DNA from: an archaeon | Lineage (GTDB): Archaea; Nanobdellota; Nanobdellia; Woesearchaeales; GW2011-AR9 | Length of the DNA: 64,000 nt | Assembly (NCBI GenBank): GCA_030704845.1 | Contig: JAUYKZ010000002.1 | Coordinates: forward strand, 15,385-79,384 | Reading direction: 5' to 3' | In this document: piece after piece, positions 1 through 64,000 of the stretch | How the letters are laid out: each line of letters opens with the position of its first letter | How positions within the stretch are numbered: the first letter of the stretch is position 1 | The notes under the pieces: model-generated | What the model saw: the letters and a program-made list of their open reading frames with translations, nothing else | Databases searched by the model: none | Told to the model about the DNA's origin: nothing | Program-made: the position numbers and the translations under genes

Positions 1-137
1 TTCTTAATAAAACTCTTATTGTTGAGGATGTAACGAGTAAAGTTAATTTAGAAACAGAGAGTTCTAAAAAGAAGAATGATATATTCACTTTAGGTGACTT
101 TGTTAAGGTTAGGAAGAGGGTTTAGATTGATTTGTTA

Positions 138-230
138 TATACTAAAGTGCCAAAGCTTTCGAACTTATTTTTGGCACTTTATATATATAAAATGCGTTAA
201 TATATTCGAAATCTAACGCATTTTAGTATA
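138..230 (+). mobile_element. MITE-like element, copy 1 (93 bp including flanking TA; 89-bp core)
   Basis: The same 93-nt string occurs at 6846..6938, inverted at 18986..19078 (1 mismatch), and with a nested insert at 52766..52949. Terminal inverted repeat is TACTAAAGTGC / GCATTTTAGTA. Two internal hairpins (AAAGTGCCAAA..TTTGGCACTTT and AAAATGCGTTA..TAACGCATTTT) are separated by TATATATA. Its right end supplies the last codons and stop of ORF 223..699. Confidence 0.85.
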
Positions 231-699
231 TTAAGAAATAGTATGTAATCCCTCCCAAAACCAACCCCACAATAACATCAATCCAATCGTGTTTTTTAAG
301 ATATATTCTAGAATAAGATACGGTAGCAGCTATTATTAAAAACAGTACCGTTATAATTCTATCTTGAAAATAATTAGCTAGAGTTAAGGTTAAAAATAAA
401 ATTCGAGCAGCATGAAGGCTTGGAAATGAGGAAGCATCTAACCGTTCTAATAGATTGTTATAACTTTGTTTTAACGGTCTATTTTTGAAATAAATCAAGC
501 GAGTAACTACAACTACAAACAGCGTAATCAGAAATCCGATTAAGAGATCTTGAAATAACCGATACTCTTTTAAAGAAATTGCTACCAGTATTATTAGGAC
601 GAAGAATGGTGCTCCGCCCAAAGCGGTTATATCCCTAAACAAAGTATTAATTCCTTTAGCTATTGTTCTTTTAAATTTAAAATCTTTTTTCTTCTTCAT
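223..699 (-). CDS. PAP2-family lipid phosphatase (undecaprenyl/dolichyl-diphosphate phosphatase-like)
   Basis: 158 aa and multi-TM. PAP2 motifs present: FKNRP, FPSLH and SRIYLKKHDWID (SRx5Hx3D). The C-terminal IY-stop is encoded by the MITE end. Confidence 0.7.
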   Translation of the reverse strand: MKKKKDFKFKRTIAKGINTLFRDITALGGAPFFVLIILVAISLKEYRLFQDLLIGFLITLFVVVVTRLIYFKNRPLKQSYNNLLERLDASSFPSLHAARILFLTLTLANYFQDRIITVLFLIIAATVSYSRIYLKKHDWIDVIVGLVLGGITYYFLIY

Positions 700-1418
700 T
701 GAAGTTTAAAGAAAGTTTGTTGAGTATTTAATATTGTCGAACATTCTTCAGGAGATTCTTTTTCAAGGCCATCCAATTTGCCACAAATATCTTTCATTAA
801 TTCTTCGGTGGTTGTATGTCCTTGGAAGACAGAATTTTCTATAACTACGGATGGAAACTGCTCTATTTTATGTGACGTTAGAAGTATATCAATTAATGGC
901 TCATCTTTAAAATTTGAATCAAAAGAGAATACTAAGATTCTGTCTTCAAATATCTTTTTTATATAATCTAAAATTTGTCCCTGGGTATCAAATTCATCTT
1001 CGTTATAAAAATAAATGATTTTTAAGCTATCTTGAGAACATTTCTTGTCAATTTCTTGAGATAGAAGCATGAACTGAATCTCTGTAAGAAAATAATCTTG
1101 AAGTTGTAATCTCAATTCTTCTTGATTAAATACCGCGTTTTTGTTATAATCTATTACTCGTCCCATTTTCTTTGTTAGCTGGAAGGTATTAGATTCCAAA
1201 ATCTTGTTAAGAGTCTCACAATCGGCTAATCCGCTATCGATATATCTCTGTTGCAATTGTAAGCTTTGAAGGTTAGCTTTCTCTTCAAGAATCATTTTTT
1301 CGGAATAACTTAACCTTAAATCTTCAAAAAACATGCCAACAAAAATACCTACACTAAACACAACTATTGTGAGTATTAACGCTAAGGCATATTTTTTGCT
1401 ACTAACTTTTCTTTCCAT
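696..1418 (-). CDS. hypothetical N-terminally anchored protein
   Basis: Track ORF is 696..1475. The more likely start is MERKVSS at 1418, just after the stop of the upstream GT2 gene. One N-terminal TM helix followed by a soluble domain. No motif recognised. Confidence 0.5.
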   Translation of the reverse strand: MERKVSSKKYALALILTIVVFSVGIFVGMFFEDLRLSYSEKMILEEKANLQSLQLQQRYIDSGLADCETLNKILESNTFQLTKKMGRVIDYNKNAVFNQEELRLQLQDYFLTEIQFMLLSQEIDKKCSQDSLKIIYFYNEDEFDTQGQILDYIKKIFEDRILVFSFDSNFKDEPLIDILLTSHKIEQFPSVVIENSVFQGHTTTEELMKDICGKLDGLEKESPEECSTILNTQQTFFKLQ

Positions 1419-1420
1419 AG

Positions 1421-2686
1421 TTAAAACCAGAAATTTTTCTTTCTCCTTATAAGCATATAGGCAATGTAGACCCATACTGAAGTAAGGAATAATGAGTAAA
1501 TTAAAAGGTATGTTACTAACGAGATCCAGGTTTTACCATAATTGGTAATCTTCTCCTGTACCAGTTGAAATGATTTAATCATCACAAAGAAGCTGATGCA
1601 TAATAAGGTTCCAGCAATTACTAATTTAAAGAAAGGTAATCCTAACCAGTTAATATCAATAGATGCATGTTTGATAAGTGTGAAGACATCAAAATGTACA
1701 TCTCTTAGAGCTTGGAATAAACGCACAATTCCTCTAATCAAAGAATGTCCTACAGTTAAACCCAAGACGATAGCAATAATTCCGCTAAAGATGATTGTTG
1801 GCATTCTTACCATCCCAAAATCGCCATATTTTTTATTAAACAGAAGTTCTCGATAAACAATTGTATTATCTACCGAACCTTTATACCATCTAACTCTCTG
1901 TCTGAATAAAGCTTTCCAGGAGTTTGGAGCAACAGTTTCAACAATGGTATCAAAACTTTGAAGAATTTTATATTGGTTCTTTTGTAATCTAATCGCAATT
2001 TCTAAATCTTCGGTAATTGTTTTTTCATTAAATCCGCCCAATTTCTGAATGACTTCCGTTCGATAAACACTGAATGGTCCGGGCGTAACGTGAATACAAT
2101 GTAATCTGGCGTTAAGATATTTATAATACATATTTATGATATACTCACACCATTGAACTTTTTGAAGTATTGATTTAGGTTTTTGTACTTTTAAAACTGG
2201 ACAGATGGCTGCAACTTCATCATCAGTTTCTAATTCTGGTAACATTACTTGAAGTGCATTTGATGCTACAAAGGAATCAGCGTCCAAACAAGCGAAGTAT
2301 TTACCTTTAACTATAGCTAATCCTTTATTCATAGCACTTCCTTTTCCTTTATTATTTTGATTAAGAAGGGCGATATTATAATCTGGATGTTCTGTTATAA
2401 ATTTCTCGACAATTGCTTGAGTGTTATCTTTTGAACCATCATTGACAACAACAATCTCTCTCTTATCTTTTGGATAATCCAAGTTGATTAAAGAGTTTAA
2501 TGTTGCTCCAATAGACTCTTCTTCATTATATGCGGGTACGATTGCGCTAAAGAAAGGATATGAATCTAATTTTTTATTCTCTTTTTTCTCATCTGTAAAA
2601 AAAAGTACTAATAACCAAAAGATTGATAGGAACAGGAGACAAAAATATGTCACGAAAAGTACTCCATCCAGAAATGTTATATTCAT
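1421..2686 (-). CDS. family-2 glycosyltransferase, processive (QxxRW) type
   Basis: Motifs PAYNEE, VVNDGSKDNT, DADS and QRVRWYKG, plus N- and C-terminal TM helices, as in PgaC/chitin-synthase-like GT2 enzymes. Confidence 0.75.
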   Translation of the reverse strand: MNITFLDGVLFVTYFCLLFLSIFWLLVLFFTDEKKENKKLDSYPFFSAIVPAYNEEESIGATLNSLINLDYPKDKREIVVVNDGSKDNTQAIVEKFITEHPDYNIALLNQNNKGKGSAMNKGLAIVKGKYFACLDADSFVASNALQVMLPELETDDEVAAICPVLKVQKPKSILQKVQWCEYIINMYYKYLNARLHCIHVTPGPFSVYRTEVIQKLGGFNEKTITEDLEIAIRLQKNQYKILQSFDTIVETVAPNSWKALFRQRVRWYKGSVDNTIVYRELLFNKKYGDFGMVRMPTIIFSGIIAIVLGLTVGHSLIRGIVRLFQALRDVHFDVFTLIKHASIDINWLGLPFFKLVIAGTLLCISFFVMIKSFQLVQEKITNYGKTWISLVTYLLIYSLFLTSVWVYIAYMLIRRKKNFWF

Positions 2687-4086
2687 TTAAAGGCCCACAC
2701 CTCACTTTGACCGTAAGACCGAATAAATTTAAACCTTTCGTTTTGAAGTAAATAAATTAAACCTTGTTCAGTTGGCAGATCCTCTCGCATACGTTTTGGG
2801 ATATATATATATGACACCTTACTTTTTTCTAATAATGGGAATGCTTCGGTTACATATAATGAAGTGAGTATTTCTTTTGATATCTTTTCGGATTTAAGGT
2901 TCTCATGTAAAGAAGCATAGGCTTCTCTTTCTGCGAAAAAATTGATTTGAGTAGCATATTCCGGAGATGAAAAAATAATTGCATCTTGGGGGGTATTATC
3001 CTTAATCCAATTCAATACTTTAATATCTTCTACTGTTGGTCCAACATTACCAATACGCTCAAGATAAGTTGTTGCAGAAAAAAGTATACCTAGGACAAGT
3101 AGAAAAATTGTAAAGGCTTTAAGATTCTTAATTTCCCACGGTCTTTCGCTAATCTTTAATAAGCCGGCCGTTGCGAAATAAAGTAAGATTATCGTAAGGG
3201 TAAGAAGAATGGCTTGATTGAGAATATAAGTCAGTGTCAAAAGAACAAGAAGTAGATATTGTTCCAGTTCGGCTTTTTTCTTCCAGAGTACTGAAATTCC
3301 TACGGCTGCAAGAAGAATTATAAAAACACTTAACCCACTTACACTTCCTAAATCAGAGAATAATCTTAATAAGCTTGGATCTTGTTGGAATGGTCCTAAG
3401 ATGAATGGTCGTCTAAATATCACAGCTTGAATTATGGCGATTCCTCCTAGAAGAACACCGTAAAATTTCATGTATTCTTGTATTTTCTTCTTGCTGTGAA
3501 GATATAGATATAATAATCCTAAGAGAAGAATCGTGCTAAATGTATCAATAAATGTAACTAAGATAAATGAAGTTAATGAAAGTCTTTGATATCCTTTCTT
3601 CATAAAGACGAATCCCGTACAAATCAGAATAATCAAAAACATCTGTGAAGATAAAGTGTTGGCTCTAAAAAGAAATACTGGAGATGTTACCAGAAATAAG
3701 AAAAATAAATACCTGAATTTATCAGTAATTGAGATATATAATGAAGCAAAATATAATGCCGTCACAAAGATGATAGATAATAAAAATGGCAAAGATTGTA
3801 AGACTATGTCTGGAAGCAATAGGACTATTGATAATGGTGCATATTGGAAATTTCTCCATCCCAAATTTTTAGCTTCGTTAAGGTGATAATAAGTCTCACT
3901 GCCAATTAAAGTTACTGAATCGCCTTGCGAGGTCATTCCGAGGGTAATTCCGAGAAGAATAATTGTTAATGTAAGAATATACCATAACTGATGTTTAAGA
4001 ATATGTTGGAAAATATCTTTAATCTCAAATTCTGCTTTTTTGGTATTCTTTATTTGTTGTTTTTTCATTGTTTTTCTAGTGTGCAT
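2683..4086 (-). CDS. polytopic membrane protein, divergent AglB/STT3-like
   Basis: More than 10 hydrophobic helices. The first loop GSETYYHLNEA resembles the STT3/AglB DxD-YYH loop. The C-terminal VLNWIKDNTPQDAIIFSSPEYATQI aligns by eye with the ENTP.DA..SWWDYG region, but WWDYG is not conserved. Probable start at 4068 (ATGA overlap with the upstream stop). Confidence 0.4.
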   Translation of the reverse strand: MHTRKTMKKQQIKNTKKAEFEIKDIFQHILKHQLWYILTLTIILLGITLGMTSQGDSVTLIGSETYYHLNEAKNLGWRNFQYAPLSIVLLLPDIVLQSLPFLLSIIFVTALYFASLYISITDKFRYLFFLFLVTSPVFLFRANTLSSQMFLIILICTGFVFMKKGYQRLSLTSFILVTFIDTFSTILLLGLLYLYLHSKKKIQEYMKFYGVLLGGIAIIQAVIFRRPFILGPFQQDPSLLRLFSDLGSVSGLSVFIILLAAVGISVLWKKKAELEQYLLLVLLTLTYILNQAILLTLTIILLYFATAGLLKISERPWEIKNLKAFTIFLLVLGILFSATTYLERIGNVGPTVEDIKVLNWIKDNTPQDAIIFSSPEYATQINFFAEREAYASLHENLKSEKISKEILTSLYVTEAFPLLEKSKVSYIYIPKRMREDLPTEQGLIYLLQNERFKFIRSYGQSEVWAFK

Positions 4087-5531
4087 TTTGCCTTATAAAT
4101 TATTGTTTCGTTTCTGTAAACTTGTTCAAAACATTCTGAAGTTAAGTATTTAAATTGTTTAAGATCATATTTCTTTTGAGCAAAAGGAGTTAACATTAGG
4201 TATGTTATTTTATGCTCATCTAATGAATGTAAAGCTCTAGTTTCGAAGGATGTTGAATATAATGAATTTAAATCTTGAAATCGTAATTCTGCATTATCAA
4301 TAAGAGCAAATTGGCTATCCATGATATTTCTTCGTTGTCCATAATATGTTAACAAATTACCTTCTTCCAATGTTGCTAAAACTCCTGCGTCAGGCGGAGT
4401 ATTTTTTGCAATCCATTGGAAAGCAGAAATCTCCTCGGCTGTTGGCACTTCCTGATTAAAAGCATTATTCACTGCAGGAATAGTAATACTTGGGATTAAA
4501 ACGATTAAAAAAATTAAAGCTATAACTCTTTGTTTATTGATAAATTTTGTTTTTTGTAAAAATCCAACAGTTTGAGAATAAAATGAGGCAAAGATTGTTG
4601 CTAGAATAATTCCAAAAAACGCTAAAGAAAGAAAGAATGGAATAACTTTTAACCACGCTAACAAGGTAGTTGAAATTGCAAAACTAATCAAAAGAAATGA
4701 TTTCTGATTTTTTAATTGAAATAAAGCTAGATAAACCGTAAATATCCCCGCTAGGAATGGTATAACGCTGATTAAAACTAATACCTGAATAATCGAAAAA
4801 GTTGGGAAATATTCGGCAACAATCTGAGGCGGAATATTTTGCCAAATGAAACTAAATCCTTCTTTAATCAAGACCTCTTTAAAGAAAATAAACTGTGACC
4901 AAGTATAAAAGAATAATGAGAATAGTATCAATTCTATCTCATATTTCTGAATTTTCTTTGCTTCGAGAAGGGATAATAATAGATAAATGCCAAAACCGAT
5001 TATCAGCAGAAATGTCGCACTACTTGTAAGGGTAGCAAGAAGAAACGAAATCAAATAAAGATTTGTTTTTTTCTCCATAAATGCATAAATAGTTAGAAAA
5101 ATAAGTGGTAAAAATAATGATGTTGTAGTAAAACTGTTAGTCATGAATGTAATCGGAAGAAAGGCGGCAATAAATGCGGCAATAATTGCGCCGGTTTCAT
5201 TTTTTGAAATTTTTAATCCCATTAAATATACAATCGGGACGATCAATACCAGGAAAATGTTTGGCAAGACTTTAGCAACTATTCCTAGCGGAAGTATCAT
5301 AGAAATGGCTGCCACAATATAATGAAACAATGGGAGAAATCGTAATTCTCTTCCGCCGTATGATAATGCATCATAAAATAACGGAAATCCGGTTTCTTGG
5401 ATATGTTCAACTTGTTTTATGTGAAAATAAGATTCATGGGTTAATTCGGGAATTGTAAACGCTAGATATAATCTAATGGCAAGGGTAACTATAACAATCA
5501 GCGTAATCCAAATTATGCTTTTATTTTTCAT
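4065..5531 (-). CDS. polytopic membrane protein, divergent AglB/STT3-like (paralog of 2683..4086)
   Basis: 488 aa and many TM helices. First loop is THESYFHIKQVE. C-terminal FQWIAKNTPPDAGVLATLEEGNLLTYY parallels the neighbour and the AglB WWDYG region without the motif. Confidence 0.4.
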   Translation of the reverse strand: MKNKSIIWITLIVIVTLAIRLYLAFTIPELTHESYFHIKQVEHIQETGFPLFYDALSYGGRELRFLPLFHYIVAAISMILPLGIVAKVLPNIFLVLIVPIVYLMGLKISKNETGAIIAAFIAAFLPITFMTNSFTTTSLFLPLIFLTIYAFMEKKTNLYLISFLLATLTSSATFLLIIGFGIYLLLSLLEAKKIQKYEIELILFSLFFYTWSQFIFFKEVLIKEGFSFIWQNIPPQIVAEYFPTFSIIQVLVLISVIPFLAGIFTVYLALFQLKNQKSFLLISFAISTTLLAWLKVIPFFLSLAFFGIILATIFASFYSQTVGFLQKTKFINKQRVIALIFLIVLIPSITIPAVNNAFNQEVPTAEEISAFQWIAKNTPPDAGVLATLEEGNLLTYYGQRRNIMDSQFALIDNAELRFQDLNSLYSTSFETRALHSLDEHKITYLMLTPFAQKKYDLKQFKYLTSECFEQVYRNETIIYKAKCTLEKQ

Positions 5532-5747
5532 GCCTCAGTCAGAGAAATTACCAGTATTTATAAATATTCAGAAGATTCGTTGATTACTTCCGCTGGGTCT
5601 CATACCTCGCAGTTATACTGCGATGCGATTAGACCCAAGGAACGTACCAAAAACTAAATATTAATTCATACCCTAAAGTTCTGCTCCGATTGGTTTTTTG
5701 ATTTAATCTTCGAAATCTTTAAATGAAGAAGTCCTTACAATCTGATT

Positions 5748-6422
5748 ATGGGAAAAATATCTACGGGTTCTTCTTCATTAGACCTCTTTTTGCAAGGGGG
5801 TTATGATGATGATATCATTACTACAGTTTATGGAACATCTGGAGCTGGCAAAACAAATCTCTGTTTATTGGCTGTGGTGAAAGTTGCTGAATCTGGTAAG
5901 AAAGTAATATTCATTGATACGGAAGGCGGTATTGCTATTGAAAGAATTAAACAATTGAGCAACAATTTTCATCAGGTTTTGGAGAACATTATTTTTTTCC
6001 ACCCGGTAAATTTTGAAGAACAAAAAGAAATCTTTGAAGGGATACGTAGTCTAATCACAGACAACGTGGGATTAATTGTGGTTGATTCTATTTCTATGCT
6101 TTATCGTCTTGAATTAGGAAGAAGCGAAGAAGTTTATGAGGTGAATTCTTCATTAGGGAAACAAATCGGAGTCTTGGTTGAGATTTCTAGAAGAAGAAAG
6201 ATTCCCGTACTTTTGACAAACCAGGTGTATGCTGATTTTGATAAAAGAGATCAAGTAAAGATGGTTGGTGGCGATTTGTTAAAATATGGGAGTAAATGTC
6301 TGTTAGAGTTGCAACGTTTTGAAAATTGTCGAGGGATAATTTTAAGGAAACATCGCTCGATGCCGGAAGGTATAGAATTCAAGTTTAAGATAATTGAGAA
6401 AGGAATTGAGGTTGTTGACTGA
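5748..6422 (+). CDS. radB: RadB (RadA/Rad51 paralog) recombinase-like ATPase
   Basis: 224 aa. STGSSSLDLFLQGG start, Walker A GTSGAGKT and Walker B-like LIVVDSIS. No N-terminal HhH domain, as expected for RadB. A CGAAATCTTTAAAT BRE/TATA-like box lies about 25 nt upstream of the ATG, suggesting a leaderless transcript. Confidence 0.75.
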   Translation: MGKISTGSSSLDLFLQGGYDDDIITTVYGTSGAGKTNLCLLAVVKVAESGKKVIFIDTEGGIAIERIKQLSNNFHQVLENIIFFHPVNFEEQKEIFEGIRSLITDNVGLIVVDSISMLYRLELGRSEEVYEVNSSLGKQIGVLVEISRRRKIPVLLTNQVYADFDKRDQVKMVGGDLLKYGSKCLLELQRFENCRGIILRKHRSMPEGIEFKFKIIEKGIEVVD

Positions 6423-6447
6423 GTTATTTAAGTATGTAAACTAATTA

Positions 6448-6774
6448 TTAAAGTCGCCTTTGCAATTCTGGTTGTAATCTGTCGTAATGTAAACGTAATT
6501 CTTCTCTTAATTCTTCAACAATATATCCCACTTTATCAAATTCATTTCCATACTTTAGACAAAGTTCTGTAACTTCTGGTTGAAAATTCTGGGTATAGGG
6601 GATATTCATATATGCTTTTGTAATTTCTCTTATATTTCCCTCTAATCCTAATACGAATCTATCTATCCTTGCAGATTGTTCAGGGGTAATATCACTTGGG
6701 TTTGTATCCATAGTGCGGATTGTTGAAGGTTGGGTATTTAAATCTTTCGGCAGTTTACTACCTGAAAGAAACAA
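6448..6774 (-). CDS. hypothetical protein
   Basis: 108-aa ORF with no overlapping better ORF. No motif recognised. Confidence 0.35.
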   Translation of the reverse strand: MFLSGSKLPKDLNTQPSTIRTMDTNPSDITPEQSARIDRFVLGLEGNIREITKAYMNIPYTQNFQPEVTELCLKYGNEFDKVGYIVEELREELRLHYDRLQPELQRRL

Positions 6775-6845
6775 CTCCCCTTTTGTCCGATATCTTTATA
6801 AATAGGCCTTATTGATAACCTTAAAAAGCCGAGATATATCCGTTG

Positions 6846-6938
6846 TATACTAAAGTGCCAAAGCTTTCGAACTTATTTTTGGCACTTTATATATATAAAA
6901 TGCGTTAATATATTCGAAATCTAACGCATTTTAGTATA
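6846..6938 (+). mobile_element. MITE-like element, copy 2
   Basis: Identical over 93 nt to 138..230. Flanked by TA. Confidence 0.85.
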
Positions 6939-7071
6939 GGATGTATGAAACTGCATGAGGCAAAAAAAAATGCAGTCTTAGAAATAATTCTTAGACTCCA
7001 TTTTTGAGCATGTTTATCGGTATCAAAAAATACGGACAAGAGTTAATTCTTGTTCTGTGGGAGCATAAAAT

Positions 7072-7677
7072 ATGGCAGAGACAGCAGAAGATTTACTATT
7101 GGACTCTAATGAATATCTTAAAAGTGGTATTCACATTGGAACTAAATTTAAAACAAAATATATGGCCAATTTCATCTACAAAACAAGACCGGATGGATTA
7201 AGCGTATTAAATTTAAAGAAAATCGATGAACGAATCAGGGTAGCTATTGAATTTCTTTCTCATTACGAACCGCAAGATATTCTTGTTGTAAGTAGACGTG
7301 AAAACGGTTGGAAAGCTCTTAAGAAACTTTCAACTTTAACCGGGATGAAAGTAATTACTGGCAGATATCCTCCTGGAATTTTAACTAATCCAAATTTAAG
7401 TACATTCACTGAACCAAAAGTGATGGTTGTTTGTGATCCTTGGCCGGACAAAAATGCCGTTGAAGATGCGGCAAGAGTTGGTGTGCCGGTAATCGCATTA
7501 TGTGATACTAACAATCAGTCAAATAATATCGATTTGGTAATCCCTTGTAACAATAAAGGTAAAAAATCAGTTGGAATGGTGTTTTACTTAATCGCTCGGG
7601 ATTACATGAAACGAAAAGGATTACTTCGGGGAGATGAGGAAATGCCTGCAGTGATCGATGACTTTACTGAGGAATAG
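7072..7677 (+). CDS. rps2: 30S ribosomal protein uS2 (archaeal type)
   Basis: 201 aa. YLKSGIHIGTKFKTKYMANFIY..RPDGLSVLNL and VVCDPWPDKNAVEDAARVGVPVIALCDTNN are typical of archaeal/eukaryotic S2. Confidence 0.9.
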   Translation: MAETAEDLLLDSNEYLKSGIHIGTKFKTKYMANFIYKTRPDGLSVLNLKKIDERIRVAIEFLSHYEPQDILVVSRRENGWKALKKLSTLTGMKVITGRYPPGILTNPNLSTFTEPKVMVVCDPWPDKNAVEDAARVGVPVIALCDTNNQSNNIDLVIPCNNKGKKSVGMVFYLIARDYMKRKGLLRGDEEMPAVIDDFTEE

Positions 7678-7678
7678 G

Positions 7679-8359
7679 ATGAGTGAAGATAATCACGATT
7701 TTGAACAGGTAGGGGAAGAACCTACTTGGTACGAAGTTGTTGGACGAATGGGTGGCAACATTGGTTCTTTTATTTATCAGAGTTTTAAAAAAGTAGTAAA
7801 GCCAATAGGCGAATTTGCTGTTGGTTGGACCTCTGGTGGAATAATATTTCCTCTTCTTGGTCCTTACGCATTTCGTAGAGATAGTTATTATGATAAATTT
7901 AAAGAGAAGATAGAAAACCAGACAGCTGATAACGATATTACCTTATATAAAAATGAAAAGATAGGGGAAGTAACTGGATTATTATCCTCTGTTGTTGGTT
8001 ATGTTACCTTAATTTATTATTGTAGTAAAGATACAGTTGATGGTAAAGTTGATCCAGACTTAACTTATGTTCCATTACTACCATTAGCAACCAACGCTTT
8101 ATCTTTCCTATACGAAATAGGGAGGAAATCCTTCCAAGCAACTAAACAGGAACTTATTGCAGAAAATAAAGAACGTGTTGCATTAAAGGAACCAATGAAT
8201 CCGATAAATGGTTTAAGTTATCCAACCGACTATTCTCTAGATGAGCAATTAAGCATCACAACAAATGCTAGACCAATTCTTGAAAGATTGCGTGAAGATC
8301 ATTCACTGGAAGGCAAAGTTGGTTATAGCCATAAACAAACCGAATCAACAACAGGCTAA
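7679..8359 (+). CDS. hypothetical membrane protein
   Basis: Track ORF is 7658..8359. The ATG at 7679 follows a GAGGA box and the rps2 stop. Hydrophobic segments present. No motif recognised. Confidence 0.4.
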   Translation: MSEDNHDFEQVGEEPTWYEVVGRMGGNIGSFIYQSFKKVVKPIGEFAVGWTSGGIIFPLLGPYAFRRDSYYDKFKEKIENQTADNDITLYKNEKIGEVTGLLSSVVGYVTLIYYCSKDTVDGKVDPDLTYVPLLPLATNALSFLYEIGRKSFQATKQELIAENKERVALKEPMNPINGLSYPTDYSLDEQLSITTNARPILERLREDHSLEGKVGYSHKQTESTTG

Positions 8360-8365
8360 TTTTAA

Positions 8366-9559
8366 ATGTCTATTTACGAACCGGCGGAAGATTCCTACCT
8401 TCTTGAATCATGTATCCGAGAATATGCTATTGGTAGAGTTCTTGACATCGGTACGGGTTCAGGAATCCAAGCTATGATGGCTGCGAGTTCTCCTAAAGTA
8501 AGGGAAGTTGTTGCGGTTGATATTAATGAAGAAGCAATAGGACAGCTCAAAGAAAAAAATGTTCCAAAAATAAAACCCGTAATAAGTAATCTTTTTGAAA
8601 ATGTTGCCGGCAAATTTGATTTGATAATTTTTAATCCACCTTACCTTCCCCAAGATGAAGGAATTGAGGATCAAGCTCTTTATGGTGGTAAAAGGGGATG
8701 GGAAATTATTAACCGTTTCTGCAATGAGGTTACTAAATATTTAATGGCAGATGGAAAAGTTCTTCTTTTGTTTTCTACATTAACAAATAAATCTAGGGTT
8801 GAAGAAATTTTAGAAAATAATCTTCTTGATTGGAAACAAATAGCTTCGGAGAAAATTTCTTTTGAAGAGTTATATGTCTATGAAATTAGCAAATCTATTT
8901 TGCTAAGAAAATTAGAATCACAAAATGTTGAAGATCTCCATTTTTTTGCAAAAGGCAAACGCGGGATTATTTATAAAGGCATGCAAGACAAAAATACATT
9001 TATCAAAACTCATCTGCCATCTGGAAAAAAAATAATTCCGGTTGCAGTTAAAGTTGAAAGAAAAGATTCAGATGCTCGGAATAGAATTCAAAATGAAATA
9101 AATTGGTTAAAGGTGCTCAATGCTAAAGGTATTGGACCCAAGTTATTATTTCACGAATCAAATTTTTTTATTTATGAGTTTGTTGATGGAGAAGAGATTA
9201 TACCTTGGATAAAACATTCAAACAAAGAAGATATCGTTGTTGTACTAAAAGATCTTATTCAGCAATGTTATGTTCTTGATGAATTAAAAGTTACCAAAGA
9301 AGAAATGCATCATCCTCTAAAACATATTTTGGTTAGATCAGATCATAAACCGGTTTTGATTGATTTTGAAAGATGTCATAATACTGATAATCCTAAAAAT
9401 ATAACCCAATTTTTAGAGTTTTTAGCAAGATTAAATGCTGATTTAATTGTGAGGGGCATCAAGTTAGATCCCGAAATTATCCGTAGTTTAGCTAGTGAAT
9501 ATAAAGATAATCAAAGCAACCAAATCATAGAAAAAATTATAAACCAACTCTTTTCCTAG
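8366..9559 (+). CDS. HemK/Mtq2-like N5-glutamine methyltransferase fused to a Bud32/RIO-like kinase-fold domain
   Basis: N-terminal half has YEPAEDSYLL, LDIGTGSG and the NPPYLP motif. C-terminal half has G-loop-like AKGKRGIIYKG, VAVKVERK and LIDFERC, but the catalytic loop reads HHPLKH, with no Asp. Confidence 0.6.
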   Translation: MSIYEPAEDSYLLESCIREYAIGRVLDIGTGSGIQAMMAASSPKVREVVAVDINEEAIGQLKEKNVPKIKPVISNLFENVAGKFDLIIFNPPYLPQDEGIEDQALYGGKRGWEIINRFCNEVTKYLMADGKVLLLFSTLTNKSRVEEILENNLLDWKQIASEKISFEELYVYEISKSILLRKLESQNVEDLHFFAKGKRGIIYKGMQDKNTFIKTHLPSGKKIIPVAVKVERKDSDARNRIQNEINWLKVLNAKGIGPKLLFHESNFFIYEFVDGEEIIPWIKHSNKEDIVVVLKDLIQQCYVLDELKVTKEEMHHPLKHILVRSDHKPVLIDFERCHNTDNPKNITQFLEFLARLNADLIVRGIKLDPEIIRSLASEYKDNQSNQIIEKIINQLFS

Positions 9560-9565
9560 TTCACC

Positions 9566-10687
9566 ATGCCCGTATTATCTTTATGTATGATTGTAAAGAA
9601 CGAGGAAGAACATTTAGAAAGTTGCCTAAATTCCGTAAACGACCTTGTCGATGAGATTGTGATTGTTGATACTGGCAGTACCGACAAAACCAAAGAAATT
9701 GCTAAAAAGTTCACAAAGAAATTATTTGATTTTGCTTGGTGTGATGATTTCGCAGCGGCTAGAAATGAAAGTCTGAAGCACGCAACTGGTGATTGGGTTC
9801 TAGTTTTAGATGGGGACGAAACTCTAGCTGAGAATGATTTACTTCAAATCAGGGAAATAATTAATCGAAAAGATGTTGTCGGTTCTGTCCTTATTCAAAG
9901 AAATTATATTAAAGATTTAAAAGATGTAGAATTAGGAAGGATTGGTGGTATGAATGTCCTCGAAGCAGGTCATGGCGATAAAGGATTTATCAAGTCTGAT
10001 GGTGACAATTATTTTGAAAGTAAAAATCTTGCAGGATGGTTTGCAACTCCTATTGTTAGGTTATTTAAGAGACAAACAGCCGGTTCACTTGCTTCTTTCA
10101 ATGGCGTAGTTCATGAAGACGTTACTCTTTCTTTGAAAGGAGATATAATGACTACAAATATACCCATTCATCATAAGGGCAAATTAGATGTTGAGAGCTG
10201 GAAGAATAAGTGGGCACTTTATGAACACCTTGGTGAAAAGAAAGCAGAGGTCGAGAAGGATTATCATGCTTACTTTGAGTTAGGAAGACAATATGCAGCT
10301 TCTAAAAAACTTGATAAGGCAAAAGAAATGTTTCAGAAATCAATAAGTCTAAACAAAGATTTTTGGTTATCTTGGTTTAATCTAGGTAGTATCTCTTTAT
10401 TGGAAGACAATCTTAACAAGGCCCAAGAATGTCTTGAAAGGGCAAGAACTATAAATCCGAACGCAGTGATGATTTACAGTAATCTTGGTGTAGTTTATGC
10501 TAAAAAGAAAGAATACCCAAAATCTTTAGAAATACTAACTTTGGGGTTAAATTTAGATCCCAATCAACCTTCAATTTTTAAAAACATGGCTCTTTGTTAT
10601 AAAGAGCTTGGGGATATGAAGCGGGCTCAACTTGCTTGGAGAAAAGCAGTTCAATTAAATCCCGGTTATGCTGTTAAAAAAGATTAA
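9566..10687 (+). CDS. GT2-family glycosyltransferase domain + C-terminal TPR repeats
   Basis: LSLCMIVKNEE..IVIVDTGSTDKT..DDFAAARNESLKHATGDWVLVLDGDE, followed by TPR-like repeats in the C-terminal half. Confidence 0.7.
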   Translation: MPVLSLCMIVKNEEEHLESCLNSVNDLVDEIVIVDTGSTDKTKEIAKKFTKKLFDFAWCDDFAAARNESLKHATGDWVLVLDGDETLAENDLLQIREIINRKDVVGSVLIQRNYIKDLKDVELGRIGGMNVLEAGHGDKGFIKSDGDNYFESKNLAGWFATPIVRLFKRQTAGSLASFNGVVHEDVTLSLKGDIMTTNIPIHHKGKLDVESWKNKWALYEHLGEKKAEVEKDYHAYFELGRQYAASKKLDKAKEMFQKSISLNKDFWLSWFNLGSISLLEDNLNKAQECLERARTINPNAVMIYSNLGVVYAKKKEYPKSLEILTLGLNLDPNQPSIFKNMALCYKELGDMKRAQLAWRKAVQLNPGYAVKKD

Positions 10688-10726
10688 TCCTCGAATAATC
10701 CTCGAATAATAATTGACTAATTTGAA

Positions 10727-11719
10727 ATGGTAAGAATAAGTTTATGTATGATTACAAAGAATGAAGGAAGATTATTAGCTAATTGTCTTAATTCTGTTAA
10801 AGATTTGGTTGATGAAATTGTTGTTGTTGATACGGGAAGTATTGATGAGACTAAAGATATTGCGCTAAGTTTTGGAGCTAAAATTTATGATTTTACCTGG
10901 CGTGATGATTTTGCAGCGGCCAGAAATGAAAGTTTAAAACATGCAACTGGCGATTGGATTCTAGTTTTAGATGGGGACGAAGAATTAGACGAGGACGGGA
11001 AGAAGATTCTTCGGGAAATTTTAATCTCTCCGGATGCAGATGGTTACAGTTTACCTCAATTACATTACACTAATGAGCATTTAACTCAAACTGGCATAAT
11101 CAAAATTAATCATCCCAGATTTAAAGGCTACCATGTTTCTGAAGTTATTAGGTTGTTTAAAAATTCTGCAGAAATATTTTTTGATTATTGTGTACATGAG
11201 ACTGTAAGAGAATCAATTCTTAGGAGCGGTGGTAAAATTATGAGCCTTGATGTTTGCATTCATCATTATCAAGAACTAAAGGGTATTGAAGATGTTGAGC
11301 GAAAACAAGAAGTTTATTTTAGGTTGTCATTAAATAATATTAAACAGTATCCTAATTATGCTAAAAGTTATAATGATGTAGCAATATATTATGCTGCTTA
11401 TAAGGAAGATAATTTGAGAGCTTTAGAATATTGTAAAAAAGCCGTGGAGTTAGATCCTGAAAAAGTAGAGTACTTGTTAAATTTAAGTTATCGCCTAAGG
11501 GACTTAGAAATGGACGATGAAGCTATCGAGATATTAAATAAATATGTTCAATATCGAGAAAACGAACAGGTTTACCGAGCGTTAGGTTATATGTATTATA
11601 AGAAGAAATCATTTGAAAAAGCTTATGAGTCATATAATAAAGCTTTAATTCTGGGAACTAGTGCGAGTGAAGAAGTTAATCGTAATCTGGAAATCTTAAA
11701 GAAATTAATGGTTAATTAA
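10727..11719 (+). CDS. GT2-family glycosyltransferase domain + C-terminal TPR repeats (tandem paralog)
   Basis: The N-terminal 90 aa are near-collinear with 9566..10687 (ISLCMITKNE..VVVDTGSIDET..DDFAAARNESLKHATGDWILVLDGDE). TPR-like C-terminus. Confidence 0.7.
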   Translation: MVRISLCMITKNEGRLLANCLNSVKDLVDEIVVVDTGSIDETKDIALSFGAKIYDFTWRDDFAAARNESLKHATGDWILVLDGDEELDEDGKKILREILISPDADGYSLPQLHYTNEHLTQTGIIKINHPRFKGYHVSEVIRLFKNSAEIFFDYCVHETVRESILRSGGKIMSLDVCIHHYQELKGIEDVERKQEVYFRLSLNNIKQYPNYAKSYNDVAIYYAAYKEDNLRALEYCKKAVELDPEKVEYLLNLSYRLRDLEMDDEAIEILNKYVQYRENEQVYRALGYMYYKKKSFEKAYESYNKALILGTSASEEVNRNLEILKKLMVN

Positions 11720-11763
11720 ATCAATATTATATCCGTTTGACATTATCCCTACTAACTGTTCAT

Positions 11764-12420
11764 TTATGGCTTTTCATAAAATTCAGTTTTATTGCCATCA
11801 TAAATCCCCTGTTTAAGTTCTACCGGTCTCCAAGAATCCTGAACCAATTCTGCTTCTAACCAGTCAGCTAACTCTTTAGGATTACCGATAGTTGCAGATA
11901 ACCCGATGATTTGTGGTTTTATCATTGTTTTTAATAATGTGAGTAAGATTTCTAATGTTGGTCCGCGCGTAGGGTCGTTAAGTAAATGTATTTCATCCAC
12001 CACCACTAATTTGACATCTTTTATCCAGGGAGTTTTATGGCGAAGAAGAGAATCCAATTTCTCAGTTGTAAGAATCAATAAGTCATATTGCGAGAGGTGT
12101 GGAGAATCAGAATCAACGTCCCCTGTAGCCATGTTAACTTTATATTCAGATTTTTCAAGTAGTTTTCGATATTCTTTATATTTTTCATTAGCAAGTGCTT
12201 TTAGTGGCACTAAATAAATAGCCTTACCGGTTCCGTGAGTATTGGCGATAGCCATTGATGCCACAAATGTTTTACCTGAAGCGGTAGGGGCACATATTAA
12301 TAGTGACTTTTGATTAAGTAATCCTGCGTTAACTGCTTTTTCTTGGATTGGATTGAGGAAAGAATATTTTGCGTAATGATCCTTAAAGTATTGGGGGAGT
12401 GATAATTCTGAAATATTCAT
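11764..12420 (-). CDS. Ski2/Hel308-like helicase, N-terminal RecA1 domain only (split or truncated gene)
   Basis: Motifs I CAPTASGKT, II DEIH and III SAT. The ORF ends at ..WRPVELKQGIYDG.., exactly where RecA2 would begin. No continuation found downstream. Confidence 0.6.
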   Translation of the reverse strand: MNISELSLPQYFKDHYAKYSFLNPIQEKAVNAGLLNQKSLLICAPTASGKTFVASMAIANTHGTGKAIYLVPLKALANEKYKEYRKLLEKSEYKVNMATGDVDSDSPHLSQYDLLILTTEKLDSLLRHKTPWIKDVKLVVVDEIHLLNDPTRGPTLEILLTLLKTMIKPQIIGLSATIGNPKELADWLEAELVQDSWRPVELKQGIYDGNKTEFYEKP

Positions 12421-12818
12421 TTTTTTCTAAGAATGTAACTAATTTAAAAGATTATGTGCTATTAAACTATTATCAAACGCAAATAGTAAATCCCAAATTA
12501 ATCATCCAATTGTCAAAACATAGAACTTTGTTCCATAACTGAGTTTCATCATTGGGGAATGATGAAGTCCCAAATGTTCAAAATTTTGGTGGATTAAGGT
12601 CTAAAACAAAAGATTGCCAAATTAAAACCGGGGATTTTGCGAAAGACTTATAAACGAAATTTTGGTAGGTAGATTAAAATCAACTAATCAGTTGTCTCTA
12701 AAATCGAAAAAGTTCTCTCCAAAAAGGGCGTGCTTTTCGGAATTTTTATGAGACAATGACGTGGATGATTTAAAAAAACAAAAGAGTAATTATCCAAACA
12801 CGGAGGTGTGTTTTGAAA

Positions 12819-15392
12819 ATGAAAGTAAGAAATGTCGTAAGACGATTAGGCGCTGTTGCCGCAACTGGAGCTATGGTTGGAGCGACTGCAATGGGTGCTT
12901 TAGCAGCAGATTTGAGCAGCTACCCATCTATGTTTGTAACTGATGGAACTTTTAATGGGTTCTTGGTTGTCGGTGAAAATGCAGCATCTGTAGACAACTT
13001 GGCTATGACTGATATTGCAGCAGGTATGAAAGTTAGTGCTGGTTCTGGAAGTGTAACAACTGTTAGCGGAGACGCTTGGATGGTTGGAACAAGTTCCAAA
13101 AAACTAGAAATGTCTAACACTAACGCTACACCTGTTGGTGAACAGATTTATGACATCGAACAATTCATCTCTAATTCGGAATTGGGTGCTTTAGCTACTG
13201 GTTCATACTCCACTGCAGGTAGCAGTTCTTCGTACCAACAATATTTATACTTTGACGTTAGAAATAATGCTCAAAACGAAATTGTTGTATTTGCAGAAGA
13301 TGATAGCGATGTAGTTGCAGACTTTTTATTCGTAAAGAGTGGAAATAACATTGGGGAATATATCTTAGAATTCTCTTCAAGTCCTGAATCAACGATTCAG
13401 GATACAGCTGGATCAGCAAGTTCTTCCGGTACCGTTCTTGATGACTTTGAAAATACAAAGTTAACTATGCTTGGTATGGAATTTGATGTTGTTCTTGCAA
13501 GAAGACCTCAATCAACTCCCGAAGATAGCGTTAAATTAACTTTGATGGGTGGAGCTGTTCGTGGTTCATTGTTAGAAGGAGAATCAACTTCAATGCAATT
13601 AAGAGACACAACTTATGATGTAACATTAACATTCGTAGATGAAACTTATGTTAAATTTACTGTAAATGGTGAACAAACTGATAAATTGCAAAAAGGAGAC
13701 ACCCACAAGTTAGCTGACGGAAATGAAATTGGTGTTTCAGAAAGACTTTATCAAAGTTATGCTGGCGGAGTACATAGTGCTGACTTCTTCCTTGGTGCAA
13801 GTAAAGTTGAATTAAGGGATAATGTAATCACAAACTCTGCTTCAGATACGTCTTTGAAAGTTGGAACTGAAACAATTAGTGGAGCTGATGTAATTGTTGA
13901 AGGTACAGATGATAACACTACCTTTACCTTGACAAAAATTCATGTAAACATGACTGCTCAGGATGATTACTTTGTTCCTGCTGGTGGCAAGTTAAGTGAA
14001 GCTATTGTTGCACAAGGAGACGACAAAGAGATGCTCTTTACTAACAACTGGGACATGGAATACCAAGGTCTAACTGAAGAAACAACCCATCAGATTAGAC
14101 TACATTCATCTACCGATAGAAAGTATACATTACAATGGTTTGATGGTGATAACAACATGGTAGATATGCCTCTTTTGTATGCAAATAGTTCAACTACTCT
14201 TCAGATGTCGGAAGATGCAACTGATAAAGGAGTTATGTTAAATGAAGCTCTTAACATCTCTAAGAATGATTACTTTGTTGTAACTTCTGGAACTGCTGCT
14301 GATGGTAGTGCTAAATCGTTCGCTCTACAATATAAAGGAGCAGATAAGTCAACTGCAACAAGTCCTAAGATTAAATTCAAGAACTTAGGAAGTGGAGAAA
14401 CCTTAGAGTATGCAATTGATACCGGAGCTACTAGCGCTGTTGCAACGATCAAGTTGGGTGGAAACTCATTCGTTATTAAAAACGTTACAGAATCCGCTAA
14501 AACAGCTGCAGACTTTATCATCAATGTTGATTTGAATGGTGACGGAACATTAGCTGACGACGCACCCGCATCTGCTGAAATTGATATCGTAGATAAATAC
14601 GGTGTACTTATTGACTTTGGTGGAGGCCTTTATCAAGCAAGTAGAGGTGGTGCTATATCTCAGCCATTACAAAATGATACGAGATTTGGTTTCGAGATGA
14701 ATTTCTCAGTACCAAATGCTAATGACTACGATAACCAAGCACCCGGCGTTATAGAATTTATTTTAAACGCAACGACAACAAATGAAGTAACAACTCAATC
14801 ATTTAGTAGTGGTCGTGTTGATGGTGCAGTTGCCAACTCCGGTATCACTCCTGAAGGAGAAGAGAATGTTGCCTATGGTATGAACGTGATGGGTGCTAAG
14901 TGGACTTACACCACTCCAAGTGGATCTCCGCAAGAATTCACTTTGGATTACCCAGAGGAACAGATATTACCACAAGTATTCATTACCAGTGGAGCAACAG
15001 CTTCAGCTAGAACCGGTGGAAATTTGGTAACAGTTGAAGGAGTTGTTGGTGCAAGTAAACTTGACAGCGAAATCGCAAGCGTAAGTGCTCAGAACTTAAT
15101 TGTTGTGGGTGGACCTTGTGTAAACACCGTTGCTGCTGAATTACTTGGTAACCCAGCTGACTGTACGGAAGGATTCAGACCAGGCGTATCTCGTGTGAAA
15201 CTATTCACGCATGCTAACGGAAACGTGGCAATGCTTGTAGCTGGTTTCAGCGGTCAAGATACAAGAAATGCTGGTGGATTCCTAGCAACAAGAGCATCTG
15301 AGTTGACTGGCGACGAAGTAGAACTTGAAGGAACAACATCAAGTGATCTTACCGTTGGTGCACCTAGAGCAGTAGTTGCTCAAGTTGAATAA
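12819..15392 (+). CDS. S-layer protein (archaeal S_layer_N/S_layer_C type)
   Basis: The ATG at 12819 is preceded by GGAGGTG. Signal peptide ..GATAMGALA, then ADLSSYPSMFV..DG..VVGENAASVDNLAMTDIAAG. Thr/Ser/Asn-rich body. C-terminal LIVVGGPCVNTVAAELLG motif. Confidence 0.8.
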   Translation: MKVRNVVRRLGAVAATGAMVGATAMGALAADLSSYPSMFVTDGTFNGFLVVGENAASVDNLAMTDIAAGMKVSAGSGSVTTVSGDAWMVGTSSKKLEMSNTNATPVGEQIYDIEQFISNSELGALATGSYSTAGSSSSYQQYLYFDVRNNAQNEIVVFAEDDSDVVADFLFVKSGNNIGEYILEFSSSPESTIQDTAGSASSSGTVLDDFENTKLTMLGMEFDVVLARRPQSTPEDSVKLTLMGGAVRGSLLEGESTSMQLRDTTYDVTLTFVDETYVKFTVNGEQTDKLQKGDTHKLADGNEIGVSERLYQSYAGGVHSADFFLGASKVELRDNVITNSASDTSLKVGTETISGADVIVEGTDDNTTFTLTKIHVNMTAQDDYFVPAGGKLSEAIVAQGDDKEMLFTNNWDMEYQGLTEETTHQIRLHSSTDRKYTLQWFDGDNNMVDMPLLYANSSTTLQMSEDATDKGVMLNEALNISKNDYFVVTSGTAADGSAKSFALQYKGADKSTATSPKIKFKNLGSGETLEYAIDTGATSAVATIKLGGNSFVIKNVTESAKTAADFIINVDLNGDGTLADDAPASAEIDIVDKYGVLIDFGGGLYQASRGGAISQPLQNDTRFGFEMNFSVPNANDYDNQAPGVIEFILNATTTNEVTTQSFSSGRVDGAVANSGITPEGEENVAYGMNVMGAKWTYTTPSGSPQEFTLDYPEEQILPQVFITSGATASARTGGNLVTVEGVVGASKLDSEIASVSAQNLIVVGGPCVNTVAAELLGNPADCTEGFRPGVSRVKLFTHANGNVAMLVAGFSGQDTRNAGGFLATRASELTGDEVELEGTTSSDLTVGAPRAVVAQVE

Positions 15393-15402
15393 GCAGTTAG
15401 TT

Positions 15403-15438
15403 AAGCCTTCGGGCTTTTTTTTTTCTTTTTTTTCTTTC
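15403..15438 (+). terminator. hairpin + long oligo-T terminator after the S-layer gene
   Basis: AGCC-TTCG-GGCT hairpin (UUCG loop) directly followed by T-runs (ttttttttttctttttttt). Confidence 0.6.
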
Positions 15439-15502
15439 TTAAATCATTCTTTTAATATTGAAATAACAAAAGTAATTTAAACCACAAAATAATTTCTAAG
15501 TT

Positions 15503-15952
15503 ATGGTTTATGGAGAACAACCCCAGTATGTCTTGCCTCAGAAGAAATCTCGAGCGCTCATTCCTAAATTTATTATTCTTGCGGTTTTAGGGGTTATTTT
15601 TTATTTGGGCGTTCTTCTCAATGTCGTTCTTTTAGATTTAACGGCAAGCCAAGAAACGACCATTAAACTTACTTCATTGATAATACTCATTATTCTGATT
15701 GGGTTGGGAATTTATTTGGCAATAAGAAGATCAAAACTTCAATACATATTCTATCGTGACCGATTAATCTTCGGAAAAGAAGAGATGTTTTATCATGAAA
15801 TTCTTAATACTAAAATAAAAAAGGATATATTTGATGTTTTATTTCATACTTACGGAATAAACCTTGGCCATGATTTTCATTTACGGCATATTCATGATGA
15901 AATCAATTTAGAGAATTATTTAAACCAACTTATTGCCTATACCAGGAGATAG
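15503..15952 (+). CDS. hypothetical membrane protein
   Basis: 149 aa with two TM helices, then a soluble C-terminus. No motif recognised. Confidence 0.4.
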   Translation: MVYGEQPQYVLPQKKSRALIPKFIILAVLGVIFYLGVLLNVVLLDLTASQETTIKLTSLIILIILIGLGIYLAIRRSKLQYIFYRDRLIFGKEEMFYHEILNTKIKKDIFDVLFHTYGINLGHDFHLRHIHDEINLENYLNQLIAYTRR

Positions 15953-15964
15953 TTAGCAAAAGAA

Positions 15965-16072
15965 TGGACCTGCCCGGATTTGCACCGGGGATCTCCCGCG
16001 TTCTGCTTCATTATGAAAAGTCAGGCGGACGTCATTTGCAGCGTTTTACCGTAGCTACTAGACCACAGGTCC
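15965..16072 (-). tRNA. tRNA gene with two putative introns (tentatively Val-GAC; Phe-GAA not excluded)
   Basis: Minus-strand read is GGACCTG-TG-GTCT-AGTAGCTA[17 nt]TGAC-G-TCCGC-(25 nt loop+intron)-GCGGG-AGATC-CCCGG-TGCAAAT-CCGGG-CAGGTCC-A. Acceptor, anticodon and T stems all pair. Removing 17 and 18 nt gives 73 nt. CCA is not encoded. The T-loop reads TGC instead of TTC. Confidence 0.7.
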
Positions 16073-16122
16073 ATCTTACAAAACAAAATGCTTATATCCT
16101 TTTATAAATTTTATTCAAGTGA

Positions 16123-17247
16123 ATGTTACAAAATCACGACAATTGGTGGAAATATATCCCGGATGGCGCATTAAATCAAATTTATATCGCTACTGCAGTT
16201 CGTTCATTTTCAGTTGCTCTGTTAGGTTTATTTGTTCCAATTTATCTTTATAACGAGATTGGATTCTCTCTTCAGCAGGTTTTGGGGTATTATATCTTTT
16301 TCTCAATAATTCTTGCAGTATCCTCGCCGATAGCTATGAAGTTTGCTTCACGTCATGGGTTAAAACATACAATTCTTTTTAGTGTCCAATTATATCTTAT
16401 TTTTATAATGTTATTATATCTCCTTCAATGGTTTCCGATTCCTTTAGTTCTAATTTCATTTTTTTTAGGTTTGAGCATAGCATTTTATTGGATGGGTTTA
16501 CATTTAGTTTTTCATAAAGCAAGCGATAAAAAACATCGAGGTGAAGAAGTAGGCAAGCGGGAGGGATATTCTATCTTGGTTACGATTCTAAGCCCCATAA
16601 TCGGTGGTCTTCTAATCAAATTTGCAGGGTTTACCATATTATTTTTATTGTCTGGATTTCTTCTTCTTTTTTCAGCTTTTATCTTGTTTAAGAGCAAGGA
16701 AGATTATATCCGCTATAAATTTTCATTCCGTTCAATCTTAAATAAAAATAATTGGAAATATTCTCTTTATTTTGTTTCACGTGGAACTTGGATAGCAGCA
16801 TCGGGGGTTATTTGGCCGTTATTTATTTTCTCAATATTAAATAGTTACATCTCTTTAGGTTTGATTGGATCAATCTTATCTGGGTTTATGGCAGTTTTAG
16901 TGAGTCTTACTGGTAAATTTAGCGATAAGTTTGGAAAAAGGAAGATAATCAGGTCGGTTGTTTGGTTTGAGTCTACATTTTGGTTCCTGAAAGCTTTTGT
17001 TACAACCGTTACTCAAGTTTTTTCGGTAACAATCTTGGGAGCCATTTCATTTGGAATCATGGAAGCTCCTCTTTGCGCTTTAGAATATGACCAAGCTAAA
17101 AATCAAGCAGCGTCATTTTTTGTGATGAGAGAAATTTTTTTATGTTTGGGAAGAGTTTTGTTATTTTCTTTTGTTTTCCTTACGGATAGTCTTTTTGGTG
17201 GACTAATTCTTCAAGGATTTGCTAATTTGGCATTTTTATTAATTTAG
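16123..17247 (+). CDS. MFS-type transporter
   Basis: 374 aa with about 10-12 hydrophobic helices in two halves and a basic central loop (DKKHRGEEVGKRE). Confidence 0.5.
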   Translation: MLQNHDNWWKYIPDGALNQIYIATAVRSFSVALLGLFVPIYLYNEIGFSLQQVLGYYIFFSIILAVSSPIAMKFASRHGLKHTILFSVQLYLIFIMLLYLLQWFPIPLVLISFFLGLSIAFYWMGLHLVFHKASDKKHRGEEVGKREGYSILVTILSPIIGGLLIKFAGFTILFLLSGFLLLFSAFILFKSKEDYIRYKFSFRSILNKNNWKYSLYFVSRGTWIAASGVIWPLFIFSILNSYISLGLIGSILSGFMAVLVSLTGKFSDKFGKRKIIRSVVWFESTFWFLKAFVTTVTQVFSVTILGAISFGIMEAPLCALEYDQAKNQAASFFVMREIFLCLGRVLLFSFVFLTDSLFGGLILQGFANLAFLLI

Positions 17248-17266
17248 ATATCAAATCCTGATTTAA

Positions 17267-17429
17267 ACGCTGAGAATTTCACCATTCTCTTTGTGTATTA
17301 AATGATGGTTTGAAGTAAAACTACCGGATTATTTGATGAAATTCTGGCGTGATCAAAAAGAAACTGAACGAGCGAAGCGAGAACACTCTTGATGTATTCA
17401 CGAGTGATGTTCAGTTTCTCTTTTTGACA
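17267..17429 (+). repeat. hairpin repeat family 2, copy A
   Basis: Shares ACGCTGAGAATTTCA ... TGAAATTCTGGCGTG(A/T)TCAAAAAG.AA..TGA.C ... TCTCTTTTTGACA with 21787..21919. The two arms are mutually complementary, and the second stem shows compensatory changes between copies. Confidence 0.6.
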
Positions 17430-17482
17430 CAAAAATTTATTAAAGGAAGAACTCTTCTTACGTATATCAAAAGAGGTAAGAT

Positions 17483-18967
17483 ATGGCAGGCAAGAAGATT
17501 TCTATTAATGATCCCAATTATCGTTCCGAGCTTCTGAAAGAATTTAAATTCAAAAAAGAAGAAGAATTAGAGGTAATTAAAGGAGATTTTGGAAAAACTG
17601 GTTTTCCCGCACCATTCAAAACTTATCGTTTGTTATGGGAATTATACGATTTAAGTATCGAAGAAACGTATTATTGGATTCTAGATTTCATCCAAGAAAA
17701 TTTTTCTTCAGTAGAAAAGTTGGAAGATTCTTTCGCTGCAGCTGAAAATTCAGCATTTTTTGGCGCATCTCAACAAAGACTTGGAGCACAGCAAGATAGA
17801 GTTTCACAATACCTTGCTACCATGGGGAAAATGGTTAAAGAATTGTTCCAAATGGTTAGAGAATTAAGGATTCTAGATGAGAGATTAACATATTATGATA
17901 AAGTTGAGAAAGAATTAGAAAAACCGTTAGGCGAAAGAAGTAGGAAAGATGAAGTTACTTTGAAAGGCCTATTTGTTGATCTTGTACAAGGTGGTGGAAA
18001 AAGTGCTGGTTCAATCTATGGGATGTCTCAGCAACTTGAATTCATCACTTTACCAGATTTATTCTTTGATGCTCCACCCTTTAAGACAGATGCTGAAATG
18101 GTGCAGCACGTAAAAGATCTTGAGAAAAATTTTAATGATAATCTAATCAGAGTTTTATTACGACATCTTAACAATTATACTACCTGGAGAGAAAGTACTC
18201 ATAAGGAACATGCAAATAGAAAAACTTTCATGTTGAAATATTTGAAACAACATTATGACATTATTCAGATGTATATCTCTTGGGTTAAACCTTATTTACG
18301 TAACGTTAGAAAATTAAGTCTTAAAGATCAAAGAATGTCGACTCCAGAATTAATTGCGGCATTTGAAGGAAGTATGCTTGATGTAGAAATTCTTGCCAAG
18401 AAAAGTCTAGGTCCGATAAAAGCAGGTAATGAAAAAGTTGGCGATGGTTTCAGTTGTTTACTTGCTACTTTTAAATTTAGAACTAGAGCTGAATTAAAAG
18501 TTCAACAAGAGGGATATCAAAGAGGTCCAGTTCACATTGGAAGAATGGAATTAGAACTTCGTTCTTACAAATGGACCGGTGAAGATGTATCAAATTATAA
18601 GAAACTTAAAGAAAAAGAAGCAATGCTTTTACTTGGGGATGTTTCTACTTCAGTCCAAGAAGCCATGGAAGCGTTAGGTGAGGAATTATTTAGATATTTA
18701 AAAGAAGCAACGGGTGAAACTGAAGAAGATAAAGAAACGGAAGATAAAGAAGTAACTAGGTCCCAGAAAAAATTAATGGAAGTATTGTTTGGTGATTTTT
18801 ATACTCCGCAGCATAGAAAAATTAAACAAAGGGGAAAAAAAGACGTCAATAAAGAAATTGCTGAGAGAGTTCTTGATGATTTTAGGAAAGGAAGTCCCGG
18901 GCATGCGGCAATGATTGCTGGATTAACATTTGTTAATTTTAAGAAAGCTCATCGGATGTTAGCTTAG
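17483..18967 (+). CDS. hypothetical protein (coiled-coil rich)
   Basis: 494-aa ORF with clean coding appearance. No motif recognised. Confidence 0.5.
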   Translation: MAGKKISINDPNYRSELLKEFKFKKEEELEVIKGDFGKTGFPAPFKTYRLLWELYDLSIEETYYWILDFIQENFSSVEKLEDSFAAAENSAFFGASQQRLGAQQDRVSQYLATMGKMVKELFQMVRELRILDERLTYYDKVEKELEKPLGERSRKDEVTLKGLFVDLVQGGGKSAGSIYGMSQQLEFITLPDLFFDAPPFKTDAEMVQHVKDLEKNFNDNLIRVLLRHLNNYTTWRESTHKEHANRKTFMLKYLKQHYDIIQMYISWVKPYLRNVRKLSLKDQRMSTPELIAAFEGSMLDVEILAKKSLGPIKAGNEKVGDGFSCLLATFKFRTRAELKVQQEGYQRGPVHIGRMELELRSYKWTGEDVSNYKKLKEKEAMLLLGDVSTSVQEAMEALGEELFRYLKEATGETEEDKETEDKEVTRSQKKLMEVLFGDFYTPQHRKIKQRGKKDVNKEIAERVLDDFRKGSPGHAAMIAGLTFVNFKKAHRMLA

Positions 18968-18985
18968 TTTGGCAATTAAATAATG

Positions 18986-19078
18986 TATACTAAAATGCGT
19001 TAGATTTCGAATATATTAACGCATTTTATATATATAAAGTGTCAAAAATAAGTTCGAAAGCTTTGGCACTTTAGTATA
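18986..19078 (-). mobile_element. MITE-like element, copy 3 (inverted)
   Basis: Reverse complement of the 93-nt element, with a single mismatch. TA-flanked. Confidence 0.85.
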
Positions 19079-19096
19079 GTTCTGCGTAAAGTCATG

Positions 19097-19363
19097 AGAA
19101 ATTCGCCGAAAGCGTCTCACCCTGCTATATCCGCAGAAGCAATAGCTTCTGGGACCCCAAAAATGCTTCGGCATTTTTCAGGGAATGGACTGGGCTTGAA
19201 CAGAGACGCTTTCTTTTATAGGCGAATTTCTGTGACAGCAAAAAGCCAGAAGATAATGCAAAGCCATTCATCCCAGCACTAAAGCCCTGAGAAATCACAT
19301 TGATTTCTGGGACACAAGAAAAGTAGTTGCTTTTCTTTGTGTACTGGGCTTTCTGGCTTTTTT
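19097..19363 (+). ncRNA. unassigned structured RNA candidate (about 270 nt)
   Basis: Locally G+C-enriched. A 22-bp interrupted stem pairs 19097..19118 with 19203..19231. It encloses hairpins 19134..19151 and 19159..19178 (UUCG loop) and helix 19120..19124/19179..19183. A second domain is closed by 19240..19251/19351..19363 and ends in T6. A TATA-like MITE end lies about 20 nt upstream. Confidence 0.5.
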
Positions 19364-19402
19364 ACTGTAACGTTTATATACCTTCAGTCCTTTCATCTAA
19401 GA

Positions 19403-21541
19403 ATGGAATTTGGTTCTAACTCTGGTCTTGGAAATAATTATTTTCACGCTATGGATCGCGAGTACGAAGCTGGTGCCGCAAGTCATCACGATTGCGGTCA
19501 TGATCACGGATCTAAAGCTACCGGCGATTTAGGTGTCAGTGTGGGTGATCTTGGTTTTAGTTTTGCTCTTGGTCCAGTTTCTAATGTACAACAAATTGCT
19601 GCTAAACTTCGTCCCGGTTCAAAAACAGTAGAATTAGTTTTTACCGGCAGAAAAAAAGGAAGTGGGCAAGCACAGACTCCAGAATATTATGGAGAAAGAC
19701 AAAGACAAGCCTTACGAGAAGTAGCAGCGGCAAATAGGGTAGATTTTACAACTCACAGTACGGTTGGAGTTACGGGAGTTGCCGGCTTAGGTCAACGGGG
19801 ATTTTCATTGGAAGAAAAAAATCAAGCTGTTGAAGAAGTAAAACGAGCAATTGAATTTGCAGCTGATGTAGCAAGGGGTGGTCCGGTAGTTGTACATACT
19901 GGGGAAATACAACGGCCGATTGCAGCTTCAGATTGGAATCAGAAAGGTGATTTTGCAGGTAAATTTGAGATGCATGAAAAAGAAGATGAAAATGCGACAT
20001 TCATGATTGTTGATACTAGGCAAGGTAGTATAGTTGATGAAGCTAAAAAAAATATGACTGTCGCACGTCCTATCTGGTTAATGGCTAAACCTGGCCAGAA
20101 ATATCTTGATCAAAATGGTAATTTAAACACAGCTAAACCTGGCGAGGAGATTTATGTAGATTATTTTGATCATCAGGTTGGTAGATCTGAAAGACTTCCT
20201 GAATATGATAACGAAAAACAAAATTTCAAGACAATACAATACGGTTGGAATGACATTGTAAAAGAATCCCAAAGAATGACTCAAGAGGCTAAAGAAACTT
20301 GGAATCGTTATAAGGGCGGAAAATTATCACCGGAAGAACTGGATTCTTCTTTATGGCGTGAGAGAATAAAGTTGGCTCATTCCGAAAAAGATTTATTTGT
20401 TTCTCCGGAAGAAGCACATGCTATTGCTCGTCTTGAAACACAGGCTGCTTCGGCATTGGGGCAAGCAGTGCGTTACGGAAGCGATTTCAATGAAACTATC
20501 AAACGGATCAACCGTTTTAATAAAGCTAAAGAAACAGTACTTGCGATGGAGAAAACAAAATCGGATGCAGAAAAAAATCAATTAAGAGAAGAATTTCAGC
20601 AACAATTTGGCGATTTAGGAATTCATGAAGAAAGATATCTTAAATCGGAATTTATTGAAGAACAAATAAAAAATCTAAAAAGCAGTTTACGTTACAATCA
20701 AGAAGCGTCTTCCAGTCAAAGATTGCAGGCCGAAGAAACTTTGGAAAAAGCTAGATATCTCCGAAGTGCACAAGGTTATGCGCAACAGGAAGCTTATGAT
20801 GCTTATGCTCAAGCTGGAATTTCTGCAATGAGAGAATCTGATCAATTAAAAGAACAAGGAAAATTAAAAAAACCGATTGTGGTAGCTATGGAAAATTTAT
20901 GGCCGGAACAATATGGTAGTCATCCAGACGAAATGAAAGAACTTGTAATTGGAAGCCAGAAAAGGATGGCCGAGAAGTTACAACAATTAGGATTAAGTCA
21001 AGAGCAGGCGGAAAACAGATCTAAACAGCATATCACCGCAACACTTGACGTAGGACATCTAAATGTTTGGAGAAAATATTGGAAAGGAGATCCAAAGAAT
21101 ACTATTAAACAGAACGATGAAGAATTTAATAAATGGGCAGTTCAAAAAGTAAAAGAATTAGCTGAATCTGGTGTCGTTGGCCACGTTCATCTTGACGACA
21201 ATTATGGATATAATGATGATCATCTCGCACCAGGAGAAGGTAACGCTCCAATTCGAGAAATGGTTAAAGCTTTGAAAGATGGGGGATATAAGGGAGAAAT
21301 GATTGTTGAACCAGGAGCAGATTTTACTACGGATCATCCTTCTGGATTTTCAGCAGTTACAAAAACTTGGCAACATTTCGATCTTCCAATTTACGGTCGA
21401 GGATTAACTAGCGGTGGTTCAAGAAATTGGAGTAATGTGACTTACGGCTGGAGAGGAGCTGGGCAACCACCTTACTTTAGTTTTGGCGGTTATGTGCCTT
21501 CAGAAGATTTCACGTTATGGAGCGGTGTTCCATTTGAATAA
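19403..21541 (+). CDS. xylose-isomerase-like TIM-barrel protein with a very large internal insertion
   Basis: Likely start is MEFGSN at 19403, with a TTTATATA box at about 19371. The C-terminal VGHVHLDDNYGYNDDHLAPGEGNAPIREMVKALKDGGYKGEMIVEP is typical of the AP-endonuclease-2/sugar-phosphate-isomerase TIM barrel. A charged, coiled-coil-like insert of about 350 aa separates the barrel halves. Confidence 0.5.
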   Translation: MEFGSNSGLGNNYFHAMDREYEAGAASHHDCGHDHGSKATGDLGVSVGDLGFSFALGPVSNVQQIAAKLRPGSKTVELVFTGRKKGSGQAQTPEYYGERQRQALREVAAANRVDFTTHSTVGVTGVAGLGQRGFSLEEKNQAVEEVKRAIEFAADVARGGPVVVHTGEIQRPIAASDWNQKGDFAGKFEMHEKEDENATFMIVDTRQGSIVDEAKKNMTVARPIWLMAKPGQKYLDQNGNLNTAKPGEEIYVDYFDHQVGRSERLPEYDNEKQNFKTIQYGWNDIVKESQRMTQEAKETWNRYKGGKLSPEELDSSLWRERIKLAHSEKDLFVSPEEAHAIARLETQAASALGQAVRYGSDFNETIKRINRFNKAKETVLAMEKTKSDAEKNQLREEFQQQFGDLGIHEERYLKSEFIEEQIKNLKSSLRYNQEASSSQRLQAEETLEKARYLRSAQGYAQQEAYDAYAQAGISAMRESDQLKEQGKLKKPIVVAMENLWPEQYGSHPDEMKELVIGSQKRMAEKLQQLGLSQEQAENRSKQHITATLDVGHLNVWRKYWKGDPKNTIKQNDEEFNKWAVQKVKELAESGVVGHVHLDDNYGYNDDHLAPGEGNAPIREMVKALKDGGYKGEMIVEPGADFTTDHPSGFSAVTKTWQHFDLPIYGRGLTSGGSRNWSNVTYGWRGAGQPPYFSFGGYVPSEDFTLWSGVPFE

Positions 21542-21589
21542 GATTAATTTTTGAAGTAACTGTATTTTCTTAAACAAATAAAAATCCCA

Positions 21590-21780
21590 AGCCCTTGCGG
21601 GCTCAGGAAGAAGGTGGTTTATAGGTGTTTAAACATCTAAATTCCGCCATTCTATTGAATGGTGGTTTACAAGTAAACCACTAATTGATCAGTGGAATTT
21701 TGACTGTGATCAAAATTAGGCTGGCGGTGAACGAAGTGAACATGCTACCGGTCTATTGACCGGTAGTCCGCCAGTCCTAT
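21590..21780 (+). other. densely structured, G+C-enriched intergenic segment (possible ncRNA)
   Basis: Consecutive hairpins: GCCC-TTGC-GGGC (21591..21602); GTGGTTTA-CAAG-TAAACCAC; AATTTTGA-CTGTGA-TCAAAATT; and GGCTGGCGG..CCGCCAGTCC (21719..21777) enclosing the perfect hairpin CTACCGGTC-TAT-TGACCGGTAG (21745..21766). Confidence 0.3.
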
Positions 21781-21786
21781 TTTGAC

Positions 21787-21919
21787 ACGCTGAGAATTTC
21801 ATCTTTCACCTAGCGGCGTTTTTAGTCAGACCATCAACTAGCTGGTGAAATTCTGGCGTGTTCAAAAAGGAAATGACCTGAGCGAATAGGATATGCGCAG
21901 TCATTTTCTCTTTTTGACA
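21787..21919 (+). repeat. hairpin repeat family 2, copy B
   Basis: See 17267..17429. Flanked on both sides by TTTTGACA. Confidence 0.6.
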
Positions 21920-22064
21920 TTTTAGACGCGTTTTGTAAATTGTCGTTTTTGTAGATGAGATACACAATCTCATCTGGTGTTAAAGTGGAAACAAAGTCAC
22001 GGAGGTGTTGTTGGTATTTTCTTATTGTGTAATCCTTATTCCCATCTTGTATCATCATAATCAC
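21834..22064 (-). CDS. small hypothetical protein (3' end runs into repeat family 2)
   Basis: 76-aa ORF with a TATATAAAC box and GGGTGA upstream of the ATG on the minus strand. The C-terminal third is encoded by the repeat, so the true end is uncertain. Confidence 0.3.
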   Translation of the reverse strand: MIMMIQDGNKDYTIRKYQQHLRDFVSTLTPDEIVYLIYKNDNLQNASKMSKRENDCAYPIRSGHFLFEHARISPAS

Positions 22065-22203
22065 CCCAACTCTCGTTGTTAATAACTAAAGGAGAGGGTT
22101 GTTTATATAGTAACGGAACAGTGAGTAAAGAAGGGTAATTAAGAAAATCTGTCCATAACCTTTTTAAAGGGAGTTCGGATTTTTTACTGAAGAGGGGTTT
22201 CAT

Positions 22204-22923
22204 ATGACATTCAGTTTATTCGCAACGCCAACGTGGTTTAATGGGATAGATCTTATATTTGATACTATCTCTTTGATTGTAGCATTTTTAATTGCCGGAT
22301 ATAGTTGGAAAATTTACCGTTTAAGTAAAGAAAACAAGTTCGGGTATTTTTCTTTCGCTTTTATCCTAATTGGTTTGGCTTTCCTTACAAAAATTGTCAC
22401 GCAAGGATTAGTCTATTTTGAAAATTGGCGAAATACTGCAATGACTGTATTAATCCCAATTGTTGGAAGAACTACGGCCGGAGTAAATTACTCTGAATTA
22501 TTTTTCAGAAGTGGATATTTCATTTTTATGATAACAATGCTTGGAGCGTGGTTATTGCTTTTCTTTGTTTCTCAGAAAAGGTCTGGAAGATTGCATCGTT
22601 ATTATGACGTAAGCCAGATTGCTTTGTTTGTATATCTACTACTTTTAGTTACAACTGTAGCAAACTTAAGATATGCGGTATTCTATCTTACTAGTTCGGT
22701 AATACTTGGGATGACTGTTTTGAATTATTACAAAAATTACCTTGACACGGATAAACATTCAAGATCTTTTTTAGTTATGGCTGCATTTTTTGCTTTAACA
22801 TTAGGAAACTTATTTTCGGTTTTCTTATTCTTGAATCCATTCTGGTATGTTGTAGGAGAAATATTCCTTTTGGTAGGATTCCTAATCTTACTTTATACTT
22901 ATAGATCAATAACGAGAAATTAA
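22204..22923 (+). CDS. hypothetical polytopic membrane protein
   Basis: 239 aa with about 7 hydrophobic helices. No motif recognised. Confidence 0.45.
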   Translation: MTFSLFATPTWFNGIDLIFDTISLIVAFLIAGYSWKIYRLSKENKFGYFSFAFILIGLAFLTKIVTQGLVYFENWRNTAMTVLIPIVGRTTAGVNYSELFFRSGYFIFMITMLGAWLLLFFVSQKRSGRLHRYYDVSQIALFVYLLLLVTTVANLRYAVFYLTSSVILGMTVLNYYKNYLDTDKHSRSFLVMAAFFALTLGNLFSVFLFLNPFWYVVGEIFLLVGFLILLYTYRSITRN

Positions 22924-22925
22924 AA

Positions 22926-23222
22926 ATGACAGCAACACGAAGATCACGATTGGAATTGGTATTTGATATTCTTCTTTCTATTCAAAATAAAGGCGGAAAA
23001 ATTAAACCAACCCACTTAATGTACAAATCTAATTTATCACATAAATTATTAAACAGTTACCTTGAAGAACTTCTTCAGAAAGGATTAGTTGAAGTAAAGG
23101 AAGAAGAACCAAAGAAAAGACGGCAGAAAATTAACAAGTTTATCCATATCACGGAAAAAGGTTTAGGATTCTTGGAGGAATTCCGGCGCATGAAAGAGTT
23201 TACCAATGCGTTCGGGTTATAA
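22926..23222 (+). CDS. winged-helix DNA-binding protein
   Basis: 98 aa. LELVFDILLSIQNKGGKIKPTHLMYKSNLSHKLLNSYLEELLQKGLVEV has the pattern of archaeal wHTH (HTH_45-like) proteins. Confidence 0.5.
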   Translation: MTATRRSRLELVFDILLSIQNKGGKIKPTHLMYKSNLSHKLLNSYLEELLQKGLVEVKEEEPKKRRQKINKFIHITEKGLGFLEEFRRMKEFTNAFGL

Positions 23223-23893
23223 TGAAAGACAGAATCATTGTCGGTGTGGATGAAGCAGGAAGGGGTCCTGTTCTTGGTCCGCTCGTAATGGTGGCATTGG
23301 CGTTTAAGGAAAATGATATCCAAAAGCTAGAATGGCTTGGTGTTAAGGATAGTAAACTTCTAAGTTCACAGGTTCGTGAAGAATTATTTGAAAGAATTAG
23401 GGAAATAGTTCATGATTTTAGAATTGAAGTGATTGAACCAGATGCAATCGATCTTTCTGTAAAATCTGAAAACACCAATTTAAATTGGTTGGAGGCTGAA
23501 ACCTCAGCTCGTTTAGTTTCTGAACTTCATCCGGATAAAGTAATCATTGATTGTCCAAGTGTAAATATCCCTGCTTATAGAAATTATTTTGCAAATAAAT
23601 TAAGTGAGGGGGTTAGAAATACCGCTGAATTAGTTGTGGAACATAAAGCTGATTTTAATCACATGGTTGTTGCTGCGGCATCTATCATTGCAAAGGTGAT
23701 ACGTGATAAATCTGTTGAAAGTATTCACCGAGAAATAGGAATAGATTTTGGTTCTGGTTACTTAACTGATCCAAAAACTCAAGATTTTTTAGAGAAGTAT
23801 CATGAGACACATGCTGATTTATTCAGAAAAAGTTGGCGTTCTTATACCCGAATTGAAGAAAGGAAAAAACAGAAAACTCTTGGCGAGTTCTAA
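23222..23893 (+). CDS. rnhB: ribonuclease HII
   Basis: GVDEAGRGPVLGPLVM, GVKDSKLL and AAASIIAKVIRD motifs. 223 aa. Confidence 0.85.
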   Translation: MKDRIIVGVDEAGRGPVLGPLVMVALAFKENDIQKLEWLGVKDSKLLSSQVREELFERIREIVHDFRIEVIEPDAIDLSVKSENTNLNWLEAETSARLVSELHPDKVIIDCPSVNIPAYRNYFANKLSEGVRNTAELVVEHKADFNHMVVAAASIIAKVIRDKSVESIHREIGIDFGSGYLTDPKTQDFLEKYHETHADLFRKSWRSYTRIEERKKQKTLGEF

Positions 23894-23938
23894 TCAAAAG
23901 TCCAAATCTTTTTAAACTTTCTTTGTATACGTTCTATT

Positions 23939-24757
23939 ATGGTAATTTTTACTAATGTTAATGAGGATAATATAGCTATTCTCCTTAGAAAAGGTTACAC
24001 CATGGGTACAGTTAAAACTCAGTATGAAAAATTCAGGTTAAGCAAGAAAGGAGTAATTCTAATCCACTATACTTCTGGCAAATTATTATTGCAAGGCAAA
24101 GAGGATAAAGTGGATTATATCGCGGATGAATTGAAATCTTTAGGAATTGGAAAGGAAACAAGGAAAACTAATTTCAAAAAAGAAATCGGGTTAATGGTTG
24201 GAAGTGATGAAGCACTTAAAGGTGACACTTTTGGCGGAATTGTTGTTGCTGCAGTGCAAGCAAATGAGACGGATCGTCAGAAACTAATCGATTTAGGTGT
24301 TGCCGACAGCAAGTTGCTTAAAGATACTGAAATTATTTCTCTTGCCGGAAAGATAAAAGCGATGGTTACTTCAAAAGTAATTATCTGGTCTCCTGAAGAA
24401 TATAATGCTAAAGAGGGGAATGTAACTAAATTATTGAATGATTTACATTCTCAAGTTGTAAAAGGTATGAAAGGCAAACATGTCGTTGACAAATATCCTG
24501 GTTGCAATGTTGGCGAGATTATTGAAATTAAAGCCGAATCACATTATGTGGAAGTTGCGGCAGCTTCAATTTTAGCTAGAGCAGCTGGTTTGGACCAGTT
24601 AGTTGGATTAAGTAAAAAAGCAGGGTTTGATGTTCCTAAAGGAAGCACTCATGTAAAGGGAGCTTTAGAATTGTTGAAGAAGAAAAAGCTACCTTTTGAT
24701 AAATTTGTAAAGCTACATTTTAAGAACGTTGAAGGGTTTATGGGTAAGGGAATTTAA
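23939..24757 (+). CDS. ribonuclease HIII-like protein
   Basis: N-terminal domain has the ..IHYTSGKLLLQGK.. pattern of the RNase HIII N-domain. It is followed by GSDEALKGDTFGG, ADSKLL and VAAASILARA, the RNase HII/HIII catalytic-core motifs. Confidence 0.6.
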   Translation: MVIFTNVNEDNIAILLRKGYTMGTVKTQYEKFRLSKKGVILIHYTSGKLLLQGKEDKVDYIADELKSLGIGKETRKTNFKKEIGLMVGSDEALKGDTFGGIVVAAVQANETDRQKLIDLGVADSKLLKDTEIISLAGKIKAMVTSKVIIWSPEEYNAKEGNVTKLLNDLHSQVVKGMKGKHVVDKYPGCNVGEIIEIKAESHYVEVAAASILARAAGLDQLVGLSKKAGFDVPKGSTHVKGALELLKKKKLPFDKFVKLHFKNVEGFMGKGI

Positions 24758-24758
24758 A

Positions 24759-25475
24759 ATGCTGGAACAGCCTAAAATTACAGAAGAACAGAAAAAACAA
24801 TTAGAAGAAAAACTAAAAAAAATGTCTCCGGAAGAGATTGCGGCTTTTCAAAAACAACAGTGTGTGTTCTGTAAAATTATTGACGGGAGCATTCCTTCCA
24901 CGAAAATTTATGAGGACGATAGATGTATCGTGGTATTAGATATTAATCCTTCTACGAAAGGTCACGTTTTGCTTATTCCTAAACATCATTATGCAATTAT
25001 GCCTCAAGTATCCGATGAAGATCTAGGCCACCTATTTGTTGTTGCCAAAAAGTTGTCCCAAATTTTACTAAAAGGATTAAAAGTAAGTGGAACAAATATC
25101 TTCATTGCAAATGGTCCGGCTGCTGGACAACGTGCTCAACATTTCTTAATTCATATTATCCCGCGGAAAGAGGGTGATAAACTTTTACCTGTTAAAGAAA
25201 AGATAATCGATCATGACATGCAGGAAAAAGTAAAATTAGCGATTGAACGTTCTTTAAATAAATTACTGGGAGTGAAAAGTGTTACTTCCCCAAAAGTTGA
25301 AGTAGAAAAAAAACCGGCAGTTATAGATGCCGATTTAGATGTTGAAGAAATTTTTGGTTCAAAAAATAAAGACAAATTTGAAGAACAAGATGACGAATTG
25401 GAAGAAGATTCAGAAGACTCAGAGGAAAAAGAAGGGGGAGCCAATCTCGACGAGATAGCTAATTTATTCAAATAA
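24759..25475 (+). CDS. HIT-family protein with degenerate histidine triad and acidic C-terminal tail
   Basis: Start is MLEQPK at 24759, just after the upstream stop. CVFCKII..DD.CIVVLDINPSTKGHVLLIPKHH fold signature. The triad region reads HFLIHIIPR (canonical HxHxHxx has His at the Leu position). Confidence 0.65.
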   Translation: MLEQPKITEEQKKQLEEKLKKMSPEEIAAFQKQQCVFCKIIDGSIPSTKIYEDDRCIVVLDINPSTKGHVLLIPKHHYAIMPQVSDEDLGHLFVVAKKLSQILLKGLKVSGTNIFIANGPAAGQRAQHFLIHIIPRKEGDKLLPVKEKIIDHDMQEKVKLAIERSLNKLLGVKSVTSPKVEVEKKPAVIDADLDVEEIFGSKNKDKFEEQDDELEEDSEDSEEKEGGANLDEIANLFK

Positions 25476-25476
25476 A

Positions 25477-25992
25477 ATGGTCTGCGAATTTTGTGAAATC
25501 CTTGAACGGAAAAGTGGAAAAGAACAAATTCTCTTTGAAGATCAGGATGTAGTTATTGCAGTAAGAGATTCGGTTTTAACTCCGGGCCAAATTACAGTTT
25601 TCCCTAAGAAACACGTGCCAATTCTCGAAACTGTTGAAGATTCAATTTTGAAAAGATGTGCGGTACTTGTAAATAAGGTAAGCATGGCTGTTTTTGAAAG
25701 TTTTGGCAGTGGTGGAACTAATATTCTGGTTAAGAATGGTTTAGGCGCTGGTCAAATCATGCCTCATTTTGGAATTGAAATTATTCCAAGACAGGAAGGA
25801 GATGGACTCGAATTAGCGTGGGACGGCAATCCGTTAGCAGAAGATGAACAAGAATTAACGCTTCATTTATTACAGGAAGCTTTTGCTTCTTTAAATAGAC
25901 CGGATGAAGTTAAACCAGAAGAAAAGAAAGTGTTAAAACAGAAGAAGGGCGAAGACAATTATTTAGTGAAATCTCAAAGAAGAATTCCTTAA
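25477..25992 (+). CDS. HIT-family protein with degenerate histidine triad
   Basis: CEFCEI..FEDQDVVIAVRDSVLTPGQITVFPKKH. The triad region reads HFGIEIIPR, retaining only the first His. Confidence 0.6.
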   Translation: MVCEFCEILERKSGKEQILFEDQDVVIAVRDSVLTPGQITVFPKKHVPILETVEDSILKRCAVLVNKVSMAVFESFGSGGTNILVKNGLGAGQIMPHFGIEIIPRQEGDGLELAWDGNPLAEDEQELTLHLLQEAFASLNRPDEVKPEEKKVLKQKKGEDNYLVKSQRRIP

Positions 25993-27428
25993 CCGAACAG
26001 TTGTTTAATTATTTCTTTTGCTTCTTCAATCTGGGCATTACTTATTCTCGGTCCTTGAGATGTGTTTTCGGGATTAGATTTTATCGAGTAAATTCTTTCT
26101 TCCAATAAACATTGTTTTTTCATGCCTTCCGGAACATCTGGTTTTATCCCGATTGCTTGTTCTATATCTACCGGAAATTTTCCTGGATCAGCTGTTTCAT
26201 AGATTACTGCCATATCGTTAGGATTACTCTCTCTAAACAATTCTAATGCTCTCCATCCTACTGAACCGTGTGGGTCTAATATAATCCCATAAACATCAAA
26301 CACCATTCTCATGGTCTCATAATGTTGTTGGTTATTTACACTCACCGAAAAAATATCTCTGCGCATAGCTTCCATATCTGGCATTCGAGTAATAACTCCC
26401 GGTTGAGTTACTTTCTTAGTTATTGGATCACGTATATCATGCATGTGACCTTCATAAAAATCAATAAGCCTGGCAAGGTTACTTGGATGAGAAACAATCA
26501 TTGCTGATGATGGGGAAGATACTGAAGGATGGATTTCATACTTTCCGGTAGTTAAGAAATCGGGAAATTCTTTATTCTCGTTAACTCCACAAACTATCTT
26601 TGAAATCGGTAGGCCCATCTCTTTCGCGATTGCGGTGCCCATCATGTCACCAAAGTTCCCGGATGGAATACTTGCAACGAAAGGTTTATTGATCTTTGAA
26701 TAAGCAAAAAAAGGGTATACTGCTTGAGGTAATAATCTTCCAAGACTAATTGAATTTGCGGAAGTAAATCTTTCAGAATCTCCAAAGACCTCCGCGGCAA
26801 ATTCTTTACCTCCTAATAGTATCTTTGCTAAGGATTGGCAAACATCAAAATCTCCATTCACTTCAAAGGCATAAACATTACCTTGTAAAGTGGTCATTTG
26901 CCTTCTTTGTCCTTCGCTGATAGATCCTTTCGGAAAGAAAACGATATTATCAATTTTATCTAGGTTATGTAAGGCATCAGCAACTGCTCCACCTGTATCT
27001 CCACTGGTGGCAACTACAACTGTTCTTCTTAGATTTCTTTTTGTTAGAAAATAATTAAGAGTTCTTCCAAAGAATCTGGCTGCGTAATCTTTAAAAGAAT
27101 AAGTCGGTCCGTTAGTTAACCACAGAATGTAAGTATTATCATCTACTTTCTGAACTGTGGTAGGGATTTTAGAATTATCGTAAGCATTGCTTAATATTTT
27201 TTTTAAATCATTTCTTGGTATCTCCTCACTTAAAAAATAATTCAATACTCTAAAAGCGATATCAGCATAACTCATTGAAGACATCTCATCTATCTCTTCT
27301 TTGGAAAATCTAGGAATATCTTCCCTTGAAATCATATATAACCCGAAGTCATCTGGTTGGCCTTTTAGAAGCGCTTCTTCAAATGAAACTTTAGCAGATT
27401 TATCATTTGTGCTGTAATATTTCGGCAT
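25989..27428 (-). CDS. thrC: threonine synthase
   Basis: 479 aa. GPTYSFKDYAARF (PLP-lysine motif), TSGDTGGA and the SGNFGD loop. Confidence 0.75.
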   Translation of the reverse strand: MPKYYSTNDKSAKVSFEEALLKGQPDDFGLYMISREDIPRFSKEEIDEMSSMSYADIAFRVLNYFLSEEIPRNDLKKILSNAYDNSKIPTTVQKVDDNTYILWLTNGPTYSFKDYAARFFGRTLNYFLTKRNLRRTVVVATSGDTGGAVADALHNLDKIDNIVFFPKGSISEGQRRQMTTLQGNVYAFEVNGDFDVCQSLAKILLGGKEFAAEVFGDSERFTSANSISLGRLLPQAVYPFFAYSKINKPFVASIPSGNFGDMMGTAIAKEMGLPISKIVCGVNENKEFPDFLTTGKYEIHPSVSSPSSAMIVSHPSNLARLIDFYEGHMHDIRDPITKKVTQPGVITRMPDMEAMRRDIFSVSVNNQQHYETMRMVFDVYGIILDPHGSVGWRALELFRESNPNDMAVIYETADPGKFPVDIEQAIGIKPDVPEGMKKQCLLEERIYSIKSNPENTSQGPRISNAQIEEAKEIIKQLFG

Positions 27429-27467
27429 GAAAAAATAGATTAAATGTGCTTTATAAGTCTTATTGAA

Positions 27468-28196
27468 TTATTCTGACATCTTGTCTTTGATAGATCTCAC
27501 TTCATCCATCCAAGCATATAGTAGATTTATGTAAGCTTCATTTGCAGCAGTGTCATATGCGTAGAAAGGATCTTGTTGCCTATTATATTTTTCATGTCTT
27601 GGATCTAAGTTATTATAATGCCAAGCTGCATGTGTAAATTCGTGAACTAAAATGCGTATTGATCTTCTTAGACGATCCCCGGCTCGTGTCGTTGCTTGTC
27701 CGATCATATGGTAACCGTCTTCTAAACCAAATTTCGTCATTATCTCTTCAGCTTTTTTTAGGTCAAATTCAGAATTTTCATCTAATAAATATTTATTTCT
27801 TAGAAAATCAATAGCAAAAGGATAAAAATATGGTTCGTTAAGAACAATAAATTGGCCATCATAACCCCAGCTCGCAACACCCCCCGTTTTTTCACGTCTT
27901 CCGCAAATAATTGGAACTTGATTACTTACGATCAAATCTAAAACTTCTGAAGCTGGTACTTGCTGTATTTGCGGATCAACAGTATCTTCAATAGTTTTTT
28001 GTATCTCAATTCGATGATTAGAAATAACTTTAATAGAACTGTCTATATATTCCTGAATTTCTTGATGACAGGTAAACTTTTCATCCCAGTATGTTTTTTT
28101 ATTTTCGTGATAATCTGGATTTTCTTCAACATATCCACATCCTGATAAAGTTAATCCAGATATAAGGGCGATTCTTTTAATAAATGCTTTCAACAT
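27468..28196 (-). CDS. putative lipoprotein zinc metalloprotease
   Basis: N-terminal LSGC lipobox-like signal. HEFTH (HExxH) motif in LVHEFTHAAWH. Confidence 0.5.
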   Translation of the reverse strand: MLKAFIKRIALISGLTLSGCGYVEENPDYHENKKTYWDEKFTCHQEIQEYIDSSIKVISNHRIEIQKTIEDTVDPQIQQVPASEVLDLIVSNQVPIICGRREKTGGVASWGYDGQFIVLNEPYFYPFAIDFLRNKYLLDENSEFDLKKAEEIMTKFGLEDGYHMIGQATTRAGDRLRRSIRILVHEFTHAAWHYNNLDPRHEKYNRQQDPFYAYDTAANEAYINLLYAWMDEVRSIKDKMSE

Positions 28197-28237
28197 CTAT
28201 GATTACTGGTTGGGATGTTTTATAAATTTTCTCTAAA

Positions 28238-30760
28238 ATGCCTTTCTATGATTTCTCACAAACCTTTATAAATCAACTTCCCAGCAAAACTCTCATGAAA
28301 ATAGAATGCTATCCTTATGATTTCCAGTACAAAATAGAAGACGGGAAAACTTATGTCCAGCTATTTAGCATTCTAAAAAATGGAGAAAAAATTTGTGTTA
28401 AACATCAACATAATCCTCATTTCTTTGCAAGTTTAGAAAATGTAAAAAAAGAAGAATTTTTCAAACGGCTAGATACTCTTTCAGTAGAACGGTTAAAGAA
28501 TCCGGCTAAAGTATTAAAGTACGAAGAAGTTGAATTGGATCTTCTTGGAAAGAAAAAACCGTTTCTTAAAATCACTGCTAATTATCCCAAAGCTGTTCCA
28601 TTGTTAGCCACAGAAATTGAATCTTGGAACATTGTTTGTTACGAAAGAGATATTCTCTTCATTCATCGTTATCTGCGTGATTTTAATATCACTCCGATGA
28701 CTCTGGTTGAAGTCGAGGGAAAGTATCAAGATGACTCTTCTTTACGGGTACCTTCTTTTTTGGCTGATTCAATCAAAGTGATTCTAGATGAACCAAAAAA
28801 AGATTGGAAAATTCTTGCCCTTGACATTGAAACATATGCAAAAAAGAAAGAAATAAATCCTCAAAAAAATCCGATTTTAATGGTATCATTCTACGGAGAA
28901 TATCACGGGAAAGAATTTAGAAAGGTTATTACCTGGAAAAATTTCAATCATGAATTAGATTATGTTGAACATGTTCAAGATGAAACTGAACTTCTTAGAA
29001 GTATAGGTGATGTACTTAAAGAATATAACCCAGACATATTAACCGGATACTTTTCTGATGGGTTTGATCTGCCATATATTCAAGTGAGGGCGGAAAAACA
29101 TAAAGTACGTCTTAATTGGGGATTGGATGGAACTGAATTGATTGTAAGGCAAGGGCAAGGATTTAGGGATGCTGAATGTAAAATACCCGGTATTCTTCAT
29201 TTGGACATATTAAAATTTATAAAAAATATTTTTGGTAAAGATCTTAAAACTGATTCTTTTACTTTAAACAATGTTGCTGGCGAATTATTGAATCATCATA
29301 AGCATGATGTTAACCTTGATAATCTGGCCCACATCTGGGACAATGAACCAGAAAAATTAACGGAATTCTGTGCATATAACTTACAAGATTCTCATTTAAC
29401 GTATAACCTATGTGCTCTTCTCCTTCCAGATATGTTAGAATTTACAACAATCGTCTCTTTGCCAACTAATGACGTTATCAGGATGAAATTTAGTCGGTTA
29501 GTTGAGAGTTATATCATGCATAAAGCTGTTAATGAAAATGTGATAACTCCAAATAAACCAAGTGATCATGAAATTAGTCAAAGAATGAATGAGTCAATTC
29601 AAGGAGCTTTTGTTTATCAGCCAATACCGGGGATGTATAAAGACATTGCTGTTTTTGATTTCAGGTCTCTTTATCCAACAATAATCACTGCTCATAACAT
29701 TAGCCCGGAAGGGTTCAGATGTAATTGTTGTAAAGATAGAAAACATGTTCCAGGCAAGGAAGAGTATTGGTTCTGCCAGGAAGAAAAGAAGTTTCTACCA
29801 ACGGTTCTTGAAGAACTAATCATTCGAAGATCAACGTTAAAAGAAAAAATTAAAGAACTGAAGAATAAAGGTGATGACACTAAAGTTCTGGAAGCACGGT
29901 CGTATGCCCTTAAGATTTTAGCCAATTCATTCTATGGATATCTTGGATTCTATGCAGCAAGATGGTATTGTATAGAATGTGCGGCTTCAACTACCGCTTT
30001 TGCTCGTGATTATATCCAAAGAACTATTAGTGATGCCGAAAAAGAAGGTTTTAAAGTAATTTATGCTGATACTGATAGTTGTTTTTTAGTTCTTGGTGAG
30101 AAAATTTTGGAAGATGCAATGAACTTTATGGGAAATGTAAACAGAACTCTTCCTGGGCTGATGGAATTAGAATATGAAGGTTATTTCCCGAGGGGTATTT
30201 TTGTAGGAATAAAAGGAAAAGATATTGGTGCAAAGAAAAAATATGCTCTTCTTCGTGAAAATGGAACTACTAAAATTACTGGATTTGAAATGGTTAGAAG
30301 AAATTGGTCTCTATTTGCAAAAGAAGTTCAAGAAGAGATTCTTAAATTGGTTCTTTCTGAAAAAAATAAGGAAGCCTTAATTTATATTAAACAAAAAATT
30401 GAAGAATTAAAAGAAGGTAAAGTTCCATTAAAAAAATTAGTTCTTAAGACTCAACTTACTCGCGAGATTTCTCAGTATAAATCAATTGGTCCACATGTAG
30501 TTGTAGCTATGAAATTGGCAGAGAAAGGTGAACCAGTTATACCTGGTACAGTTGTAAGATACATCATAACTAATGGTTCTGGTTTGGTTAGAGAGAGAGC
30601 ACAAATTCCGGAAGAATGTAAGGAAGGCGAGTACGACGCGGAATATTATCTCAATCATCAGTTATTGCCAGCGGTATCAAGCATTTTTTTGGTTCTCGGT
30701 TATTCTGAAGAAAATTTACTTGGGAAAGCTGAACAAAAAGGATTAGGGGACTTTTTTTAG
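28238..30760 (+). CDS. polB: family-B DNA polymerase
   Basis: Exo I LALDIET, Exo II-like FSDGFDLPY, pol motif A DFRSLYPTII, motif B ILANSFYGYLG and motif C YADTDS. Confidence 0.9.
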   Translation: MPFYDFSQTFINQLPSKTLMKIECYPYDFQYKIEDGKTYVQLFSILKNGEKICVKHQHNPHFFASLENVKKEEFFKRLDTLSVERLKNPAKVLKYEEVELDLLGKKKPFLKITANYPKAVPLLATEIESWNIVCYERDILFIHRYLRDFNITPMTLVEVEGKYQDDSSLRVPSFLADSIKVILDEPKKDWKILALDIETYAKKKEINPQKNPILMVSFYGEYHGKEFRKVITWKNFNHELDYVEHVQDETELLRSIGDVLKEYNPDILTGYFSDGFDLPYIQVRAEKHKVRLNWGLDGTELIVRQGQGFRDAECKIPGILHLDILKFIKNIFGKDLKTDSFTLNNVAGELLNHHKHDVNLDNLAHIWDNEPEKLTEFCAYNLQDSHLTYNLCALLLPDMLEFTTIVSLPTNDVIRMKFSRLVESYIMHKAVNENVITPNKPSDHEISQRMNESIQGAFVYQPIPGMYKDIAVFDFRSLYPTIITAHNISPEGFRCNCCKDRKHVPGKEEYWFCQEEKKFLPTVLEELIIRRSTLKEKIKELKNKGDDTKVLEARSYALKILANSFYGYLGFYAARWYCIECAASTTAFARDYIQRTISDAEKEGFKVIYADTDSCFLVLGEKILEDAMNFMGNVNRTLPGLMELEYEGYFPRGIFVGIKGKDIGAKKKYALLRENGTTKITGFEMVRRNWSLFAKEVQEEILKLVLSEKNKEALIYIKQKIEELKEGKVPLKKLVLKTQLTREISQYKSIGPHVVVAMKLAEKGEPVIPGTVVRYIITNGSGLVRERAQIPEECKEGEYDAEYYLNHQLLPAVSSIFLVLGYSEENLLGKAEQKGLGDFF

Positions 30761-30833
30761 TTAAACTTAAATCTCCCGTTTTCACAATTTAAATAATATT
30801 AGAATAATATTGATTAAGATTATTTAATATCAA

Positions 30834-31379
30834 TCACCCAACATTTACACTTTCAAATCCATCGGAAACAAATAATTCTGAACTGCCAGTAACCATTCCG
30901 GTTAAAAGACTACCTTGGTTCAACTTAAATGAGGAGGAAACTACTTTTAATCCATCAATAAATAAAACTTGTTCGCCGTCTTTCTTAAACGTATAAACTA
31001 ATTGTGTTTTAATCCCATTAAACAAAAAGACGTCTTCAGCTACCATCGGTGGTGTTCCGGTCACTAATTTATGTTCCTCAGAATAATATTTAATTGCAAA
31101 TCCGGGAAGTTTCTTAGATGCAAAAAGTAAAACAATTGAGTCAATGGGTTCTTTAAAATAGTTTTCATTGAGAATTCCAGAAAAAGTTCCTGCTTCAGTA
31201 GTAGGAAAGTCAATTGGATAACTGTTTAGAGTTTCATCAATTGGTGGGGTGGCTTCGATTAAGAGATTATCTTCCGAATTTGTTAACCAGAAAGCAAAGG
31301 AAGCAGATAGCACAATCACAACCAAAGCAACATGCAATCCTAGCGAGAGTTTTTTCTTTCTTCCTTTTTTTTTCACCAT
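30834..31379 (-). CDS. hypothetical N-terminally anchored protein
   Basis: 181 aa. Basic N-terminus plus one TM helix. No motif recognised. Confidence 0.4.
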   Translation of the reverse strand: MVKKKGRKKKLSLGLHVALVVIVLSASFAFWLTNSEDNLLIEATPPIDETLNSYPIDFPTTEAGTFSGILNENYFKEPIDSIVLLFASKKLPGFAIKYYSEEHKLVTGTPPMVAEDVFLFNGIKTQLVYTFKKDGEQVLFIDGLKVVSSSFKLNQGSLLTGMVTGSSELFVSDGFESVNVG

Positions 31380-31493
31380 CTTTACTGAAAGTAATTAATT
31401 GAGATTTAAAAAGTTTGTGTTGAAGCCATTGAAGCTATAACTGCAAATATAACTGCAGATATCTTTATATACTTTTAATAGTCTTTATAAACC

Positions 31494-32318
31494 ATGGATA
31501 TTGGTGGACAAGCAGTCATACAAGGCATTATGATGCGAAACAAGGAAAAATTCTCTGTAGCTGTAAGATTGCCTAACGGTAAGATCAAAATAAAAACTGA
31601 GAGAAGCACATATTTCCCAAAGTTCTTCAACGTATTCTTTGTTCGGGGAATGGTCGGACTAATGTATACTCTTTATGATGGCATCCGAGCATTAATTTGG
31701 AGTAGTAATCAGCATGCGGATAAACATGAAAAATTATCTAAGAAAGAAATTATCGGAACTATCTTTGTTTCTTTTTTAGCATCCATCATCTTCTTTATAG
31801 GTTTGCCATTTCTGGCTGCTCATTTAATTAATTCAGGAGATTTTTGGTTTGACATTTTAGATGGGATATTTAGAGTATTACTTTTTATTGGGTATCTTCT
31901 AGCAATCTCTAGAATAGAAGATGTTAAAACTTTGTTTCAATACCATGGAGCTGAACATAAATCTATTTTTTGTTACGAGCAGGGAAAAGAACTTACTGTA
32001 AAAAATGTTAAAGATTGTTCTCGTTTCCATCCACGTTGTGGAACAACATTCCTATTCGTATTAATTCTTCTTTCAATCTTTATCTTCACTTTAATCCCCG
32101 GAGCATGGTGGATGAAATTACTTGGAAGGATTGTTCTTCTTCCGATTATATCTGGGATTGGTTATGAAATAATTAAATTTGCAGGAAAATATTCTAATAA
32201 TGTTATTATGAAAACACTGATTGCTCCGGGTTTATGGCTTCAGAGAATCACGACCAAAGAACCTACCGACGAACAATTAGAAGTAGGAATTGCTTCATTG
32301 AAAGCAGTTTTAAATTAA
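31494..32318 (+). CDS. DUF1385-family membrane protein
   Basis: IGGQAVIQGIMMRN.. N-terminus and YHGAEHK motif typical of DUF1385. Several TM helices. Confidence 0.6.
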   Translation: MDIGGQAVIQGIMMRNKEKFSVAVRLPNGKIKIKTERSTYFPKFFNVFFVRGMVGLMYTLYDGIRALIWSSNQHADKHEKLSKKEIIGTIFVSFLASIIFFIGLPFLAAHLINSGDFWFDILDGIFRVLLFIGYLLAISRIEDVKTLFQYHGAEHKSIFCYEQGKELTVKNVKDCSRFHPRCGTTFLFVLILLSIFIFTLIPGAWWMKLLGRIVLLPIISGIGYEIIKFAGKYSNNVIMKTLIAPGLWLQRITTKEPTDEQLEVGIASLKAVLN

Positions 32319-32342
32319 TCTATTTTTAGAATGATTATGGAC

Positions 32343-33497
32343 TCATCTATTTCTTTGATAATGACCTATTTTATCATTTACCGCCCTATAGAAATTCCAG
32401 CTCGGCATTCGATCATGACCTATCCAATACGTTTCCCAGTTTCCGGTTTCTAGGAAACTCAAATGATGAAGAATTGTTGGTTTATTTGATTTAAGTTTAG
32501 TTTGAATTTCAACCAACCTTTTATGAGAAGAACTGACTGTTCTTGGTCCATTCCTTTTTGCGGAATAATAAATTAATTTGGTAATATCGTCTTCAGAAAC
32601 AATTCCGGGTAATTCTTTCATTAAATTAATTCCAATTTGTTCATCATAACCCCCAGAAACCGGCTTAAGTACACATTTATCATAAGTATCAATGCCGTCA
32701 ACGATAAAAGCTCCAAGGAAAGCTGATTGGGCAGCTATATCTCCAATTTCTTGGTAAAACAATCCAGCAAAAATAAAGGCTGTGTCATCGGAAGTGCCGT
32801 CACCTTTTTTTCTTCTAATATAAGCTGGTTCGGCTCCAGGATGACTCTCCTCTACAATAATTCCTTTTGCCCTAAGGTCTTCAATATCTTTATCAGTAAA
32901 TTCTTCATGAGCTAACCGATCAAAACCTAGAAAATTCCATTGAAGAACTTTATCTTTAATTACGGGATACATTTCTCCCCCGCCAATTAAGATGGGTTGA
33001 TTTTCAATTGTTAATGGATGTTTTTCAATAGTTTTCATTCTCCATCCATAATTATCCATGCATGCTGCAAGAGTCATACCTTTCAAGGCATATTCTGGAT
33101 CTATTTTATATTTTTTAAGACAATTAACTCCCAACAAAGGTCTTCCTTTTAATGTTAAATCATTTACTTGTCCTTTCTTTGCTAATTCTACCCATTCAAA
33201 GACGTCATCGATAAGACCCTGACGAATAGCTTTTGTAGCAGTAACATCCATTCCAGCAGCAGCAATTATATCTGGCAGAGTTACATGTGGGTAAGATATA
33301 CCTTCTCTGTGAAATCTTTGATGGCCGTTTTGAGCATGGCCTAGAACCGATTGCACGACTAAAACATTTCTAAGACTTTCATCGATAGCGAGAGAACATT
33401 TATTTAAGGTTTCTTCTAAATCTTCAGAAACTAATCTTCTAAAAACAGGATCGCTAGAATCAGCTACACCTAATTTAGGTTCAGAATCATCCGGCAT
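32343..33497 (-). CDS. hypothetical protein
   Basis: 384-aa clean ORF directly downstream of rad50. No Mre11 phosphoesterase motifs (no GNHD/GDxHD) and no other motif recognised. Confidence 0.45.
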   Translation of the reverse strand: MPDDSEPKLGVADSSDPVFRRLVSEDLEETLNKCSLAIDESLRNVLVVQSVLGHAQNGHQRFHREGISYPHVTLPDIIAAAGMDVTATKAIRQGLIDDVFEWVELAKKGQVNDLTLKGRPLLGVNCLKKYKIDPEYALKGMTLAACMDNYGWRMKTIEKHPLTIENQPILIGGGEMYPVIKDKVLQWNFLGFDRLAHEEFTDKDIEDLRAKGIIVEESHPGAEPAYIRRKKGDGTSDDTAFIFAGLFYQEIGDIAAQSAFLGAFIVDGIDTYDKCVLKPVSGGYDEQIGINLMKELPGIVSEDDITKLIYYSAKRNGPRTVSSSHKRLVEIQTKLKSNKPTILHHLSFLETGNWETYWIGHDRMPSWNFYRAVNDKIGHYQRNR

Positions 33498-33559
33498 TAT
33501 TTTAATATGATCTGGGGATTTATAAACGTTTTGTTGTCATTGATGATACAGAATTTACT

Positions 33560-35968
33560 CTATTCTACGATTGTAACATGACCTTCTTTCCTTATCCGGA
33601 TAATGTTATCAACGAAACTTTCTATTTTGTTCTCATGAGATACAATGATTGTCTGCTTTAGATTTAGCCTATCTAGAACATCTCTAACTTTATCCAATTG
33701 TTCGGTGCTAAAACCATCTGTTGGTTCATCAAGAATTAGAATGTCCTTTGTTTTAATATCATGGACAACATCGTTTATAACCCTATTTAAGGCAAGTCTG
33801 TAAGCGAGAGAAGCCGAGGTTTTTTCCCCTCCGCTTAAATTCTGGAAAGCAATTTCATAACCATTCTGTTCAATAAGTGGCGAAAAAGTTCCATCAATTC
33901 TTGCGGTGATTTCTTCTCCATCAATAAGGATTGTAAACCATTCCTGGAAAAACTGGTTGAAACTGCCATGGATTGTTGCAAGAACATGTTTCTCAAGAGT
34001 ATATGTTAACCGCAGGAAATATTCTTCCAGCCAGTGATAAGTTTCCTGAATTTTAATTAATCTAGTTTTTTCAGCAGTTATCTTCGAGATCTGCAAATTT
34101 AATTGTTCTTCGTGCTTAGTTATTCCGTTAATTTCAGTTTTAATTTGGTTTTCTTGAAGAGACTTCTTCCTCTCTTCTTCCTGTAAATTAATTAGATCTT
34201 TTCTTTCTTCAATAATTCCTTCTGTGGGATTCTCTTTAGACTTTAACTCTTCTTGAATAACATTTAATTCTTGGATCAATCTCTCTCTTTTCTGTTGCAA
34301 TTCTTTTACTTGTATTTCATTATCTTGATGATTCTTATTCAGCATTTCCTGTTTTGTTAATAGTCGTAATCCCCTCTGCTTCTCATCTATTCTTTTTGCA
34401 ATATCTTCAACAGTTGATTTATTCTCTAACTCTTGAATCTGGCTCATCATTTTATTATTTTCTTGAGCGAGGGATATCAGGCGTAGTTTCTTCTCAGAGA
34501 TTAAACTTTGCATTTCTCTTAATTGTTTTAATTCTATTCTGGTCCTAGTTAGCGTATTTTCCGCTAGAAAGATTTCTTCTAATCTTTTCTGAACATCTTC
34601 ATGCTGGGTATGGATCTGAGACCGTTTCTTCTCAAATTCAAACAAGAGGTTTTCTGCACGTGAAATCTTTTCTCCCTCTTGGGTTTGCATTAAGGTTTTA
34701 TGATCCTCCTGAACTTTTTGTAAACAAGTGGGACAAGTATCTAAAGCACCGATCTTTTCATGTGTGTGTCTTGCTTGTTCTAAAATCGTCTTATTTTTGG
34801 TTATAATCTCCTGAGTCTGTTGGAACAATTCATCCAGTTGTTTCTTTTTTTCAATAAATTCATTTTTCTTGCCAATTTTTTCTTCCAATTCTTGGTGGAT
34901 TGTTTCTTTCTCAGCAATCGTAGCCGTTTTTTCAGTAATTTCTTTTAATTCTAATTGTTCTTTTTGAATTGATGATTGGAGGTGACCAATTCTTTCTTTT
35001 AATGAAGTATTCTGTTCAAATATTTTTTTTCTTTCTTCTTCCAGAATTTTTATTTCATTAATCAGTTGTTCAGAAGTACTTTCAAAAGGAATAGATAACA
35101 AGGTAAGTTCTTTGTATGTTTGTTGTTGCCGCTGTTGGGCTTGGATAAATTGTTCTTCTACTGATTGAAATAAAGCCTGAGTCGTTTTTACTTTCTGTTG
35201 AAGAGTAACATAACCTTGTTGTTGTTGTTCTTTTGCTTCAATGTTTTTTCTTTTTTCGATGATTCTTTGCTGAAGAATAGACAGTTCAGGCATGATGGTA
35301 GCAAATAGTTTTTTCTTTTCTTCTTTCTCCAAATTGTATTTCTGTAATTGTTGCTGTAATTCCACTAGCGGTTCGATTCTAGCTTCAGTAACAGCAATTG
35401 TCATTCTCATTTGTTTAAGGAATATTTGAAGATTTTCTCTGATATTTTTGTATTTATCGATGTTGAATATTTTTCTCAATACATCCAATCTGGTTTCTGG
35501 ACTTTCTTGAAGAATGAATTTCATCTCTTCTTGTGGGGTGTAAACGGTGTAGCGAAAAAGATAATTTTTATTTTTAGTAAGAACATCATCTGGATATCCT
35601 AAAGCAGTAAGAATCTCAGATTTTAATTCAATTGGCATCAGTTCTTTTTTAATACCATCTTTAATGATATAACCGGAAGGTTGTTTTATTCCGGTTTTAT
35701 CTTTTTTCAAATTTCTTTTAATGATTAAATCTTGATTATTAACTATTAAATGAAGTTCAACCGAACCTTCTGCGGTTCCTTTCCTAAGAAGAAGTTCTCC
35801 CGGAAGATCTGGTCTTGACGTTCCAAAAAGAGCAAATTCAATTGCTAAGAGAATTGTTGATTTACCACAACCAATGTCTCCAGATAAAACAGTTGAACCG
35901 TTTGGAAAGGTTATAGTGTCACTTATATAAGACCTGATATTATGCAGTTTTATCTCTCGGAGAAGCAT
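33560..35968 (-). CDS. rad50: Rad50 ATPase
   Basis: Walker A GDIGCGKST, long coiled coils, zinc hook CPTC, signature LSGGEK and Walker B ILILDEPT. Confidence 0.85.
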   Translation of the reverse strand: MLLREIKLHNIRSYISDTITFPNGSTVLSGDIGCGKSTILLAIEFALFGTSRPDLPGELLLRKGTAEGSVELHLIVNNQDLIIKRNLKKDKTGIKQPSGYIIKDGIKKELMPIELKSEILTALGYPDDVLTKNKNYLFRYTVYTPQEEMKFILQESPETRLDVLRKIFNIDKYKNIRENLQIFLKQMRMTIAVTEARIEPLVELQQQLQKYNLEKEEKKKLFATIMPELSILQQRIIEKRKNIEAKEQQQQGYVTLQQKVKTTQALFQSVEEQFIQAQQRQQQTYKELTLLSIPFESTSEQLINEIKILEEERKKIFEQNTSLKERIGHLQSSIQKEQLELKEITEKTATIAEKETIHQELEEKIGKKNEFIEKKKQLDELFQQTQEIITKNKTILEQARHTHEKIGALDTCPTCLQKVQEDHKTLMQTQEGEKISRAENLLFEFEKKRSQIHTQHEDVQKRLEEIFLAENTLTRTRIELKQLREMQSLISEKKLRLISLAQENNKMMSQIQELENKSTVEDIAKRIDEKQRGLRLLTKQEMLNKNHQDNEIQVKELQQKRERLIQELNVIQEELKSKENPTEGIIEERKDLINLQEEERKKSLQENQIKTEINGITKHEEQLNLQISKITAEKTRLIKIQETYHWLEEYFLRLTYTLEKHVLATIHGSFNQFFQEWFTILIDGEEITARIDGTFSPLIEQNGYEIAFQNLSGGEKTSASLAYRLALNRVINDVVHDIKTKDILILDEPTDGFSTEQLDKVRDVLDRLNLKQTIIVSHENKIESFVDNIIRIRKEGHVTIVE

Positions 35969-36067
35969 GATTAAAAGAAAAAAAAGATCTTTATAGGGAT
36001 TTATACGATATGATATATAGGTCGTGTAAGAACAATCGTTATTAAAGGGTTCTTGTTTATCTAAATC

Positions 36068-37003
36068 ATGAATCGAAAAGAGGTTGCATCAAATTATTTC
36101 CTTGGGAAAATTCTCGGTTTTTTTGCTCCAATGAATGGTGGAAAAACACAGGCGGTCATAGATGAATTAGATCGAGCAAAATACTATGGATTAACTACCA
36201 GAGCATATAATCCAGCAAGTAATACTCGAGAACTGGATGCTATTGTTGTTGATGGGAAAAAGCGTTATCCTGCTAAAACGGTGGGGAGTATAGCGGAATT
36301 GCGCGATGATCTTGATAACAAGGTTAATCGGGATGTTAACATGATTGCAATCGATGAGATAAACCTATTTTGTCTTTCTGAAGAACAAACTAGAGAAACA
36401 TTAAACTTGATGTCTTGGTGTAAGGGAAACGATAAAGCATTACTTCTTTCTGGTTTATTGTATGATTTCCGTCATCTTCCTTTTGGACAGGTTCATGCAA
36501 TTTTGCCTTATGTAGATATTAAATCAGATGAAAAACCGGCATGTATGGGGGTAAGTCTTGTTGATGGTCCGTGTAAAAATACAGCTCAGCATACTCAGAG
36601 AGTTTGGTCAATGGATTTTTTGGAGGAGATGAGTTTAGGGAACGAACTTAAGACTTTTGGGAAGTTTTGTTTTCAGGATAAATCTTTGAAAGTTTTGACA
36701 GATTATGTTGCTGCTCCGTTTTTTGATAAGACTTTAAGGATAGAAGAAACAAATGACGGCAGAGTAAAATATCTTCCTGTTTGTACGGACTGTGCAGACA
36801 TTCCTTTTAAGGATGAAACCGTTGCGGTTTACAATTCAATTGTCCAAGGTGATGCTACTTTTGGTGATGTTGGACGTCCAGAATTATCGGCAGCCATTTT
36901 CAAATTTCTAGAAGAAGAGAATTGGGTACGAAGAGACAATTCTGGGACACTTAGAGCCGTTCCATTTTACCGGAATATTGTTGGTGGATTTAGTACCAAG
37001 TAA
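36068..37003 (+). CDS. thymidine-kinase-like P-loop protein with about 130-aa C-terminal extension
   Basis: FFAPMNGGKTQAVI (P-loop), MIAIDEINLF (Walker B-like) and LLSGLLYDFRHLPFG..KPACMGV..GPCKNTAQHTQR parallel the TK1 family layout. The extra C-terminal domain contains CTDC. Confidence 0.5.
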   Translation: MNRKEVASNYFLGKILGFFAPMNGGKTQAVIDELDRAKYYGLTTRAYNPASNTRELDAIVVDGKKRYPAKTVGSIAELRDDLDNKVNRDVNMIAIDEINLFCLSEEQTRETLNLMSWCKGNDKALLLSGLLYDFRHLPFGQVHAILPYVDIKSDEKPACMGVSLVDGPCKNTAQHTQRVWSMDFLEEMSLGNELKTFGKFCFQDKSLKVLTDYVAAPFFDKTLRIEETNDGRVKYLPVCTDCADIPFKDETVAVYNSIVQGDATFGDVGRPELSAAIFKFLEEENWVRRDNSGTLRAVPFYRNIVGGFSTK

Positions 37004-37065
37004 ATCCAGCTAATCCAGAATCTTCTTCCTAAAGATTTTTAACTACAGATGATTATTAGACACCT

Positions 37066-38949
37066 ATGGATGGTGACGAGTTTCTTAGGTATTGTACTCT
37101 CTATTCTGTAGATGAAAAAGTTCTTTTCTCTAAAGCTATTTCTCTTGCTAAAGAGTTATTTTCTAACAAGAAAAGATTGGCTGGGGATACGCGATATGAT
37201 CATAATCTTCGGGTAGCCTTAATTTTAGTAGAAAATAAATCTGATCCTTCAACTATTGTTGCCAGTCTTCTTCATGGTATTCTTGAATATAAAGTTGAAG
37301 ACGAGGTGGTTAAAGAGTTTGGAAAAGAGATATTTCATCTTCTTAAGGAGGTGGAAGAACATAAAGATTTGAAATTAAAAAATACAAATCTGGAAGCCGA
37401 AACTTTACGTAAAATTCTATTAACCACGTTAAAAGATATGCGGGTTATATTTATCCGTCTTGCTAAGAAGATTGATAATCTACGTACGATTGAAGTTCTT
37501 CCGTTAGAAGATCAAAAAAGAATTGCTGAAGAAGTTTTGTCGGTCTATTCTCCGCTTGCTTATCGGTTAGGTATGGAAAAAATAAAAGTTCAGTTAGAAG
37601 ATTTAACTTTAAAGATTCTTCATCCAGATTATTATCAAGAAATAACTTCCTACTTAGAAGAATCTAGAGAAGAGAGGGAGAAAAAAATTGATGATGCAAT
37701 ATCTCAAATTAATAATGTCTGTAATGGTAAAGTGGTTATATCTAAAATAAAAGGCAGACCTAAGAATTTGTATAGCATTTATCGTAAACTTACAAAACTT
37801 AATACTCCATTAAAAGAACAGTATGACCTTTTGGGAATCAGGATTATCGTGGAAGATGTTAAGGATTGTTATACTGTGTTAGGTTTACTTCATCAGAATT
37901 TTGAACCGATGGAAGGGAGATTAAAAGATTACATCGCCAACCCTAAACCAAATTTTTACAGATCGATTCATACGGGGTTAACTCTGCCTAACGAGAATGT
38001 AGTTGAAGTTCAAATTAGGACTAAAGAGATGGATGAATTTGCTGAGGAAGGTTTAGCTGCCCATTGGAGATATAAGGGGATAAAGTCAGATCAGAATTTT
38101 GAGAAAAAAATGGCTTGGCTTAAGGGGGTTCTGGATCTCCAGAAAGACCAAAAAGAATTTTTAGAGACGGTAAAAGTGGATGTTTTTGGTGACAAAATTT
38201 ATTGTTACACTCCTAAGGGTGATGTCAAAGAACTTCCAGTTAAGGCCACTTTACTTGATTTTGCTTACATGGTTCATGAGCAAATAGGTAATAGAGCAGT
38301 TGCTGGAAGAGTTAACGGAAAATTCGTTCCATTAAAACAGGTACTTCAAGCAGGTGATGTTATTGAAATTATCATTAACAAAAATCAACGTCCTAGGCGG
38401 AATTGGTTGAAAATAGTTACATCTGCAAAATCACGGCAGAAAATTAGGAAGTCTCTTAAGGAACATGAAGAACTAGCTCCATCTCATTTCCGTCTTATTG
38501 CTGATAAAGTAAAGGAAGACGTAGGTCTTCTCACGGAATCTTCAGATTTTCAGAACGCAACTTGTACTTTAGCGAAATGTTGTCAGGCAATTCCAGGTGA
38601 TTCAATAATTGGAATTGTTACTAAGCGACGTATCATCTCGGTCCATAAAAAAGATTGTCGTGCGGCATTGAAGGAAGAAAACCGATGGGTTCCAGTACAA
38701 TGGAGAGAAACGTTTAATCAAAAAATCAGATTCTATGTTGATGCTAAAGAGAGGGCTGGGTTGCTTGCGGATTTACTTCACACAATTGCTACGGCGGGGT
38801 TTGAAGTTAAGGAAGCGAAAGCTAAATTACGGGGGCAGGATGTTGCGGAATGCTCATTTTTAGTAATCCCGAGAGATTTAGAAGGTTTAAAGCAGATGGT
38901 TCTTCGAGTGCAGAAAGTAATTGGTGTCCATAAAATATTCTTTGATTAA
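37066..38949 (+). CDS. long RelA/SpoT homolog ((p)ppGpp synthetase; hydrolase HD motif degenerate)
   Basis: Synthetase motifs GRPKNLYSIYRKL, DLLGIRIIV, KDYIANPKPNFYRSIHT and VEVQIRTKEMDEFAEEGLAAHWRYK. TGS domain (IYCYTPKGDVKELP...GDVIEII) and a C-terminal ACT-like domain. The N-terminal HD region reads LLHGILEY instead of LLHDxxED. Confidence 0.85.
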   Translation: MDGDEFLRYCTLYSVDEKVLFSKAISLAKELFSNKKRLAGDTRYDHNLRVALILVENKSDPSTIVASLLHGILEYKVEDEVVKEFGKEIFHLLKEVEEHKDLKLKNTNLEAETLRKILLTTLKDMRVIFIRLAKKIDNLRTIEVLPLEDQKRIAEEVLSVYSPLAYRLGMEKIKVQLEDLTLKILHPDYYQEITSYLEESREEREKKIDDAISQINNVCNGKVVISKIKGRPKNLYSIYRKLTKLNTPLKEQYDLLGIRIIVEDVKDCYTVLGLLHQNFEPMEGRLKDYIANPKPNFYRSIHTGLTLPNENVVEVQIRTKEMDEFAEEGLAAHWRYKGIKSDQNFEKKMAWLKGVLDLQKDQKEFLETVKVDVFGDKIYCYTPKGDVKELPVKATLLDFAYMVHEQIGNRAVAGRVNGKFVPLKQVLQAGDVIEIIINKNQRPRRNWLKIVTSAKSRQKIRKSLKEHEELAPSHFRLIADKVKEDVGLLTESSDFQNATCTLAKCCQAIPGDSIIGIVTKRRIISVHKKDCRAALKEENRWVPVQWRETFNQKIRFYVDAKERAGLLADLLHTIATAGFEVKEAKAKLRGQDVAECSFLVIPRDLEGLKQMVLRVQKVIGVHKIFFD

Positions 38950-38955
38950 AAAAAA

Positions 38956-39978
38956 TCATTTAATCAACTTAATCAAATCAACAACTCGACAGCTGTATCC
39001 CCATTCATTATCATACCAAGCAACTACCTTAAGAATTCTTCTATCAACCACATTAGTTAATTTAGAGTCAAAGATTGCTGAATGCGGGTTATGAATAATA
39101 TCTGATGAAACTAATTCTCCTTCAGAATATTCAATAATACCTTTCATTTCTTTTCTAGCCATATTCTTGAAAATTTTATTAACATCTTCTTTAGTGATGT
39201 CTTTATTAGTTTCAATCGTAAAATCTGTTACACTTCCGTCAGCTACGGGAACTCTGAATGCCAATCCTCTAACTTTTCCACTCAATTCTGGAATGGCTTG
39301 CACGGCAGCAACATCTGCTCCAGTGGAGGTAGGTATAATATTCATGGCAGCTGCTCGCGATCTTCGTAAATCTTTATCTGGACCATCAACTAGTTTTTGA
39401 GTAGCAGTATAAGCATGGATAGTTGTAAAGAAACATCTTTTAATCCCAATTTTATCTTCGATGACTTTTAATATTGGTGCAACGCAATTTGTGGTACATG
39501 ATCCATTAGAAATGATTTTATGTATCTTGGAATCATATGTTTTTTCGTTAACTCCTAAAACAATTGTGGTGGTATTAGTTGGGCAAACTTTTTCAGCTTG
39601 ACATTTACAAGGGGCGGAAATAAGAACTCTTTTTGCTCCAGCTTTAAGATGAGCGGCTGCTTTTATTGGATCGGTAAAATGGCCGGTACTTTCTATCACT
39701 ACATCGATCCCAAGTTTTTTCCAAGGTAATTTTTTTGGTTCCGTTTGGGATAGAACAAGGACTTTCTTTTTTCCAATTATTAAGGACTTCTCAGAAGCTT
39801 TTACTATGTGTTCAAATACACCATGGATAGAATCATATTGAAGAAGATGAGCTAGAGTTTGATTATCGGTAAGGTCGTTGACGGCTACGATATTTATTTT
39901 AGGATCATTCCAGGCAGCTCTAAGAACCATTCGTCCAATGCGACCAAAACCATTGATAGCTACTCTTACCATATTCAC
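38956..39978 (-). CDS. gap: glyceraldehyde-3-phosphate dehydrogenase, type I (bacterial/eukaryotic type)
   Basis: INGFGRIGR, active-site SCTTNC and WYDNEWGYS. Confidence 0.9.
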   Translation of the reverse strand: MNMVRVAINGFGRIGRMVLRAAWNDPKINIVAVNDLTDNQTLAHLLQYDSIHGVFEHIVKASEKSLIIGKKKVLVLSQTEPKKLPWKKLGIDVVIESTGHFTDPIKAAAHLKAGAKRVLISAPCKCQAEKVCPTNTTTIVLGVNEKTYDSKIHKIISNGSCTTNCVAPILKVIEDKIGIKRCFFTTIHAYTATQKLVDGPDKDLRRSRAAAMNIIPTSTGADVAAVQAIPELSGKVRGLAFRVPVADGSVTDFTIETNKDITKEDVNKIFKNMARKEMKGIIEYSEGELVSSDIIHNPHSAIFDSKLTNVVDRRILKVVAWYDNEWGYSCRVVDLIKLIK

Positions 39979-40083
39979 CTCTTTTACATTTGATAAGGTG
40001 GTTATCGTTTATATAGTTTGTGGGGGGGTCTTTATTTCAGAATCTTTATAAAGATTTTATTTTTAAGAGATAAGGGTGTTATA

Positions 40084-40395
40084 ATGGCAGTAGAAATAAT
40101 AACTAAAGAAGAATATTTTAATCTCGAAAGAGATCTTGAATTTGTGACAATAATATCTTCACAACCAAGGGTGGTTGATCCAACCTTTGGAACTAGAAGT
40201 ATTGCGGAGATTTATGATAGAGAAAAAAATTTCACTGCATTGTGTGATTTAGCTGTTAAAGAAGGTGGACATTACCTTTTAGAAATGTCTTGTGCGGATT
40301 ATTTTAGGGAATGTTTTAATCGCGAAATTAAACCAATCCCTACGTCTAACAATGTTAATCGAGTATTTGGTGTTGTTTATAAGAAGAAGGATTAA
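40084..40395 (+). CDS. hypothetical protein
   Basis: Track ORF is 40018..40395. The ATG at 40084 (MAVEIITKEE) is the more plausible start. No motif recognised. Confidence 0.4.
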   Translation: MAVEIITKEEYFNLERDLEFVTIISSQPRVVDPTFGTRSIAEIYDREKNFTALCDLAVKEGGHYLLEMSCADYFRECFNREIKPIPTSNNVNRVFGVVYKKKD

Positions 40396-40445
40396 GACAA
40401 AAGACAGCCTAAACTCTTTTAAAGTACCTTTATTTTTCTTATTAC

Positions 40446-41399
40446 ATGGATAATCTAGAACCGATACCATCAACGGAGAACATTGAATTTAAAAAAGGAT
40501 TTATCGAGAGATATACTGCTTTAACAGATTGGGAACAATTTAAAAAATATAGTCTTTGTTTTCTTCGAAGAAGTATCAGGGTAAACACATTACGAACTTC
40601 TATCGCTGAAGTTAAGAAAAGTATCGAAGCTAAAGGATGGAAATTAGAACAAATACCTTGGTGTAAAGAAGGGTTCTGGGTATCTAATCCTGAAAGAAAA
40701 GATGTTGGCAATTTATTGGAACATAAAGTGGGTAAAGTTTATGTCCAGGAAGCAGCTTCAATGATTCCCCCGTTAGTTCTTCAACCTAAACCGGGCGATA
40801 TTGTTCTTGATATGTGTGCATCACCAGGAAGTAAAACTACTCAAATGGCAGCAATGATGGAAAATACCGGGGTATTGATAGCTAATGATTACAAAGGTTT
40901 ACGTTTACAATCGTTGGGAATAAATCTTCAAAGAGCAGGATTAATTAATAGCGTGATTACTTTAATGCATGGGAAAAGATTTTATGGTTATCAATTTGAC
41001 AAAATTTTGGTTGATGCTCCTTGTAGTGGAACCGGAACGATACGTAAAAGTCTTAAAACAATTCGGATCTGGAATGCAGGCATGATTACTAAACTTGCTA
41101 AACATCAGAAAGAACTCTTAGAAAATGCTTTTAATAATCTTAAACCGGGTGGAGAAATAGTTTATTCTACCTGTTCAGTAGAGCCAGAAGAAGATGAGGG
41201 GGTAGTTAATTACTTATTAAAAAAGTTCCCGGAAGCAGACATAGTAAAAGTTAAACTTCCCGGATTGAAGACGTCTCCGCCAGTTATGGAATTTAGCGGT
41301 GAAAAATATGACTCTCGAATAAAAAATTCACTTAGAATCTGGCCACAGGATAATGATACCGAAGGATTCTTTGTCTGTAAAATTATTAAGAAAGTATAA
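40446..41399 (+). CDS. NOL1/NOP2/Sun-family RNA cytosine-C5 methyltransferase
   Basis: VLDMCASPGSKT (SAM motif), DAPCSGTG (motif IV Cys) and YSTCS (motif VI Cys). Confidence 0.8.
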   Translation: MDNLEPIPSTENIEFKKGFIERYTALTDWEQFKKYSLCFLRRSIRVNTLRTSIAEVKKSIEAKGWKLEQIPWCKEGFWVSNPERKDVGNLLEHKVGKVYVQEAASMIPPLVLQPKPGDIVLDMCASPGSKTTQMAAMMENTGVLIANDYKGLRLQSLGINLQRAGLINSVITLMHGKRFYGYQFDKILVDAPCSGTGTIRKSLKTIRIWNAGMITKLAKHQKELLENAFNNLKPGGEIVYSTCSVEPEEDEGVVNYLLKKFPEADIVKVKLPGLKTSPPVMEFSGEKYDSRIKNSLRIWPQDNDTEGFFVCKIIKKV

Positions 41400-41452
41400 A
41401 CCACATCTAAACAATCACAATCTTTTAATACCCCCTGTTAGCTTCACCTTCT

Positions 41453-42499
41453 ATGTTTGGCTTACCTGAAGAAATAAGAACCTCAGTAGATAAATATAAA
41501 GCTCATTTTCATAAAATCCTGAAGGGTTCACTCAAATTAAAAAATGAGGAAGTCCTAATTATAAGTGATCATGGGAATGATAAAAATACGCTATCTTCAA
41601 TGCTAGGATATGGTTATTATATTGGAGCTAAAGATAAAAACCGAAATGTTACCTTACTTTTCCAGGAAGTAAAGAAGGGGTTTATGTTTGCTGATGATCA
41701 CGTAGTTAAAGCCATGCAACAACTTCCAGAGGGAAGTATTGTTATCGTTGCAGTTTCAAATAAACTTGGAAGATTTGGGGAAGAAAACAGTTTTCGTCAT
41801 TTCTGTCGTGAAAAAAATCACCGATTCCTTTCTGCTACTGGTTTGGGCGATGTACAAATAAACCATTTCAATCTATTCATGGATGCGATGGGTATCGGTT
41901 ATAAGAGAATGAAGAAAAGAGGAAATGTTATTAAAAAAGCTTGGGATAAAGCAAAAGAAATTAGGGTAAAAACCGAGGCCGGAACAGATTTACGATTTAA
42001 TGTGGAAGGAATGCAAGCTATTGTAAATATTGGGGAATATCATTCTCCCGGCATGGGCGGTAATATGCCTGCTGGCGAGGTTTATATCCCTCCAAAGGGT
42101 ATGGATGGGGTTGAAGGAATTCTGATTATAGATGGAAGTTTGAAGACTGAAAATGGAGCAATATTGATAGATGAACCAGTTAAATTGACTATCGAGAAAG
42201 GAAAGGTAGTAAATGTAGAAGGTAAATACGCTCATCTATTGCAGCAGACATTTCAGAAATTTGAAGATAGAGCGAAATATCCAGAAAGGGTACGTCAAGT
42301 TTGCGAATTGGGGATTGGAATTAATCCTGGCGCGGTACTTATTGGTTCAATGATAATGGACGAAAAAGTAATGGGGACCGGTCACGTTGCCATGGGAAGT
42401 AATTATTGGTTTGGTGGTGAAATTAAAACGGTGTATCATGGTGACCAGGTATTTAAAAGTCCAATTTTCTATGTTGATGGGGAAAAGATGGAGTTCTAA
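41453..42499 (+). CDS. M29-family (AmpS/PepS-like) aminopeptidase
   Basis: GGNMPAGEVYIPP, ILIIDGS and GTGHVAMGSNY patterns resemble thermophilic metalloprotease M29. Confidence 0.55.
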   Translation: MFGLPEEIRTSVDKYKAHFHKILKGSLKLKNEEVLIISDHGNDKNTLSSMLGYGYYIGAKDKNRNVTLLFQEVKKGFMFADDHVVKAMQQLPEGSIVIVAVSNKLGRFGEENSFRHFCREKNHRFLSATGLGDVQINHFNLFMDAMGIGYKRMKKRGNVIKKAWDKAKEIRVKTEAGTDLRFNVEGMQAIVNIGEYHSPGMGGNMPAGEVYIPPKGMDGVEGILIIDGSLKTENGAILIDEPVKLTIEKGKVVNVEGKYAHLLQQTFQKFEDRAKYPERVRQVCELGIGINPGAVLIGSMIMDEKVMGTGHVAMGSNYWFGGEIKTVYHGDQVFKSPIFYVDGEKMEF

Positions 42500-42567
42500 T
42501 CACGAGTACTCAAGAGTTAAAAACAAGGTTTATATAATTCCGTTACTTACTTATAACATTCCCAACC

Positions 42568-42861
42568 GTGGTATCAAAACACGATAAACATATTGAATCA
42601 TTGTGCGACAAATTACGTAGTGAATATGATCTAATTCTCTGTAACGTTCCGTTATATTCCAGTAGAAGAAGGAGAGTTGCTGAGATTGATATTCTTGGCG
42701 TTAATGAAAAATACTGTGATGTATTTGAAGTAAAATGTAGTCATAGAATAACTAAAGCTCGAAAACAATTGAATAAGATTCGTCGATTAATGTCCGGTGT
42801 GCGCCATACTTTTTTCTATTGCGGAAATTCAGAAGAATTAGTTAAAATCAAACCGCGATGA
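42568..42861 (+). CDS. small PD-(D/E)xK nuclease-fold protein (YraN-like)
   Basis: 97 aa with GTG start. AEIDILGV..CDVFEVK matches the (E/D)IDxx...xEVK core. Confidence 0.4.
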   Translation: MVSKHDKHIESLCDKLRSEYDLILCNVPLYSSRRRRVAEIDILGVNEKYCDVFEVKCSHRITKARKQLNKIRRLMSGVRHTFFYCGNSEELVKIKPR

Positions 42862-42871
42862 TTTCTGTGAT

Positions 42872-43429
42872 TTATTTAACTCGTCCTTTAAATTCTTCAT
42901 TTTCCGTATTAATTATTGTTGAGGGCTTACCTTTTTTTTCACCTTCATAAATCATAAAATCTACGCCCATCTCAACATCCTTATCAAGAGTTTCAAGAGA
43001 AACCATGAATGGCTCGCCAGTTTTATTTGCAGAGGTGGTAATTATTGGATGATTTAAATCCTTAACAACCATAGAGAACCAATGATCGGGAATACGTACT
43101 CCAACATATTCGGTATTGGTAATATTATCTGCAATAACTTTTTCCTTTAATTTAACAATTAATGTATACGGGCCAGGAAGATACTTTAGCCATTTTTCAT
43201 CAACAATACAATTATCTTTAATCCATTTCTTTGAAGGTGCCCAGATTGAAAACGGTGCGGAGGGACGCTGTTTGATAAGACGTACTTTTTTAACTGCACG
43301 TTTATTTGTTGCATCACAACTTATGCCGTAGATCGTATCTGTTGGATGAATAAACACAACTCCGGATTTAATTCGTTCAATAATTTCTTCATAACGTTTA
43401 CCTAACTCCTCTTTAGTTAAAATCTCCAT
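42872..43429 (-). CDS. Sua5/YrdC/YciO-family protein (threonylcarbamoyl-AMP synthase-like)
   Basis: VFIHPTDTIYGISCDATNKRAVKKVRLIKQRPSAPFSI, PGPYTLIV and TTSANKTGEP motifs. Confidence 0.75.
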   Translation of the reverse strand: MEILTKEELGKRYEEIIERIKSGVVFIHPTDTIYGISCDATNKRAVKKVRLIKQRPSAPFSIWAPSKKWIKDNCIVDEKWLKYLPGPYTLIVKLKEKVIADNITNTEYVGVRIPDHWFSMVVKDLNHPIITTSANKTGEPFMVSLETLDKDVEMGVDFMIYEGEKKGKPSTIINTENEEFKGRVK

Positions 43430-43483
43430 ACCCTAAAAATGTGGGAACGGATTTAAAAAAGTTCCGTTCCCAGAGAGGTGCGT

Positions 43484-43606
43484 TTATGCGGTGGCTGCGC
43501 TATAATCATCAATATATAATTGGCGTTCTAACGGGCAGAGGATTGCTGTAATTAATGGTTCCTCATATTTCTTAAGTAAATGTTCTATTCTTTGTTTTGT
43601 ATTCAT
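43484..43606 (-). CDS. small ORF (40 aa), translationally coupled to 43603..43731
   Basis: Not in the track because it is under 60 aa. ATGA start/stop overlap with the upstream ORF and a GGAGG box 8-10 nt upstream. Product is MNTKQRIEHLLKKYEEPLITAILCPLERQLYIDDYSAATA. Confidence 0.35.
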   Translation of the reverse strand: MNTKQRIEHLLKKYEEPLITAILCPLERQLYIDDYSAATA

Positions 43607-43731
43607 GCATACCATCCTCCACTAAATTGATAATCAAAAGAATCTTCTTTTGCTGTTACTGTACGTTGAGTCAGTTCACGAACTTGCTGCTCAAATAATT
43701 GTCTAATTGTCCTGGTTGAAAGATCAACCAT
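43603..43731 (-). CDS. small ORF (42 aa)
   Basis: Not in the track. Strong AAGGAGGTGA box 6 nt upstream of the ATG. Product is MVDLSTRTIRQLFEQQVRELTQRTVTAKEDSFDYQFSGGWYA. Confidence 0.35.
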   Translation of the reverse strand: MVDLSTRTIRQLFEQQVRELTQRTVTAKEDSFDYQFSGGWYA

Positions 43732-43959
43732 GGCTATCACCTCCTTGTGTTAGTATTCTTTCTGTGGTGGGTGATTAATAAACCCTAGCCGTGGTTGTCC
43801 AGTGGGTAGTGGGCATGAGATTTACTTAGAAATAAGCGTAAAATGACGTTGTCTAGTGGGATGAATCGATATCATTAAAATTAATAAAATAGAATTAAAA
43901 AATTTATAAAAAAATTACACTAATTACAAAAATGAATAAATAAAATCAAAGGGAATAAA

Positions 43960-45177
43960 TTAATATCTTCTTCCCCTAGGTTGTAAAGAATCTTTTCGGT
44001 GATATCCACCTTGATCTCTTCCGTCTCTTCCATCCCTTCGTGGTCCGGTATCGAAAGAAACTTTTGGGAAATCTCCAGGTCTCATTTCTTGAACATCAAT
44101 TGGATATTTGTTCAGAATTGCACTAAAGGTCCCATGATCTTGCGGTGAAAGTAATGTAATCGCAGTTCCAGAATCACCAGCTCTTGCGGTTCTTCCAACT
44201 CTATGTACATATTCTTGTGGATCTTGTGACAGATCATAGTTGAAAACGTGCGTTACATCACGAATATCTAATCCTCTTGCCGCAATAGATGAAGCAACTA
44301 GAATTTGACTTTTACCAGTATTAAATTGTTTTATAATTTGCAATCTTCTGGTTTGTCTCATCTTACCATGAACCATGTCAGCCTTTACTGATTGAAGGCG
44401 AAGATTTTTGTGTAATAATTCTACCGTTGATCTTTTTGAACAAAAGATTATTACCTGTCCTTTCTCTTTTTCTTCTTTAAGAAGGTGAACTAATAAAGAA
44501 AATTTTTGATGAGTTGGGATGTCATAATAAACTTGTTTAAGAAGATCTTTCTTAACATGTAATTCTGTTTCCGCAATAACTGCATCGTTCATATGATTCT
44601 TTTTAAGATCATCAATTTCATCAGAGATAGTCGCTCCAAAAAGAATTATCTGTCTGTTACGTGGGGTATTTGAAAGAATTCTATCGATATCTTCAATAAA
44701 TCCCATCTCTACCATTTTATCTGCTTCATCAAGGACGAAACAAGTTAATTTGCTTAAATTAAGTGATCCTCTTTGAGCCAAATCTAAAATTCTTCCCGGT
44801 GTTCCTACAACGATTTCTGATCTCGCGATAGATCTTTCTTGGGGTTCAATTGGAACTCCACCGAAAGCTACTGTAATCTCAATGTCAGTATATTTACTCC
44901 ATTTTTTAAGTTCTTTAGAAATCTGATCTGCAAGCTCTCTAGTTGGGGCAAGAACTAATCCTTGCACTCCTTGGCCTTTTTGTACCTTTTCTAAAAGTGG
45001 GATTCCAAAACAAGCAGTTTTACCTGATCCGGTTCTCGAAATTCCAATGAGATCTTTTCCTGACTTTGCTAAAGGGATGGTTTTCTCTTGGATACTTGTT
45101 GGTACTACAATGCCCTCTTCTTTAAGGGCTTTAACAATTTCTTGTTTAACGTTTAGTGTTTCAAATGATATACTCAT
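43960..45177 (-). CDS. DEAD-box RNA helicase
   Basis: Q-motif region, SRTGSGKT, PTRELA, DEAD, SAT and HRVGRTARAG. RG-rich C-terminal tail. Confidence 0.9.
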   Translation of the reverse strand: MSISFETLNVKQEIVKALKEEGIVVPTSIQEKTIPLAKSGKDLIGISRTGSGKTACFGIPLLEKVQKGQGVQGLVLAPTRELADQISKELKKWSKYTDIEITVAFGGVPIEPQERSIARSEIVVGTPGRILDLAQRGSLNLSKLTCFVLDEADKMVEMGFIEDIDRILSNTPRNRQIILFGATISDEIDDLKKNHMNDAVIAETELHVKKDLLKQVYYDIPTHQKFSLLVHLLKEEKEKGQVIIFCSKRSTVELLHKNLRLQSVKADMVHGKMRQTRRLQIIKQFNTGKSQILVASSIAARGLDIRDVTHVFNYDLSQDPQEYVHRVGRTARAGDSGTAITLLSPQDHGTFSAILNKYPIDVQEMRPGDFPKVSFDTGPRRDGRDGRDQGGYHRKDSLQPRGRRY

Positions 45178-45356
45178 AGTTATATTCCTCGTGTATTTTA
45201 CGTAGGTTCTGAGTGAAATAGAAGTAGTGTATTAAACTGGTCTATTTCCGCCAAATTATCTACTGAACATATTCAGATTAGGCATCTTTTATAAACCTTT
45301 CGTTTTACCTAATTTTTAATCTTAATCTGATTATAAAGCAGTTAAAAATTTAAGAA

Positions 45357-45734
45357 TTAAACTCTAATCCCGTTAAGAACTCCTTCTTGACCTGGGCGAG
45401 AAGTTATTTTAACTTTACCCAATTTTGTCTCAACGATAGCTCCTTTCGTGATGATATTTCGACGAACAAGATGTGGATTTGCTGGATTTTCAACTACGTT
45501 AGTAATACTTGTTACCTCGGTTTTGCCTTTTGCTCCAGAAACATTAACCTTATCTGAAGAAAGAAGAGATCTTTTAGCGTTTCCACCAACAGTTCTGGTA
45601 ACACGCACTTTATTATTCTCGTCAAGTCTTGTGTTTGCTTGGTATCCGGCTAGTTCAGATTTCTTTTTAGAACGTGCAGCGTGGTATCTTCCACCAGATG
45701 CTTTTCTCTTTGACCGTAGTTGTGATCGTGCCAT
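45357..45734 (-). CDS. rps8e: 30S ribosomal protein eS8 (S8e)
   Basis: 125 aa. RKASGGRY, GGNAK and ENPANPHLVRRNIITKGAIVET..ITSRPGQEGVLNG are typical of archaeal S8e. Confidence 0.85.
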   Translation of the reverse strand: MARSQLRSKRKASGGRYHAARSKKKSELAGYQANTRLDENNKVRVTRTVGGNAKRSLLSSDKVNVSGAKGKTEVTSITNVVENPANPHLVRRNIITKGAIVETKLGKVKITSRPGQEGVLNGIRV

Positions 45735-45799
45735 TATGTATTCTTGGTATGGGGGTTATTTTTAAAGCTTTTGGTTTGTTTGGGCAATGTTCATCTAAA

Positions 45800-47698
45800 T
45801 TAATAATGGGGATTTCTTTTTCCACCAAAAATCTTCTTTTTGAGTGATTCTTTACCAGTCCAGTCGAGGGCATGTTCTAAAACTTCTTCGATGGTATTTA
45901 CTGGTATGATTTTAACCTTATCCATTTTTGATTTATCAATTACAATGTCTTGTAAGTTTGATTTAGGGACAATAATTGTTTTTATTCCGGTATCAATTGC
46001 AGCGTCAACTTTTGATGAAACGCCACCTACTGGAAGAACGTCTCCTCGGACAGATAATGAACCAGTCATGGCCACACTTTGTTTGATTGGTATACCTTTC
46101 AATGCAGATATAATTGCAGTAGCAACAGCAATTGAGGCTGAATCACCTTCCACTCCTTCATAAGTCTGAAGAAATTGAACGTAAATATCGTGAGTTTCTT
46201 TGATATCTTCACCAAAATAATGCATGATAATGGCGGAAACATTCTTGATAGCTTCTTTAGCAATTTCTCCTAATTTGCCGGTAGCAATGATTTCTGCTTT
46301 CTTACCGCCAACGGTAACTTCAGCTTCAATAGGTAGAAGAATTCCTGAACAAGCAGATCCGCTACCAATAACAGCTAAACCATTAACTCTTCCAATCCTC
46401 TGACCTTCCGTCATAATAACTTCATATTCCTTCTTTCGTTCGATATATTTATCAGCCATTTGTTGTTCTAATGGTCTAGCGAAATGTTTAGCTCTTCTTA
46501 CATGGTCAGCTGTAACTAATTCGGATTTATCTTCTTTTGCTAGATCTCCAGCAGCACGTACTAGGCCTCCCAATCCTCTTAAATGGAGAGTAAGATGTCC
46601 TTTTCTATTTGCTCTTTTTCTAGCTTCTTTAATTATTTCGCGTATAGCGTTAAGATCAAAATGGGGTATTTTTTCATTTTCTTTTTTCACTTCCTGAGCA
46701 ACAAATCGGGCAATTTTTAGCCGGTTTTCATTCGTGTCAAGCATAGTTTCATTCATGTAAATTTCATACCCATATCCCCGGATTCTACTTCGTAAGGCAG
46801 GATGCATGTTTTTTATTGTATCAAAATTCCCTGCAGCAACAAGAATAAAATCACATGGGACAGCTTCAGTTCTAACCATTGCTCCGGCTGATCTTTCTGA
46901 TTGTCCGGTTATTGGAAATTTCCTCTCTTGTAATGCGGTTAATAATTCCTGTTGAGTTCTTGGATGAAGCGTAGCTATTTCATCGACAAATAAAACGCCC
47001 ATGTGAGCTTTATGGATCATTCCCGCTACAACCCGCTGGTTGGCAGGTGTACCTAATCCGCCCGATTGAAATGGATCGTGAAGTACATCACCTAATAATG
47101 CTCCCGCATGTGCACCGGTAGCGTCAAAAAATGAAGCTTCTTTCTTTCCAAAATTGTCTACAATAACTTTTGGAGCAATAACTTTGCTTTGTTTAAACAT
47201 TCTTGGGCCCATATTCATGGTCATGGCAAAGATAGCCATGGCAACCATTCCAATAACTAGACTTGCAGAGGTCATGATTGCGGCTTCTATAGTTCCAAAT
47301 TTACTGTAATAAGACCACACCCACCATGGAGCAATTAAGACAACTATTAGAAAGATAAAAAAGAGGAAATTTCCATTTTTCAGAATTTCTTTACTATCAA
47401 CTAGGTAACTATTAGCTTCTTCTCGCCCTTTACCAGCTTTAACCTCTTTGATTATCGGATTATTTTCATCGTTAGGATTTGGATATGATAAGATGTCTTT
47501 AAGAGTTGATTTTGGAAGAAGTTCAGCTAGGGCTATTCCTAACATACTTTTACCGGTTCCGGGATCTCCAATCAATAAAACATGACGTCGTTGCAGGGCT
47601 GCTTTCTTAATTACGTTAACTGCTTCTTCTTGGCCGATAACTTGATCTATAAATACTTCTGGAACAACAATATTTTTGGTAGATTTCATGGTCGACAT
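45800..47698 (-). CDS. lonB: archaeal membrane-bound Lon protease (LonB)
   Basis: Walker A GDPGTGKS. The AAA+ module is interrupted by TM helices ([18 protein letters not shown].., MVAMAIFAM). C-terminal protease domain has [11 protein letters not shown] and [15 protein letters not shown]. Confidence 0.85.
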
Positions 47699-47765
47699 GC
47701 CTTAAGAACCCCTCAAAGCACATTTAGGGGTTGTATTTAAAAAGGTTATGACTAAATTTATCAGA

Positions 47766-48506
47766 TTATTGGTTCTTATTCTTTCCAATCATCTTAACTG
47801 TAATTTCAGAAAATGCTTCGTCTTGGGTCATATCGATTTTCTTCTGATTTTCTAAATGTAACAAAGGCAAAAAGGTATAAACTTTATCTTCTCTTCTTGC
47901 TCTCGGTGGAAGTAACCGGGAGAAAGTAACGTCTTCAGTTTGATCTTTATTTAAATAATAAGCTATTTTATGATAAACGTCTCTGATTATTTCCATGATA
48001 TCAATTTTCTTTTCTAAATGTTGAGTAAATTCAACAGGTCTTATCTTTTCAAGAATTCTTTTCTTTGACTGCATGGCTCTTTGAAGAGCGTTAACTAAAT
48101 CGTTAATGGAAACTTTTCTATTTCTGGGTTGGGGATTTCTAGGAATAAGGGTATATTGTTGTTTTTCTTTTCGTTCTCCGTTACCACCAAGAGAATCAAA
48201 GAATTCTTCGTCGATATCTTCAAATTCATCTTGTTGATTAATTAATGCATCTAACTTGGTAATATCTTTATCAATTAAATGAGCACATTTTATTTTAAGA
48301 AGAATAGCTGCGGCAAGAACAATTTTCCCAGAAATTTTAAGATCGTGCTCTTGCATTTTCTTAATAACTTCTATATACTTCTGGGTTAGAAGGGTAATAT
48401 CAACATCCCATGGATCCATTTCTTCGCTTTTAACTAAATCGTAAATAATAGTTTTCCAGCTCAGTTCTTCCTCCTTAAGAAGCATATCAAATAGTTTTTG
48501 TTGCAT
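47766..48506 (-). CDS. scpA: segregation and condensation protein A (kleisin ScpA)-like
   Basis: The N-terminal LFDMLLKEEELSWKTIIYDLVKSEEMDPWDVDITLLTQKYIEVI pattern and the size are typical of archaeal ScpA. Confidence 0.55.
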   Translation of the reverse strand: MQQKLFDMLLKEEELSWKTIIYDLVKSEEMDPWDVDITLLTQKYIEVIKKMQEHDLKISGKIVLAAAILLKIKCAHLIDKDITKLDALINQQDEFEDIDEEFFDSLGGNGERKEKQQYTLIPRNPQPRNRKVSINDLVNALQRAMQSKKRILEKIRPVEFTQHLEKKIDIMEIIRDVYHKIAYYLNKDQTEDVTFSRLLPPRARREDKVYTFLPLLHLENQKKIDMTQDEAFSEITVKMIGKNKNQ

Positions 48507-48556
48507 GGATAAAAGAGAATAAATTCTGATTTATAAATAGTGTGGTTTAAAAATGA

Positions 48557-48705
48557 GTGGGCCCAGCCGGAATTTCGGTTACGAAACTCTCGAACCGGCG
48601 ATCAACGCCTAGCTTATCCTTACAAGGAATGTAAGGGCGCTGTCATTTGCGAGCACGCAAACTCAAAAACATTGTTTTTGCATGTAGCCGCTAGACCATG
48701 GGCCC
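48557..48705 (-). tRNA. tRNA-Val (anticodon TAC) with three putative introns
   Basis: Minus-strand read is GGGCCCA-TG-GTCT-AGCGGCTA[40 nt]TGAC-A-GCGCC-CTTACA[19 nt]A-GGCGT-TGATC-GCCGG-TTCGA[17 nt]TT-CCGGC-TGGGCCC-A. The exons sum to 73 nt and all four stems pair. CCA is not encoded. Putative introns lie at 48645..48684, 48610..48628 and 48572..48588. Confidence 0.8.
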
Positions 48706-48891
48706 AACTATATAGCCAATTTTTCCATTCATTTATTAAGATTTTGGTTATATCTGCTATTATCACTTCCCAAACCTATATAAACAAAAACATTCTTTTC
48801 TTGATAAAAAAGAGGTAAGTATGAAATTTAGTGTAAAAGATACAAAGAAAGAGCTGTACCTTTCTGGTATCTTTGCCACGGAGTTATGTAA

Positions 48892-50370
48892 ATGAAATTC
48901 CGTGTCAAAGATATGGATATTGCTACCGGTGGTATTCATATTGCTATTCTTAATGAAAAAGATGCAATCAAACTAGATTTGAGATCTGGAGATCGCATAT
49001 TTCTAATTAAAGGAAGAAAAAAGACGACTTGCATCTTAGATATCTCTGAATCACGAAAAGCAGTTCCTCCTGGGAAAATAGGCTTATTTGAAGAAGTTTT
49101 AGACATTTTAAATGTTCGGCAAGGTAGTATTGTTGACCTCAAATTTACTGGGAAACCGGAATCAGTTATTCATATCCGTGACAAACTTTATGGTAAAGAG
49201 TTATCTTTTGCAGAATTAGATCACATCATTCGAGATATTTCTTCTAATGCTCTTACAGATATTGAAAAAACTTATTTTGTGGCATCTGGATTCGTCAATG
49301 GTTGGACTATTGATGAAGTTGTAAATATGTCGAAAGCCATGGTTAAAAATGGAAATCAAATTAAATTTAAAGGAATAACTCTTGATAAACATTGTATCGG
49401 CGGAATTCCGGGTAATAGAACTACAATGATCGTCGTTCCGATTATTGCAGCGGCCGGTTTTACAATCCCCAAAACAAGCTCTAGAGCAATTACTTCTCCG
49501 GCCGGTACAGCCGATACTATGGAATGTTTAGCTAAAGTAGAATTATCTCAGAAAAAAATCAAATCAATTGTAAAAAAAACAAAAGCATGTATTGTTCATG
49601 GTGGTGCAATGAATTTAGCTCCTGCCGACGACAAAATTATTGAAGTTGAACATCCTCTCTCGATAGATCCGGAAGGTCAATTGTTAGCTTCAGTGATGGC
49701 TAAAAAGCATTCGGTAAATGCAAATCACGTTTTAATTGATATTCCGATGGGCCAAAGTTCGAAAGCTAAAACCCGTAAAGATGCACGTCATTTAAGAAAA
49801 CAATTTATCAAGGTAGGTAAAAGGTTAAACATGAATGTTAAAGTGATTATTACCGATGGTTCTCATCCGATTGGAAATGGTATAGGTCCATTGTTAGAAG
49901 CTGAAGATGTAATGGCTGTATTACGTAACGATCCTCTTGCTCCTCAGGAGTTGAAAGAGAAAGCAATAAATATGGCCGGTTCATTGTTAGAAATGACTGG
50001 GAAGTATAGTCGTAGAGAAGCGCATAAATTGGCTTCAAATATTCTAGAATCCGGAAAAGCTTTACGCAAGATGGAAGATATCATCAAAGCTCAAGGTAAA
50101 CAGAAAAAATTTCATCTAGGAGAATTTAGGTATCATGTTATCTCTCGACAGAAAGGAAAAGTTAAAGAGATTGATAACGAAGTAATTGCTAAAATTGCTC
50201 GCTTGGCTGGTGCTCCGCAAGATAAAGGTTCAGGGTTATACTTGGTTAAAAATATTAAAGATAGGGTATTGTCTGGGGATACTTTGTACACAATCTATGC
50301 TGAAAATAAATTTAAATTAAATTTAGCTAAAGATTTTGTTAAAAAGAATAAAGGGTATTTGATTAAATAG
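48892..50370 (+). CDS. AMP phosphorylase (archaeal thymidine-phosphorylase family, DeoA-like)
   Basis: 492 aa. N-terminal MKFRVKDMDIATGG..ILNEKDA extension typical of archaeal AMP phosphorylase. Includes DKHCIGGIPGNRTT and TSSRAITSPAGTADT motifs. Confidence 0.75.
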   Translation: MKFRVKDMDIATGGIHIAILNEKDAIKLDLRSGDRIFLIKGRKKTTCILDISESRKAVPPGKIGLFEEVLDILNVRQGSIVDLKFTGKPESVIHIRDKLYGKELSFAELDHIIRDISSNALTDIEKTYFVASGFVNGWTIDEVVNMSKAMVKNGNQIKFKGITLDKHCIGGIPGNRTTMIVVPIIAAAGFTIPKTSSRAITSPAGTADTMECLAKVELSQKKIKSIVKKTKACIVHGGAMNLAPADDKIIEVEHPLSIDPEGQLLASVMAKKHSVNANHVLIDIPMGQSSKAKTRKDARHLRKQFIKVGKRLNMNVKVIITDGSHPIGNGIGPLLEAEDVMAVLRNDPLAPQELKEKAINMAGSLLEMTGKYSRREAHKLASNILESGKALRKMEDIIKAQGKQKKFHLGEFRYHVISRQKGKVKEIDNEVIAKIARLAGAPQDKGSGLYLVKNIKDRVLSGDTLYTIYAENKFKLNLAKDFVKKNKGYLIK

Positions 50371-50799
50371 TTAATCTAATCCAGTACTACCAAATCCACC
50401 TTCTCCTCGTTCTGTATTATCATCTAACTCTGTAACTTCGATAACTTCTTTTTGTTCAACAGGTTGAATTAACATTTGAGCAAATTTCTTTCCTAATTCA
50501 ATAGTATGAGTCTCATTAGAAAGATTATGGATCAAAATTTTTATTTCTCCCCGATAACCGGAATCAATTACTCCCGCCATAGTTTTCAATCCTTGGTTAG
50601 TTGCAATCCCGGATTTGTCCCAAATTAAACCTACATAACCGAGAGGAATAGCCATGGCAATTCCCGTAGGAATTAATTTTCTTTCTTGAGGCATGATAGT
50701 TGTTGTTTCATTAGCGTAGAAATCCATCCCGGCATCCCCTAAATTTGCATATTTAGGAATAATTGCATTTTCACATAACTTTTTTATTTTAATTGTCAT
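50371..50799 (-). CDS. dut: dUTP diphosphatase (trimeric dUTPase)
   Basis: 142 aa. AGMDF, GVIDSGYRGEI and the C-terminal RGEGGFGSTG motif. Confidence 0.85.
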   Translation of the reverse strand: MTIKIKKLCENAIIPKYANLGDAGMDFYANETTTIMPQERKLIPTGIAMAIPLGYVGLIWDKSGIATNQGLKTMAGVIDSGYRGEIKILIHNLSNETHTIELGKKFAQMLIQPVEQKEVIEVTELDDNTERGEGGFGSTGLD

Positions 50800-51010
50800 T
50801 TTGAATTGTAATCCTATAATAAATTTAAGGATTGTTGTTCTGGATAGATGAAATAAAGGAATTTTGTTATTGTTTACAATGTACTATGTTTTAACACACA
50901 TCGAAAATCTTATAACTCGGTTATGAAAAAGATTTGATTAATCTTGGTAAGTTTTTTAAATAAGGTTAATAATTAGATGTTTTGGGTGGTTTTCTGGTTT
51001 ACTGTTTAAG

Positions 51011-51994
51011 ATGATTGACTATATTGTTCCGGAATTGAAACAGAATCCTCACGATTGGGATACGTGGCTTTTTTATTCTGACCTTCTTCAAGGTCAAGGT
51101 AATCCTCTTGGAGAATTAATTGCTTTAGAACATCGTTTATTTTTCTCTTCAGGTCCTCTTGTAGGTTCTGATCATTCTGCTTTAATGGAAGCTAGAGAAA
51201 AAGCTCGGAATGGTGTAAAAGAAGATCTGAAGAAAAAAGGTGTTTCTCATGTTCTTGATTGGTATCACGGCCTTCCTCGTGATGTTGATTTTAATGGTAA
51301 TAATGAACAGAAATCTGAATTAGTTAAATGGAATCCTTTCATTCGGTGTATTGGGACAATTCAAGGATCTTACGGGGATTTCTCTCAACTAGTCCCTGGC
51401 ACCAGAAGACACGTTGACGAATTGTGGAATGATAGGCTGGTTAATCCTGAACTGAGAGATAAATGTTTTTATACTGCGGATGGAGCAATTTATTTCATGC
51501 GCGATGGCAAACCTTATTTTGCTTTTACTAGAGAAAGAAGCAATCCTGCTTTCAAGAATCTTAACGAAGCATGTAAGCAATTACAAGATAATGTTAATTA
51601 TACTGTTTCTGAAGAAGATTTAGAATCCGCTCTTGCTGATCCAGAAACGGAATTATTTGAGTTATCTAAATTAAACGGGAATAACTCCTTCTTTACCGAA
51701 TTATCTACTAAAAATCCTAAACTAGATTCTCTTAGTGAGGATGGAAGAAGGTTAATTCATCGTGTTTATGGCAAAGATAATTTTGATGAAGTCATGTCTA
51801 TGTTAGCTAAACGGTGGTCTATAACAAGAACTTACGTTTTGAATCCTGATTATGTTCGTGAACATGCTTCTGCTGGTGCATTCGGGCGGGCGTCCTGGTT
51901 GGGCAGCAATAGCTTCCTCGCAAGTGATTGCGGTATCAATCTTCATTACCGCCTTCGTGGGGTAGTTCAATCCGAGCCCGCAGGCGAGAGTTGA
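51011..51994 (+). CDS. DGR variable (target) protein
   Basis: 327 aa. The C-terminal FGRASWLGSNSFLASDCGINLHYRLRGV is encoded by the VR. The pattern (..SW..variable..R.RG.) resembles the C-type-lectin/FGE-like VR scaffold. The N-terminal KQNPHDWDTWLFYSDLLQGQGNPLGELIALEHRL resembles the TIGR02996-type segment. No signal peptide or TM helix. Confidence 0.75.
   Translation: MIDYIVPELKQNPHDWDTWLFYSDLLQGQGNPLGELIALEHRLFFSSGPLVGSDHSALMEAREKARNGVKEDLKKKGVSHVLDWYHGLPRDVDFNGNNEQKSELVKWNPFIRCIGTIQGSYGDFSQLVPGTRRHVDELWNDRLVNPELRDKCFYTADGAIYFMRDGKPYFAFTRERSNPAFKNLNEACKQLQDNVNYTVSEEDLESALADPETELFELSKLNGNNSFFTELSTKNPKLDSLSEDGRRLIHRVYGKDNFDEVMSMLAKRWSITRTYVLNPDYVREHASAGAFGRASWLGSNSFLASDCGINLHYRLRGVVQSEPAGES
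51880..51965 (+). repeat. DGR variable repeat (VR)
   Basis: 86 nt aligned by hand to 52272..52357 at a constant offset of 392 nt. There are 14 differences, all at template A positions. Confidence 0.85.
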
Positions 51995-52012
51995 GTTTAA
52001 AGGAGAGTTTTT

Positions 52013-52029
52013 AACCGCCGGAGGCGGTT
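52013..52029 (+). promoter_or_regulatory. GC-rich hairpin about 50 nt downstream of VR (terminator and/or DGR target-recognition stem-loop)
   Basis: AACCGCC-GGA-GGCGGTT, a 7-bp stem in an AT-rich context, 19 nt after the target stop codon. Confidence 0.4.
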
Positions 52030-52271
52030 CGAAAATAATATAGGCTAGATAATAGAAATATTATTAAAAATCTTAGATTCATTAGTTTTTCTCAGCACTC
52101 CTTATTTGAGGAGAGGAGATGCTGGACTACACGCTCTTGTGCTATGATCGAGGTGACTTGGTTATGAAACTTTCATTATAGACTAATTCTATAGTGATAA
52201 GACAGCTATGACAAATTACTTAAGAGTAATCTTGAAGTAGTAGAGAAAGTATACAGCATTAAGAGCTACTA

Positions 52272-52357
52272 ATTCGGGCGGGCGTCCTGGTTGAGCAACA
52301 ATAACTTCAACGCAAATGATTACAATATCAATAATCATAACCGCCTTCGTGGAATAG
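52272..52357 (+). repeat. DGR template repeat (TR)
   Basis: In the target frame it reads FGRASWLSNNNFNANDYNINNHNRLRG, with AAY-rich variable codons. It contains 28 A, of which 14 are substituted in VR. It ends in the shared GC-rich block CCGCCTTCGTGG. Confidence 0.85.
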
Positions 52358-52773
52358 CCCAGCATCTGCTGAGACCTTTTCAATTGGCAGGATATAGAAA
52401 TCTTTGGCAGGAAGTCTGTGATTATAGTAATCTATTGTTAGCATATAAGAAAGCACGAAAGCACAAAACTCAGCGTCCATATGTTCTTGAGTTCGAGGAA
52501 AATCTTACAGAAAACCTAAAATTATTACAAACAGAACTTTTTCTTCATTCTTATCGTCCACGACCATTAGAGACTTTCATTCTTAGAGATCCAAAGACAA
52601 GAAAGATTAGCAGATCAGATTTCAGAGATCGTGTTGTTCATCATGCTTTATGTAATATCATTGAACCTTTCTTTGAAAAAGTTTTCATTTATGATTCTTA
52701 TGCTAACAGAAAAGGCAAGGGAACACTAAAAGCAATAGAAAGATTTGAAGATTTTTATCGTAAGTTATACTAA
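52291..52773 (+). pseudogene. DGR-type reverse transcriptase, N-terminal stump (about 130 aa of RT), truncated at a MITE
   Basis: ..YSNLLLAYKKARKHK..PLETFILRDPKTRKISRSDFRDRVVHHALCNIIEP..IYDSYANRKGKGTLKAIERF.. is about two-thirds identical by hand alignment (75/115) to the N-terminus of the full RT at 61661..63367. It lacks the GNLTSQ and YVDD motifs. There is no ATG in the frame; the track start is TTG at 52291 inside the TR, and another TTG lies at 52384. The stop TAA is supplied by the MITE end. Confidence 0.8.
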
Positions 52774-52949
52774 AGTGCCAAAGCTTTCGAACTTATTTTT
52801 GGCACTTTATATATATAAAATGTGTTAATATACTCAACGCTAAATGAAATTTGGAACTTAATTCATTTAGCGTTTGTATATACCAACGAAAAGTTCACAA
52901 AAATACTTTTCGTTCAGTATATATTCGAAATCTAACGCATTTTAGTATA
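52766..52949 (+). mobile_element. MITE-like element, copy 4, carrying a nested second MITE
   Basis: The left 65 nt and right 28 nt match the 93-bp element (1 mismatch). It is interrupted at an internal TA. Confidence 0.85.
52831..52919 (+). mobile_element. nested 89-bp MITE (second subfamily) inside copy 4
   Basis: TIR is TACTCAACG / CGTTCAGTA. TA is duplicated on both sides (52829..52830 and 52920..52921). Two hairpins (AACGCTAAATGAA..TTCATTTAGCGTT and AACGAAAAGT..ACTTTTCGTT) are separated by TATATA. It has the same 89-nt length and architecture as the host MITE core. Confidence 0.75.
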
Positions 52950-53187
52950 CAATTAATTTAAGGATTATTGTTCTTGATGAACCACATCAAGAGAGTAACT
53001 GCCAAGTAACAACAAAGTCGAAACATTTATATTTCCGCTACAGATTAATAGCGCTTTCCCCAAAATCGCTACAAGCGGATGAGCTTGATATTTGGAGCGT
53101 GTCTGATCCTTTTTTCTGAACATCGTCAGAAATGACCAGTCTTATATGGTTAGTGTAAGGGCTTGGATATATAGTTTGTGTCCACCT

Positions 53188-53214
53188 TGTCAAGTCTGTC
53201 AAGTGTACAAGTCC
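53188..53214 (+). repeat. three tandem 9-mers TGTCAAGTC / TGTCAAGTG / TACAAGTCC
   Basis: Located 57 nt downstream of the integrase stop. Related boxes flank the other side of the same gene: ATCAAGTCC at 54301..54309 and the inverted GACTTGACA at 54344..54352. Confidence 0.5.
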
Positions 53215-53270
53215 ACTCTCTAAGATGATAAGAATTCTATTTCAATCAATATAAAATTATCTGCCGCATT

Positions 53271-54233
53271 TTATCTTTCCATAGAGCTTACTACAACAGC
53301 ATTCTCCTGCTGAACAGGCCCTCCTTTTCTCATCTGACGACTCTCATATAATGCCCTATTCTGCATTAGTTTCTCAGCTTCTTCTACAGCTATTTTACTC
53401 GTGTTTTTGACGTTATCTGGGCTTCCATTACTGATAATAATTGATTGTTTGACTAATTCCTTAAGTTCAGATATTTCGTCTTTAAGAGCCTTCATTTGAG
53501 CCCCTTCCTGCTCTGGAATGGTGTTGAATACCTCATTGACTATATCTCTCTTGGCCACGAGGCTTGTTGTTAGATATCTTTCTGTACTTCTTAGGTTTTT
53601 GTGTCTTCCTGTTATTTGAGCTGCAAATACGCCTCTCCTGTCGCAGATCTTCTGCAGATAATAGTGCCTGAGTGTATGATAGCTTAAAACTGAGAGAGTA
53701 TGGCCATCTTTTGTCATTCCATACTTATGATCTAAACCAGCTTTCTTTCTCGTATCTTCAAGATGTTTTCTGATGGTTTGTTCTGCTAGGTGCTTTTCTT
53801 TATGGCCTGACTTCATTACTCTCATTCTCCAGAAAAGGTAATATTCTCCTCTGAGTTCATTTTGATTGATGTCTTTGCCATGACTTCCATTAAGAACTAT
53901 TTCTGACTTGTATTTCATGATGTGATCTTTTATCCGTCTCATCATTTCATCAGGAATTATGATCTTCTCAAATCGTTCTTTATTCTTTTGTTCAGGTAGA
54001 GTGAGTGTCTTGTCCATGAAGTCTATGTCTTCAATTCTTATTCTGCAGGTTTCAGCGCTTCTTAGGCCAAGCATTGCTGCACAGCAGTAAACATTTTCCC
54101 AAAAGAACACATATTTCTCTTCTTCTATAAATGGAATTGCAGAGAGGAATCTACCGAGTTGTTCTTCTGTGATTGTCTTTTCCTTGGCTTCGTTCCTGTG
54201 CCCAAATTGCATCCTCCCATTGTTGACTTTCAT
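53271..54233 (-). CDS. tyrosine recombinase / integrase (copy 1)
   Basis: 320 aa. Box I LGLRSAETCRIRIEDID, HTLRHYY, and GRHKNLRSTERY with the presumed nucleophile Tyr. Confidence 0.8.
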   Translation of the reverse strand: MKVNNGRMQFGHRNEAKEKTITEEQLGRFLSAIPFIEEEKYVFFWENVYCCAAMLGLRSAETCRIRIEDIDFMDKTLTLPEQKNKERFEKIIIPDEMMRRIKDHIMKYKSEIVLNGSHGKDINQNELRGEYYLFWRMRVMKSGHKEKHLAEQTIRKHLEDTRKKAGLDHKYGMTKDGHTLSVLSYHTLRHYYLQKICDRRGVFAAQITGRHKNLRSTERYLTTSLVAKRDIVNEVFNTIPEQEGAQMKALKDEISELKELVKQSIIISNGSPDNVKNTSKIAVEEAEKLMQNRALYESRQMRKGGPVQQENAVVVSSMER

Positions 54234-54466
54234 GTTGTAGAGTAACCCCTCTCATAAGAATATTCGTGTCCATTGTCATTTATAATTCCCGTGTCCCCAT
54301 ATCAAGTCCAAGAAAACCACAGAGGAAGATAGTGGGAAAAATAGACTTGACAGTATCTGACAAATGCAGAAATTCTGTAGAAAATAGGTATTTTGAGGAC
54401 AAGATTTATATATGCTGATAGTCTCACAAAGTATAGACATTAGCGGAAATTACCGAGGAGAACACA

Positions 54467-54634
54467 ATGCCAGAGAAAATAAAGATGAAAACAAAAAACC
54501 TGATCATAGAGCCAGGAAACATAGAAGTCAAAACGGTTGTAAAATCTGGAAATGGAGCAGTAATCCCATACACCAAAAAATACATCGGAAAAGAAGTTTA
54601 TGTAATCTTAAAAGAGAAATGCAAGACTGAGTAA
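54467..54634 (+). CDS. small AbrB/SpoVT-like (swapped-hairpin) protein, 55 aa
   Basis: Not in the track (under 60 aa). MPEKIKMKTKNLIIEPGNIEVKTVVKSGNGAVIPYTKKYIGKEVYVILKEKCKTE has the G-N-x-x-x-I-P..G..V.V pattern. Preferred over the out-of-frame track ORF 54412..54630. Confidence 0.45.
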   Translation: MPEKIKMKTKNLIIEPGNIEVKTVVKSGNGAVIPYTKKYIGKEVYVILKEKCKTE

Positions 54635-54710
54635 ATGATCATAACGGGATTGAGTATTCTCGCAAAAGTACCCTCAATCCCGATGAGTAAAACCATAGGA
54701 GGTCATACCC

Positions 54711-55028
54711 ATGAAGGGAAATAAACACAAAGATAGATATAAAAATGTCGGTTCAGAACCGAAAAAAGAACAACCAGCAACAGAACAGAGCATTTTGCCA
54801 CATCGAGAAATTGCCTATCAAGTTCTAAAAGATAATGGCAAGCCAATGCATTACAAAGAGATAACTGCAGAAGTTCTCAAAAGAAGCAAATCAGTAGGAA
54901 CTACACCACAGAATAGTATTTTCTCGAGATTAATTACTGACACGCAGAAACGCTTTGTAAAGACTGCAAAAGGTACATTCGGATTAACTGAATGGAATTC
55001 TAAGGAGGCTGAGAAAAATGCCAAATGA
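54711..55028 (+). CDS. HARE-HTH domain protein
   Basis: LPHREIAYQVLKDNGKPMHYKEITAEVLKR...TPQNSIFSRLITD..RFVKTAKGTFGLTEW matches the HARE-HTH (RpoE-delta N-terminal-like) pattern. Confidence 0.6.
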   Translation: MKGNKHKDRYKNVGSEPKKEQPATEQSILPHREIAYQVLKDNGKPMHYKEITAEVLKRSKSVGTTPQNSIFSRLITDTQKRFVKTAKGTFGLTEWNSKEAEKNAK

Positions 55029-55362
55029 AACAGGATTAATCTCGGCTGTTAATCAGAGAGAAAGCAACAAGTACGGAGTCAAGATCAATGATGAATGGTA
55101 CGGTGGATATGGTGTTTGTCCTGTAAAGAAAGGCGATACTGCTTCTGTTGAATACAAGCTAAATGGTAAGTACAGAAATATCATAAAGATAGAAAGAGAA
55201 AAAGAAGCAGAAGCCCAACCAAACAACAAAGATAATGTTGTGGAAGATATTCATCTCCAAGTTTGTCTTAAAGCAGCTGCACAAATCTTAACAGGAACAA
55301 AAACGCCAGCATCAGAAGTAGCACAATACTCAAGAGAACTTCTAAAAGAGATCTGGGGATGA
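55018..55362 (+). CDS. hypothetical protein
   Basis: 114 aa, overlapping the upstream gene by 11 nt (operon-like). No motif recognised. Confidence 0.45.
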   Translation: MPNETGLISAVNQRESNKYGVKINDEWYGGYGVCPVKKGDTASVEYKLNGKYRNIIKIEREKEAEAQPNNKDNVVEDIHLQVCLKAAAQILTGTKTPASEVAQYSRELLKEIWG

Positions 55363-55367
55363 TTTAG

Positions 55368-56249
55368 ATGGCTCAAGACGCAAAAGCAAAATCAATCACA
55401 GAGGCACAATTTAATATGTTCATGGAAGCAGTAAGAGAAATCGAGAAAAGATATGACGATGATTATGTGAAATTCTGGGAGAATACTTACTATTGTGCAA
55501 GCGAACTCGGATTAAGAAGCGTCGAAGTATGCAAGATAAAAGTTGAACACATTGACTTCTTTGAAAAGACTTTGCTTTTACCAGAACAGAAAAATAAAGA
55601 AAAATACGAGAAGATTATAGTCCCTGATTTTATGGTTGACAGATTCAAAGATCATATTTTGAATTACAAATCACAGATTGCACTTGCTGATAATTATCTT
55701 TTCTGGAGACAAAGATATGGAAGAACTTCAAGATGTGGAAGAACCCCCACATCTGGAAAATATGTTTTAGGGAGAGAACAACACATGAGTCCTGGAACAA
55801 TAAGAACCCATACAATTAGAGCAAGAAAGAAAGCAGGACTCGACCATAAATATGGCAAAAGCAATTCAGGCCATCAATTATCTGTATTGAGTTTTCACAC
55901 ATTAAGACACTTTTATTTACAAAAAATTTGTGATAAGAGAGGTGTTTTTGCTGCACAAATCTGTGGAAGACACAGAAATCTTAGAAGCACTGAGAGATAC
56001 ATTAAATCAAGCTTACAAGCAAAAAGAGATATCGTGAATGCAGTCTTTAACACAACTGAAGAGAAGCATTCTGTGGAAATTGATCAATTAAAGAATCAAA
56101 TTACTGAGCTGACAAATTTAGTAAAAGTTATCGCTACACCACAATCAGCTGCATGTACTCCTGCAACACACAAGTTTGCAGAAGAAGAAGCGATCATGAT
56201 GCTTCAAAACAATTTATTCAATCAAAAACGAAGAGTGGAGAGAGATTAA
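55368..56249 (+). CDS. tyrosine recombinase / integrase (copy 2, paralog of 53271..54233)
   Basis: 293 aa. LGLRSVEVCKIKVEHID, HTLRHFY and GRHRNLRSTERY. Long collinear identity with copy 1 (for example KKAGLDHKYG....GH.LSVLS.HTLRH.YLQKICD.RGVFAAQI.GRH.NLRSTERY). Confidence 0.8.
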   Translation: MAQDAKAKSITEAQFNMFMEAVREIEKRYDDDYVKFWENTYYCASELGLRSVEVCKIKVEHIDFFEKTLLLPEQKNKEKYEKIIVPDFMVDRFKDHILNYKSQIALADNYLFWRQRYGRTSRCGRTPTSGKYVLGREQHMSPGTIRTHTIRARKKAGLDHKYGKSNSGHQLSVLSFHTLRHFYLQKICDKRGVFAAQICGRHRNLRSTERYIKSSLQAKRDIVNAVFNTTEEKHSVEIDQLKNQITELTNLVKVIATPQSAACTPATHKFAEEEAIMMLQNNLFNQKRRVERD

Positions 56250-56250
56250 A

Positions 56251-56460
56251 ATGAGAGAATGGAACTGTCCAAAATGCAAGAAAACAGTAACTTGTCATCC
56301 TGGAACAAGTAGACGAGACAATAAGACAAAAATATGTTCTGAATGTTGTACTGACGAGGCAATATTTGATTTTCAAGTAGCTCTTTCAAAACAGAAAAAG
56401 AAAATCTTTCCAGAGAATTTTATTGCTCTGGAGAAAGAATGGCTCAAGGAGGTAAACTAA
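56251..56460 (+). CDS. small zinc-ribbon protein
   Basis: 69 aa with CPKC ... CSECC cysteine pairs. Confidence 0.45.
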   Translation: MREWNCPKCKKTVTCHPGTSRRDNKTKICSECCTDEAIFDFQVALSKQKKKIFPENFIALEKEWLKEVN

Positions 56461-56461
56461 G

Positions 56462-56839
56462 ATGACATTAGATGTAAGAATAGGTAAAAAAATAGGAGAT
56501 TCTTCTGTTGAACAATGTCCTGATGCTAAAGAAAACATTTGTGATCCACTGCATACAAATTGGCCAACAGAATCGTACAGAAGTGGAAATAACTTTTCAT
56601 TCTGGAAGTTTTTTACAAAAAACAAGGACTTGAAAGCAATATATTTGGAGATGAGAAAACATCCAAATACAAATGATTTGGATTTAGCACTAATCAAACC
56701 ATTTCTAAAACGTATAAACAAACTAAAAGATGCTGATTTTGTCAATGAAGTAGATAAGGATAGATTGAAGTGGCTAAAATATTGGAGTAACAAAGCAGTT
56801 GAATTATATGGAAACGAAGCAGCTATTTTATTTAGTTAA
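56462..56839 (+). CDS. hypothetical protein
   Basis: 125 aa, tightly packed after the upstream gene. No motif recognised. Confidence 0.4.
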   Translation: MTLDVRIGKKIGDSSVEQCPDAKENICDPLHTNWPTESYRSGNNFSFWKFFTKNKDLKAIYLEMRKHPNTNDLDLALIKPFLKRINKLKDADFVNEVDKDRLKWLKYWSNKAVELYGNEAAILFS

Positions 56840-56851
56840 GGAGAGTGGACA

Positions 56852-56989
56852 ATGGTTGATAAATATGAAAAAAAGCATATCAAAGCCATCAAGAACTGTG
56901 TAACAGATGACGATTTGGCTGTTGTAATTAACAGAATCTATGATGATGGTTTTCAGGATGGAGCAAACGAAGGTTCAAAATCCAAATAA
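56852..56989 (+). CDS. small ORF (45 aa)
   Basis: Not in the track. AAGGAGAG box upstream of the ATG at 56852. Product is MVDKYEKKHIKAIKNCVTDDDLAVVINRIYDDGFQDGANEGSKSK. Confidence 0.3.
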   Translation: MVDKYEKKHIKAIKNCVTDDDLAVVINRIYDDGFQDGANEGSKSK

Positions 56990-57023
56990 TTTCTTTATTC
57001 TTTCCCAAAGTGAGATCTTGATC

Positions 57024-57245
57024 TTATGTTTGCTTGTGATTTTCTGATATGTTTTTTTGGTCATTTAAAGCACTCTCCTTACGTCTTTTAATCTCATTGT
57101 CTAGGAATGTACTAAAGGCCATCAAATCCTTTGTATTATGGTTTATTTTGTATTTGAAACCTACCCTGTGCATGTCAATAAGCTCTTTCAGAGTTACTAT
57201 TATCCCCCCTTGTGACGATAATTTCATTGTATCTCCTTTATGCAA
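57024..57245 (-). CDS. hypothetical protein
   Basis: 73-aa ORF. No motif recognised. Confidence 0.3.
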   Translation of the reverse strand: MHKGDTMKLSSQGGIIVTLKELIDMHRVGFKYKINHNTKDLMAFSTFLDNEIKRRKESALNDQKNISENHKQT

Positions 57246-57596
57246 CTCATAACAGCTTCAACAACTGTAACAGATACTGCATTTCCACATTGAGTATATC
57301 TTTGAGTTTCTGCAACTCCTTCGGTCCAATTATCTGGAAACCCTTGTAATCTTTCTGTCTCAAGTGGTGTGAGTCTGCGTATATATCTCTGCAATAAACG
57401 GAATATGATTTCCTCCTGTTTTGCTTGTGGGTATTGTCGGAGCAATTCCCGATATCGAATAGATTCTTTTGCTTTGATAGTCGCCGTCATAGATGAGTTC
57501 CCACCCATTACTGCCATGATTATTTAGATCGTCTTCTGCTATTTCTTTGAGTCTCTTGTTTACAACTTTGTATTTCCAATTTGCCAATTTAATCAC
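57224..57596 (-). pseudogene. remnant of a DNA cytosine-5 methyltransferase (C-terminal part only, frameshifted) behind a DUF4177-like N-terminus
   Basis: Frame A (57360..57596) has WKYKVV..LNNHGSNGWELI, then QSKRIYSISGIAPTIPTSKTGGN (TRD-end-like). Frame B (57224..57517) has IRRLTPLETERLQGFPDNW....QCGNAVSVTVV (motifs IX-X). The frames switch near 57385..57395. Catalytic motifs I-VI (FxGxG, PCQ, ENV) are absent. Confidence 0.6.
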
Positions 57597-57825
57597 CTGG
57601 AGGTTCGATGTCTATGATTTTTCCTGTAGTCCTGCTTTCGAGTGCAATATCAGAGTCTGTGATGCTAAGTTCGATGAATATCTTTTTTCTTTCAGCAACT
57701 CCTTGATTGTCTACAAGCCATTTCAAGACAACCCCTTTCTTGTCTAAGCTGTGAATTATTAGAGAGTTCTTGACGTAATCTGTAAGATTCTCAATTTCTG
57801 TCATTTTGTCTTGAATTGTTGCCAT
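57589..57825 (-). CDS. hypothetical protein
   Basis: 78 aa, between the structural genes and the MTase remnant. No motif recognised. Confidence 0.35.
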   Translation of the reverse strand: MATIQDKMTEIENLTDYVKNSLIIHSLDKKGVVLKWLVDNQGVAERKKIFIELSITDSDIALESRTTGKIIDIEPPGD

Positions 57826-57828
57826 TGT

Positions 57829-58584
57829 TTATTCCTCGTATCCCTCAAATCTTGCGAATACTTCTTTACTTCCTCCGCCGAGATTTGTTCTCCTAAGAAT
57901 TATTTTGTGAGTACTGTTTCCTGTAATCTTTTCAGATAAGTCAAACTTGTCAGAGCTTCCATTAACGTAAAGTGTGGCGATTAAGATTAATGTGACTCCA
58001 TCTCCTGAGGGATTGTCGTATAAGGTTACTTTGCATGCTTTTGTTGCCTCTTCACTTCCTGCAAGAAGTCTCCCTATGACAAGTTTCTTTCCATTTGTTA
58101 TTGTGTATACTGAATCTGTATTGCCTGAGACAGTTCCGAAAGCAGTAATTATCACAGGTGTTGTTGAAGCTGGGGGTGTGGCAGGAGGAGTTGCGACAAG
58201 CAGTCTTCCAGAACTATCTACAGAAGCTTTAAGCAATGGATTATTTGAATCTCTAATTATGAAAGAATCGATTAAAGTAAGATCTGATTTTACAAGTAAT
58301 TTGCCGTCAACATCAACTTTTGCTTTGATGTTAGAAATAGGATCTTTGATAGTAAATGAATCAATTTGTACTATATCATTTTTTATTAGCAGTTTTCCAT
58401 CTGCATCTACTATTGCCTGACTGTTTGTTGTTGCATCCTTTATTGAAATTGAATCAATACTGACGTTTCCTTGAATATTTGCGTTAATGCTTCCATTAGG
58501 TTCGACTTGAATACTGCTCACTATCTGCTTTAATTCAGTCACTGTTCCTTTCAATTGTTCAAGTATTTCTGTGTCGATTCCCAT
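57829..58584 (-). CDS. repeat-containing structural protein (fiber/decoration-like)
   Basis: Three tandem repeats of about 29 aa (IDSISIKDATTNSQAIVDADGKLLIKND / IDSFTIKDPISNIKAKVDVDGKLLVKSD / IDSFIIRDSNNPLLKASVDSSGRLLVATP). They are followed by a PATPPASTTP linker and a beta-rich C-terminal domain. Its start overlaps the stop of the capsid gene. Confidence 0.45.
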   Translation of the reverse strand: MGIDTEILEQLKGTVTELKQIVSSIQVEPNGSINANIQGNVSIDSISIKDATTNSQAIVDADGKLLIKNDIVQIDSFTIKDPISNIKAKVDVDGKLLVKSDLTLIDSFIIRDSNNPLLKASVDSSGRLLVATPPATPPASTTPVIITAFGTVSGNTDSVYTITNGKKLVIGRLLAGSEEATKACKVTLYDNPSGDGVTLILIATLYVNGSSDKFDLSEKITGNSTHKIILRRTNLGGGSKEVFARFEGYEE

Positions 58585-59321
58585 TAATCTATCACCGCCA
58601 CAGCATTTCCATTGAGAACTATTGGAGCAATTCTTTCTCTAAGTAAAAATCCTTTTTTACTTTGCCAAGGATCTGAATAATCAGATATCTCAAGAGGAAC
58701 TCTTTCAATTAGAAGGCCTGCATTTATCGAATCAAGAATTATAACAACATTCTTAGGAACAGAAGTATCGATGATAACTTCAATCGCATAAGTGATTAAT
58801 TTATCTTTTAGTTCATCTCGTTGTCTTAATGATTCTGCAATCTTTGGATTAAGTAGAATTACATCAGGATGATATTTGTTGTCTTCAATAAACTTTATTG
58901 CCGAAATAAAGTTGTCAAGTATTGGTTTCTCTCTAACATGATCTTTTGTTTCGGTAGTTATCTTTTTTCCTGCTCCAGCAATCAATGTTTCAATAACTAA
59001 TTTATTTTCAATCTCTGCAAGAATAAAACTTTCATTGATAGATTTTTGAAGCATCTCATTGATTCCATTATCTTCAAAGCATTCTTCAGAAAAAAGAATT
59101 GTGGCCTTAATAGTCAAAGGAAAGACAACAACAGATTCGACATCAAAAAGAGATATTGGAGCTGTACCCAAATTGGGTACGATTGCACCGTTCACATTCT
59201 TGATTTTACTTATCTTTATTGCAGAGCCATCAGTCTGCTGTTGCAGTCTTAATACTCTTGGACCTATACGAAACTTTCCTGCTTCAATTAGCACTTGAGA
59301 CTTGACAGTAGATAGGTCCAT
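58584..59321 (-). CDS. HK97-fold major capsid protein paralog B
   Basis: 245 aa, collinear with 59360..60166. The C-terminus ILDSINAGLLIERVPLEISDYSDPWQSKKGFLLRERIAPIVLNGNAVAVI follows the HK97/encapsulin C-terminal pattern. Confidence 0.55.
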   Translation of the reverse strand: MDLSTVKSQVLIEAGKFRIGPRVLRLQQQTDGSAIKISKIKNVNGAIVPNLGTAPISLFDVESVVVFPLTIKATILFSEECFEDNGINEMLQKSINESFILAEIENKLVIETLIAGAGKKITTETKDHVREKPILDNFISAIKFIEDNKYHPDVILLNPKIAESLRQRDELKDKLITYAIEVIIDTSVPKNVVIILDSINAGLLIERVPLEISDYSDPWQSKKGFLLRERIAPIVLNGNAVAVID

Positions 59322-59359
59322 GTAGCATTACCTCTAAAAAAATAATTTGATGACCTATT

Positions 59360-60166
59360 TTACAAGATCATCTTTGAGACTGCGTTGTCATCAAGTACTG
59401 CAGGTGCAACTCTCTCTGTTATAGTAACTCCAGCTGCAAGATCTCTTAATGGATCTGTGAAGTTCTCTATGGACAAAGGTCGTCTTTCAACCAGCACACA
59501 TGCTCTACTGTCTAAAGCAAGTATTGTTCCTGGCTCTACTGCTGTGGTTTCAACTACTTGAAGACCAGCAACATTTCCCACGATGCCTGTCTCGTCAAGT
59601 CTATCAAAAGCTTTGTATCCTTTGCCGATAAGGTCTTTCTCGAGCTTTGCCAAGTCATCAGGGTGTGCAACAAGCCATGCAGCTTTGTAGCTGTGTCTGT
59701 TTACTGCATTTCTCAAAGTTACAACGTCTTCTTGGACAAATTGTCCTGCAGTCTTTGGCGAGACTGTATTCGTTGTCTTCATCAATACTCGGAAGATTTC
59801 TTCATCTTCTTTTCTTGCAATGTCTTCTGCAGCCATGTCAGCTTTTAATCTGACAACATCAAATGCTGAATCTTCAATTGCTTCTTTCGGTATAGCAAAT
59901 GCTTTTCCGATCTTATATGGTGTCACGACAATTTCATTGAATGTGCTGACATCCATAGGGATTGCTCCCAGTTCAGGAATTACATAAGCTTGTCCTGCTC
60001 CCATCTTAGGGATTTTCAGTGCAGATCCTTCACTCAAAGTGATCAGTTTCACAATTTTTCTTCCTACTCTTTCTCTGCCTGCAACCTTAAACACGTTGGA
60101 GTCTATGACTTCCTTGATGAGAGGTGCAGCGTCTTGACTTGAAAATAGTTCTTGCATTGTTTTCAT
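59360..60166 (-). CDS. HK97-fold major capsid protein paralog A
   Basis: 268 aa. ARKEDEEIFRVL (the conserved acidic ..ED..if helix), AAWLVAHPDDLAKLEKD (..vl.P.dw..l) and the C-terminal ALDSRACVLVERRPLSIENFTDPLRDLAAGVTITERVAPAVLDDNAV match the HK97 capsid/encapsulin layout. It lies downstream of the protease, scaffold and decoration genes. Confidence 0.6.
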   Translation of the reverse strand: MKTMQELFSSQDAAPLIKEVIDSNVFKVAGRERVGRKIVKLITLSEGSALKIPKMGAGQAYVIPELGAIPMDVSTFNEIVVTPYKIGKAFAIPKEAIEDSAFDVVRLKADMAAEDIARKEDEEIFRVLMKTTNTVSPKTAGQFVQEDVVTLRNAVNRHSYKAAWLVAHPDDLAKLEKDLIGKGYKAFDRLDETGIVGNVAGLQVVETTAVEPGTILALDSRACVLVERRPLSIENFTDPLRDLAAGVTITERVAPAVLDDNAVSKMIL

Positions 60167-60180
60167 TTTGCCTCTCCTCC

Positions 60181-60555
60181 TTATTTGACTATTTTTACAG
60201 GAATCTTTCTTGTTACTGGGCTACCACCAGTCGAGTTGTCTATCTTCTCGTATGCTTTGGCCACTGCTACTCCTGTGTTTTTTGCTTGCAGTGTTTTGTT
60301 GTCTTTGACTTCAAGTTCATCCCCAACATTCAGGGTTGCTGAAGCTGCAACTGATACATCCACATAGAATGTTCCGATGCATCCTACTGATGCAGGGTTT
60401 TCTTGTGGTGTGTCTTTTAAGCAGACTCCAAGTATGTCCGCTTGTGCAGATGCTGGTTGAACTGTTAGTCCAACAAGCTGTCCTTTTGTAAGGTCTGCAT
60501 TTGCAACGAGCATGCTTGGGTTCTTTCCGTCGTCAATCATGATATCGTATGTCAT
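60181..60555 (-). CDS. head decoration-like protein (DUF2190-like)
   Basis: 124 aa. ..ADLTKGQLVGL....ILGVCLKD......GTFYVDV......LNVGDELEV.. follows the DUF2190 pattern. Positioned between the scaffold and capsid genes. Confidence 0.45.
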   Translation of the reverse strand: MTYDIMIDDGKNPSMLVANADLTKGQLVGLTVQPASAQADILGVCLKDTPQENPASVGCIGTFYVDVSVAASATLNVGDELEVKDNKTLQAKNTGVAVAKAYEKIDNSTGGSPVTRKIPVKIVK

Positions 60556-60568
60556 TTTGATTCACCTC

Positions 60569-61042
60569 TTAGTTCTCCTTTATTCCAAGTGCAGAAGCGA
60601 TTTCTTTTTTCTTGTCTGTTGCTTGGTTTGAATTGTTGATCAAGGATTTTCTGTCGCCTATGCTTTTGTGCAGTTCAAGTATTTTCTTTGTCTGTTTTGC
60701 ATAGGAATCAAATCCTCCTTTTTCGTCAAGTTCTCTCATTTCGTTGAGTCTTTGTTCTTTGTTTGTCTCAAGGACACCGAGCTTTTCTTCAGCATCTATA
60801 ATTTCTCTCAATGCCATGTCTCGTGAATCTTGCTTGATTCTCTTCAATTCTTTCGTGACTGTCTCAAATTCTTTCATCAATTTCTCGTGCTTTGCAGTCA
60901 TGTCCGAGATAAGTTTGTCTTTTGAAGATACTTCCTGATTTAGCTTTGCAATTTCTTGTTCTTTTGCAGCAAGCTCTTCAGCGGCTTTCTTCAATAGTAT
61001 TTTTGCCTGTTCAATTTCTTTGACTTCCGCCATTTTAATCAT
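60569..61042 (-). CDS. scaffolding protein (coiled coil)
   Basis: 157 aa, strongly E/K-rich with heptad character. Positioned between the protease and capsid genes. Overlaps the protease gene by 8 nt. Confidence 0.5.
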   Translation of the reverse strand: MIKMAEVKEIEQAKILLKKAAEELAAKEQEIAKLNQEVSSKDKLISDMTAKHEKLMKEFETVTKELKRIKQDSRDMALREIIDAEEKLGVLETNKEQRLNEMRELDEKGGFDSYAKQTKKILELHKSIGDRKSLINNSNQATDKKKEIASALGIKEN

Positions 61043-61631
61043 TGCCTCCGTTCTCTATAGGATTGATTTTTGCATCTTTACATGCAGGATCATCTACAAG
61101 ACTCAATTCTTTAAATTCGAGATTGCGAGCTACTTGCACTCCATTCTCCTCAACATTATCTATCAACACACCAACACTCACAGAATCAATCAGATTATCT
61201 AGAAGTTTTTGTACTATTTCTGCGTCAGTTACTATTGCTTCAAACTCAACTCTCTTGGTATCTTGCATCCATGTTGACTTGAGTACTTTTCCAACAATAT
61301 CTCTCGTGCTTGTTGAATGATCTATCCTTAGTGGTTTCCCTTCAAGTCCACTGTATGCTTTCTCAAGTTCATCTGCAGGATAGAATATGCCGTTCCAAGT
61401 TCCTTCACTTATTGCAACTCCTGATATTCTAAGAGAAGTACCTTCCTTGAGAACTTGATGGATTTTTACATTTGTAAGCTGTACATGTTCAAGTTGTCGT
61501 GATAAGGTTTTGATTTTAGGAGCTACGCTGTTATTTACAAGAAAGCTCTCTATCAATTCTTTTGAATCTTCTTTTTGATTCTCAACAGAGTTGATGAACT
61601 CGTAAATTTCCTTGATAAGTAATTCAACCAT
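61035..61631 (-). CDS. HK97-family prohead protease (S78/U35-like)
   Basis: 198 aa. ISGVAISEGTWNGIFYPADEL..GKPLRIDHSTSTRDIVGKV (His region) and LIDSVSVGVLID (Ser in an SxG-type motif) match the prohead protease layout. Confidence 0.6.
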   Translation of the reverse strand: MVELLIKEIYEFINSVENQKEDSKELIESFLVNNSVAPKIKTLSRQLEHVQLTNVKIHQVLKEGTSLRISGVAISEGTWNGIFYPADELEKAYSGLEGKPLRIDHSTSTRDIVGKVLKSTWMQDTKRVEFEAIVTDAEIVQKLLDNLIDSVSVGVLIDNVEENGVQVARNLEFKELSLVDDPACKDAKINPIENGGND

Positions 61632-61660
61632 AACATCAGAAATCTGTTTTTTTCTTAATA

Positions 61661-63367
61661 TTATTTTAGTAGAGAAACCTTTGAAGGCTGATTATTTTTA
61701 TGATTACTCTTACGAAGATTTTGTCTAAACTCTCTCCATGAGACAAATCTTTTCTTATCCTGTTCAGGTAGAACACATATTTTTACATGAGTATTAAAGA
61801 AGTCCAGAAACTCATTCTTCGTAAATCGCAATTCGGCACCTTTAGCTACAAGTTGTTGAAATTTTACTCTACATTCTTGTCTTTGACTTTTGTTATAATA
61901 ACATTTTCTAAAACAATTTGTTCTTTTATACCAGTCAATAAAATACATAATACTTTTCTTTTGGTGTTTTCCTCTCAAATTAGCAAGAACACAATTTATT
62001 TCATTATAAGTTACGGTATCATCTTTGATCCTTTCTTTTATATCTTTTAATTTGTCATCAAGAGACTTTATATTTGCAAGAATAATTTTAGTTTTATTTT
62101 CAGGTATTATTGATTTGAGAGTTAGCTGATGATTTTCGACAAGACATGCAACATGATCCCATACTGTTCCTTCTTTAATCCCTCTTGTTTCTGCAATCTT
62201 TTTCGCAGTCATGCCCTTTTTGATTAATTGTAAAGTTTTTTGTTGACTGAATTCAATTTCACTTTCATCAACTTTATGATTAAAATTTTCATGTTTCTTT
62301 ACAGAAGTTATAATTACTTCTGGTCTAGCTGGAAAAGCAATATTAAATTTAGCAGTCATTCTTCTTCGGTATTTGTATGTATTGGCGTGAGAAGCATATG
62401 CTAACCATCCCTCAAATTTTTCAATAACTTTTTCTCTATCAATTTTGCCATCTAAATATTCGTATTTCATTTGTTCCATTTTTTTCTCGAATTTTCTCAT
62501 ATTCTTCTGCACGAGAAGTTTGTGATTGTAGAATACTCTAAATCCGAGAAATCCTATTCCTTTTTCCAGTTTTAGAACTTGTGATTTATCGGGATGCAAT
62601 TTTAGATCCAACTTCACACGTAGAAATTCATCTATTTTGGATTTATATTCATCGAGAACAGTGCTTGATTGATGCAGAATGGCAAAGTCATCCACATATC
62701 TTATGTAATATTGTGCTCTTAATTTATGCTTCACAAATTGATCGAGTTCATTCAGATACACATTTGCAAAGAATTGCGATGTTAAATTTCCAAGAGGCAT
62801 TCCTTTGTTTTCACATTCGCCTTTATGATTTGCAAGTATTTTCTTAATTAGCCACATTAGTCTTTGATCTTTTATTCTGTTGCTCAATAATTCGATGAGT
62901 ATTTGATGATTTACTGTGTCAAAGTAGCTTTTGATATCTGCTTTTAGAACATAGCATCGGATAGTGTTATTTTTTGAAACCTTTCTTTTAAATTCGTCAA
63001 ATCTTTTGACAGCGTTTAAGGTACCTTTGGTGAGTCTATTCGCATATGAATCATATATGAACCTTTTATCGAATACGGGTTCTATAATGTTGCAAATTGC
63101 ATGGTGAACAACTCGATCTCTGAATGCAGATTTGCTTATCTTCCTTGTTTTTGGATCTCTAAGAATGAATGTCTTAAGGGGTTGGGGTTCATAGGTCTGC
63201 ATTATTAGTTCATATCTTAGTTGTAGAAGATTTTCCTTTAGTTTTTCTTCAAATTCGATAACATAGCGTTTTAGGGTTTTGCCTCGTCTTGCTCTGTTAA
63301 ACGCAGTCTCTAGGTTTTCATATGAACAAAGTTCTTCATAAACATTGATTAATTCTTTTTCAACCAT
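61661..63367 (-). CDS. DGR-type reverse transcriptase, full length, with about 230-aa C-terminal extension containing an HTH
   Basis: FILRDPKTRKISKSAFRDRVVHHAI, DSYANRLTKGT, GMPLGNLTSQFFANVYL (DGR-diagnostic motif 4), IRYVDDFAIL (YxDD) and GWLAYASHANT (thumb). The extension then contains LIKKGMTAKKIAETRGIKEGTVWDHV (HTH) and a Cys/basic-rich tail. It lies 29 nt upstream of, and is co-oriented with, the protease gene. Confidence 0.85.
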   Translation of the reverse strand: MVEKELINVYEELCSYENLETAFNRARRGKTLKRYVIEFEEKLKENLLQLRYELIMQTYEPQPLKTFILRDPKTRKISKSAFRDRVVHHAICNIIEPVFDKRFIYDSYANRLTKGTLNAVKRFDEFKRKVSKNNTIRCYVLKADIKSYFDTVNHQILIELLSNRIKDQRLMWLIKKILANHKGECENKGMPLGNLTSQFFANVYLNELDQFVKHKLRAQYYIRYVDDFAILHQSSTVLDEYKSKIDEFLRVKLDLKLHPDKSQVLKLEKGIGFLGFRVFYNHKLLVQKNMRKFEKKMEQMKYEYLDGKIDREKVIEKFEGWLAYASHANTYKYRRRMTAKFNIAFPARPEVIITSVKKHENFNHKVDESEIEFSQQKTLQLIKKGMTAKKIAETRGIKEGTVWDHVACLVENHQLTLKSIIPENKTKIILANIKSLDDKLKDIKERIKDDTVTYNEINCVLANLRGKHQKKSIMYFIDWYKRTNCFRKCYYNKSQRQECRVKFQQLVAKGAELRFTKNEFLDFFNTHVKICVLPEQDKKRFVSWREFRQNLRKSNHKNNQPSKVSLLK

Positions 63368-63368
63368 A

Positions 63369-63478
63369 GTAATATACGGTATATTACAGTTGATTTATTA
63401 ACATTGTTTCGATCTTTGAAAACATATGTAATATACTGTATAATACTGTGTTTATTAGTTATATACAGTATTATACAA
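63369..63478. promoter_or_regulatory. three operator-like palindromic boxes in the divergent RT / AbrB-like promoter region
   Basis: GTAATATACGGTATATTAC (63369..), GTAATATACTGTATAATAC (63429..) and GTTATATACAGTATTATAC (63458..). Each contains ATAC-N-GTAT. The spacing is about 60 and about 29 nt. Confidence 0.5.
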
Positions 63479-63481
63479 TCT

Positions 63482-63679
63482 ATGACAGATGAAAAGCGCC
63501 AAATTATAGAACGGTCTGTAAAACAGTTAAATACTTATGGCAACGGAATCGGAGTTTTAGTGACGAGGGAAGCCAAAGCAATAGGACTTAAAAGTGGAAG
63601 TAAAGTCCAAGTAAGTGCAATAAAAACAAAAGATAAAGAATTTATCATTATTGAAAAATTCCCGATTACTGAAGAATAA
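63482..63679 (+). CDS. AbrB/MazE-like (SpoVT-AbrB) DNA-binding protein
   Basis: Track ORF is 63404..63679. The ATG at 63482 (MTDEKRQ) avoids the operator region. GNGIGVLVTREAKAIGLKSGSKVQVS has the AbrB-like looped-hinge pattern. Confidence 0.5.
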   Translation: MTDEKRQIIERSVKQLNTYGNGIGVLVTREAKAIGLKSGSKVQVSAIKTKDKEFIIIEKFPITEE

Positions 63680-63883
63680 AACTCAGTTCATACACGATCT
63701 CTTTGCCTTATAAACTACTTGTGTTTTCTAATTAAATAGTGGACTCTCAAATAAACCAATGATAGATGAAACTACTGGCAAGTGATGAATAAATCGAAAC
63801 ATTTAAATATTAGTTGTACTACCTAATAGTAAATACATATTGATTGCATGTTAAAAATATACAAAACATATGGTGACAACATA

Positions 63884-64000
63884 ATGACTGAATTCACATT
63901 AACAAAACAAATCAGCAAACAAGGTACACAAAATATAATTATAATACCTGCATTCCTTAGAGAAAAGCTAAAACCAAAAATGTTAGTCGAGATAAAAATC
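63884..64000 (+). CDS. AbrB-like small protein, partial (runs off the window)
   Basis: MTEFTLTKQISKQGTQNIIIIPAFLREKLKPKMLVEIKI is open to the window end. A CGAAACATTTAAATA BRE/TATA-like box lies about 85 nt upstream. Confidence 0.35.
   Translation, partial: MTEFTLTKQISKQGTQNIIIIPAFLREKLKPKMLVEIKI

Follow-up and report, generated by a model that had tools for sequence, protein, structure and literature searches.

A probable nanoarchaeal-type diversity-generating retroelement cassette with a truncated reverse transcriptase gene in a DPANN archaeal chromosome

Organization of the cassette

The 64-kb stretch of DNA analyzed here (the window) carries a protein-coding gene whose 3' end recurs downstream, ahead of the remnant of a reverse transcriptase (RT) gene. 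The gene, the variable repeat (VR) that it contains and the downstream template repeat (TR) constitute a genuine diversity-generating retroelement (DGR) cassette. The features of the cassette and the repeat that borders it are as follows.

51011..51994, + strand: target (variable protein) gene, 327 aa, with the VR at its 3' end
51880..51965, + strand: VR, with a mutagenized stretch at 51902-51947 holding 12 A-to-N changes and an IMH-like 3' block at 51949-51965
52013..52029, + strand: GC-rich hairpin AACCGCC-GGA-GGCGGTT, beginning 19 nt past the target stop codon
52093..52245, + strand: structured domain at the 5' end of the TR RNA, matching Rfam RT-11 (RF03106) over its full length and RT-16 more weakly
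52272..52357, + strand: TR, with 28 adenines and the IMH* block at 52341-52357
52359..52374, + strand: TR 3' flank, pairing with the 5' domain (52359-52367 with 52117-52125, and 52368-52374 with 52090-52096)
52384..52773, + strand: remnant of the cassette's own RT (RT1), with a likely TTG start at 52384 and a stop at 52771-52773, comprising only about residues 1-125 of an RT
52766..52949, no strand: MITE-like palindromic repeat with terminal inverted repeats TATACTAAAGTGC/GCATTTTAGTATA, starting where the RT homology ends
138-230, 6846-6938 and 18976-19078: copies of this repeat, 93-103 nt long, in the same window

Template adenines account for every mismatch

Machine alignment of the VR with the TR gives one ungapped 86-nt direct repeat at an offset of 392 nt, with the same coordinates as in a preliminary description of this DNA. 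There are 14 mismatches, at exactly the positions listed in that description, and the TR base is A in all of them (14/14), replaced in the VR by G (9), T (3) or C (2). None of the 58 non-A positions of the TR differs from the VR, and the concentration of all mismatches on the 28 adenines has a hypergeometric P of 8.8e-9; without the terminal GG/AA pair discussed below, 12 of 12 fall on A (P = 7e-8). Non-adenine mismatches at a comparable frequency had been named beforehand as evidence against a DGR, and the computed alignment has none.

Read in the frame of the target gene, the TR is FGRASWLSNNNFNANDYNINNHNRLRG, in which 24 of the 28 adenines occupy codon positions 1 or 2, nine codons are AAY and stop codons cannot arise by any A-to-N change, bearing out the earlier view that the codon design avoids stops. 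The preliminary count of about 10 recoded residues from 14 changes needs adjustment: the 14 differences stand, but two of them belong to the IMH discriminator, leaving 12 stochastic A-to-N changes in the VR that recode nine residues plus V/I. In a scan of the whole 64-kb window, this TR had no further VR and no second A-biased repeat pair turned up.

An ordinary diverged duplication, with no retroelement involved, would account for the presence of a repeat and for nothing beyond it. It would leave every mismatch on one base of one copy to chance (P ~9e-9), and it is further opposed by the RT remnant, the RT-family RNA motif, the IMH/IMH* pair and the hairpin at the same locus. The mismatch spectrum refutes this reading, to which we give almost no credence.

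IMH blocks and a hairpin of the nanoarchaeal type

The repeat ends in a shared GC-rich block, CCGCCTTCGTGGGGTAG at 51949-51965 in the VR and CCGCCTTCGTGGAATAG at 52341-52357 in the TR, that had been proposed as a candidate IMH. The proposal agrees with the published nanoarchaeal IMH/IMH* (PMC4372165), as the VR carries TGGGGT at 51958-51963 and the TR carries TGGAAT at 52350-52355. Judged by comparison with other loci, the differences at 51961/51962 (GG vs AA) are the fixed nanoarchaeal IMH/IMH* signature and not random mutagenesis: such a discriminator has been described for Nanoarchaeota (PMC4372165), and we found the identical GG/AA pair in three unrelated DGRs (L009, L019 and, on the TR side only, L034).

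The hairpin at 52013-52029 is the sole GC-rich GGA-loop hairpin in the 64-kb window, with none after the TR, and is a candidate cruciform or target-recognition element. Hairpins with a GRA triloop are known from nanoarchaeal DGRs (PMC4372165), and a GGA-loop hairpin likewise lies 3' of both VRs in L009 and of the VR in L019. Both features of nanoarchaeal-type DGRs as set out by Paul et al. (2015), the TGGGGT/TGGAAT pair and the GRA-triloop hairpin, are present at the locus.

This IMH and hairpin have been on record in nanoarchaeal DGRs since 2015 (PMC4372165), and the locus resembles these DUSEL4 Nanoarchaeota systems in having TGGGGT as IMH against TGGAAT as IMH*, a GRA-triloop hairpin downstream of the VR, an "orphan" protein with the VR at its C terminus, several paralogues of the target in one genome, and partial cassettes. 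An RT clade common to Woesearchaeota and Nanoarchaeota is shared with both the DUSEL4 and the later-surveyed DPANN/CPR DGRs. The differences are that the hairpin lies inside the gene in DUSEL4 but 19 nt past the stop codon here, that the partial DUSEL4 DGRs consist of target and VR only whereas this locus keeps the TR and its structured RNA with the RT reduced to a 5' stump, and that an intact RT is found here 9 kb away in a virus-like element with its own TR and VRs.

The template RNA as a self-contained module

The structured domain at 52093-52245 matches the RT-11 model across positions 1-147 (108.2 bits, E 8e-23), a score below the RT-11 gathering score of 143.5 bits, and the domain is treated here as a putative divergent RT-11 relative and not as a curated member. 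RT-16 scores only 41.6 bits on the same RNA, less than its gathering score, a threshold that it exceeds 5' of the TRs in L009, L019 and L017.

The TR 3' flank is predicted to pair back with the 5' domain, closing the TR in a three-way junction. The ddG of the cognate closing helices is -12.9 kcal/mol here compared with -1.7 for shuffles, and across four loci the cognate values range from -9.7 to -12.9, those of shuffles from -1.7 to -2.8 and those of non-cognate pairs from -0.4 to -7.0. The closing helices covary in the four loci, with the same arrangement built from different sequences in L009, L019 and L034, and the 316-nt RNA fold has a z of -4.5. On these predictions the TR RNA is a self-contained module made up of an RT-11-type 5' domain, the 86-nt TR and a back-pairing 3' flank, and the module (~52090-52374) ends upstream of the RT start codon.

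RT-10 was the sole motif explicitly tied to a DGR by Weinberg et al. (2017) (PMC5737381). The locus links RT-11/RT-16, the function of which was previously open, to the region immediately upstream of DGR template repeats, and it points to long-range base pairing that would enclose the template; pairing between the TR 3' flank and the motif's first helices is absent from the Rfam models for RT-11/RT-16. The DGR of Bordetella phage BPP-1 (mtd-avd-TR-brt) shares with this cassette the A-specific mutagenesis, the VR at the target 3' end, the GC-rich IMH followed by an inverted repeat and the structured RNA flanking the TR. Its structured domain lies in the downstream spacer (RT-10), whereas that of the present locus lies upstream of the TR (RT-11/RT-16 type). 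The locus further differs from BPP-1 in the gap between TR and RT start, which is only 27 nt, in the absence of a recognized avd-like gene and in a target without a recognized fold.

The cassette's own RT is truncated at a multicopy repeat

The preliminary description had a DGR-type RT frame following the TR, but only about 125 N-terminal codons of such a gene are present. Within the frame 52291-52773 the RT homology is confined to 52399 to ~52762-52767 and corresponds to RT residues ~8-130, Pfam RVT_1 has no match, and the catalytic motifs LGxxxSQ and YxDD are absent. A tblastn search with RT2, the intact RT described below, found the missing 3' part nowhere in the window, in L008/L009 or in any other locus compared. 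Cut after about 125 codons and lacking the catalytic domain, RT1 cannot make cDNA. The cassette therefore contains no intact DGR-clade RT, and RT2, 9 kb away, belongs to another DGR.

What is left of RT1 is an open frame that retains 36 of the 36 residues invariant in its clade. The truncation is probably recent, in which case the VR/TR pattern would record recent activity. Over their common region RT1 and RT2 are 63% identical in protein and 76% in DNA sequence. As a cause of the truncation, simple inversion or homologous recombination of the two RT copies was rejected: both genes would have stayed full-length, and the low identity also disfavors it.

The junction at 52762/52766 is known from one assembly only. 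The contig might be chimeric at a 70-nt multicopy repeat, the real RT either continuing or being merely interrupted by a small repeat, and several observations fit such an artifact: the RT homology breaks off exactly at a repeat, other copies of which in the window are 95-97% identical; coverage by independent contigs is limited to 54998-64000, over which a contig from SRR13727534 is 100% identical; and paralogous target genes break the contigs of this MAG at the same point. No RT 3' part, however, occurs after the repeat or anywhere in the window or L008/L009, and a chimeric join would itself require that the RT gene contain the repeat at this position, so that it would be interrupted regardless. 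We consider an assembly artifact improbable.

A neighboring virus-like element encodes an intact RT

An integrated virus-like element follows the MITE-like repeat. Its left end probably lies at ~53004, as suggested by comparison with L009, and its principal features in the window are listed below.

53004..64000, no strand: integrated virus-like element, extending past the window end
53271-54233, - strand: tyrosine integrase 1 (Pfam, above threshold)
55368-56249, + strand: tyrosine integrase 2 (Pfam, above threshold)
59360-60166, - strand: HK97-type major capsid gene (Pfam, above threshold)
61661..63367, - strand: RT2, 568 aa, with RVT_1 and HTH_40 domains and the motifs LGNLTSQ and YVDD

In addition to these genes the element contains a Dcm fragment and scaffold-like and protease-like genes, the protease, scaffold, cement and SPP1 gp7-like matches being weak. 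No terminase or portal was identified within the window, the right end of the element lying outside the data. A search for tRNA-linked integration found no tRNA genes in the window, and GC content does not set the element apart from the host. A search of viral contigs returned no relatives of RT2 or of the target.

Apart from RT2 the window contains no intact DGR-type RT. The TR that belongs to RT2 and two VR-bearing genes are located past the window end; they are seen in L009, where the mismatches of the two VRs are exclusively on A (13/13 and 10/10), and this DGR looks active. The RT2 block occurs in L009-L016 at 98% identity beside a different flanking gene. More than 7,000 database relatives of RT2 and a target core family of 675 clusters at 50% identity make the earlier statement that DGRs are rare in DPANN archaea an overstatement. 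Since DGRs are known to abound in DPANN archaea, the finding as such is one further example. The preliminary assignment of the VR/TR pair to a chromosomal gene of a DPANN-type archaeon was sound, paralogues on the same contig carrying the name "archaeon" and the relatives of the RT being named Woesearchaeota or Nanoarchaeota.

A young relic or a cassette served in trans

Taken together, the locus is very probably a nanoarchaeal-type DGR cassette in a DPANN archaeal chromosome, with its own RT truncated and its VR mutagenized from a TR RNA template. A DGR RT would copy the TR RNA (~52090-52374), misincorporating opposite adenines, and the resulting cDNA would replace the VR at the 3' end of the gene at 51011-51994, with directionality provided by the IMH (TGGGGT) versus IMH* (TGGAAT) and by the GGA-loop hairpin 3' of the VR. 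Up to 14 codons of the C-terminal module could be recoded in this way. Present-day diversification would need an RT supplied in trans, for which RT2 (61661-63367), with a TR RNA of the same architecture, is the nearest candidate. Because its own RT gene is truncated, the cassette either was disabled recently and is a relic or depends on an RT acting in trans.

There is close to an even chance that the cassette is a dead relic, its RT lost through the MITE-like repeat and the virus-like element and its A-only pattern a fossil of the last retrohoming. The RT remnant has no catalytic motif, and surveys find truncations to have inactivated more than half of candidate DGRs (PMC5758913). Related loci show comparable states: L019 has a second TR/VR pair beside a truncated RT, already with one non-A mismatch, and L001, from a related species, has a homologous target gene with a rearranged VR and no adjacent TR or RT. 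Against a relic speaks the complete lack of decay in the TR, the non-A sites of the VR, the RT-11 domain, the closing helices, the hairpin and the RT remnant, and if the cassette is a relic it would be a very young one.

A somewhat doubtful but serious possibility is that the cassette is active, its autonomous TR1 RNA (that of the TR at 52272-52357) being served by RT2 of the adjoining element or by another RT of the genome. DGR components act on remote targets and in trans, the latter as shown experimentally for BPP-1 (PMC5758913). The RNA module at 52090-52374 is intact and ends before the RT start codon, and the TR RNA that RT2 normally uses (TR2) comes from the opposite strand, about 6 kb distant, so that RT2 would already work in trans. 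The TR1 and TR2 RNAs have sequence blocks in common on both sides of the TR, namely CUACACGC, GUGAAGUGG, GCUAC and the GGAAUAG end, and both have a closing 3' flank; moreover, RT-16-type RNAs occur with RTs of both clades. The 5' domains, on the other hand, belong to different Rfam subtypes, and RT1 and RT2 are only 63% identical. Compatibility of RT2 with TR1 is not assured, given that the TR1 RNA is of the RT-11 type and scores below the RT-16 gathering score, whereas the cognate RNA of RT2 is of the RT-16 type. The specific scenario in which the RT of the neighboring virus-like element keeps hypermutation of the host gene running through the closed TR RNA module appears unlikely. A point against the overall account is that the VRs of two paralogues in the same genome (P0002 and P0003) have residues beyond the reach of A-to-N changes at TR1, such as W or Y at AGC, which implies that there are other TRs, and hence probably other RTs, elsewhere in the genome. 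In separating an intact cis-acting RNA module from a destroyed enzyme gene, the locus offers a natural test case for archaeal DGR RTs acting in trans and across host/virus boundaries.

The target belongs to a large unannotated family

The target protein has no hydrophobic segment. A TIGR02996-like helical domain occupies residues 10-43, below the cut-off. Residues ~112-327 form the core, whose family is large, lacks annotation and comprises at least 675 clusters at 50% identity. The target gene lies at the same chromosomal locus, Lon-ScpA-phosphorylase-dUTPase, in L001 and L029 from a related species. A scan with VR/TR 20-mers for further alleles or an intact cassette gave only chance matches in high-GC bacteria among genome contigs and, among metagenome contigs, only chance matches and L029.

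The preliminary description had asked whether the C terminus adopts a C-type-lectin/FGE-like fold, and none was detected. The full-length AF2 model (pLDDT 83, pTM 0.77) had no Foldseek match below E=0.1 in PDB or BFVD, with the VR loop (residues 301-310) modeled at low confidence (pLDDT 48), and a model of the C terminus alone was too poor to search (pLDDT 47). Pfam (FGE-sulfatase, DUF1566) and PDB sequence searches with the target likewise gave no match, a difference from the C-type-lectin variable proteins of DGRs (Mtd, TvpA, AvpA). The target nevertheless resembles these proteins in its C-terminal module of ~27 residues with the conserved scaffold GRASW...F.A...RLRGV, which loosely recalls GGSW...A.R...GFR, and in variable positions encoded by AAY codons. 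It is possible that the VR module is a non-C-type-lectin scaffold common to the family of at least 675 clusters; if so, this large family, which has neither annotation nor structural analogue, would be an exception to the current rule. Among 14 aligned C-terminal sequences of the target family, the A-templated codons have an entropy of 2.27 bits compared with 0.76 for the others (Mann-Whitney p=1.6e-5), and the same hypervariable block is seen across the 675-cluster family.

Repeat pair and homing signals

The locus is a bona fide cassette of a diversity-generating retroelement (DGR), of the nanoarchaeal type already known, in which the cis elements are all intact and the gene for its own enzyme is destroyed. 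Machine alignment reproduced the 86-nt repeat of the preliminary description and each of its 14 mismatches, with MAFFT, ungapped comparison, and a repeat finder concordantly pairing a variable repeat (VR, 51880-51965) in the target gene (51011..51994, plus strand) with a template repeat (TR1, 52272-52357) at an offset of 392. The downstream copy has A at 14/14 mismatches, the open reading frame (ORF) copy has G (9), T (3), or C (2), and none of the 58 nonadenine TR positions differs; with adenines at 28 of 86 nt, the probability of this outcome is 8.8e-9. Read in the ORF frame, the template gives FGRASWLSNNNFNANDYNINNHNRLRG, with 24 of the 28 adenines at codon positions 1 or 2 and nine variable codons of the AAY type, and no A-to-N change can reach a stop codon. 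No second VR for TR1 and no further A-biased repeat pair was found within the 64-kb window. A 31-nt direct repeat (87% identical, 50815-50845 and 52948-52978) flanks the target, TR, and RT stump as a unit and may be a promoter or att-like sequence that was duplicated.

The 3' blocks of VR and TR that give homing direction (IMH and IMH*) and a hairpin are arranged as follows.

51958-51963: TGGGGT, IMH motif on the VR side
52350-52355: TGGAAT, IMH* motif on the TR side
52013-52029: hairpin AACCGCC-GGA-GGCGGTT, beginning 19 nt past the target stop codon

The final two differences, GG in VR versus AA in TR at 51961/51962, fall within these motifs. A GG/AA pair followed by TA(G) also closes VR and TR in three unrelated DGRs outside the window (L009, L019, and L034), with 3' ends of ...CGTCGGGGTAG (VR) versus ...CGTCGGAATAG (TR) in L009 and, for the TR side only, ...GTGGAATAG in L034. 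Because the pair is the same in all three and matches the description of the DUSEL4 Nanoarchaeota, which have TGGGGT within IMH, TGGAAT within IMH*, and GRA triloops on hairpins (Paul et al. 2015, PMC4372165), it is nonstochastic. Thus, all 14 changes do lie on template adenines as first described, but only 12 are mutagenic, the other two being the directionality signal.

The hairpin, the sole GC-rich example with a GGA loop in the 64-kb window, likewise resembles the GRA type of DUSEL4, and GGA-loop hairpins lie downstream of both L009 VRs and of the L019 VR. It differs from the DUSEL4 hairpin, reported inside the ORF, in lying 3' of the stop codon. Stop codons terminate the target protein immediately 5' of the hairpin (51992-52033), and homologues P0003, P0010, P0014, P0015, and P0017 extend ~50 residues beyond ...SEPAGES (NSDRAKKRGRLSVF...), so that in these the hairpin is probably part of the ORF. 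DPANN DGRs are already in the literature, and so are their IMH/hairpin signature, orphan and multiple targets, and partial cassettes.

A predicted closed template RNA beside a truncated reverse transcriptase

Upstream of TR1, Rfam RT-11 (RF03106) matched full length at 52093-52245 (108 bits, E 8e-23, under the curated threshold of 143.5), with a weaker RT-16 match to the same RNA; RT-16 scores above threshold directly upstream of TRs in L009, L019, and L017. Motifs of the RT-11/RT-16 type were defined near RT genes, with only RT-10 tied to DGRs (Weinberg et al. 2017, PMC5737381), and their link to TRs is of interest, as is the covariation in the helices that close the TR RNA. In a fold of 52085-52400 (z = -4.5), the flank 3' of the TR pairs back onto the beginning of the RT-11 domain.

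52090-52096 with 52368-52374: helix A
52117-52125 with 52359-52367: helix B

The same three-way closure is predicted in L009, L019, and L034 from wholly different sequences, with cognate ddG of -9.7 to -12.9 kcal/mol against -1.7 to -2.8 for shuffled flanks and -0.4 to -7.0 for noncognate combinations. Closure in four loci, with cognate values well beyond the shuffles, argues that the TR RNA folds as a closed, self-contained module with a predicted end at 52374, upstream of the TTG at 52384 that is the likely start of the RT.

The DGR-type RT frame first noted 3' of the TR proved to be only the beginning of one. ORF 52291-52773 reads through the TR, and its RT homology, confined to 52399-52767, corresponds to RT2 (the intact RT described below) residues 8-130 at 63% identity; Pfam found no RVT_1 domain in it, and beyond this stump and RT2 the window holds no additional RT-like sequence in any frame. 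Homology stops at ~52762, and a palindromic repeat with terminal inverted repeats TATACTAAAGTGC/GCATTTTAGTATA starts at 52766, with copies 95 to 97% identical at 138-230, 6846-6938, and 18976-19078. An assembly chimera at this repeat is one of three remaining readings but a less likely one, since a repeat copy would have to lie within the RT gene anyway. The remnant's frame is open and retains 36/36 residues that do not vary across the 24 aligned relatives closest to it, which, with the absence of nonadenine TR/VR mismatches, points to a recent truncation. Another reading is a young relic, a cassette without a working enzyme; inactivation affects over half of candidate DGRs (Wu et al., PMC5758913), and L019 has a second TR/VR pair next to a truncated RT.

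The MITE-like intergenic palindromic repeats (93 to 103 nt, termini ATATACTAAAGTGC...GCATTTTAGTATAT) occur at four copies per 64 kb, and the copy at the RT junction (52766-52949) is 184 nt with two additional internal hairpins. RTs of the clade nearest the remnant (65 to 76% identity) are predicted as short ORFs in nearly every case. A frame break within a G run of 10, 12, or 11 occurs in three unrelated contigs (L017 ~6547, L033 ~4568, and L034 ~4543), and the coding sequence resumes in the next frame as G(M/L)PLGNLTSQFFAN...YIRYVDDF, giving a joined RT of ~360 to 380 aa; the correction varies by locus (+1 or -1). About 15/24 and 37/59 short proteins of this clade terminate in GGG followed by a tail read out of frame. 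The G run resembles a conserved tract for slippage or phase variation that would gate expression of the DGR RT, and none of the papers searched connects DGRs with such tracts.

A second DGR in the adjoining virus-like element

A virus-like integrated element extends from ~53004 to beyond the window end and contains the following.

57224-57517, minus: Dcm fragment, 97-aa ORF, matching only the C-terminal end (positions 255-323 of 324) of the Pfam C-5 cytosine DNA methyltransferase
61661-63367, minus: RT2, 568 aa, intact, RVT_1 and HTH_40, LGNLTSQ, YVDD
Within the element: two tyrosine integrases
Within the element: HARE-HTH protein
Within the element: HK97-type major capsid protein (Phage_capsid, 8e-23)
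Within the element: cement, scaffold, and protease proteins (weak matches)

Logan contig L008 matches 54998-64000 with 100% identity and reaches 2.5 kb farther. Contigs L009-L016, from other samples, carry RT2 at 98% identity and align with the window leftward from 64000 as far as 61048, then jump to 53396-53004 and continue into a different flanking gene, which indicates that the element occupies different sites in different strains, with its left end in the window apparently near 53004. These related strains lack 53397-61047, a 7.65-kb block with the integrases, Dcm fragment, and capsid genes; L009 9857-10570 (versus window 53271-53396 and 61035-61631) instead holds a 237-aa ORF in which the protease-like protein's first ~194 residues are joined in frame to the integrase's last 42, either a deletion or a product of site-specific recombination.

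RT2's own DGR is seen in L009, the window equivalent lying beyond position 64000, with an RT-16 RNA upstream of the TR.

L009 1831-1915: TR
L009 2095-2982 and 4962-5885: two target genes (295 and 307 aa), VR at their 3' ends

Mismatches in the two VRs fall on A at 10/10 and 13/13 positions in the first 62 nt. The targets are paralogous (C-termini QGRVLFV...GRFVGVAPEAPGARKK) and adjoin genes for a MoxR-like AAA ATPase and for a protein of 656 aa. A von Willebrand-type (DxSxS) motif can be read by eye in the latter, for which a family search gave no match; an SPP1 gp7/Mu F-like gene is nearby. [quoted passage not shown]

This bears on the third reading, in which the cassette is complemented by RT2 acting on TR1 RNA. 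The RNA module does not depend on the RT ORF, RT2 would already work in trans, the TR1 and RT2-cognate RNAs have common conserved blocks on both TR sides, and trans action is established for BPP-1 (PMC5758913), but the two RNAs have 5' domains of different Rfam subtypes, and identity between the RTs is only 63%. The supposed rarity of DPANN DGRs is overstated, given more than 7,000 relatives of the RT2 type and the published features; the interest lies in an intact RNA module that has a decapitated RT beside it and a virus-like element with its own DGR adjoining, and in a large target family without annotation.

The target family

The target gene is chromosomal, and a related species (L001 and L029, ~81% DNA identity) has a homologue in the same position, following the genes for Lon, ScpA, nucleoside phosphorylase, and dUTPase but lacking an adjacent TR or RT. 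The close family has 18 members, and the same MAG ("archaeon," Q8Q01_*) encodes five more paralogues, one on the same 96,872-nt contig. The alignment is conserved outside the block GRASWLxxxxFxAxxxxxxxxxxLxGVV, and VR codons with an A-templated position 1 or 2 have an entropy of 2.27 bits against 0.76 for the remaining VR codons (p=1.6e-5). Paralogue VRs have residues that TR1 cannot template, so by this comparison other TRs must exist elsewhere in the genome, probably with other RTs.

A profile search recovered 675 clusters (50% identity) that have both residues ~112-327 and this variable C-terminus in common with the target, none with a Pfam domain or PDB relative. The target N-terminus is like TIGR02996 (E 1.5e-5, under the cutoff), and the protein has no hydrophobic segment. 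Foldseek matched its AlphaFold model (pLDDT 83, pTM 0.77), in which the VR loop is poorly modeled, to nothing in PDB or BFVD, and hence no C-type lectin (CLec) fold was detected, although the target may still have one; annotated VR regions are reported to be systematically CLec (Roux et al. 2021). The L001 homologue contains a VR-like block with an indel (5800-5892) and a second, partial copy ~200 nt downstream (6026-6120, terminating ...RLSGVVSSEPAGES-stop), which suggests rearrangement in the past or homing that was aborted.

Follow-up and report, generated by a model that had tools for sequence, protein, structure and literature searches.

A DGR cassette of a woesearchaeal archaeon whose RT gene is reduced to an N-terminal stump ending at a nested MITE

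Introduction

Compact two-gene DGRs, which lack an Avd gene, have been described from DPANN archaea and CPR bacteria in surveys (e.g. Wu et al. 2018, PMC5758913; Roux et al. 2021, PMC8144416). The cassette considered in this work lies in a stretch of 64,000 nucleotides from a genome of the order Woesearchaeales, the whole of which is referred to below as the window, and it shares with these DGRs the presence of a variable repeat (VR) at the C-terminus of the target, differences between the VR and the template repeat (TR) that are limited to A positions, and the placement of the TR directly upstream of the RT start. Many DPANN RTs are 60-77% identical to the RT N-terminus of the window cassette, and an intact relative (viz. 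L006) has the same layout as the window cassette. However, in contrast to the compact DGRs, the RT of the window cassette lacks everything past residue ~129 and the cassette is therefore not autonomous.

In the Bordetella DGR, a duplex between the sequences upstream and downstream of the TR is required, and similar duplexes are predicted in many other DGRs (Handa et al., bioRxiv 10.1101/2023.10.23.563531). The DGR of Bordetella phage BPP-1 resembles the present locus in that a structured RNA brackets the template and a duplex flanks the TR. However, the structured domain in the window is upstream of the TR and of the RT-11/RT-16 kind, whereas that of BPP-1 is found in the spacer downstream; further, the window cassette has no Avd gene and the structure of its RNA is a predicted one. 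RT-11 and RT-16 belong to a set of RT-associated RNA motifs, of which only RT-10 was assigned to a DGR while the roles of the others were speculated on (Weinberg et al. 2017, PMC5737381).

Organization of the DGR cassette

The target gene and the two repeats of the cassette have the following positions.

51011..51994, + strand: DGR target gene for a protein of 327 aa, with the VR at the C-terminus (from the ORF list)
51880..51965, + strand: variable repeat (VR), 86 nt, with 14 differences from the TR
52013..52029, + strand: GC-rich hairpin AACCGCC-GGA-GGCGGTT directly 3' of the target stop codon (read from the sequence)
52272..52357, + strand: template repeat (TR), from the ungapped alignment to the VR

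When the segments 51880-51965 and 52272-52357 are aligned without gaps, 14 of the 86 positions are mismatched and all 14 mismatches fall on adenines of the TR. The TR consists of 28 A and 58 non-A residues, and the non-A positions are the same in the VR in 58 of 58 cases, in agreement with the claim of an earlier sequence-only reading of this DNA that the VR and TR show no non-A decay. If the mismatches were distributed randomly, then the chance of all 14 being on an A would be ~(28/86)^14, or roughly 1e-7. The TR is located 392 nt downstream of the VR, and the VR lies within the 3' part of the ORF 51011-51994, which is the arrangement by which a DGR is recognized. In the ORF list, the target gene is followed by the RT without any intervening ORF that might encode an accessory protein of the Avd or HRDC type, and the cassettes of L002, L004 and L006 are two-gene cassettes as well. 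The locus is a compact DPANN-type DGR cassette made up of a target gene with a VR, a template RNA with a TR, and an RT gene. The hairpin at 52013-52029 could on the basis of its sequence be either a terminator or a homing hairpin. The window as a whole is AT-rich (about 30-40% GC).

No Pfam match was obtained for the 327-aa target protein (51011-51994), which is a member of a small family whose variable part is the C-terminus. Five paralogues of this protein are encoded in the same MAG (locus tags Q8Q01_), and the family was not found in the GTDB representative genomes.

The template RNA

The ~270 nt that separate the target gene from the TR hold a structured RNA domain, which together with the TR forms the module listed below.

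52088..52378, + strand: DGR template RNA module, comprising the 5' strand of a closing helix, the RT-11/RT-16 domain, the TR and the 3' strand of the closing helix (from the MFE fold)
52091..52098, + strand: 5' strand of the closing helix, TCTCAGCA, pairing with 52368-52375
52093..52245, + strand: RT-11 RNA motif (Rfam RF03106), 108.2 bits, E = 7.7e-24, model positions 1-147 of 147
52368..52375, + strand: 3' strand of the closing helix, TGCTGAGA, pairing with 52091-52098

Rfam was searched below its gathering scores, and the match to RT-11, directly upstream of the TR, covers the full length of the model, although its score of 108.2 bits is less than the gathering score of 143.5. The RNA of L006, which is found beside an intact RT, is likewise under this gathering score (114 bits). 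The segment 52093-52245 also matches RT-16 (RF03019) more weakly (41.6 bits versus a gathering score of 50), and the RT-16 scores of other relatives, at 65-100 bits, exceed the gathering score. At the gathering threshold there were no Rfam matches in the window, and there were no tRNA genes in it.

For 52088-52378, the predicted minimum-free-energy structure (-95.2 kcal/mol, z-score of -5.6) includes the closing helix. The motif GGACTACACG (52124-52133), which the window contains just once, is inside the RT-11 domain, and 22 of 65 relatives have the motif GGRCTACAYG at a distance of 170-300 nt upstream of their RT start; in the predicted fold, the GGACUA motif pairs with UAGCC at the 3' end of the TR. 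The architecture of the template RNA recurs in 25 related loci and in L090, a viral contig considered below. Across the 25 loci the closing helix is maintained through many compensatory changes, and the helix formed by cognate strands is longer (mean 9.35) than that formed by non-cognate strands (mean 7.45; p = 3e-8). In our reading of these models, the RT-11/RT-16 motifs would constitute the template RNA scaffold of these archaeal DGRs, with the domain and the TR enclosed by one long-range helix. The closing helix stops before the RT start codon, and in L090 the template RNA stands alone. Because the RNA module ends before the start codon, the RNA could remain unaffected by a loss of the RT gene, and judged from its sequence and predicted fold the template RNA of the window cassette is intact despite the loss of the RT.

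The RT stump and the nested MITEs

TA-targeting Stowaway-like MITEs derive from elements of the IS630/Tc1-mariner type. The RT gene of the window cassette ends in an insertion of this appearance, and three further copies of its outer element are present in the window.

52384..52773, + strand: RT stump, residues 1-129 of a DGR RT followed by a Tyr and a stop from the MITE (homology to relatives)
52766..52949, + strand: outer MITE, 93 bp, with arms 52766-52830 and 52920-52949 (three intact copies differ by 0-2 nt)
52831..52919, + strand: inner MITE, 89 bp, with duplicated TA at 52829-30 and 52920-21 (boundaries from the three uninterrupted outer copies)
138..230, + strand: intact 93-bp MITE copy, intergenic (BLAST of the 184-bp block against the window)
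6846..6938, + strand: intact 93-bp MITE copy, intergenic (same BLAST)
18986..19078, - strand: intact 93-bp MITE copy, intergenic (same BLAST)

The listed ORF (52291-52773) opens at a TTG at 52291, which is within the TR, whereas the start of the relatives matches the TTG at 52384. The earlier reading had described an RT frame after the TR; the frame is present, but the listed start is within the TR and the likely start is at 52384. From here, homology to DGR RTs extends over residues 1-129 only, as had been stated in describing the RT as an N-terminal stump, and these 129 codons contain no internal stop or frameshift. The ORF of the stump shows 63% identity to the complete RT of the window over residues 8-130 of the latter, and 63-68% identity over residues 1-129 to two relatives whose frames were restored; of the columns that are invariant in an alignment of 20 sequences, it keeps 39 out of 39. 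Its 3' end reads ...CGT AAG TTA TAC TAA, and the stop codon is inside the MITE terminus TATACTAA, which bears out the source of the TAA proposed earlier. The catalytic core (motifs 3-7, including YxDD) is missing at the cassette, which has been deprived of about two thirds of the RT gene, and intact relatives carry both GNLTSQ and YVDD. In the closest intact relative fetched (L006, with an RT 75% identical to the stump), the protein goes on as ...FRKKLSQNNTSQVFILKSDIRHYFDEVDH...GMPLGNLTSQ...YVDD... for another 240 residues. A permissive tblastn search of the window with restored full-length relatives (word size 2, E <= 10) found just the stump and the RT at 61661-63367, so that the statement that no downstream frame continues the RT also stands. 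A protein that was considered as a second RT of the same genome (P0019) was rejected, as it comes from another genome and sample.

The insertion itself is a composite. The outer MITE has sharp ends with 13-nt terminal inverted repeats (TATACTAAAGTGC / TATACTAAAATGC), and its existence as a 93-bp unit, as claimed earlier, is seen in its three uninterrupted copies in the window, two of which are identical while the third copy and the copy at the locus are each one base off. In comparison to these three, the locus copy has an insert of 91 bp in the loop of its second hairpin, consisting of 89 bp and a duplicated TA; the proposal of a second, 89-bp MITE inside the first with TA on both sides is thereby substantiated. 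The inner MITE has terminal inverted repeats TATACTCAACG / TATACTGAACG and, as in the outer MITE, its ends are TATACT...AGTATA and its two hairpins are separated by TATA. No second copy of the inner MITE was found in the window or in the 99 fetched loci, and no MITE copies were found in the other fetched loci. The right flanks of the locus MITE and of the copy ending at 19078 show a likeness of 12 nt, which does not extend and looks like a chance match of AT-rich sequence. Each of the four outer copies has a TA at either side. These TA flanks tell nothing on which MITE ends were original partners.

With Stowaway-like MITEs these elements share their small size, lack of coding capacity, terminal inverted repeats, TA duplication (seen for the inner MITE against the uninterrupted outer copies), AT-rich targets, near-identical copies (four of the outer MITE, the inner one being single in the window) and nesting. 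However, a scan of 20 window ORFs yielded neither an autonomous partner nor a transposase. The TA duplication suggests a source of the IS630/mariner type, and the hairpin ends would also fit derivatives of IS200/IS605, with which the two-hairpin layout is compatible and which insert without duplication.

Loss of the RT catalytic core

If insertion of the MITE were the only change in the RT gene, then removal of the composite MITE along with one TA should restore a continuing frame. However, the empty site reconstructed in this way reads ...FEDFYRKLQLI* and reaches a stop after three codons, whereas the RT of L006 continues through YVDD. The similarity to RTs extends up to the Leu codon whose TA flanks the MITE and then ends. 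Since the stop is encountered three codons after the position of the removed MITE, insertion alone is insufficient to account for the locus, as the sequence-only reading had maintained, and on the right-hand side of the MITE at least 0.7 kb of sequence must have been removed or relocated.

The position of the break can be compared with the state of the RT in 82 related loci (80 from a metagenome scan, along with L002 and L004). The RT is complete and in a single frame in 45 of these loci and frame-shifted in 28. An initial impression that all close relatives of the stump are short was rejected in view of these 45 complete RTs, the best 120 matches, which are all short, being unrepresentative. 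Two loops account for most of the frameshifts, which coincide there with (GA)n runs or with poly-G runs 7-12 long, viz. loop 1 (residues ~176-190, just before GMPLGNLTSQ) and loop 2 (residues ~128-136, just after FKRK). It is in loop 2 that the RT of the window is broken, and poly-G, (GA)n or insertions are found at residues ~128-136 in L026, L049, L058, L062, L065 and L082. In addition, L063 contains a second, independent stump, in which the RT ends at residue 123 (...ERFDY*) beside a 48-nt palindrome; a tRNA gene is present within about 340 nt of this stump, no RT sequence follows it, and 16 of the 19 VR/TR differences are at A. In the sequences of the relatives, repeats, insertions and truncation thus concentrate in the loop that contains the breakpoint.

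The order, mechanism and age of the events that we infer are as follows. The 93-bp TA-targeting MITE would first have inserted into the TTA (Leu) codon that follows ...FYRK, a site within a surface loop of the RT where insertions are tolerated. The sequence rightward of the MITE would then have been lost, either through a deletion adjacent to the MITE or by recombination between MITE copies, and this loss would have taken the remaining ~240 codons of the RT (about 0.7 kb) and some of the downstream sequence. The second MITE would have inserted at a later stage, into the hairpin loop of the first. MITE insertion followed by adjacent deletion or recombination, which by default would leave the cassette in a frozen state, is in our view the probable history of this locus. 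Against it stands that an uninterrupted allele was not found, the best non-self relative among the matches listed in a search of 5.8 billion proteins being 76-80% identical, and that the window contains no reciprocal product, so that the deletion is a proposed event and not one seen directly.

Two other explanations bear on the same junctions. In many relatives the RT is encoded in two ORFs, and if the RT of the window were deliberately split in a similar manner, then its C-terminal half should be encoded elsewhere. However, the two ORFs of the relatives are contiguous and overlap at a simple-sequence repeat, no relative has a remote second half, and nothing RT-like is present elsewhere in the window besides the complete RT at 61661-63367, so a split gene is highly improbable. 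It is also conceivable that the junction is an artefact, in which the assembler left the repeated 63-bp MITE arm at another copy and the true RT is either whole or interrupted by a plain MITE. The MITE is multi-copy with nearly identical copies and the junctions lie in this repeat. The Logan contigs of SRR13727534, which represent the same population, stop at 50977 and restart at 54998, leaving 50978-54997 and with it the junctions uncovered; these breaks are probably repeat-induced. In the MAG, the ends of several contigs fall within paralogues of the target, which points to an assembly that is sensitive to repeats. On the other hand, the MITE family of this region is also that of the host part of the contig, the locus copy is distinctive through its nested composite structure, no near-identical RT N-terminus or continuation was seen in the 5.8 billion proteins, and an independent stump of similar extent in L063 shows that structures of this kind exist. 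An assembly artefact is, on balance, improbable. The exact target protein and integrase 1 (see below) were not found in the independent Logan assembly; as to diversification, the absence of the target protein is not informative in either direction.

The neighbouring integrative element and provirus

To the right of the MITE, the window contains an integrative element and a provirus.

52950..53019, no strand: spacer of 70 bp between the MITE and the integrative element, without RT similarity and outside the block common to L095, L096 and L097
53020..57505, no strand: integrative element module with two tyrosine integrases (Pfam Phage_integrase)
53271-54233, - strand: tyrosine integrase 1 (Pfam Phage_integrase)
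55368-56249, + strand: tyrosine integrase 2 (Pfam Phage_integrase)
57493..61673, - strand: provirus head module with an HK97-type capsid protein and neighbouring head-type genes (Pfam Phage_capsid)
61661..63367, - strand: complete RT of 568 aa, with RVT_1 and a C-terminal HTH_40 (Pfam)

The earlier reading had offered a deletion or rearrangement, or else the integration of the neighbouring element, as the event that removed the catalytic core. The first part of this proposal is in accordance with the results above, but the second is now unlikely, as 70 bp separate the MITE from the left end of the element. The integrase block is 85-92% identical in L093 (a JGI contig), L095, L096 and L097, the last three of which are Woesearchaeota genome bins with an integrase 92-94% identical. 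In these three bins, the similarity to the window starts at 53019-53021 and the left flanks are unrelated in each; due to this common left end with unrelated flanks, the left end of the element is placed at about 53019. If integration of this element or of the provirus into the RT gene had removed the core, then the rest of the RT would be expected at the far end of the element. An integrase gene is found at a distance of about 320 bp from the MITE, and the sequence examined does not reach the far end of the element, both of which are in keeping with such an event. However, besides the position of the left end in L095, L096 and L097, the 70 bp between it and the MITE show no RT similarity in any frame, the breakpoint of the RT coincides with the end of the MITE and not with that of the element, and no att-like direct repeats of at least 15 nt were found around 52950-53290; the right end of the element was also not found. 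Based on these sequence comparisons the integrase element is probably not the cause of the RT loss, and an integration that displaced the rest of the RT is decidedly unlikely. Scans of viral contigs with integrase 1 and with the complete RT gave no result.

The complete RT at 61661-63367, which the earlier reading had pointed to as a homolog of the missing part, is indeed the sole other RT in the window, but it is not a spare one, as it belongs to a DGR of the provirus. The head module is 73-93% identical to five IMG/VR viral contigs, and the RT is present in just one of the five (L090), where it is 72% identical to that of 61661-63367. L090 contains a TR and two VRs in paralogous genes, which are 3-6 kb from the RT and on the other strand. 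A Logan contig of SRR13727534 (L001), which is identical to the window over 54998-64000, extends 2.5 kb further, and its far end aligns with the VRs of L090; the provirus of the window has, based on this alignment, its own DGR with a VR about 2.4-2.5 kb past the end of the window. The possibility that the complete RT is an orphan in need of the TR of the stump was rejected for this reason. The template RNA of L090 matches RT-16 with 84.6 bits and has the same landmarks as the RNA of the stump (TGTCTCAGC...GGAACTACACG...GGCTAC-TR-GGAATAG...GCTGAGACA) with the same closing helix sequence. Its gene is about 6 kb away from that of the RT and on the opposite strand, and the RT of L090 must therefore find its RNA in trans.

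Recent inactivation or service by another RT

The sequence-only reading had left a choice between a recent inactivation and the service of this TR by another RT, and both of these readings have survived the tests reported here. The cassette is unable to make its own enzyme and its inactivation looks recent. The MITE copies differ by about 1% or less, and the RT-11 score at the stump (108 bits) is close to that at L006 with its intact RT (114 bits). If the inactivation was recent, then the near-identity of the MITE copies, the undecayed stump, the intact RNA domain and the absence of non-A changes in the VR are all explained. Judged from these sequences, diversification of the VR has most likely come to a halt, leaving it in the state last reached, unless the template RNA is used by another RT. 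The absence of decay is a feature that fits continued use as well as recency.

Alternatively, the locus may be a working non-autonomous DGR, in which the VR is still diversified by an RT from elsewhere, either that of the provirus, a same-clade RT 9 kb away, or that of a paralogous cassette. The VR, the RT-11 domain, the closing helix and the TR are all intact, and the RT of L090 naturally finds in trans an RNA that is built on the related RT-16 scaffold. Further, RTs closely related to that of the stump (73-77% identity) occur together with RNAs of the RT-16 type, indicating that the subtype of the RNA is not tightly tied to the subclade of the RT. The Bordetella DGR is functional when avd, TR and brt are supplied in trans (Wu et al. 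2018, PMC5758913), the stump cassette of L063 still has its VR/TR differences predominantly at A (16 of 19), and the same MAG encodes additional VR-bearing paralogues (P0122 and P0123). However, the provirus RT is just 63% identical to the stump and has its own type of VR, the RNA of the window is under the gathering score on RT-16 (41.6 bits against 50), and recent inactivation explains every one of the signs of intactness equally well. As for P0122 and P0123, they contain residues that cannot be reached by A-changes from the window TR, which indicates that they are served by other TRs. Based on these sequence relationships, continued diversification of this VR by an RT from elsewhere is a tentative possibility, on the unlikely side. 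A more specific form of it, in which the host target gene and its RT-11 RNA are kept diversifying by an RT acting in trans, perhaps that of the neighbouring provirus, and stumps such as that in L063 represent a recurring selected state, would be somewhat more doubtful again. The borrowing seen between SINEs and LINEs is similar, by analogy only, in that an RNA template module without its own RT is found with a related RT nearby; however, the cDNA of a DGR homes to the VR and makes no new copies, and borrowing in the present case is only a candidate.

Significance of the locus

In kind, the locus is an ordinary one, viz. a DGR in which the activity of mobile elements has destroyed the RT gene, and its cassette, MITE family and RNA motif each add a new member to a class already known. 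With recent inactivation and freezing of the VR as the preferred reading, it provides a clean and datable case of the death of a DGR, in which a MITE would have hit the RT at a fragile loop, with a deletion to follow, in a DPANN archaeon crowded with mobile elements. The RT-11 and RT-16 motifs of Rfam can now, according to our models, be placed as the template RNA scaffold of these archaeal DGRs. Further, as surveys of DGRs start from the RT gene, cassettes consisting only of a target and a template RNA are invisible to them, and if a paralogous cassette or a provirus provides them with an RT in trans, then the number of diversified genes is underestimated. If it is the provirus RT that serves the cassette, then viruses could control the hypermutation of a host gene.

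Target-gene paralogues and assembly coverage

The source genome bin carries at least five paralogues of the DGR target gene, viz. P0122, P0123, P0125, P0126 and P0129 (locus tags Q8Q01_). Two target paralogues have VR-like C-termini that are not fully templatable by the TR of the window, and three are cut by contig ends, one of these three being located on the window's own contig of 96,872 bp. Over window positions 40371-50977 and 54998-64000, Logan contigs of SRR13727534 match with 100% identity; they break off at 50977 and 54998, so the 4-kb DGR-MITE-integrase stretch lies outside both. Elsewhere in the window, a direct repeat of 242 nt (77% identity; 9580-9820 and 10741-10981) is located between two neighbouring genes for glycosyltransferase-TPR proteins, apparently tandem paralogues.

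A second RT stump

The RT stump at the nested MITE is not the only one of its kind, as an independent second stump is present in a related locus:

L063 (Ga0208375_1006604), 3500-4812: cassette with truncated RT

This RT ends at residue 123, where it adjoins a 48-nt palindrome (GAAAATCGGCGC...GCGCCGATTTTC), and a tRNA gene containing an intron is found about 340 nt beyond the stump. The VR, the TR and the RT-11 RNA are all retained in this cassette.

Template RNA architecture

RT-11 or RT-16 motifs are present directly 5' of the TR in both archaeal and viral DGRs, viz. in the window (52088-52378), in the provirus relative L090 (125-400, minus strand) and in 25 loci. In all of these, the RNA domain and the TR are jointly enclosed by a single covarying long-range helix. 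In the predicted fold for the window, the sequence UAGYC at the 3' end of the TR is paired with the conserved GGRCUA.

The integrase block

The block at 53020-57505 of the window encodes two divergent tyrosine integrases, which are about 50% identical to each other. When compared with a JGI contig (L093) and Woesearchaeota bins (L095-L097), this block is found to be conserved among several Woesearchaeota bins (DNA identity, 85-92%), and in L093 the two integrases are separated by a restriction-modification insert. The methylase ORF of 97 aa at 57224-57517 of the window is what a deletion has left of a C5 methylase gene that is complete in L096, one of these bins.

The DGR of the provirus

The provirus in the window possesses its own DGR. 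In its relative L090, the strand that does not encode the RT carries one TR and two VRs, the latter within paralogous genes. The repeats are as follows:

L090, 168-248, 487-567 and 3389-3469: TR/VR repeats
L001 (Logan contig extending beyond the window), 1-130, at its end: provirus VR matching L090, about 2.4-2.5 kb past the window end

Four otherwise related viral contigs (L086-L089) lack the RT gene, and in three of them (L086-L088) the DNA similarity breaks off at the 3' end of the RT gene. The interval between the start of the full RT and an AbrB-like ORF in divergent orientation (63404-63679) contains an imperfect palindrome at 63423-63491, in which ACAGTATAT-like units recur; this palindrome is a possible operator.

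Simple-sequence repeats in related RT genes

The coding region of related DPANN DGR RT genes frequently contains tracts of 7-12 G or (GA)n tracts, which lie in two loops (residues ~128-136 and ~176-190). Frame-shifted RT loci are:

L002, 6547-6556: run of 10 G
L004, 6568-6579: run of 12 G
26 more loci among L006-L085

A run of 11 G in either L002 or L004 would give back an RT of 370-385 aa. Among RT genes with a G-run of at least 7 whose frame could be judged, the consensus assembly shows 17 of 19 out of frame. A literature search combining DGRs, phase variation and homopolymeric tracts gave nothing related. These tracts in DPANN DGR RTs look like phase-variable or slippage-dependent RT expression.

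Follow-up and report, generated by a model that had tools for sequence, protein, structure and literature searches.

The DNA analysed here, a 64,000-nucleotide stretch that we call the window, carries on its minus strand a reverse transcriptase (RT) gene, followed at close distance by the genes of a viral head. What kind of element would combine the two? A sequence-only reading had placed the RT in the slot that portal and terminase occupy in tailed viruses and had offered three answers, namely (a) a decayed provirus, (b) a capsid-encoding satellite and (c) a portal-less capsid compartment linked to the RT. Our comparison with related contigs speaks for the first: the region from about 53004 to beyond 64000 is very probably a decaying integrated HK97-type tailed virus of Woesearchaeota/DPANN, and no new RT-linked capsid system.

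The head module

The minus-strand ORFs described earlier all exist at the coordinates collected in Table 1, with a 29-nt gap between RT and protease on the same strand and an 8-nt overlap between protease and scaffold genes. Read-through co-transcription of RT and protease is possible.

Table 1. Features of the integrated element and its right-hand cassette, in window coordinates
Feature	Position	Strand	Basis
Left terminus of integrated element, non-coding	53004-53270		L071/L072 homology begins exactly at 53004
Tyrosine integrase, 320 aa	53271-54233	minus	PF00589 at 5.5e-11
Lysogeny/regulatory block	54467-56839	plus	Pfam matches: HARE-HTH, integrase family
ORFs of this block: 55-aa, HARE-HTH, 114-aa, 293-aa integrase, 69-aa, 125-aa	HARE-HTH 54711-55028; 293-aa integrase 55368-56249	plus
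C5 cytosine methylase pseudogene, C-terminal ~70 residues only	57224-57492	minus	PF00145
5' stump of small DUF4177 gene, tail-side deletion junction	57493-57588	minus	Homology limit
78-aa protein (orf78), head-completion or connector position	57589-57825	minus	Same position in all relatives
251-aa repeat-containing protein	57829-58584	minus	Conserved slot after capsid B
Capsid paralog B	58584-59321	minus	BLASTP and hhalign against capsid A
HK97-type major capsid protein A	59360-60166	minus	PF05065, PHROG, PDB 6wkk
Cement/decoration-like protein	60181-60555	minus	PF09956 at 1e-6
Coiled-coil scaffold-position protein	60569-61042	minus	Position and weak coiled-coil matches
Prohead protease, natural short form (198 aa)	61035-61631	minus	His105, Ser150/152 motifs in alignment A5
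Portal-protease spacer remnant and DGR cassette junction	61632-61673	minus	L026 homology limit
RT (568 aa)	61661-63367	minus	ORF verified; proximal gene of DGR cassette
Divergent promoter/operator region, nested palindromes	63362-63491		Inverted repeats I1-I3
First small AbrB-like gene of divergent operon	63404-63679	plus	AbrB-like from motif, by eye
BRE/TATA-like promoter motif CGAAACATTTAWAT	63774-63808	plus	Recurs in L012, L071
Second small AbrB-like gene, cut by window end	63848-64000	plus	Continues in L001

Two HK97 capsid paralogs had been proposed, and both assignments are borne out. Capsid A matches PF05065 at 8e-23, PF25209 and PHROG major head proteins as well as a solved capsid protein (PDB 6wkk, 1e-5), and it is 98.5% identical to its counterpart in the complete tailed virus L026. 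Capsid B is a paralog of capsid A (BLASTP 7e-22; hhalign 98.8%) and adjoins it in every relative. AF2 models intended for the HK97 fold reached a pLDDT of 36-44 only, a confidence too low to use; it is by its profile and sequence matches that the window carries an HK97-type major capsid protein. The proposed protease gives weak matches to prohead-protease profiles and retains both the invariant His of IDHS and the Ser of SVSVG. L026 and L027, both intact viruses, have a protease of the same short form.

The remaining genes follow the same pattern. The scaffold-position protein and orf78 are 92% and 94% identical to their L026 homologs, and the 251-aa repeat protein, which had no family match in profile searches, is 82% identical to that of L026 and has homologs of 218-296 aa in the equivalent slot of all relatives. 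Every head ORF, protease and orf78 included, is intact and matches its counterpart in a complete virus at 82-98% identity, and the block as a whole (57493-61673) shares 93% nucleotide identity with L026. Moreover, close capsid homologs with readable context are found in head-tail modules without exception (23 of 23). Some residual function of the head genes, for example particle formation, is possible. Homologs of portal, terminase or tail proteins were found nowhere in the 64-kb window, in agreement with the earlier reading, although, for portal and terminase, it is judged on an element that the window truncates, since the sequence runs past 64000.

The RT and its cassette

The earlier assignment of the RT to the DGR type was confirmed. 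The protein contains RVT_1 and HTH_40 domains, matches phrog_1423 at 9e-115 and carries the signature LGNLTSQ (as 'PLGNLTSQ'), which fits [I/V/L]GxxxSQ; these features place it in the DGR clade. The TR/VR pair of the window RT itself falls outside the window, and the repeats were analysed in contig L071, whose RT is 98% identical and whose cassette has a TR (L071 positions 9064-9144) and two VRs at the 3' ends of ~300-aa target paralogs. In VR2, 13 of 15 mismatches fall at TR adenines; VR1 exceeds the TR by 3 nt and differs from it mostly at A positions. Of the 102 differences between L071 and the window with its extension L001, 15 lie within 46 nt of VR1. Judging from these repeats, the DGR was recently active. 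A separate DGR is present in the window, with a VR (51880-51965) at the end of ORF 51011-51994.

The cassette spans ~8 kb and crosses the right edge of the window. Divergent from the RT runs an operon with two AbrB-like genes and a McrB-like AAA+ ATPase, followed by ~300-aa VR-bearing targets, a ~650-aa protein and the TR. Its first AbrB-like gene is 88% identical to homologs in L003 and L030, and no Pfam match to Avd or HRDC was found among the cassette ORFs scanned. Contig L001, which is 100% identical to window positions 54998-64000 and adds 2.5 kb up to window-equivalent 66501, demonstrates that the element continues: its extension completes the second AbrB-like gene and holds an AAA+ ATPase of 523 aa as well as the first of the ~300-aa DGR targets. 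The element ends once proposed, 52950 and 63811, have to be revised accordingly. The left one is about right, the homology limit being 53004. The right one relied on the promoter-like motif at 63774-63808, which sits inside the colinear, conserved cassette and is found upstream of the ATPase operon both in L071 and in the purely cellular copy L012.

Cassettes of this RT/ATPase/target/650-aa type occur at more than 30 loci of Woesearchaeota/Nanoarchaeota in genome and metagenome collections, with TR/VR sets seen in L012, L009, L032 and L071. Most of them lie away from viral genes, and capsid genes are absent from every locus that reaches several kb past the RT.

The slot between portal and protease

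Comparison with viral contigs clarifies how such a cassette came to lie beside a protease gene. In L026, whose portal is assigned by Pfam portal families and which also has terminase and tape measure, only 44 nt separate the portal stop codon from the equivalent 198-aa protease downstream, and the slot between them is empty. Homology of the window to L026 ends at 61673 (L026 position 4420), 3 nt past this stop codon. Viral contigs L032/L030 read terminase, portal, TR, target, 662-aa protein, target, ATPase and two AbrB genes, then RT, protease and onwards to the tape measure; L009 is arranged likewise, with a mini-DGR. The cassette of the complete viral contigs L032 and L009 thus lies between portal and protease. 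Elsewhere the slot holds a 357-aa gene (L005 and L027), DsrE-SHOCT-HTH (L061-L070) or nine genes (L002), and across these contigs it appears as a cargo hot spot.

In L071 the TR lies directly against the 3' end of a portal gene (94% identity to the L026 portal), with the geometry of L009 and L032. Together with the break of L026 homology at the portal stop, this abutment implies that the cassette is a clean insertion in the portal-protease spacer. The claim that the RT occupies the portal/terminase slot is therefore not upheld: on this comparative evidence the RT is the end gene of an inserted DGR cassette, and replaces neither portal nor terminase. The same two observations make it hardly credible that a head fragment came to lie beside a chromosomal RT/ATPase cassette by illegitimate recombination, with an accidental adjacency and a portal that was never attached, even if the window ATPase is nearer to cellular copies (82-87% identity to L036, L014 and L037) than to viral ones (76.5% to L030 and L003) and most cassettes are remote from viral genes.

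Could the RT, protease and capsids nevertheless form one unit, an HK97 shell without a portal that was domesticated along with the RT, the protease and the integrase in a gag-pro-pol-int-like manner? The tight spacing of RT, protease, scaffold and capsid genes on one strand, the intact head ORFs and the recurrence of an RT beside the protease in matching orientation (L003, L004, L008, L009 and L030) would fit this idea. However, the synteny of RT, protease and capsid recurs together with full tail modules wherever contigs extend past the head genes (L003, L004, L009 and L030; L008 stops within the head module), and portal and terminase lie beyond the cassette in those relatives whose sequence reaches that far. 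The cassette does without capsid genes at all of its loci in genome and metagenome collections that extend several kb past the RT, and head modules, the closest ones among them, do without an RT in L026, L027, L028, L005, L002 and L061-L070. The sister contig L071 kept the RT cassette and deleted the capsid genes. As judged from these distributions, RT and head genes are shown to assort independently. Since the RT also has a demonstrable DGR job, a domesticated RT-linked shell is very improbable.

Deletions around the head genes

If the element is a provirus, its tail genes have to be accounted for. At 57493 the match to L026, L027, L007 and L003 breaks off, at a point within the small DUF4177 gene that comes after orf78 in intact relatives; the DUF4177 match covers residues 7-35 of a fused ORF. 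The junction abuts the methylase fragment, which covers only positions 255-323 of the 324 of the PF00145 profile. The absence of tail genes goes back to a deletion that broke genes at its junction, and these homology limits show that the whole tail module was lost. In L007, a different and smaller tail deletion lies beside an equivalent integrase block. The lysogeny block of the window is 77% identical in nucleotide sequence to that of L007 and colinear with it, and in L007 tail genes precede the block; its 55-aa ORF has no Pfam family at E <= 0.01 and is AbrB-like by eye only. The 320-aa integrase shares 50% identity with the second (293-aa) one, and the 3' end of its gene survives in L071. 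Left of the 53004-equivalent point, L071/L072 hold an unrelated gene.

The right-hand side is seen in the same sister contigs, which are 98.1% identical to window-equivalent 61048-66501 over 5454 nt. They continue with target, 656-aa protein, target and TR, and then with a portal remnant of which the last 160 aa are left (94% identity to L026) and which is joined to half an MCM-like gene (residues 10-375 of the protein). This remnant recurs on 9 contigs from several samples. Beyond the cassette, L071/L073 have no terminase and no portal other than this C-terminal remnant. To the right of the window, where by the earlier reading portal, terminase and tail genes would have marked an ordinary DGR-carrying provirus, relatives indeed have portal and terminase, and this lineage the remnant only. 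The window's own sequence is known to 66501-equivalent, and we infer from L071 that the packaging genes were probably lost from this copy as well. L071 further lacks window positions 53397-61047 (a 7.65-kb indel) and yet keeps the RT cassette; the head genes are therefore dispensable in the sister genome.

These data also bear on a satellite, which the sequence-only reading had listed as option (b). In a variant of it only the tails would be missing, with intact portal and terminase to the right of the cassette as in L032, and the element would resemble a satellite that fills its heads unaided but depends on a helper virus for tails. Terminase and portal lie at that place in complete relatives, the head genes of the window are all intact, and complete viruses of the L026 type in related samples could serve as helpers. 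Even so, this scenario is unlikely. The 98%-identical contigs L071/L073 carry the portal remnant without terminase, in the form found on 9 contigs. The portal search listed no Logan source for the L026-type portal cluster, whose members include two Logan-derived sequences, a 679-aa portal (96,872-nt contig) and the 110-aa remnant, either of which may or may not belong to the window's run. A junction that runs through a gene and abuts a pseudogene looks accidental rather than like evolved satellite architecture, and L007 and L071 represent different deletions of one provirus. The decayed provirus of option (a) is thus well supported, by the tail deletion junction as well as by the portal remnant in L071.

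Comparison with known systems

Reportedly, DGRs occur in DPANN/Nanoarchaeota and in archaeal viruses. Nanoarchaea are described as carrying at least 4 DGRs and partial DGRs, and the archaeal virus ANMV-1 as carrying one too (Paul et al. 2015, PMC4372165). The cassette resembles these systems in its [ILV]GxxxSQ RT, in a TR and VRs that differ at TR adenines, in VRs at the 3' ends of orphan targets and in the presence of several, partly fragmentary, DGRs per small archaeal genome (PMC4372165). Unlike these systems, the virus-borne DGR described here targets no tail-fibre gene, forms a multi-gene cassette (AbrB-like genes, AAA+ ATPase, 2-6 target paralogs and the ~650-aa protein) in which as much as ~7 kb separates TR and RT, has no recognised Avd or HRDC accessory gene, and is of one type common to cellular chromosomes and viruses.

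The element is similar to defective archaeal Caudoviricetes proviruses, being integrase-flanked, located beside host genes, ordered protease-scaffold-decoration-capsid, and marked by internal deletions, pseudogenes and close intact viral contigs. It differs from them in the large DGR in the portal-protease slot, the two capsid paralogs and the two paralogous integrases. Capsid-forming satellites of the cf-PICI type are said to have evolved a tail-less gene arrangement that is conserved among them, and to encode portal and small terminase themselves. Like them, the mobile element studied here keeps head genes without tail genes; in contrast to them, its deletion cuts genes, sister deletions differ, and portal and terminase were apparently deleted too. 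Instead of clean, conserved tail-less boundaries, the junction runs through the DUF4177 gene and the methylase pseudogene.

With encapsulins the locus shares an HK97-type shell protein and the lack of a portal in its visible part. Capsid A matches Linocin_M18 with an E value of 5.5e-4 and 19.7 bits, below the cut-off of 24.3. Different from encapsulins, protease, scaffold and cement genes are present, the module is nearly that of a complete tailed virus, and no cargo bearing a targeting peptide was recognised. An encapsulin or other portal-less compartment was rejected, since the close capsid homologs with readable context form no family apart from head-tail modules. A gag-pro-pol-int-like retroelement was discarded likewise, with the cassette loci that extend several kb past the RT having the RT without a capsid and the closest relatives a capsid without the RT.

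A probable decaying provirus with a DGR as cargo

Intact relatives are ordered with replication genes and ParB first, then terminase and portal, next the variable cargo, and after it protease, scaffold, cement and capsids A and B ahead of the connector and tail genes and the tape measure. A lysogeny (integrase) block comes beyond the tail genes, a position observed only in L007, a relative with a partial deletion. The cargo of this lineage would be the ~8-kb DGR, with the RT on the head-gene strand adjoining the protease and a divergent arm of two AbrB-like regulators, the McrB-like ATPase, ~300-aa targets flanking the ~650-aa protein, and the TR beside the portal. The RT would serve its cassette by writing copies of the TR RNA, with errors specific to adenines, into the VRs; a functional link between RT and capsid is not demonstrated by the sequences compared.

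After integration, the provirus would have decayed by internal deletions. The loss of the whole tail module is seen in the window itself. In the 98%-identical relative the terminase, ParB and primase genes are gone and the portal largely so, a loss that may be extended to this genome. The deletions are probably recent, which would explain why the head ORFs remain intact here, and the sister variant has already lost the head genes too. Portal and large terminase are both present in the intact relatives L026, L032, L009 and L005, and a tape-measure-bearing tail module in all intact relatives; none of these hallmarks of functional Caudoviricetes is apparent at the locus. With portal and terminase present there and not found in the window, the locus is consequently to be regarded as a remnant and not as a functional member, and in this sense the case is an ordinary one.

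The head module and its intact relatives

The sequence-only reading described a minus-strand series of viral head genes beside a reverse transcriptase (RT) and the absence of portal, terminase and tail genes. Every ORF was found at its reported coordinates, including the 29-nt gap and the 8-nt overlap between neighbouring genes, and the whole 64-kb window holds no portal, terminase or tail homolog, though the locus is cut by the window edge. Family assignments were likewise recovered. The 124-aa ORF matches Phage_cement_2. For capsid A, the matches comprise Phage_capsid (8e-23), a large number of PHROG major head proteins, the solved capsid protein 6wkk and phage genes annotated as capsid. Capsids A and B are true paralogs (BLASTP 7e-22; profile-profile comparison 98.8%). 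The protease gave weak profile matches only; aligned with its relatives, it retains an invariant His (IDHS) and an invariant Ser (SVSVG). With all ORFs present, the family matches holding and the portal, terminase and tail genes absent from the window, the gene observation is therefore real. AlphaFold2 models of capsids A and B, computed from shallow alignments, reached mean pLDDT values of 43.5 and 36.1, too low for use, and the assignment of the capsid fold therefore relies on profile and sequence homology.

The two capsid genes adjoin and their products are 26% identical, a pairing kept across the whole virus group. In phage T4, gp23 and gp24 represent a split into hexon and penton capsid proteins; by analogy, the pair may reflect a similar division.

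Close homologs of capsid A number 23, and all contexts that could be read are head-tail modules. An alignment-based capsid scan was needed to recover the viral contigs; a single-sequence RT scan of viral_contigs returned no match. In the contigs L005 and L002, terminase and/or portal lie upstream of the head genes and a tape measure downstream. The closest relative, the IMG/VR contig L026, shares 93% nucleotide identity over window 58249-61673 and 98.5% identity in capsid A. Its genes run terminase, 121-aa gene, portal, 44-nt spacer, the short 198-aa protease also seen in the window, scaffold, cement, capsid A, capsid B, a 283-aa homolog of the 251-aa protein and orf78, followed by about ten small genes and the tape measure. 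One end of the homology with the window falls at 61673, 3 nt past the portal stop codon of L026.

A 5' truncation of the protease by the RT junction was considered and discarded: its first ~35 residues are conserved, and L026 and L027, both intact viruses, naturally carry the short form. Prohead proteases of the group come in a short form of 198-206 aa (window 61035-61631) and a long form of 300-434 aa (L003 8163-9065, L008 7825-9129 and L029 6720-7940 in the protease alignment), in which a domain of 100-240 aa is inserted behind the conserved N-terminus.

The portal-protease spacer

The RT had been placed in the slot of portal and terminase. Relatives that carry both a portal and an RT place it differently. 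A Woesearchaeota MAG contig (L009) reads terminase, 124-aa gene, portal, TR, target and AbrB-like gene (both minus strand), RT (plus strand), three small ORFs, protease, scaffold, cement, capsids, tail genes and tape measure. Similarly, a 33-kb viral contig (L032/L030) holds a full cassette between portal and protease, with TR, target, 662-aa gene, target, ATPase and two AbrB-like genes on one strand and the RT on the other. The same RT-side junction occurs in L003, L004 and L008, of which the first two run on into the tail module and the last ends inside the head module. Spacer contents differ among relatives (see table), and the spacer is a cargo hot spot in this virus group. Since the cassette sits between portal and protease in relatives and spacer contents vary, the RT is cargo inserted beside the portal, not a replacement for it.

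Features of the locus and of related contigs (window positions unless a contig is named)
Feature	Location	Remarks
Head module	57589-61631	minus strand; protease to orf78
Capsid paralogs A and B	58584-60166	also in all relatives
RT	61661-63367	
C5 cytosine methylase pseudogene	57224-57596	C-terminal ~70 residues match family; fused at 57493 to first ~30 codons of DUF4177 gene
Tyrosine integrase paralogs	53271-54233; 55368-56249	opposite orientation
Separate fragmentary DGR left of element	51011-52773	target ORF 51011-51994; VR 51880-51965; TR 52272-52357
Woesearchaeota/Nanoarchaeota DGR cassette	L012 4583-13139; L071 1148-9144	>30 other loci (L014-L060)
Spacer, empty	L026 4417-4462	
Spacer with 357-aa gene	L005 7060-8133	also L027
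Spacer with DsrE-SHOCT-HTH	L061 12045-12996	L061-L070 and L028
Spacer with nine genes	L002 1714-8127	including methyltransferase
Spacer with mini-DGR	L009 3878-8162	
Spacer with full 8-kb DGR cassette	L032 6553-14654	

A widespread DGR cassette

The RT carries RVT_1 and HTH_40 domains, matches the phage RT family phrog_1423 (9e-115) and shows the DGR signature LGNLTSQ. Its surroundings beyond the window were read from a Logan contig (L001), recovered by exact look-up with the RT, which is 100% identical to window 54998-64000 and 2.5 kb longer on the right; scans of genome_contigs and metagenome_contigs gave no 100% match above 1.5 kb for the right flank. Divergently from the RT follow genes for two small AbrB-like proteins, for a P-loop ATPase of 523 aa and for a protein of ~300 aa that ends in a sequence resembling a DGR variable region (VR).

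The same layout is found in a 269-kb Woesearchaeota chromosome contig (L012), where a VR terminates each of three ~300-aa genes, with the TR at the far end. More than 30 further loci in genome and metagenome collections carry the cassette, and each of them that reaches several kb past the RT is free of capsid genes. From the RT outwards, the order is AbrB, ATPase, one to several ~300-aa paralogs, a ~650-aa protein and further paralogs; two to six paralogous targets with VRs and a P-loop ATPase of ~525 aa are conserved, and the TR can be up to ~7 kb from the RT. The ~650-aa family gave 118 strong matches, mostly labelled Nanoarchaeota or Woesearchaeota, and is widespread on long cellular contigs. 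Given this layout in L012 and in more than 30 further loci, with no capsid genes in those that reach several kb past the RT, the RT is a member of a large and widespread DGR cassette. Assemblies often break at the target paralogs, and many cassette contigs measure ~2.8 kb.

Two cassette proteins were evaluated, and rejected, as cryptic head components, the ATPase as a terminase and the 650-662-aa protein as a portal; neither resembles the portals or terminases of the relatives. Both lack a Pfam or NCBIfam match, and the sole PDB hint for the ATPase, at E 0.2, is an McrB-like GTPase. Nested palindromes with the core TATACAGTATTATAC are present in the divergent promoter region between RT and AbrB-like gene (63362-63491). 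In L008, a 46-nt inverted repeat of this palindrome sequence flanks the entire RT gene (5228-5273 and 7626-7671).

The contigs L071 and L072 share 98.1% identity with window 61048-66501 and extend rightwards through a target (VR1), a 656-aa protein, a second target (VR2) and the TR. Of the 15 positions at which VR2 of L071 departs from the TR, 13 are adenines in the TR. A comparison of window and L071 over 5454 nt shows 102 differences, 15 of which fall inside 46 nt of VR1. These differences imply that the cassette has mutagenised its targets since the two genomes diverged. VR1 (window-equivalent 66406-66489 in the L001 extension; L071 5893-5976) is 3 nt, or one codon, longer than the sole TR found in L071 and despite this mismatch is hypervariable when the two genomes, 98% identical, are compared; this calls for a second TR or for homing that tolerates the length difference. 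On the sequence comparison, the role of the RT in the DGR is sufficient and demonstrable, with the capsid not involved. The proposal of a portal-less capsid compartment functionally linked to the RT thus finds no support, given cassette loci without capsid genes and an RT with a DGR role.

Deletions in one provirus lineage

The tail module has been deleted from the window. The junction at 57493 lies inside the DUF4177 gene, a small gene that follows orf78 in intact relatives, and L026 homology also stops there. Beyond the methylase pseudogene comes a block of two integrases and HARE-HTH, then the element end at ~53004, where L072 turns into an unrelated gene. The two integrases are 50% identical paralogs within one 3.5-kb block, which is conserved at 77% of nucleotides in L007. 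This relative, whose capsid A is 91% identical, still has tail genes as far as the position of the tape measure, and the same integrase block comes next.

L071 and L072 lack window 53397-61047 (7.65 kb), including both integrases and all capsid genes; at L071 405-1118, protease residues 1-195 are fused in frame to the C-terminal 46 residues of the 320-aa integrase (53271-53396 joined to 61048-61631). Past the TR, on the head-gene strand, they retain the last ~160 codons of a portal 94% identical to that of L026, running straight into codons 10-375 of the MCM-like replication protein that the intact virus encodes. This deletion takes the helicase core, a primase-like gene, Dam methylase, ParB, a 197-aa gene, the terminase and three-quarters of the portal. 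The portal/MCM-like remnant was found on nine contigs from several samples, and in one of them (L079) an archaeal histone gene comes next. Portal searches gave no match assigned to the window's sample; from the 98% identity we infer that the window's own genome would have lost portal and terminase as L071 did.

In the window, L007 and L071/L072, a single provirus lineage has thus undergone several deletions independently, and such a pattern indicates decay. Differing deletions of this kind speak against a capsid-encoding satellite, and of the earlier readings that of a decayed provirus proved correct: the tail module is deleted in the window and sister copies carry other deletions.

Element ends, a second DGR and the host flank

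The element ends had been drawn from a direct repeat at 52998-53032 and 63774-63808. This assignment did not hold, and the repeat was dropped as a pair of att sites: it is a promoter-like BRE/TATA motif that also precedes the ATPase operon in the cellular contig L012 and occurs elsewhere. Relatives are colinear across the block that contains its right copy.

The fragmentary DGR left of the element has all 14 TR/VR mismatches at TR adenines. Of its RT only the first ~123 residues are left, 63% identical to the full-length RT 10 kb away and ending at ~52770, and the stretch 52774-52950 behind it contains three hairpins. In nanoarchaea, both fragmentary DGRs and the presence of several DGRs in a genome have been described (PMC4372165). 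Integration of the provirus into this truncated RT gene (52400-52773) is unsupported: RT similarity stops at ~52767, 237 nt short of 53004, the RT copies are inverted and just 63% identical at the protein level, and no 3' part of the RT was seen at the far end in L079.

The host flank (45800-50799) is archaeal, with a LonB-type protease, a dUTPase and an AMP/thymidine-phosphorylase-like gene with a CDC48_N-like N-terminus; the whole 64-kb window has no tRNA gene. Several virus or cassette contigs (L003 and L004 from GCA_021734835.1 and GCA_021736975.1; L015, L025 and L017) stand in MAGs labelled Cloacimonetes, Methanosarcinales or Doudnabacteria, which is probably mis-binning.

Implications

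The locus is a DGR plus a defective archaeal head-tail provirus, both of known kinds. The apparent RT in the portal slot arose from the combination of window edge, cargo insertion and provirus decay, and novelty calls from synteny need to be set against the flanking sequence and the closest relatives that are intact. We regard it as very improbable that the intact head genes from protease to orf78 are expressed, perhaps by read-through from the RT 29 nt upstream, into portal-less or tail-less shells that the host kept for some use. If true, such shells would mark virus-to-compartment domestication at an early stage, in physical coupling with an active DGR.

The comparison documents a group of head-tailed viruses of Woesearchaeota, so far as metagenomic contigs only, whose portal-protease junction can take a complete 8-kb DGR. 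These viruses may act as a shuttle that carries a cellular-type, multi-target DGR cassette between Woesearchaeota chromosomes by way of this slot. DPANN chromosomes and their viruses share this cassette, whose targets are not tail proteins and which includes an AAA+ ATPase, and the sharing bears on how DGRs spread in these lineages.
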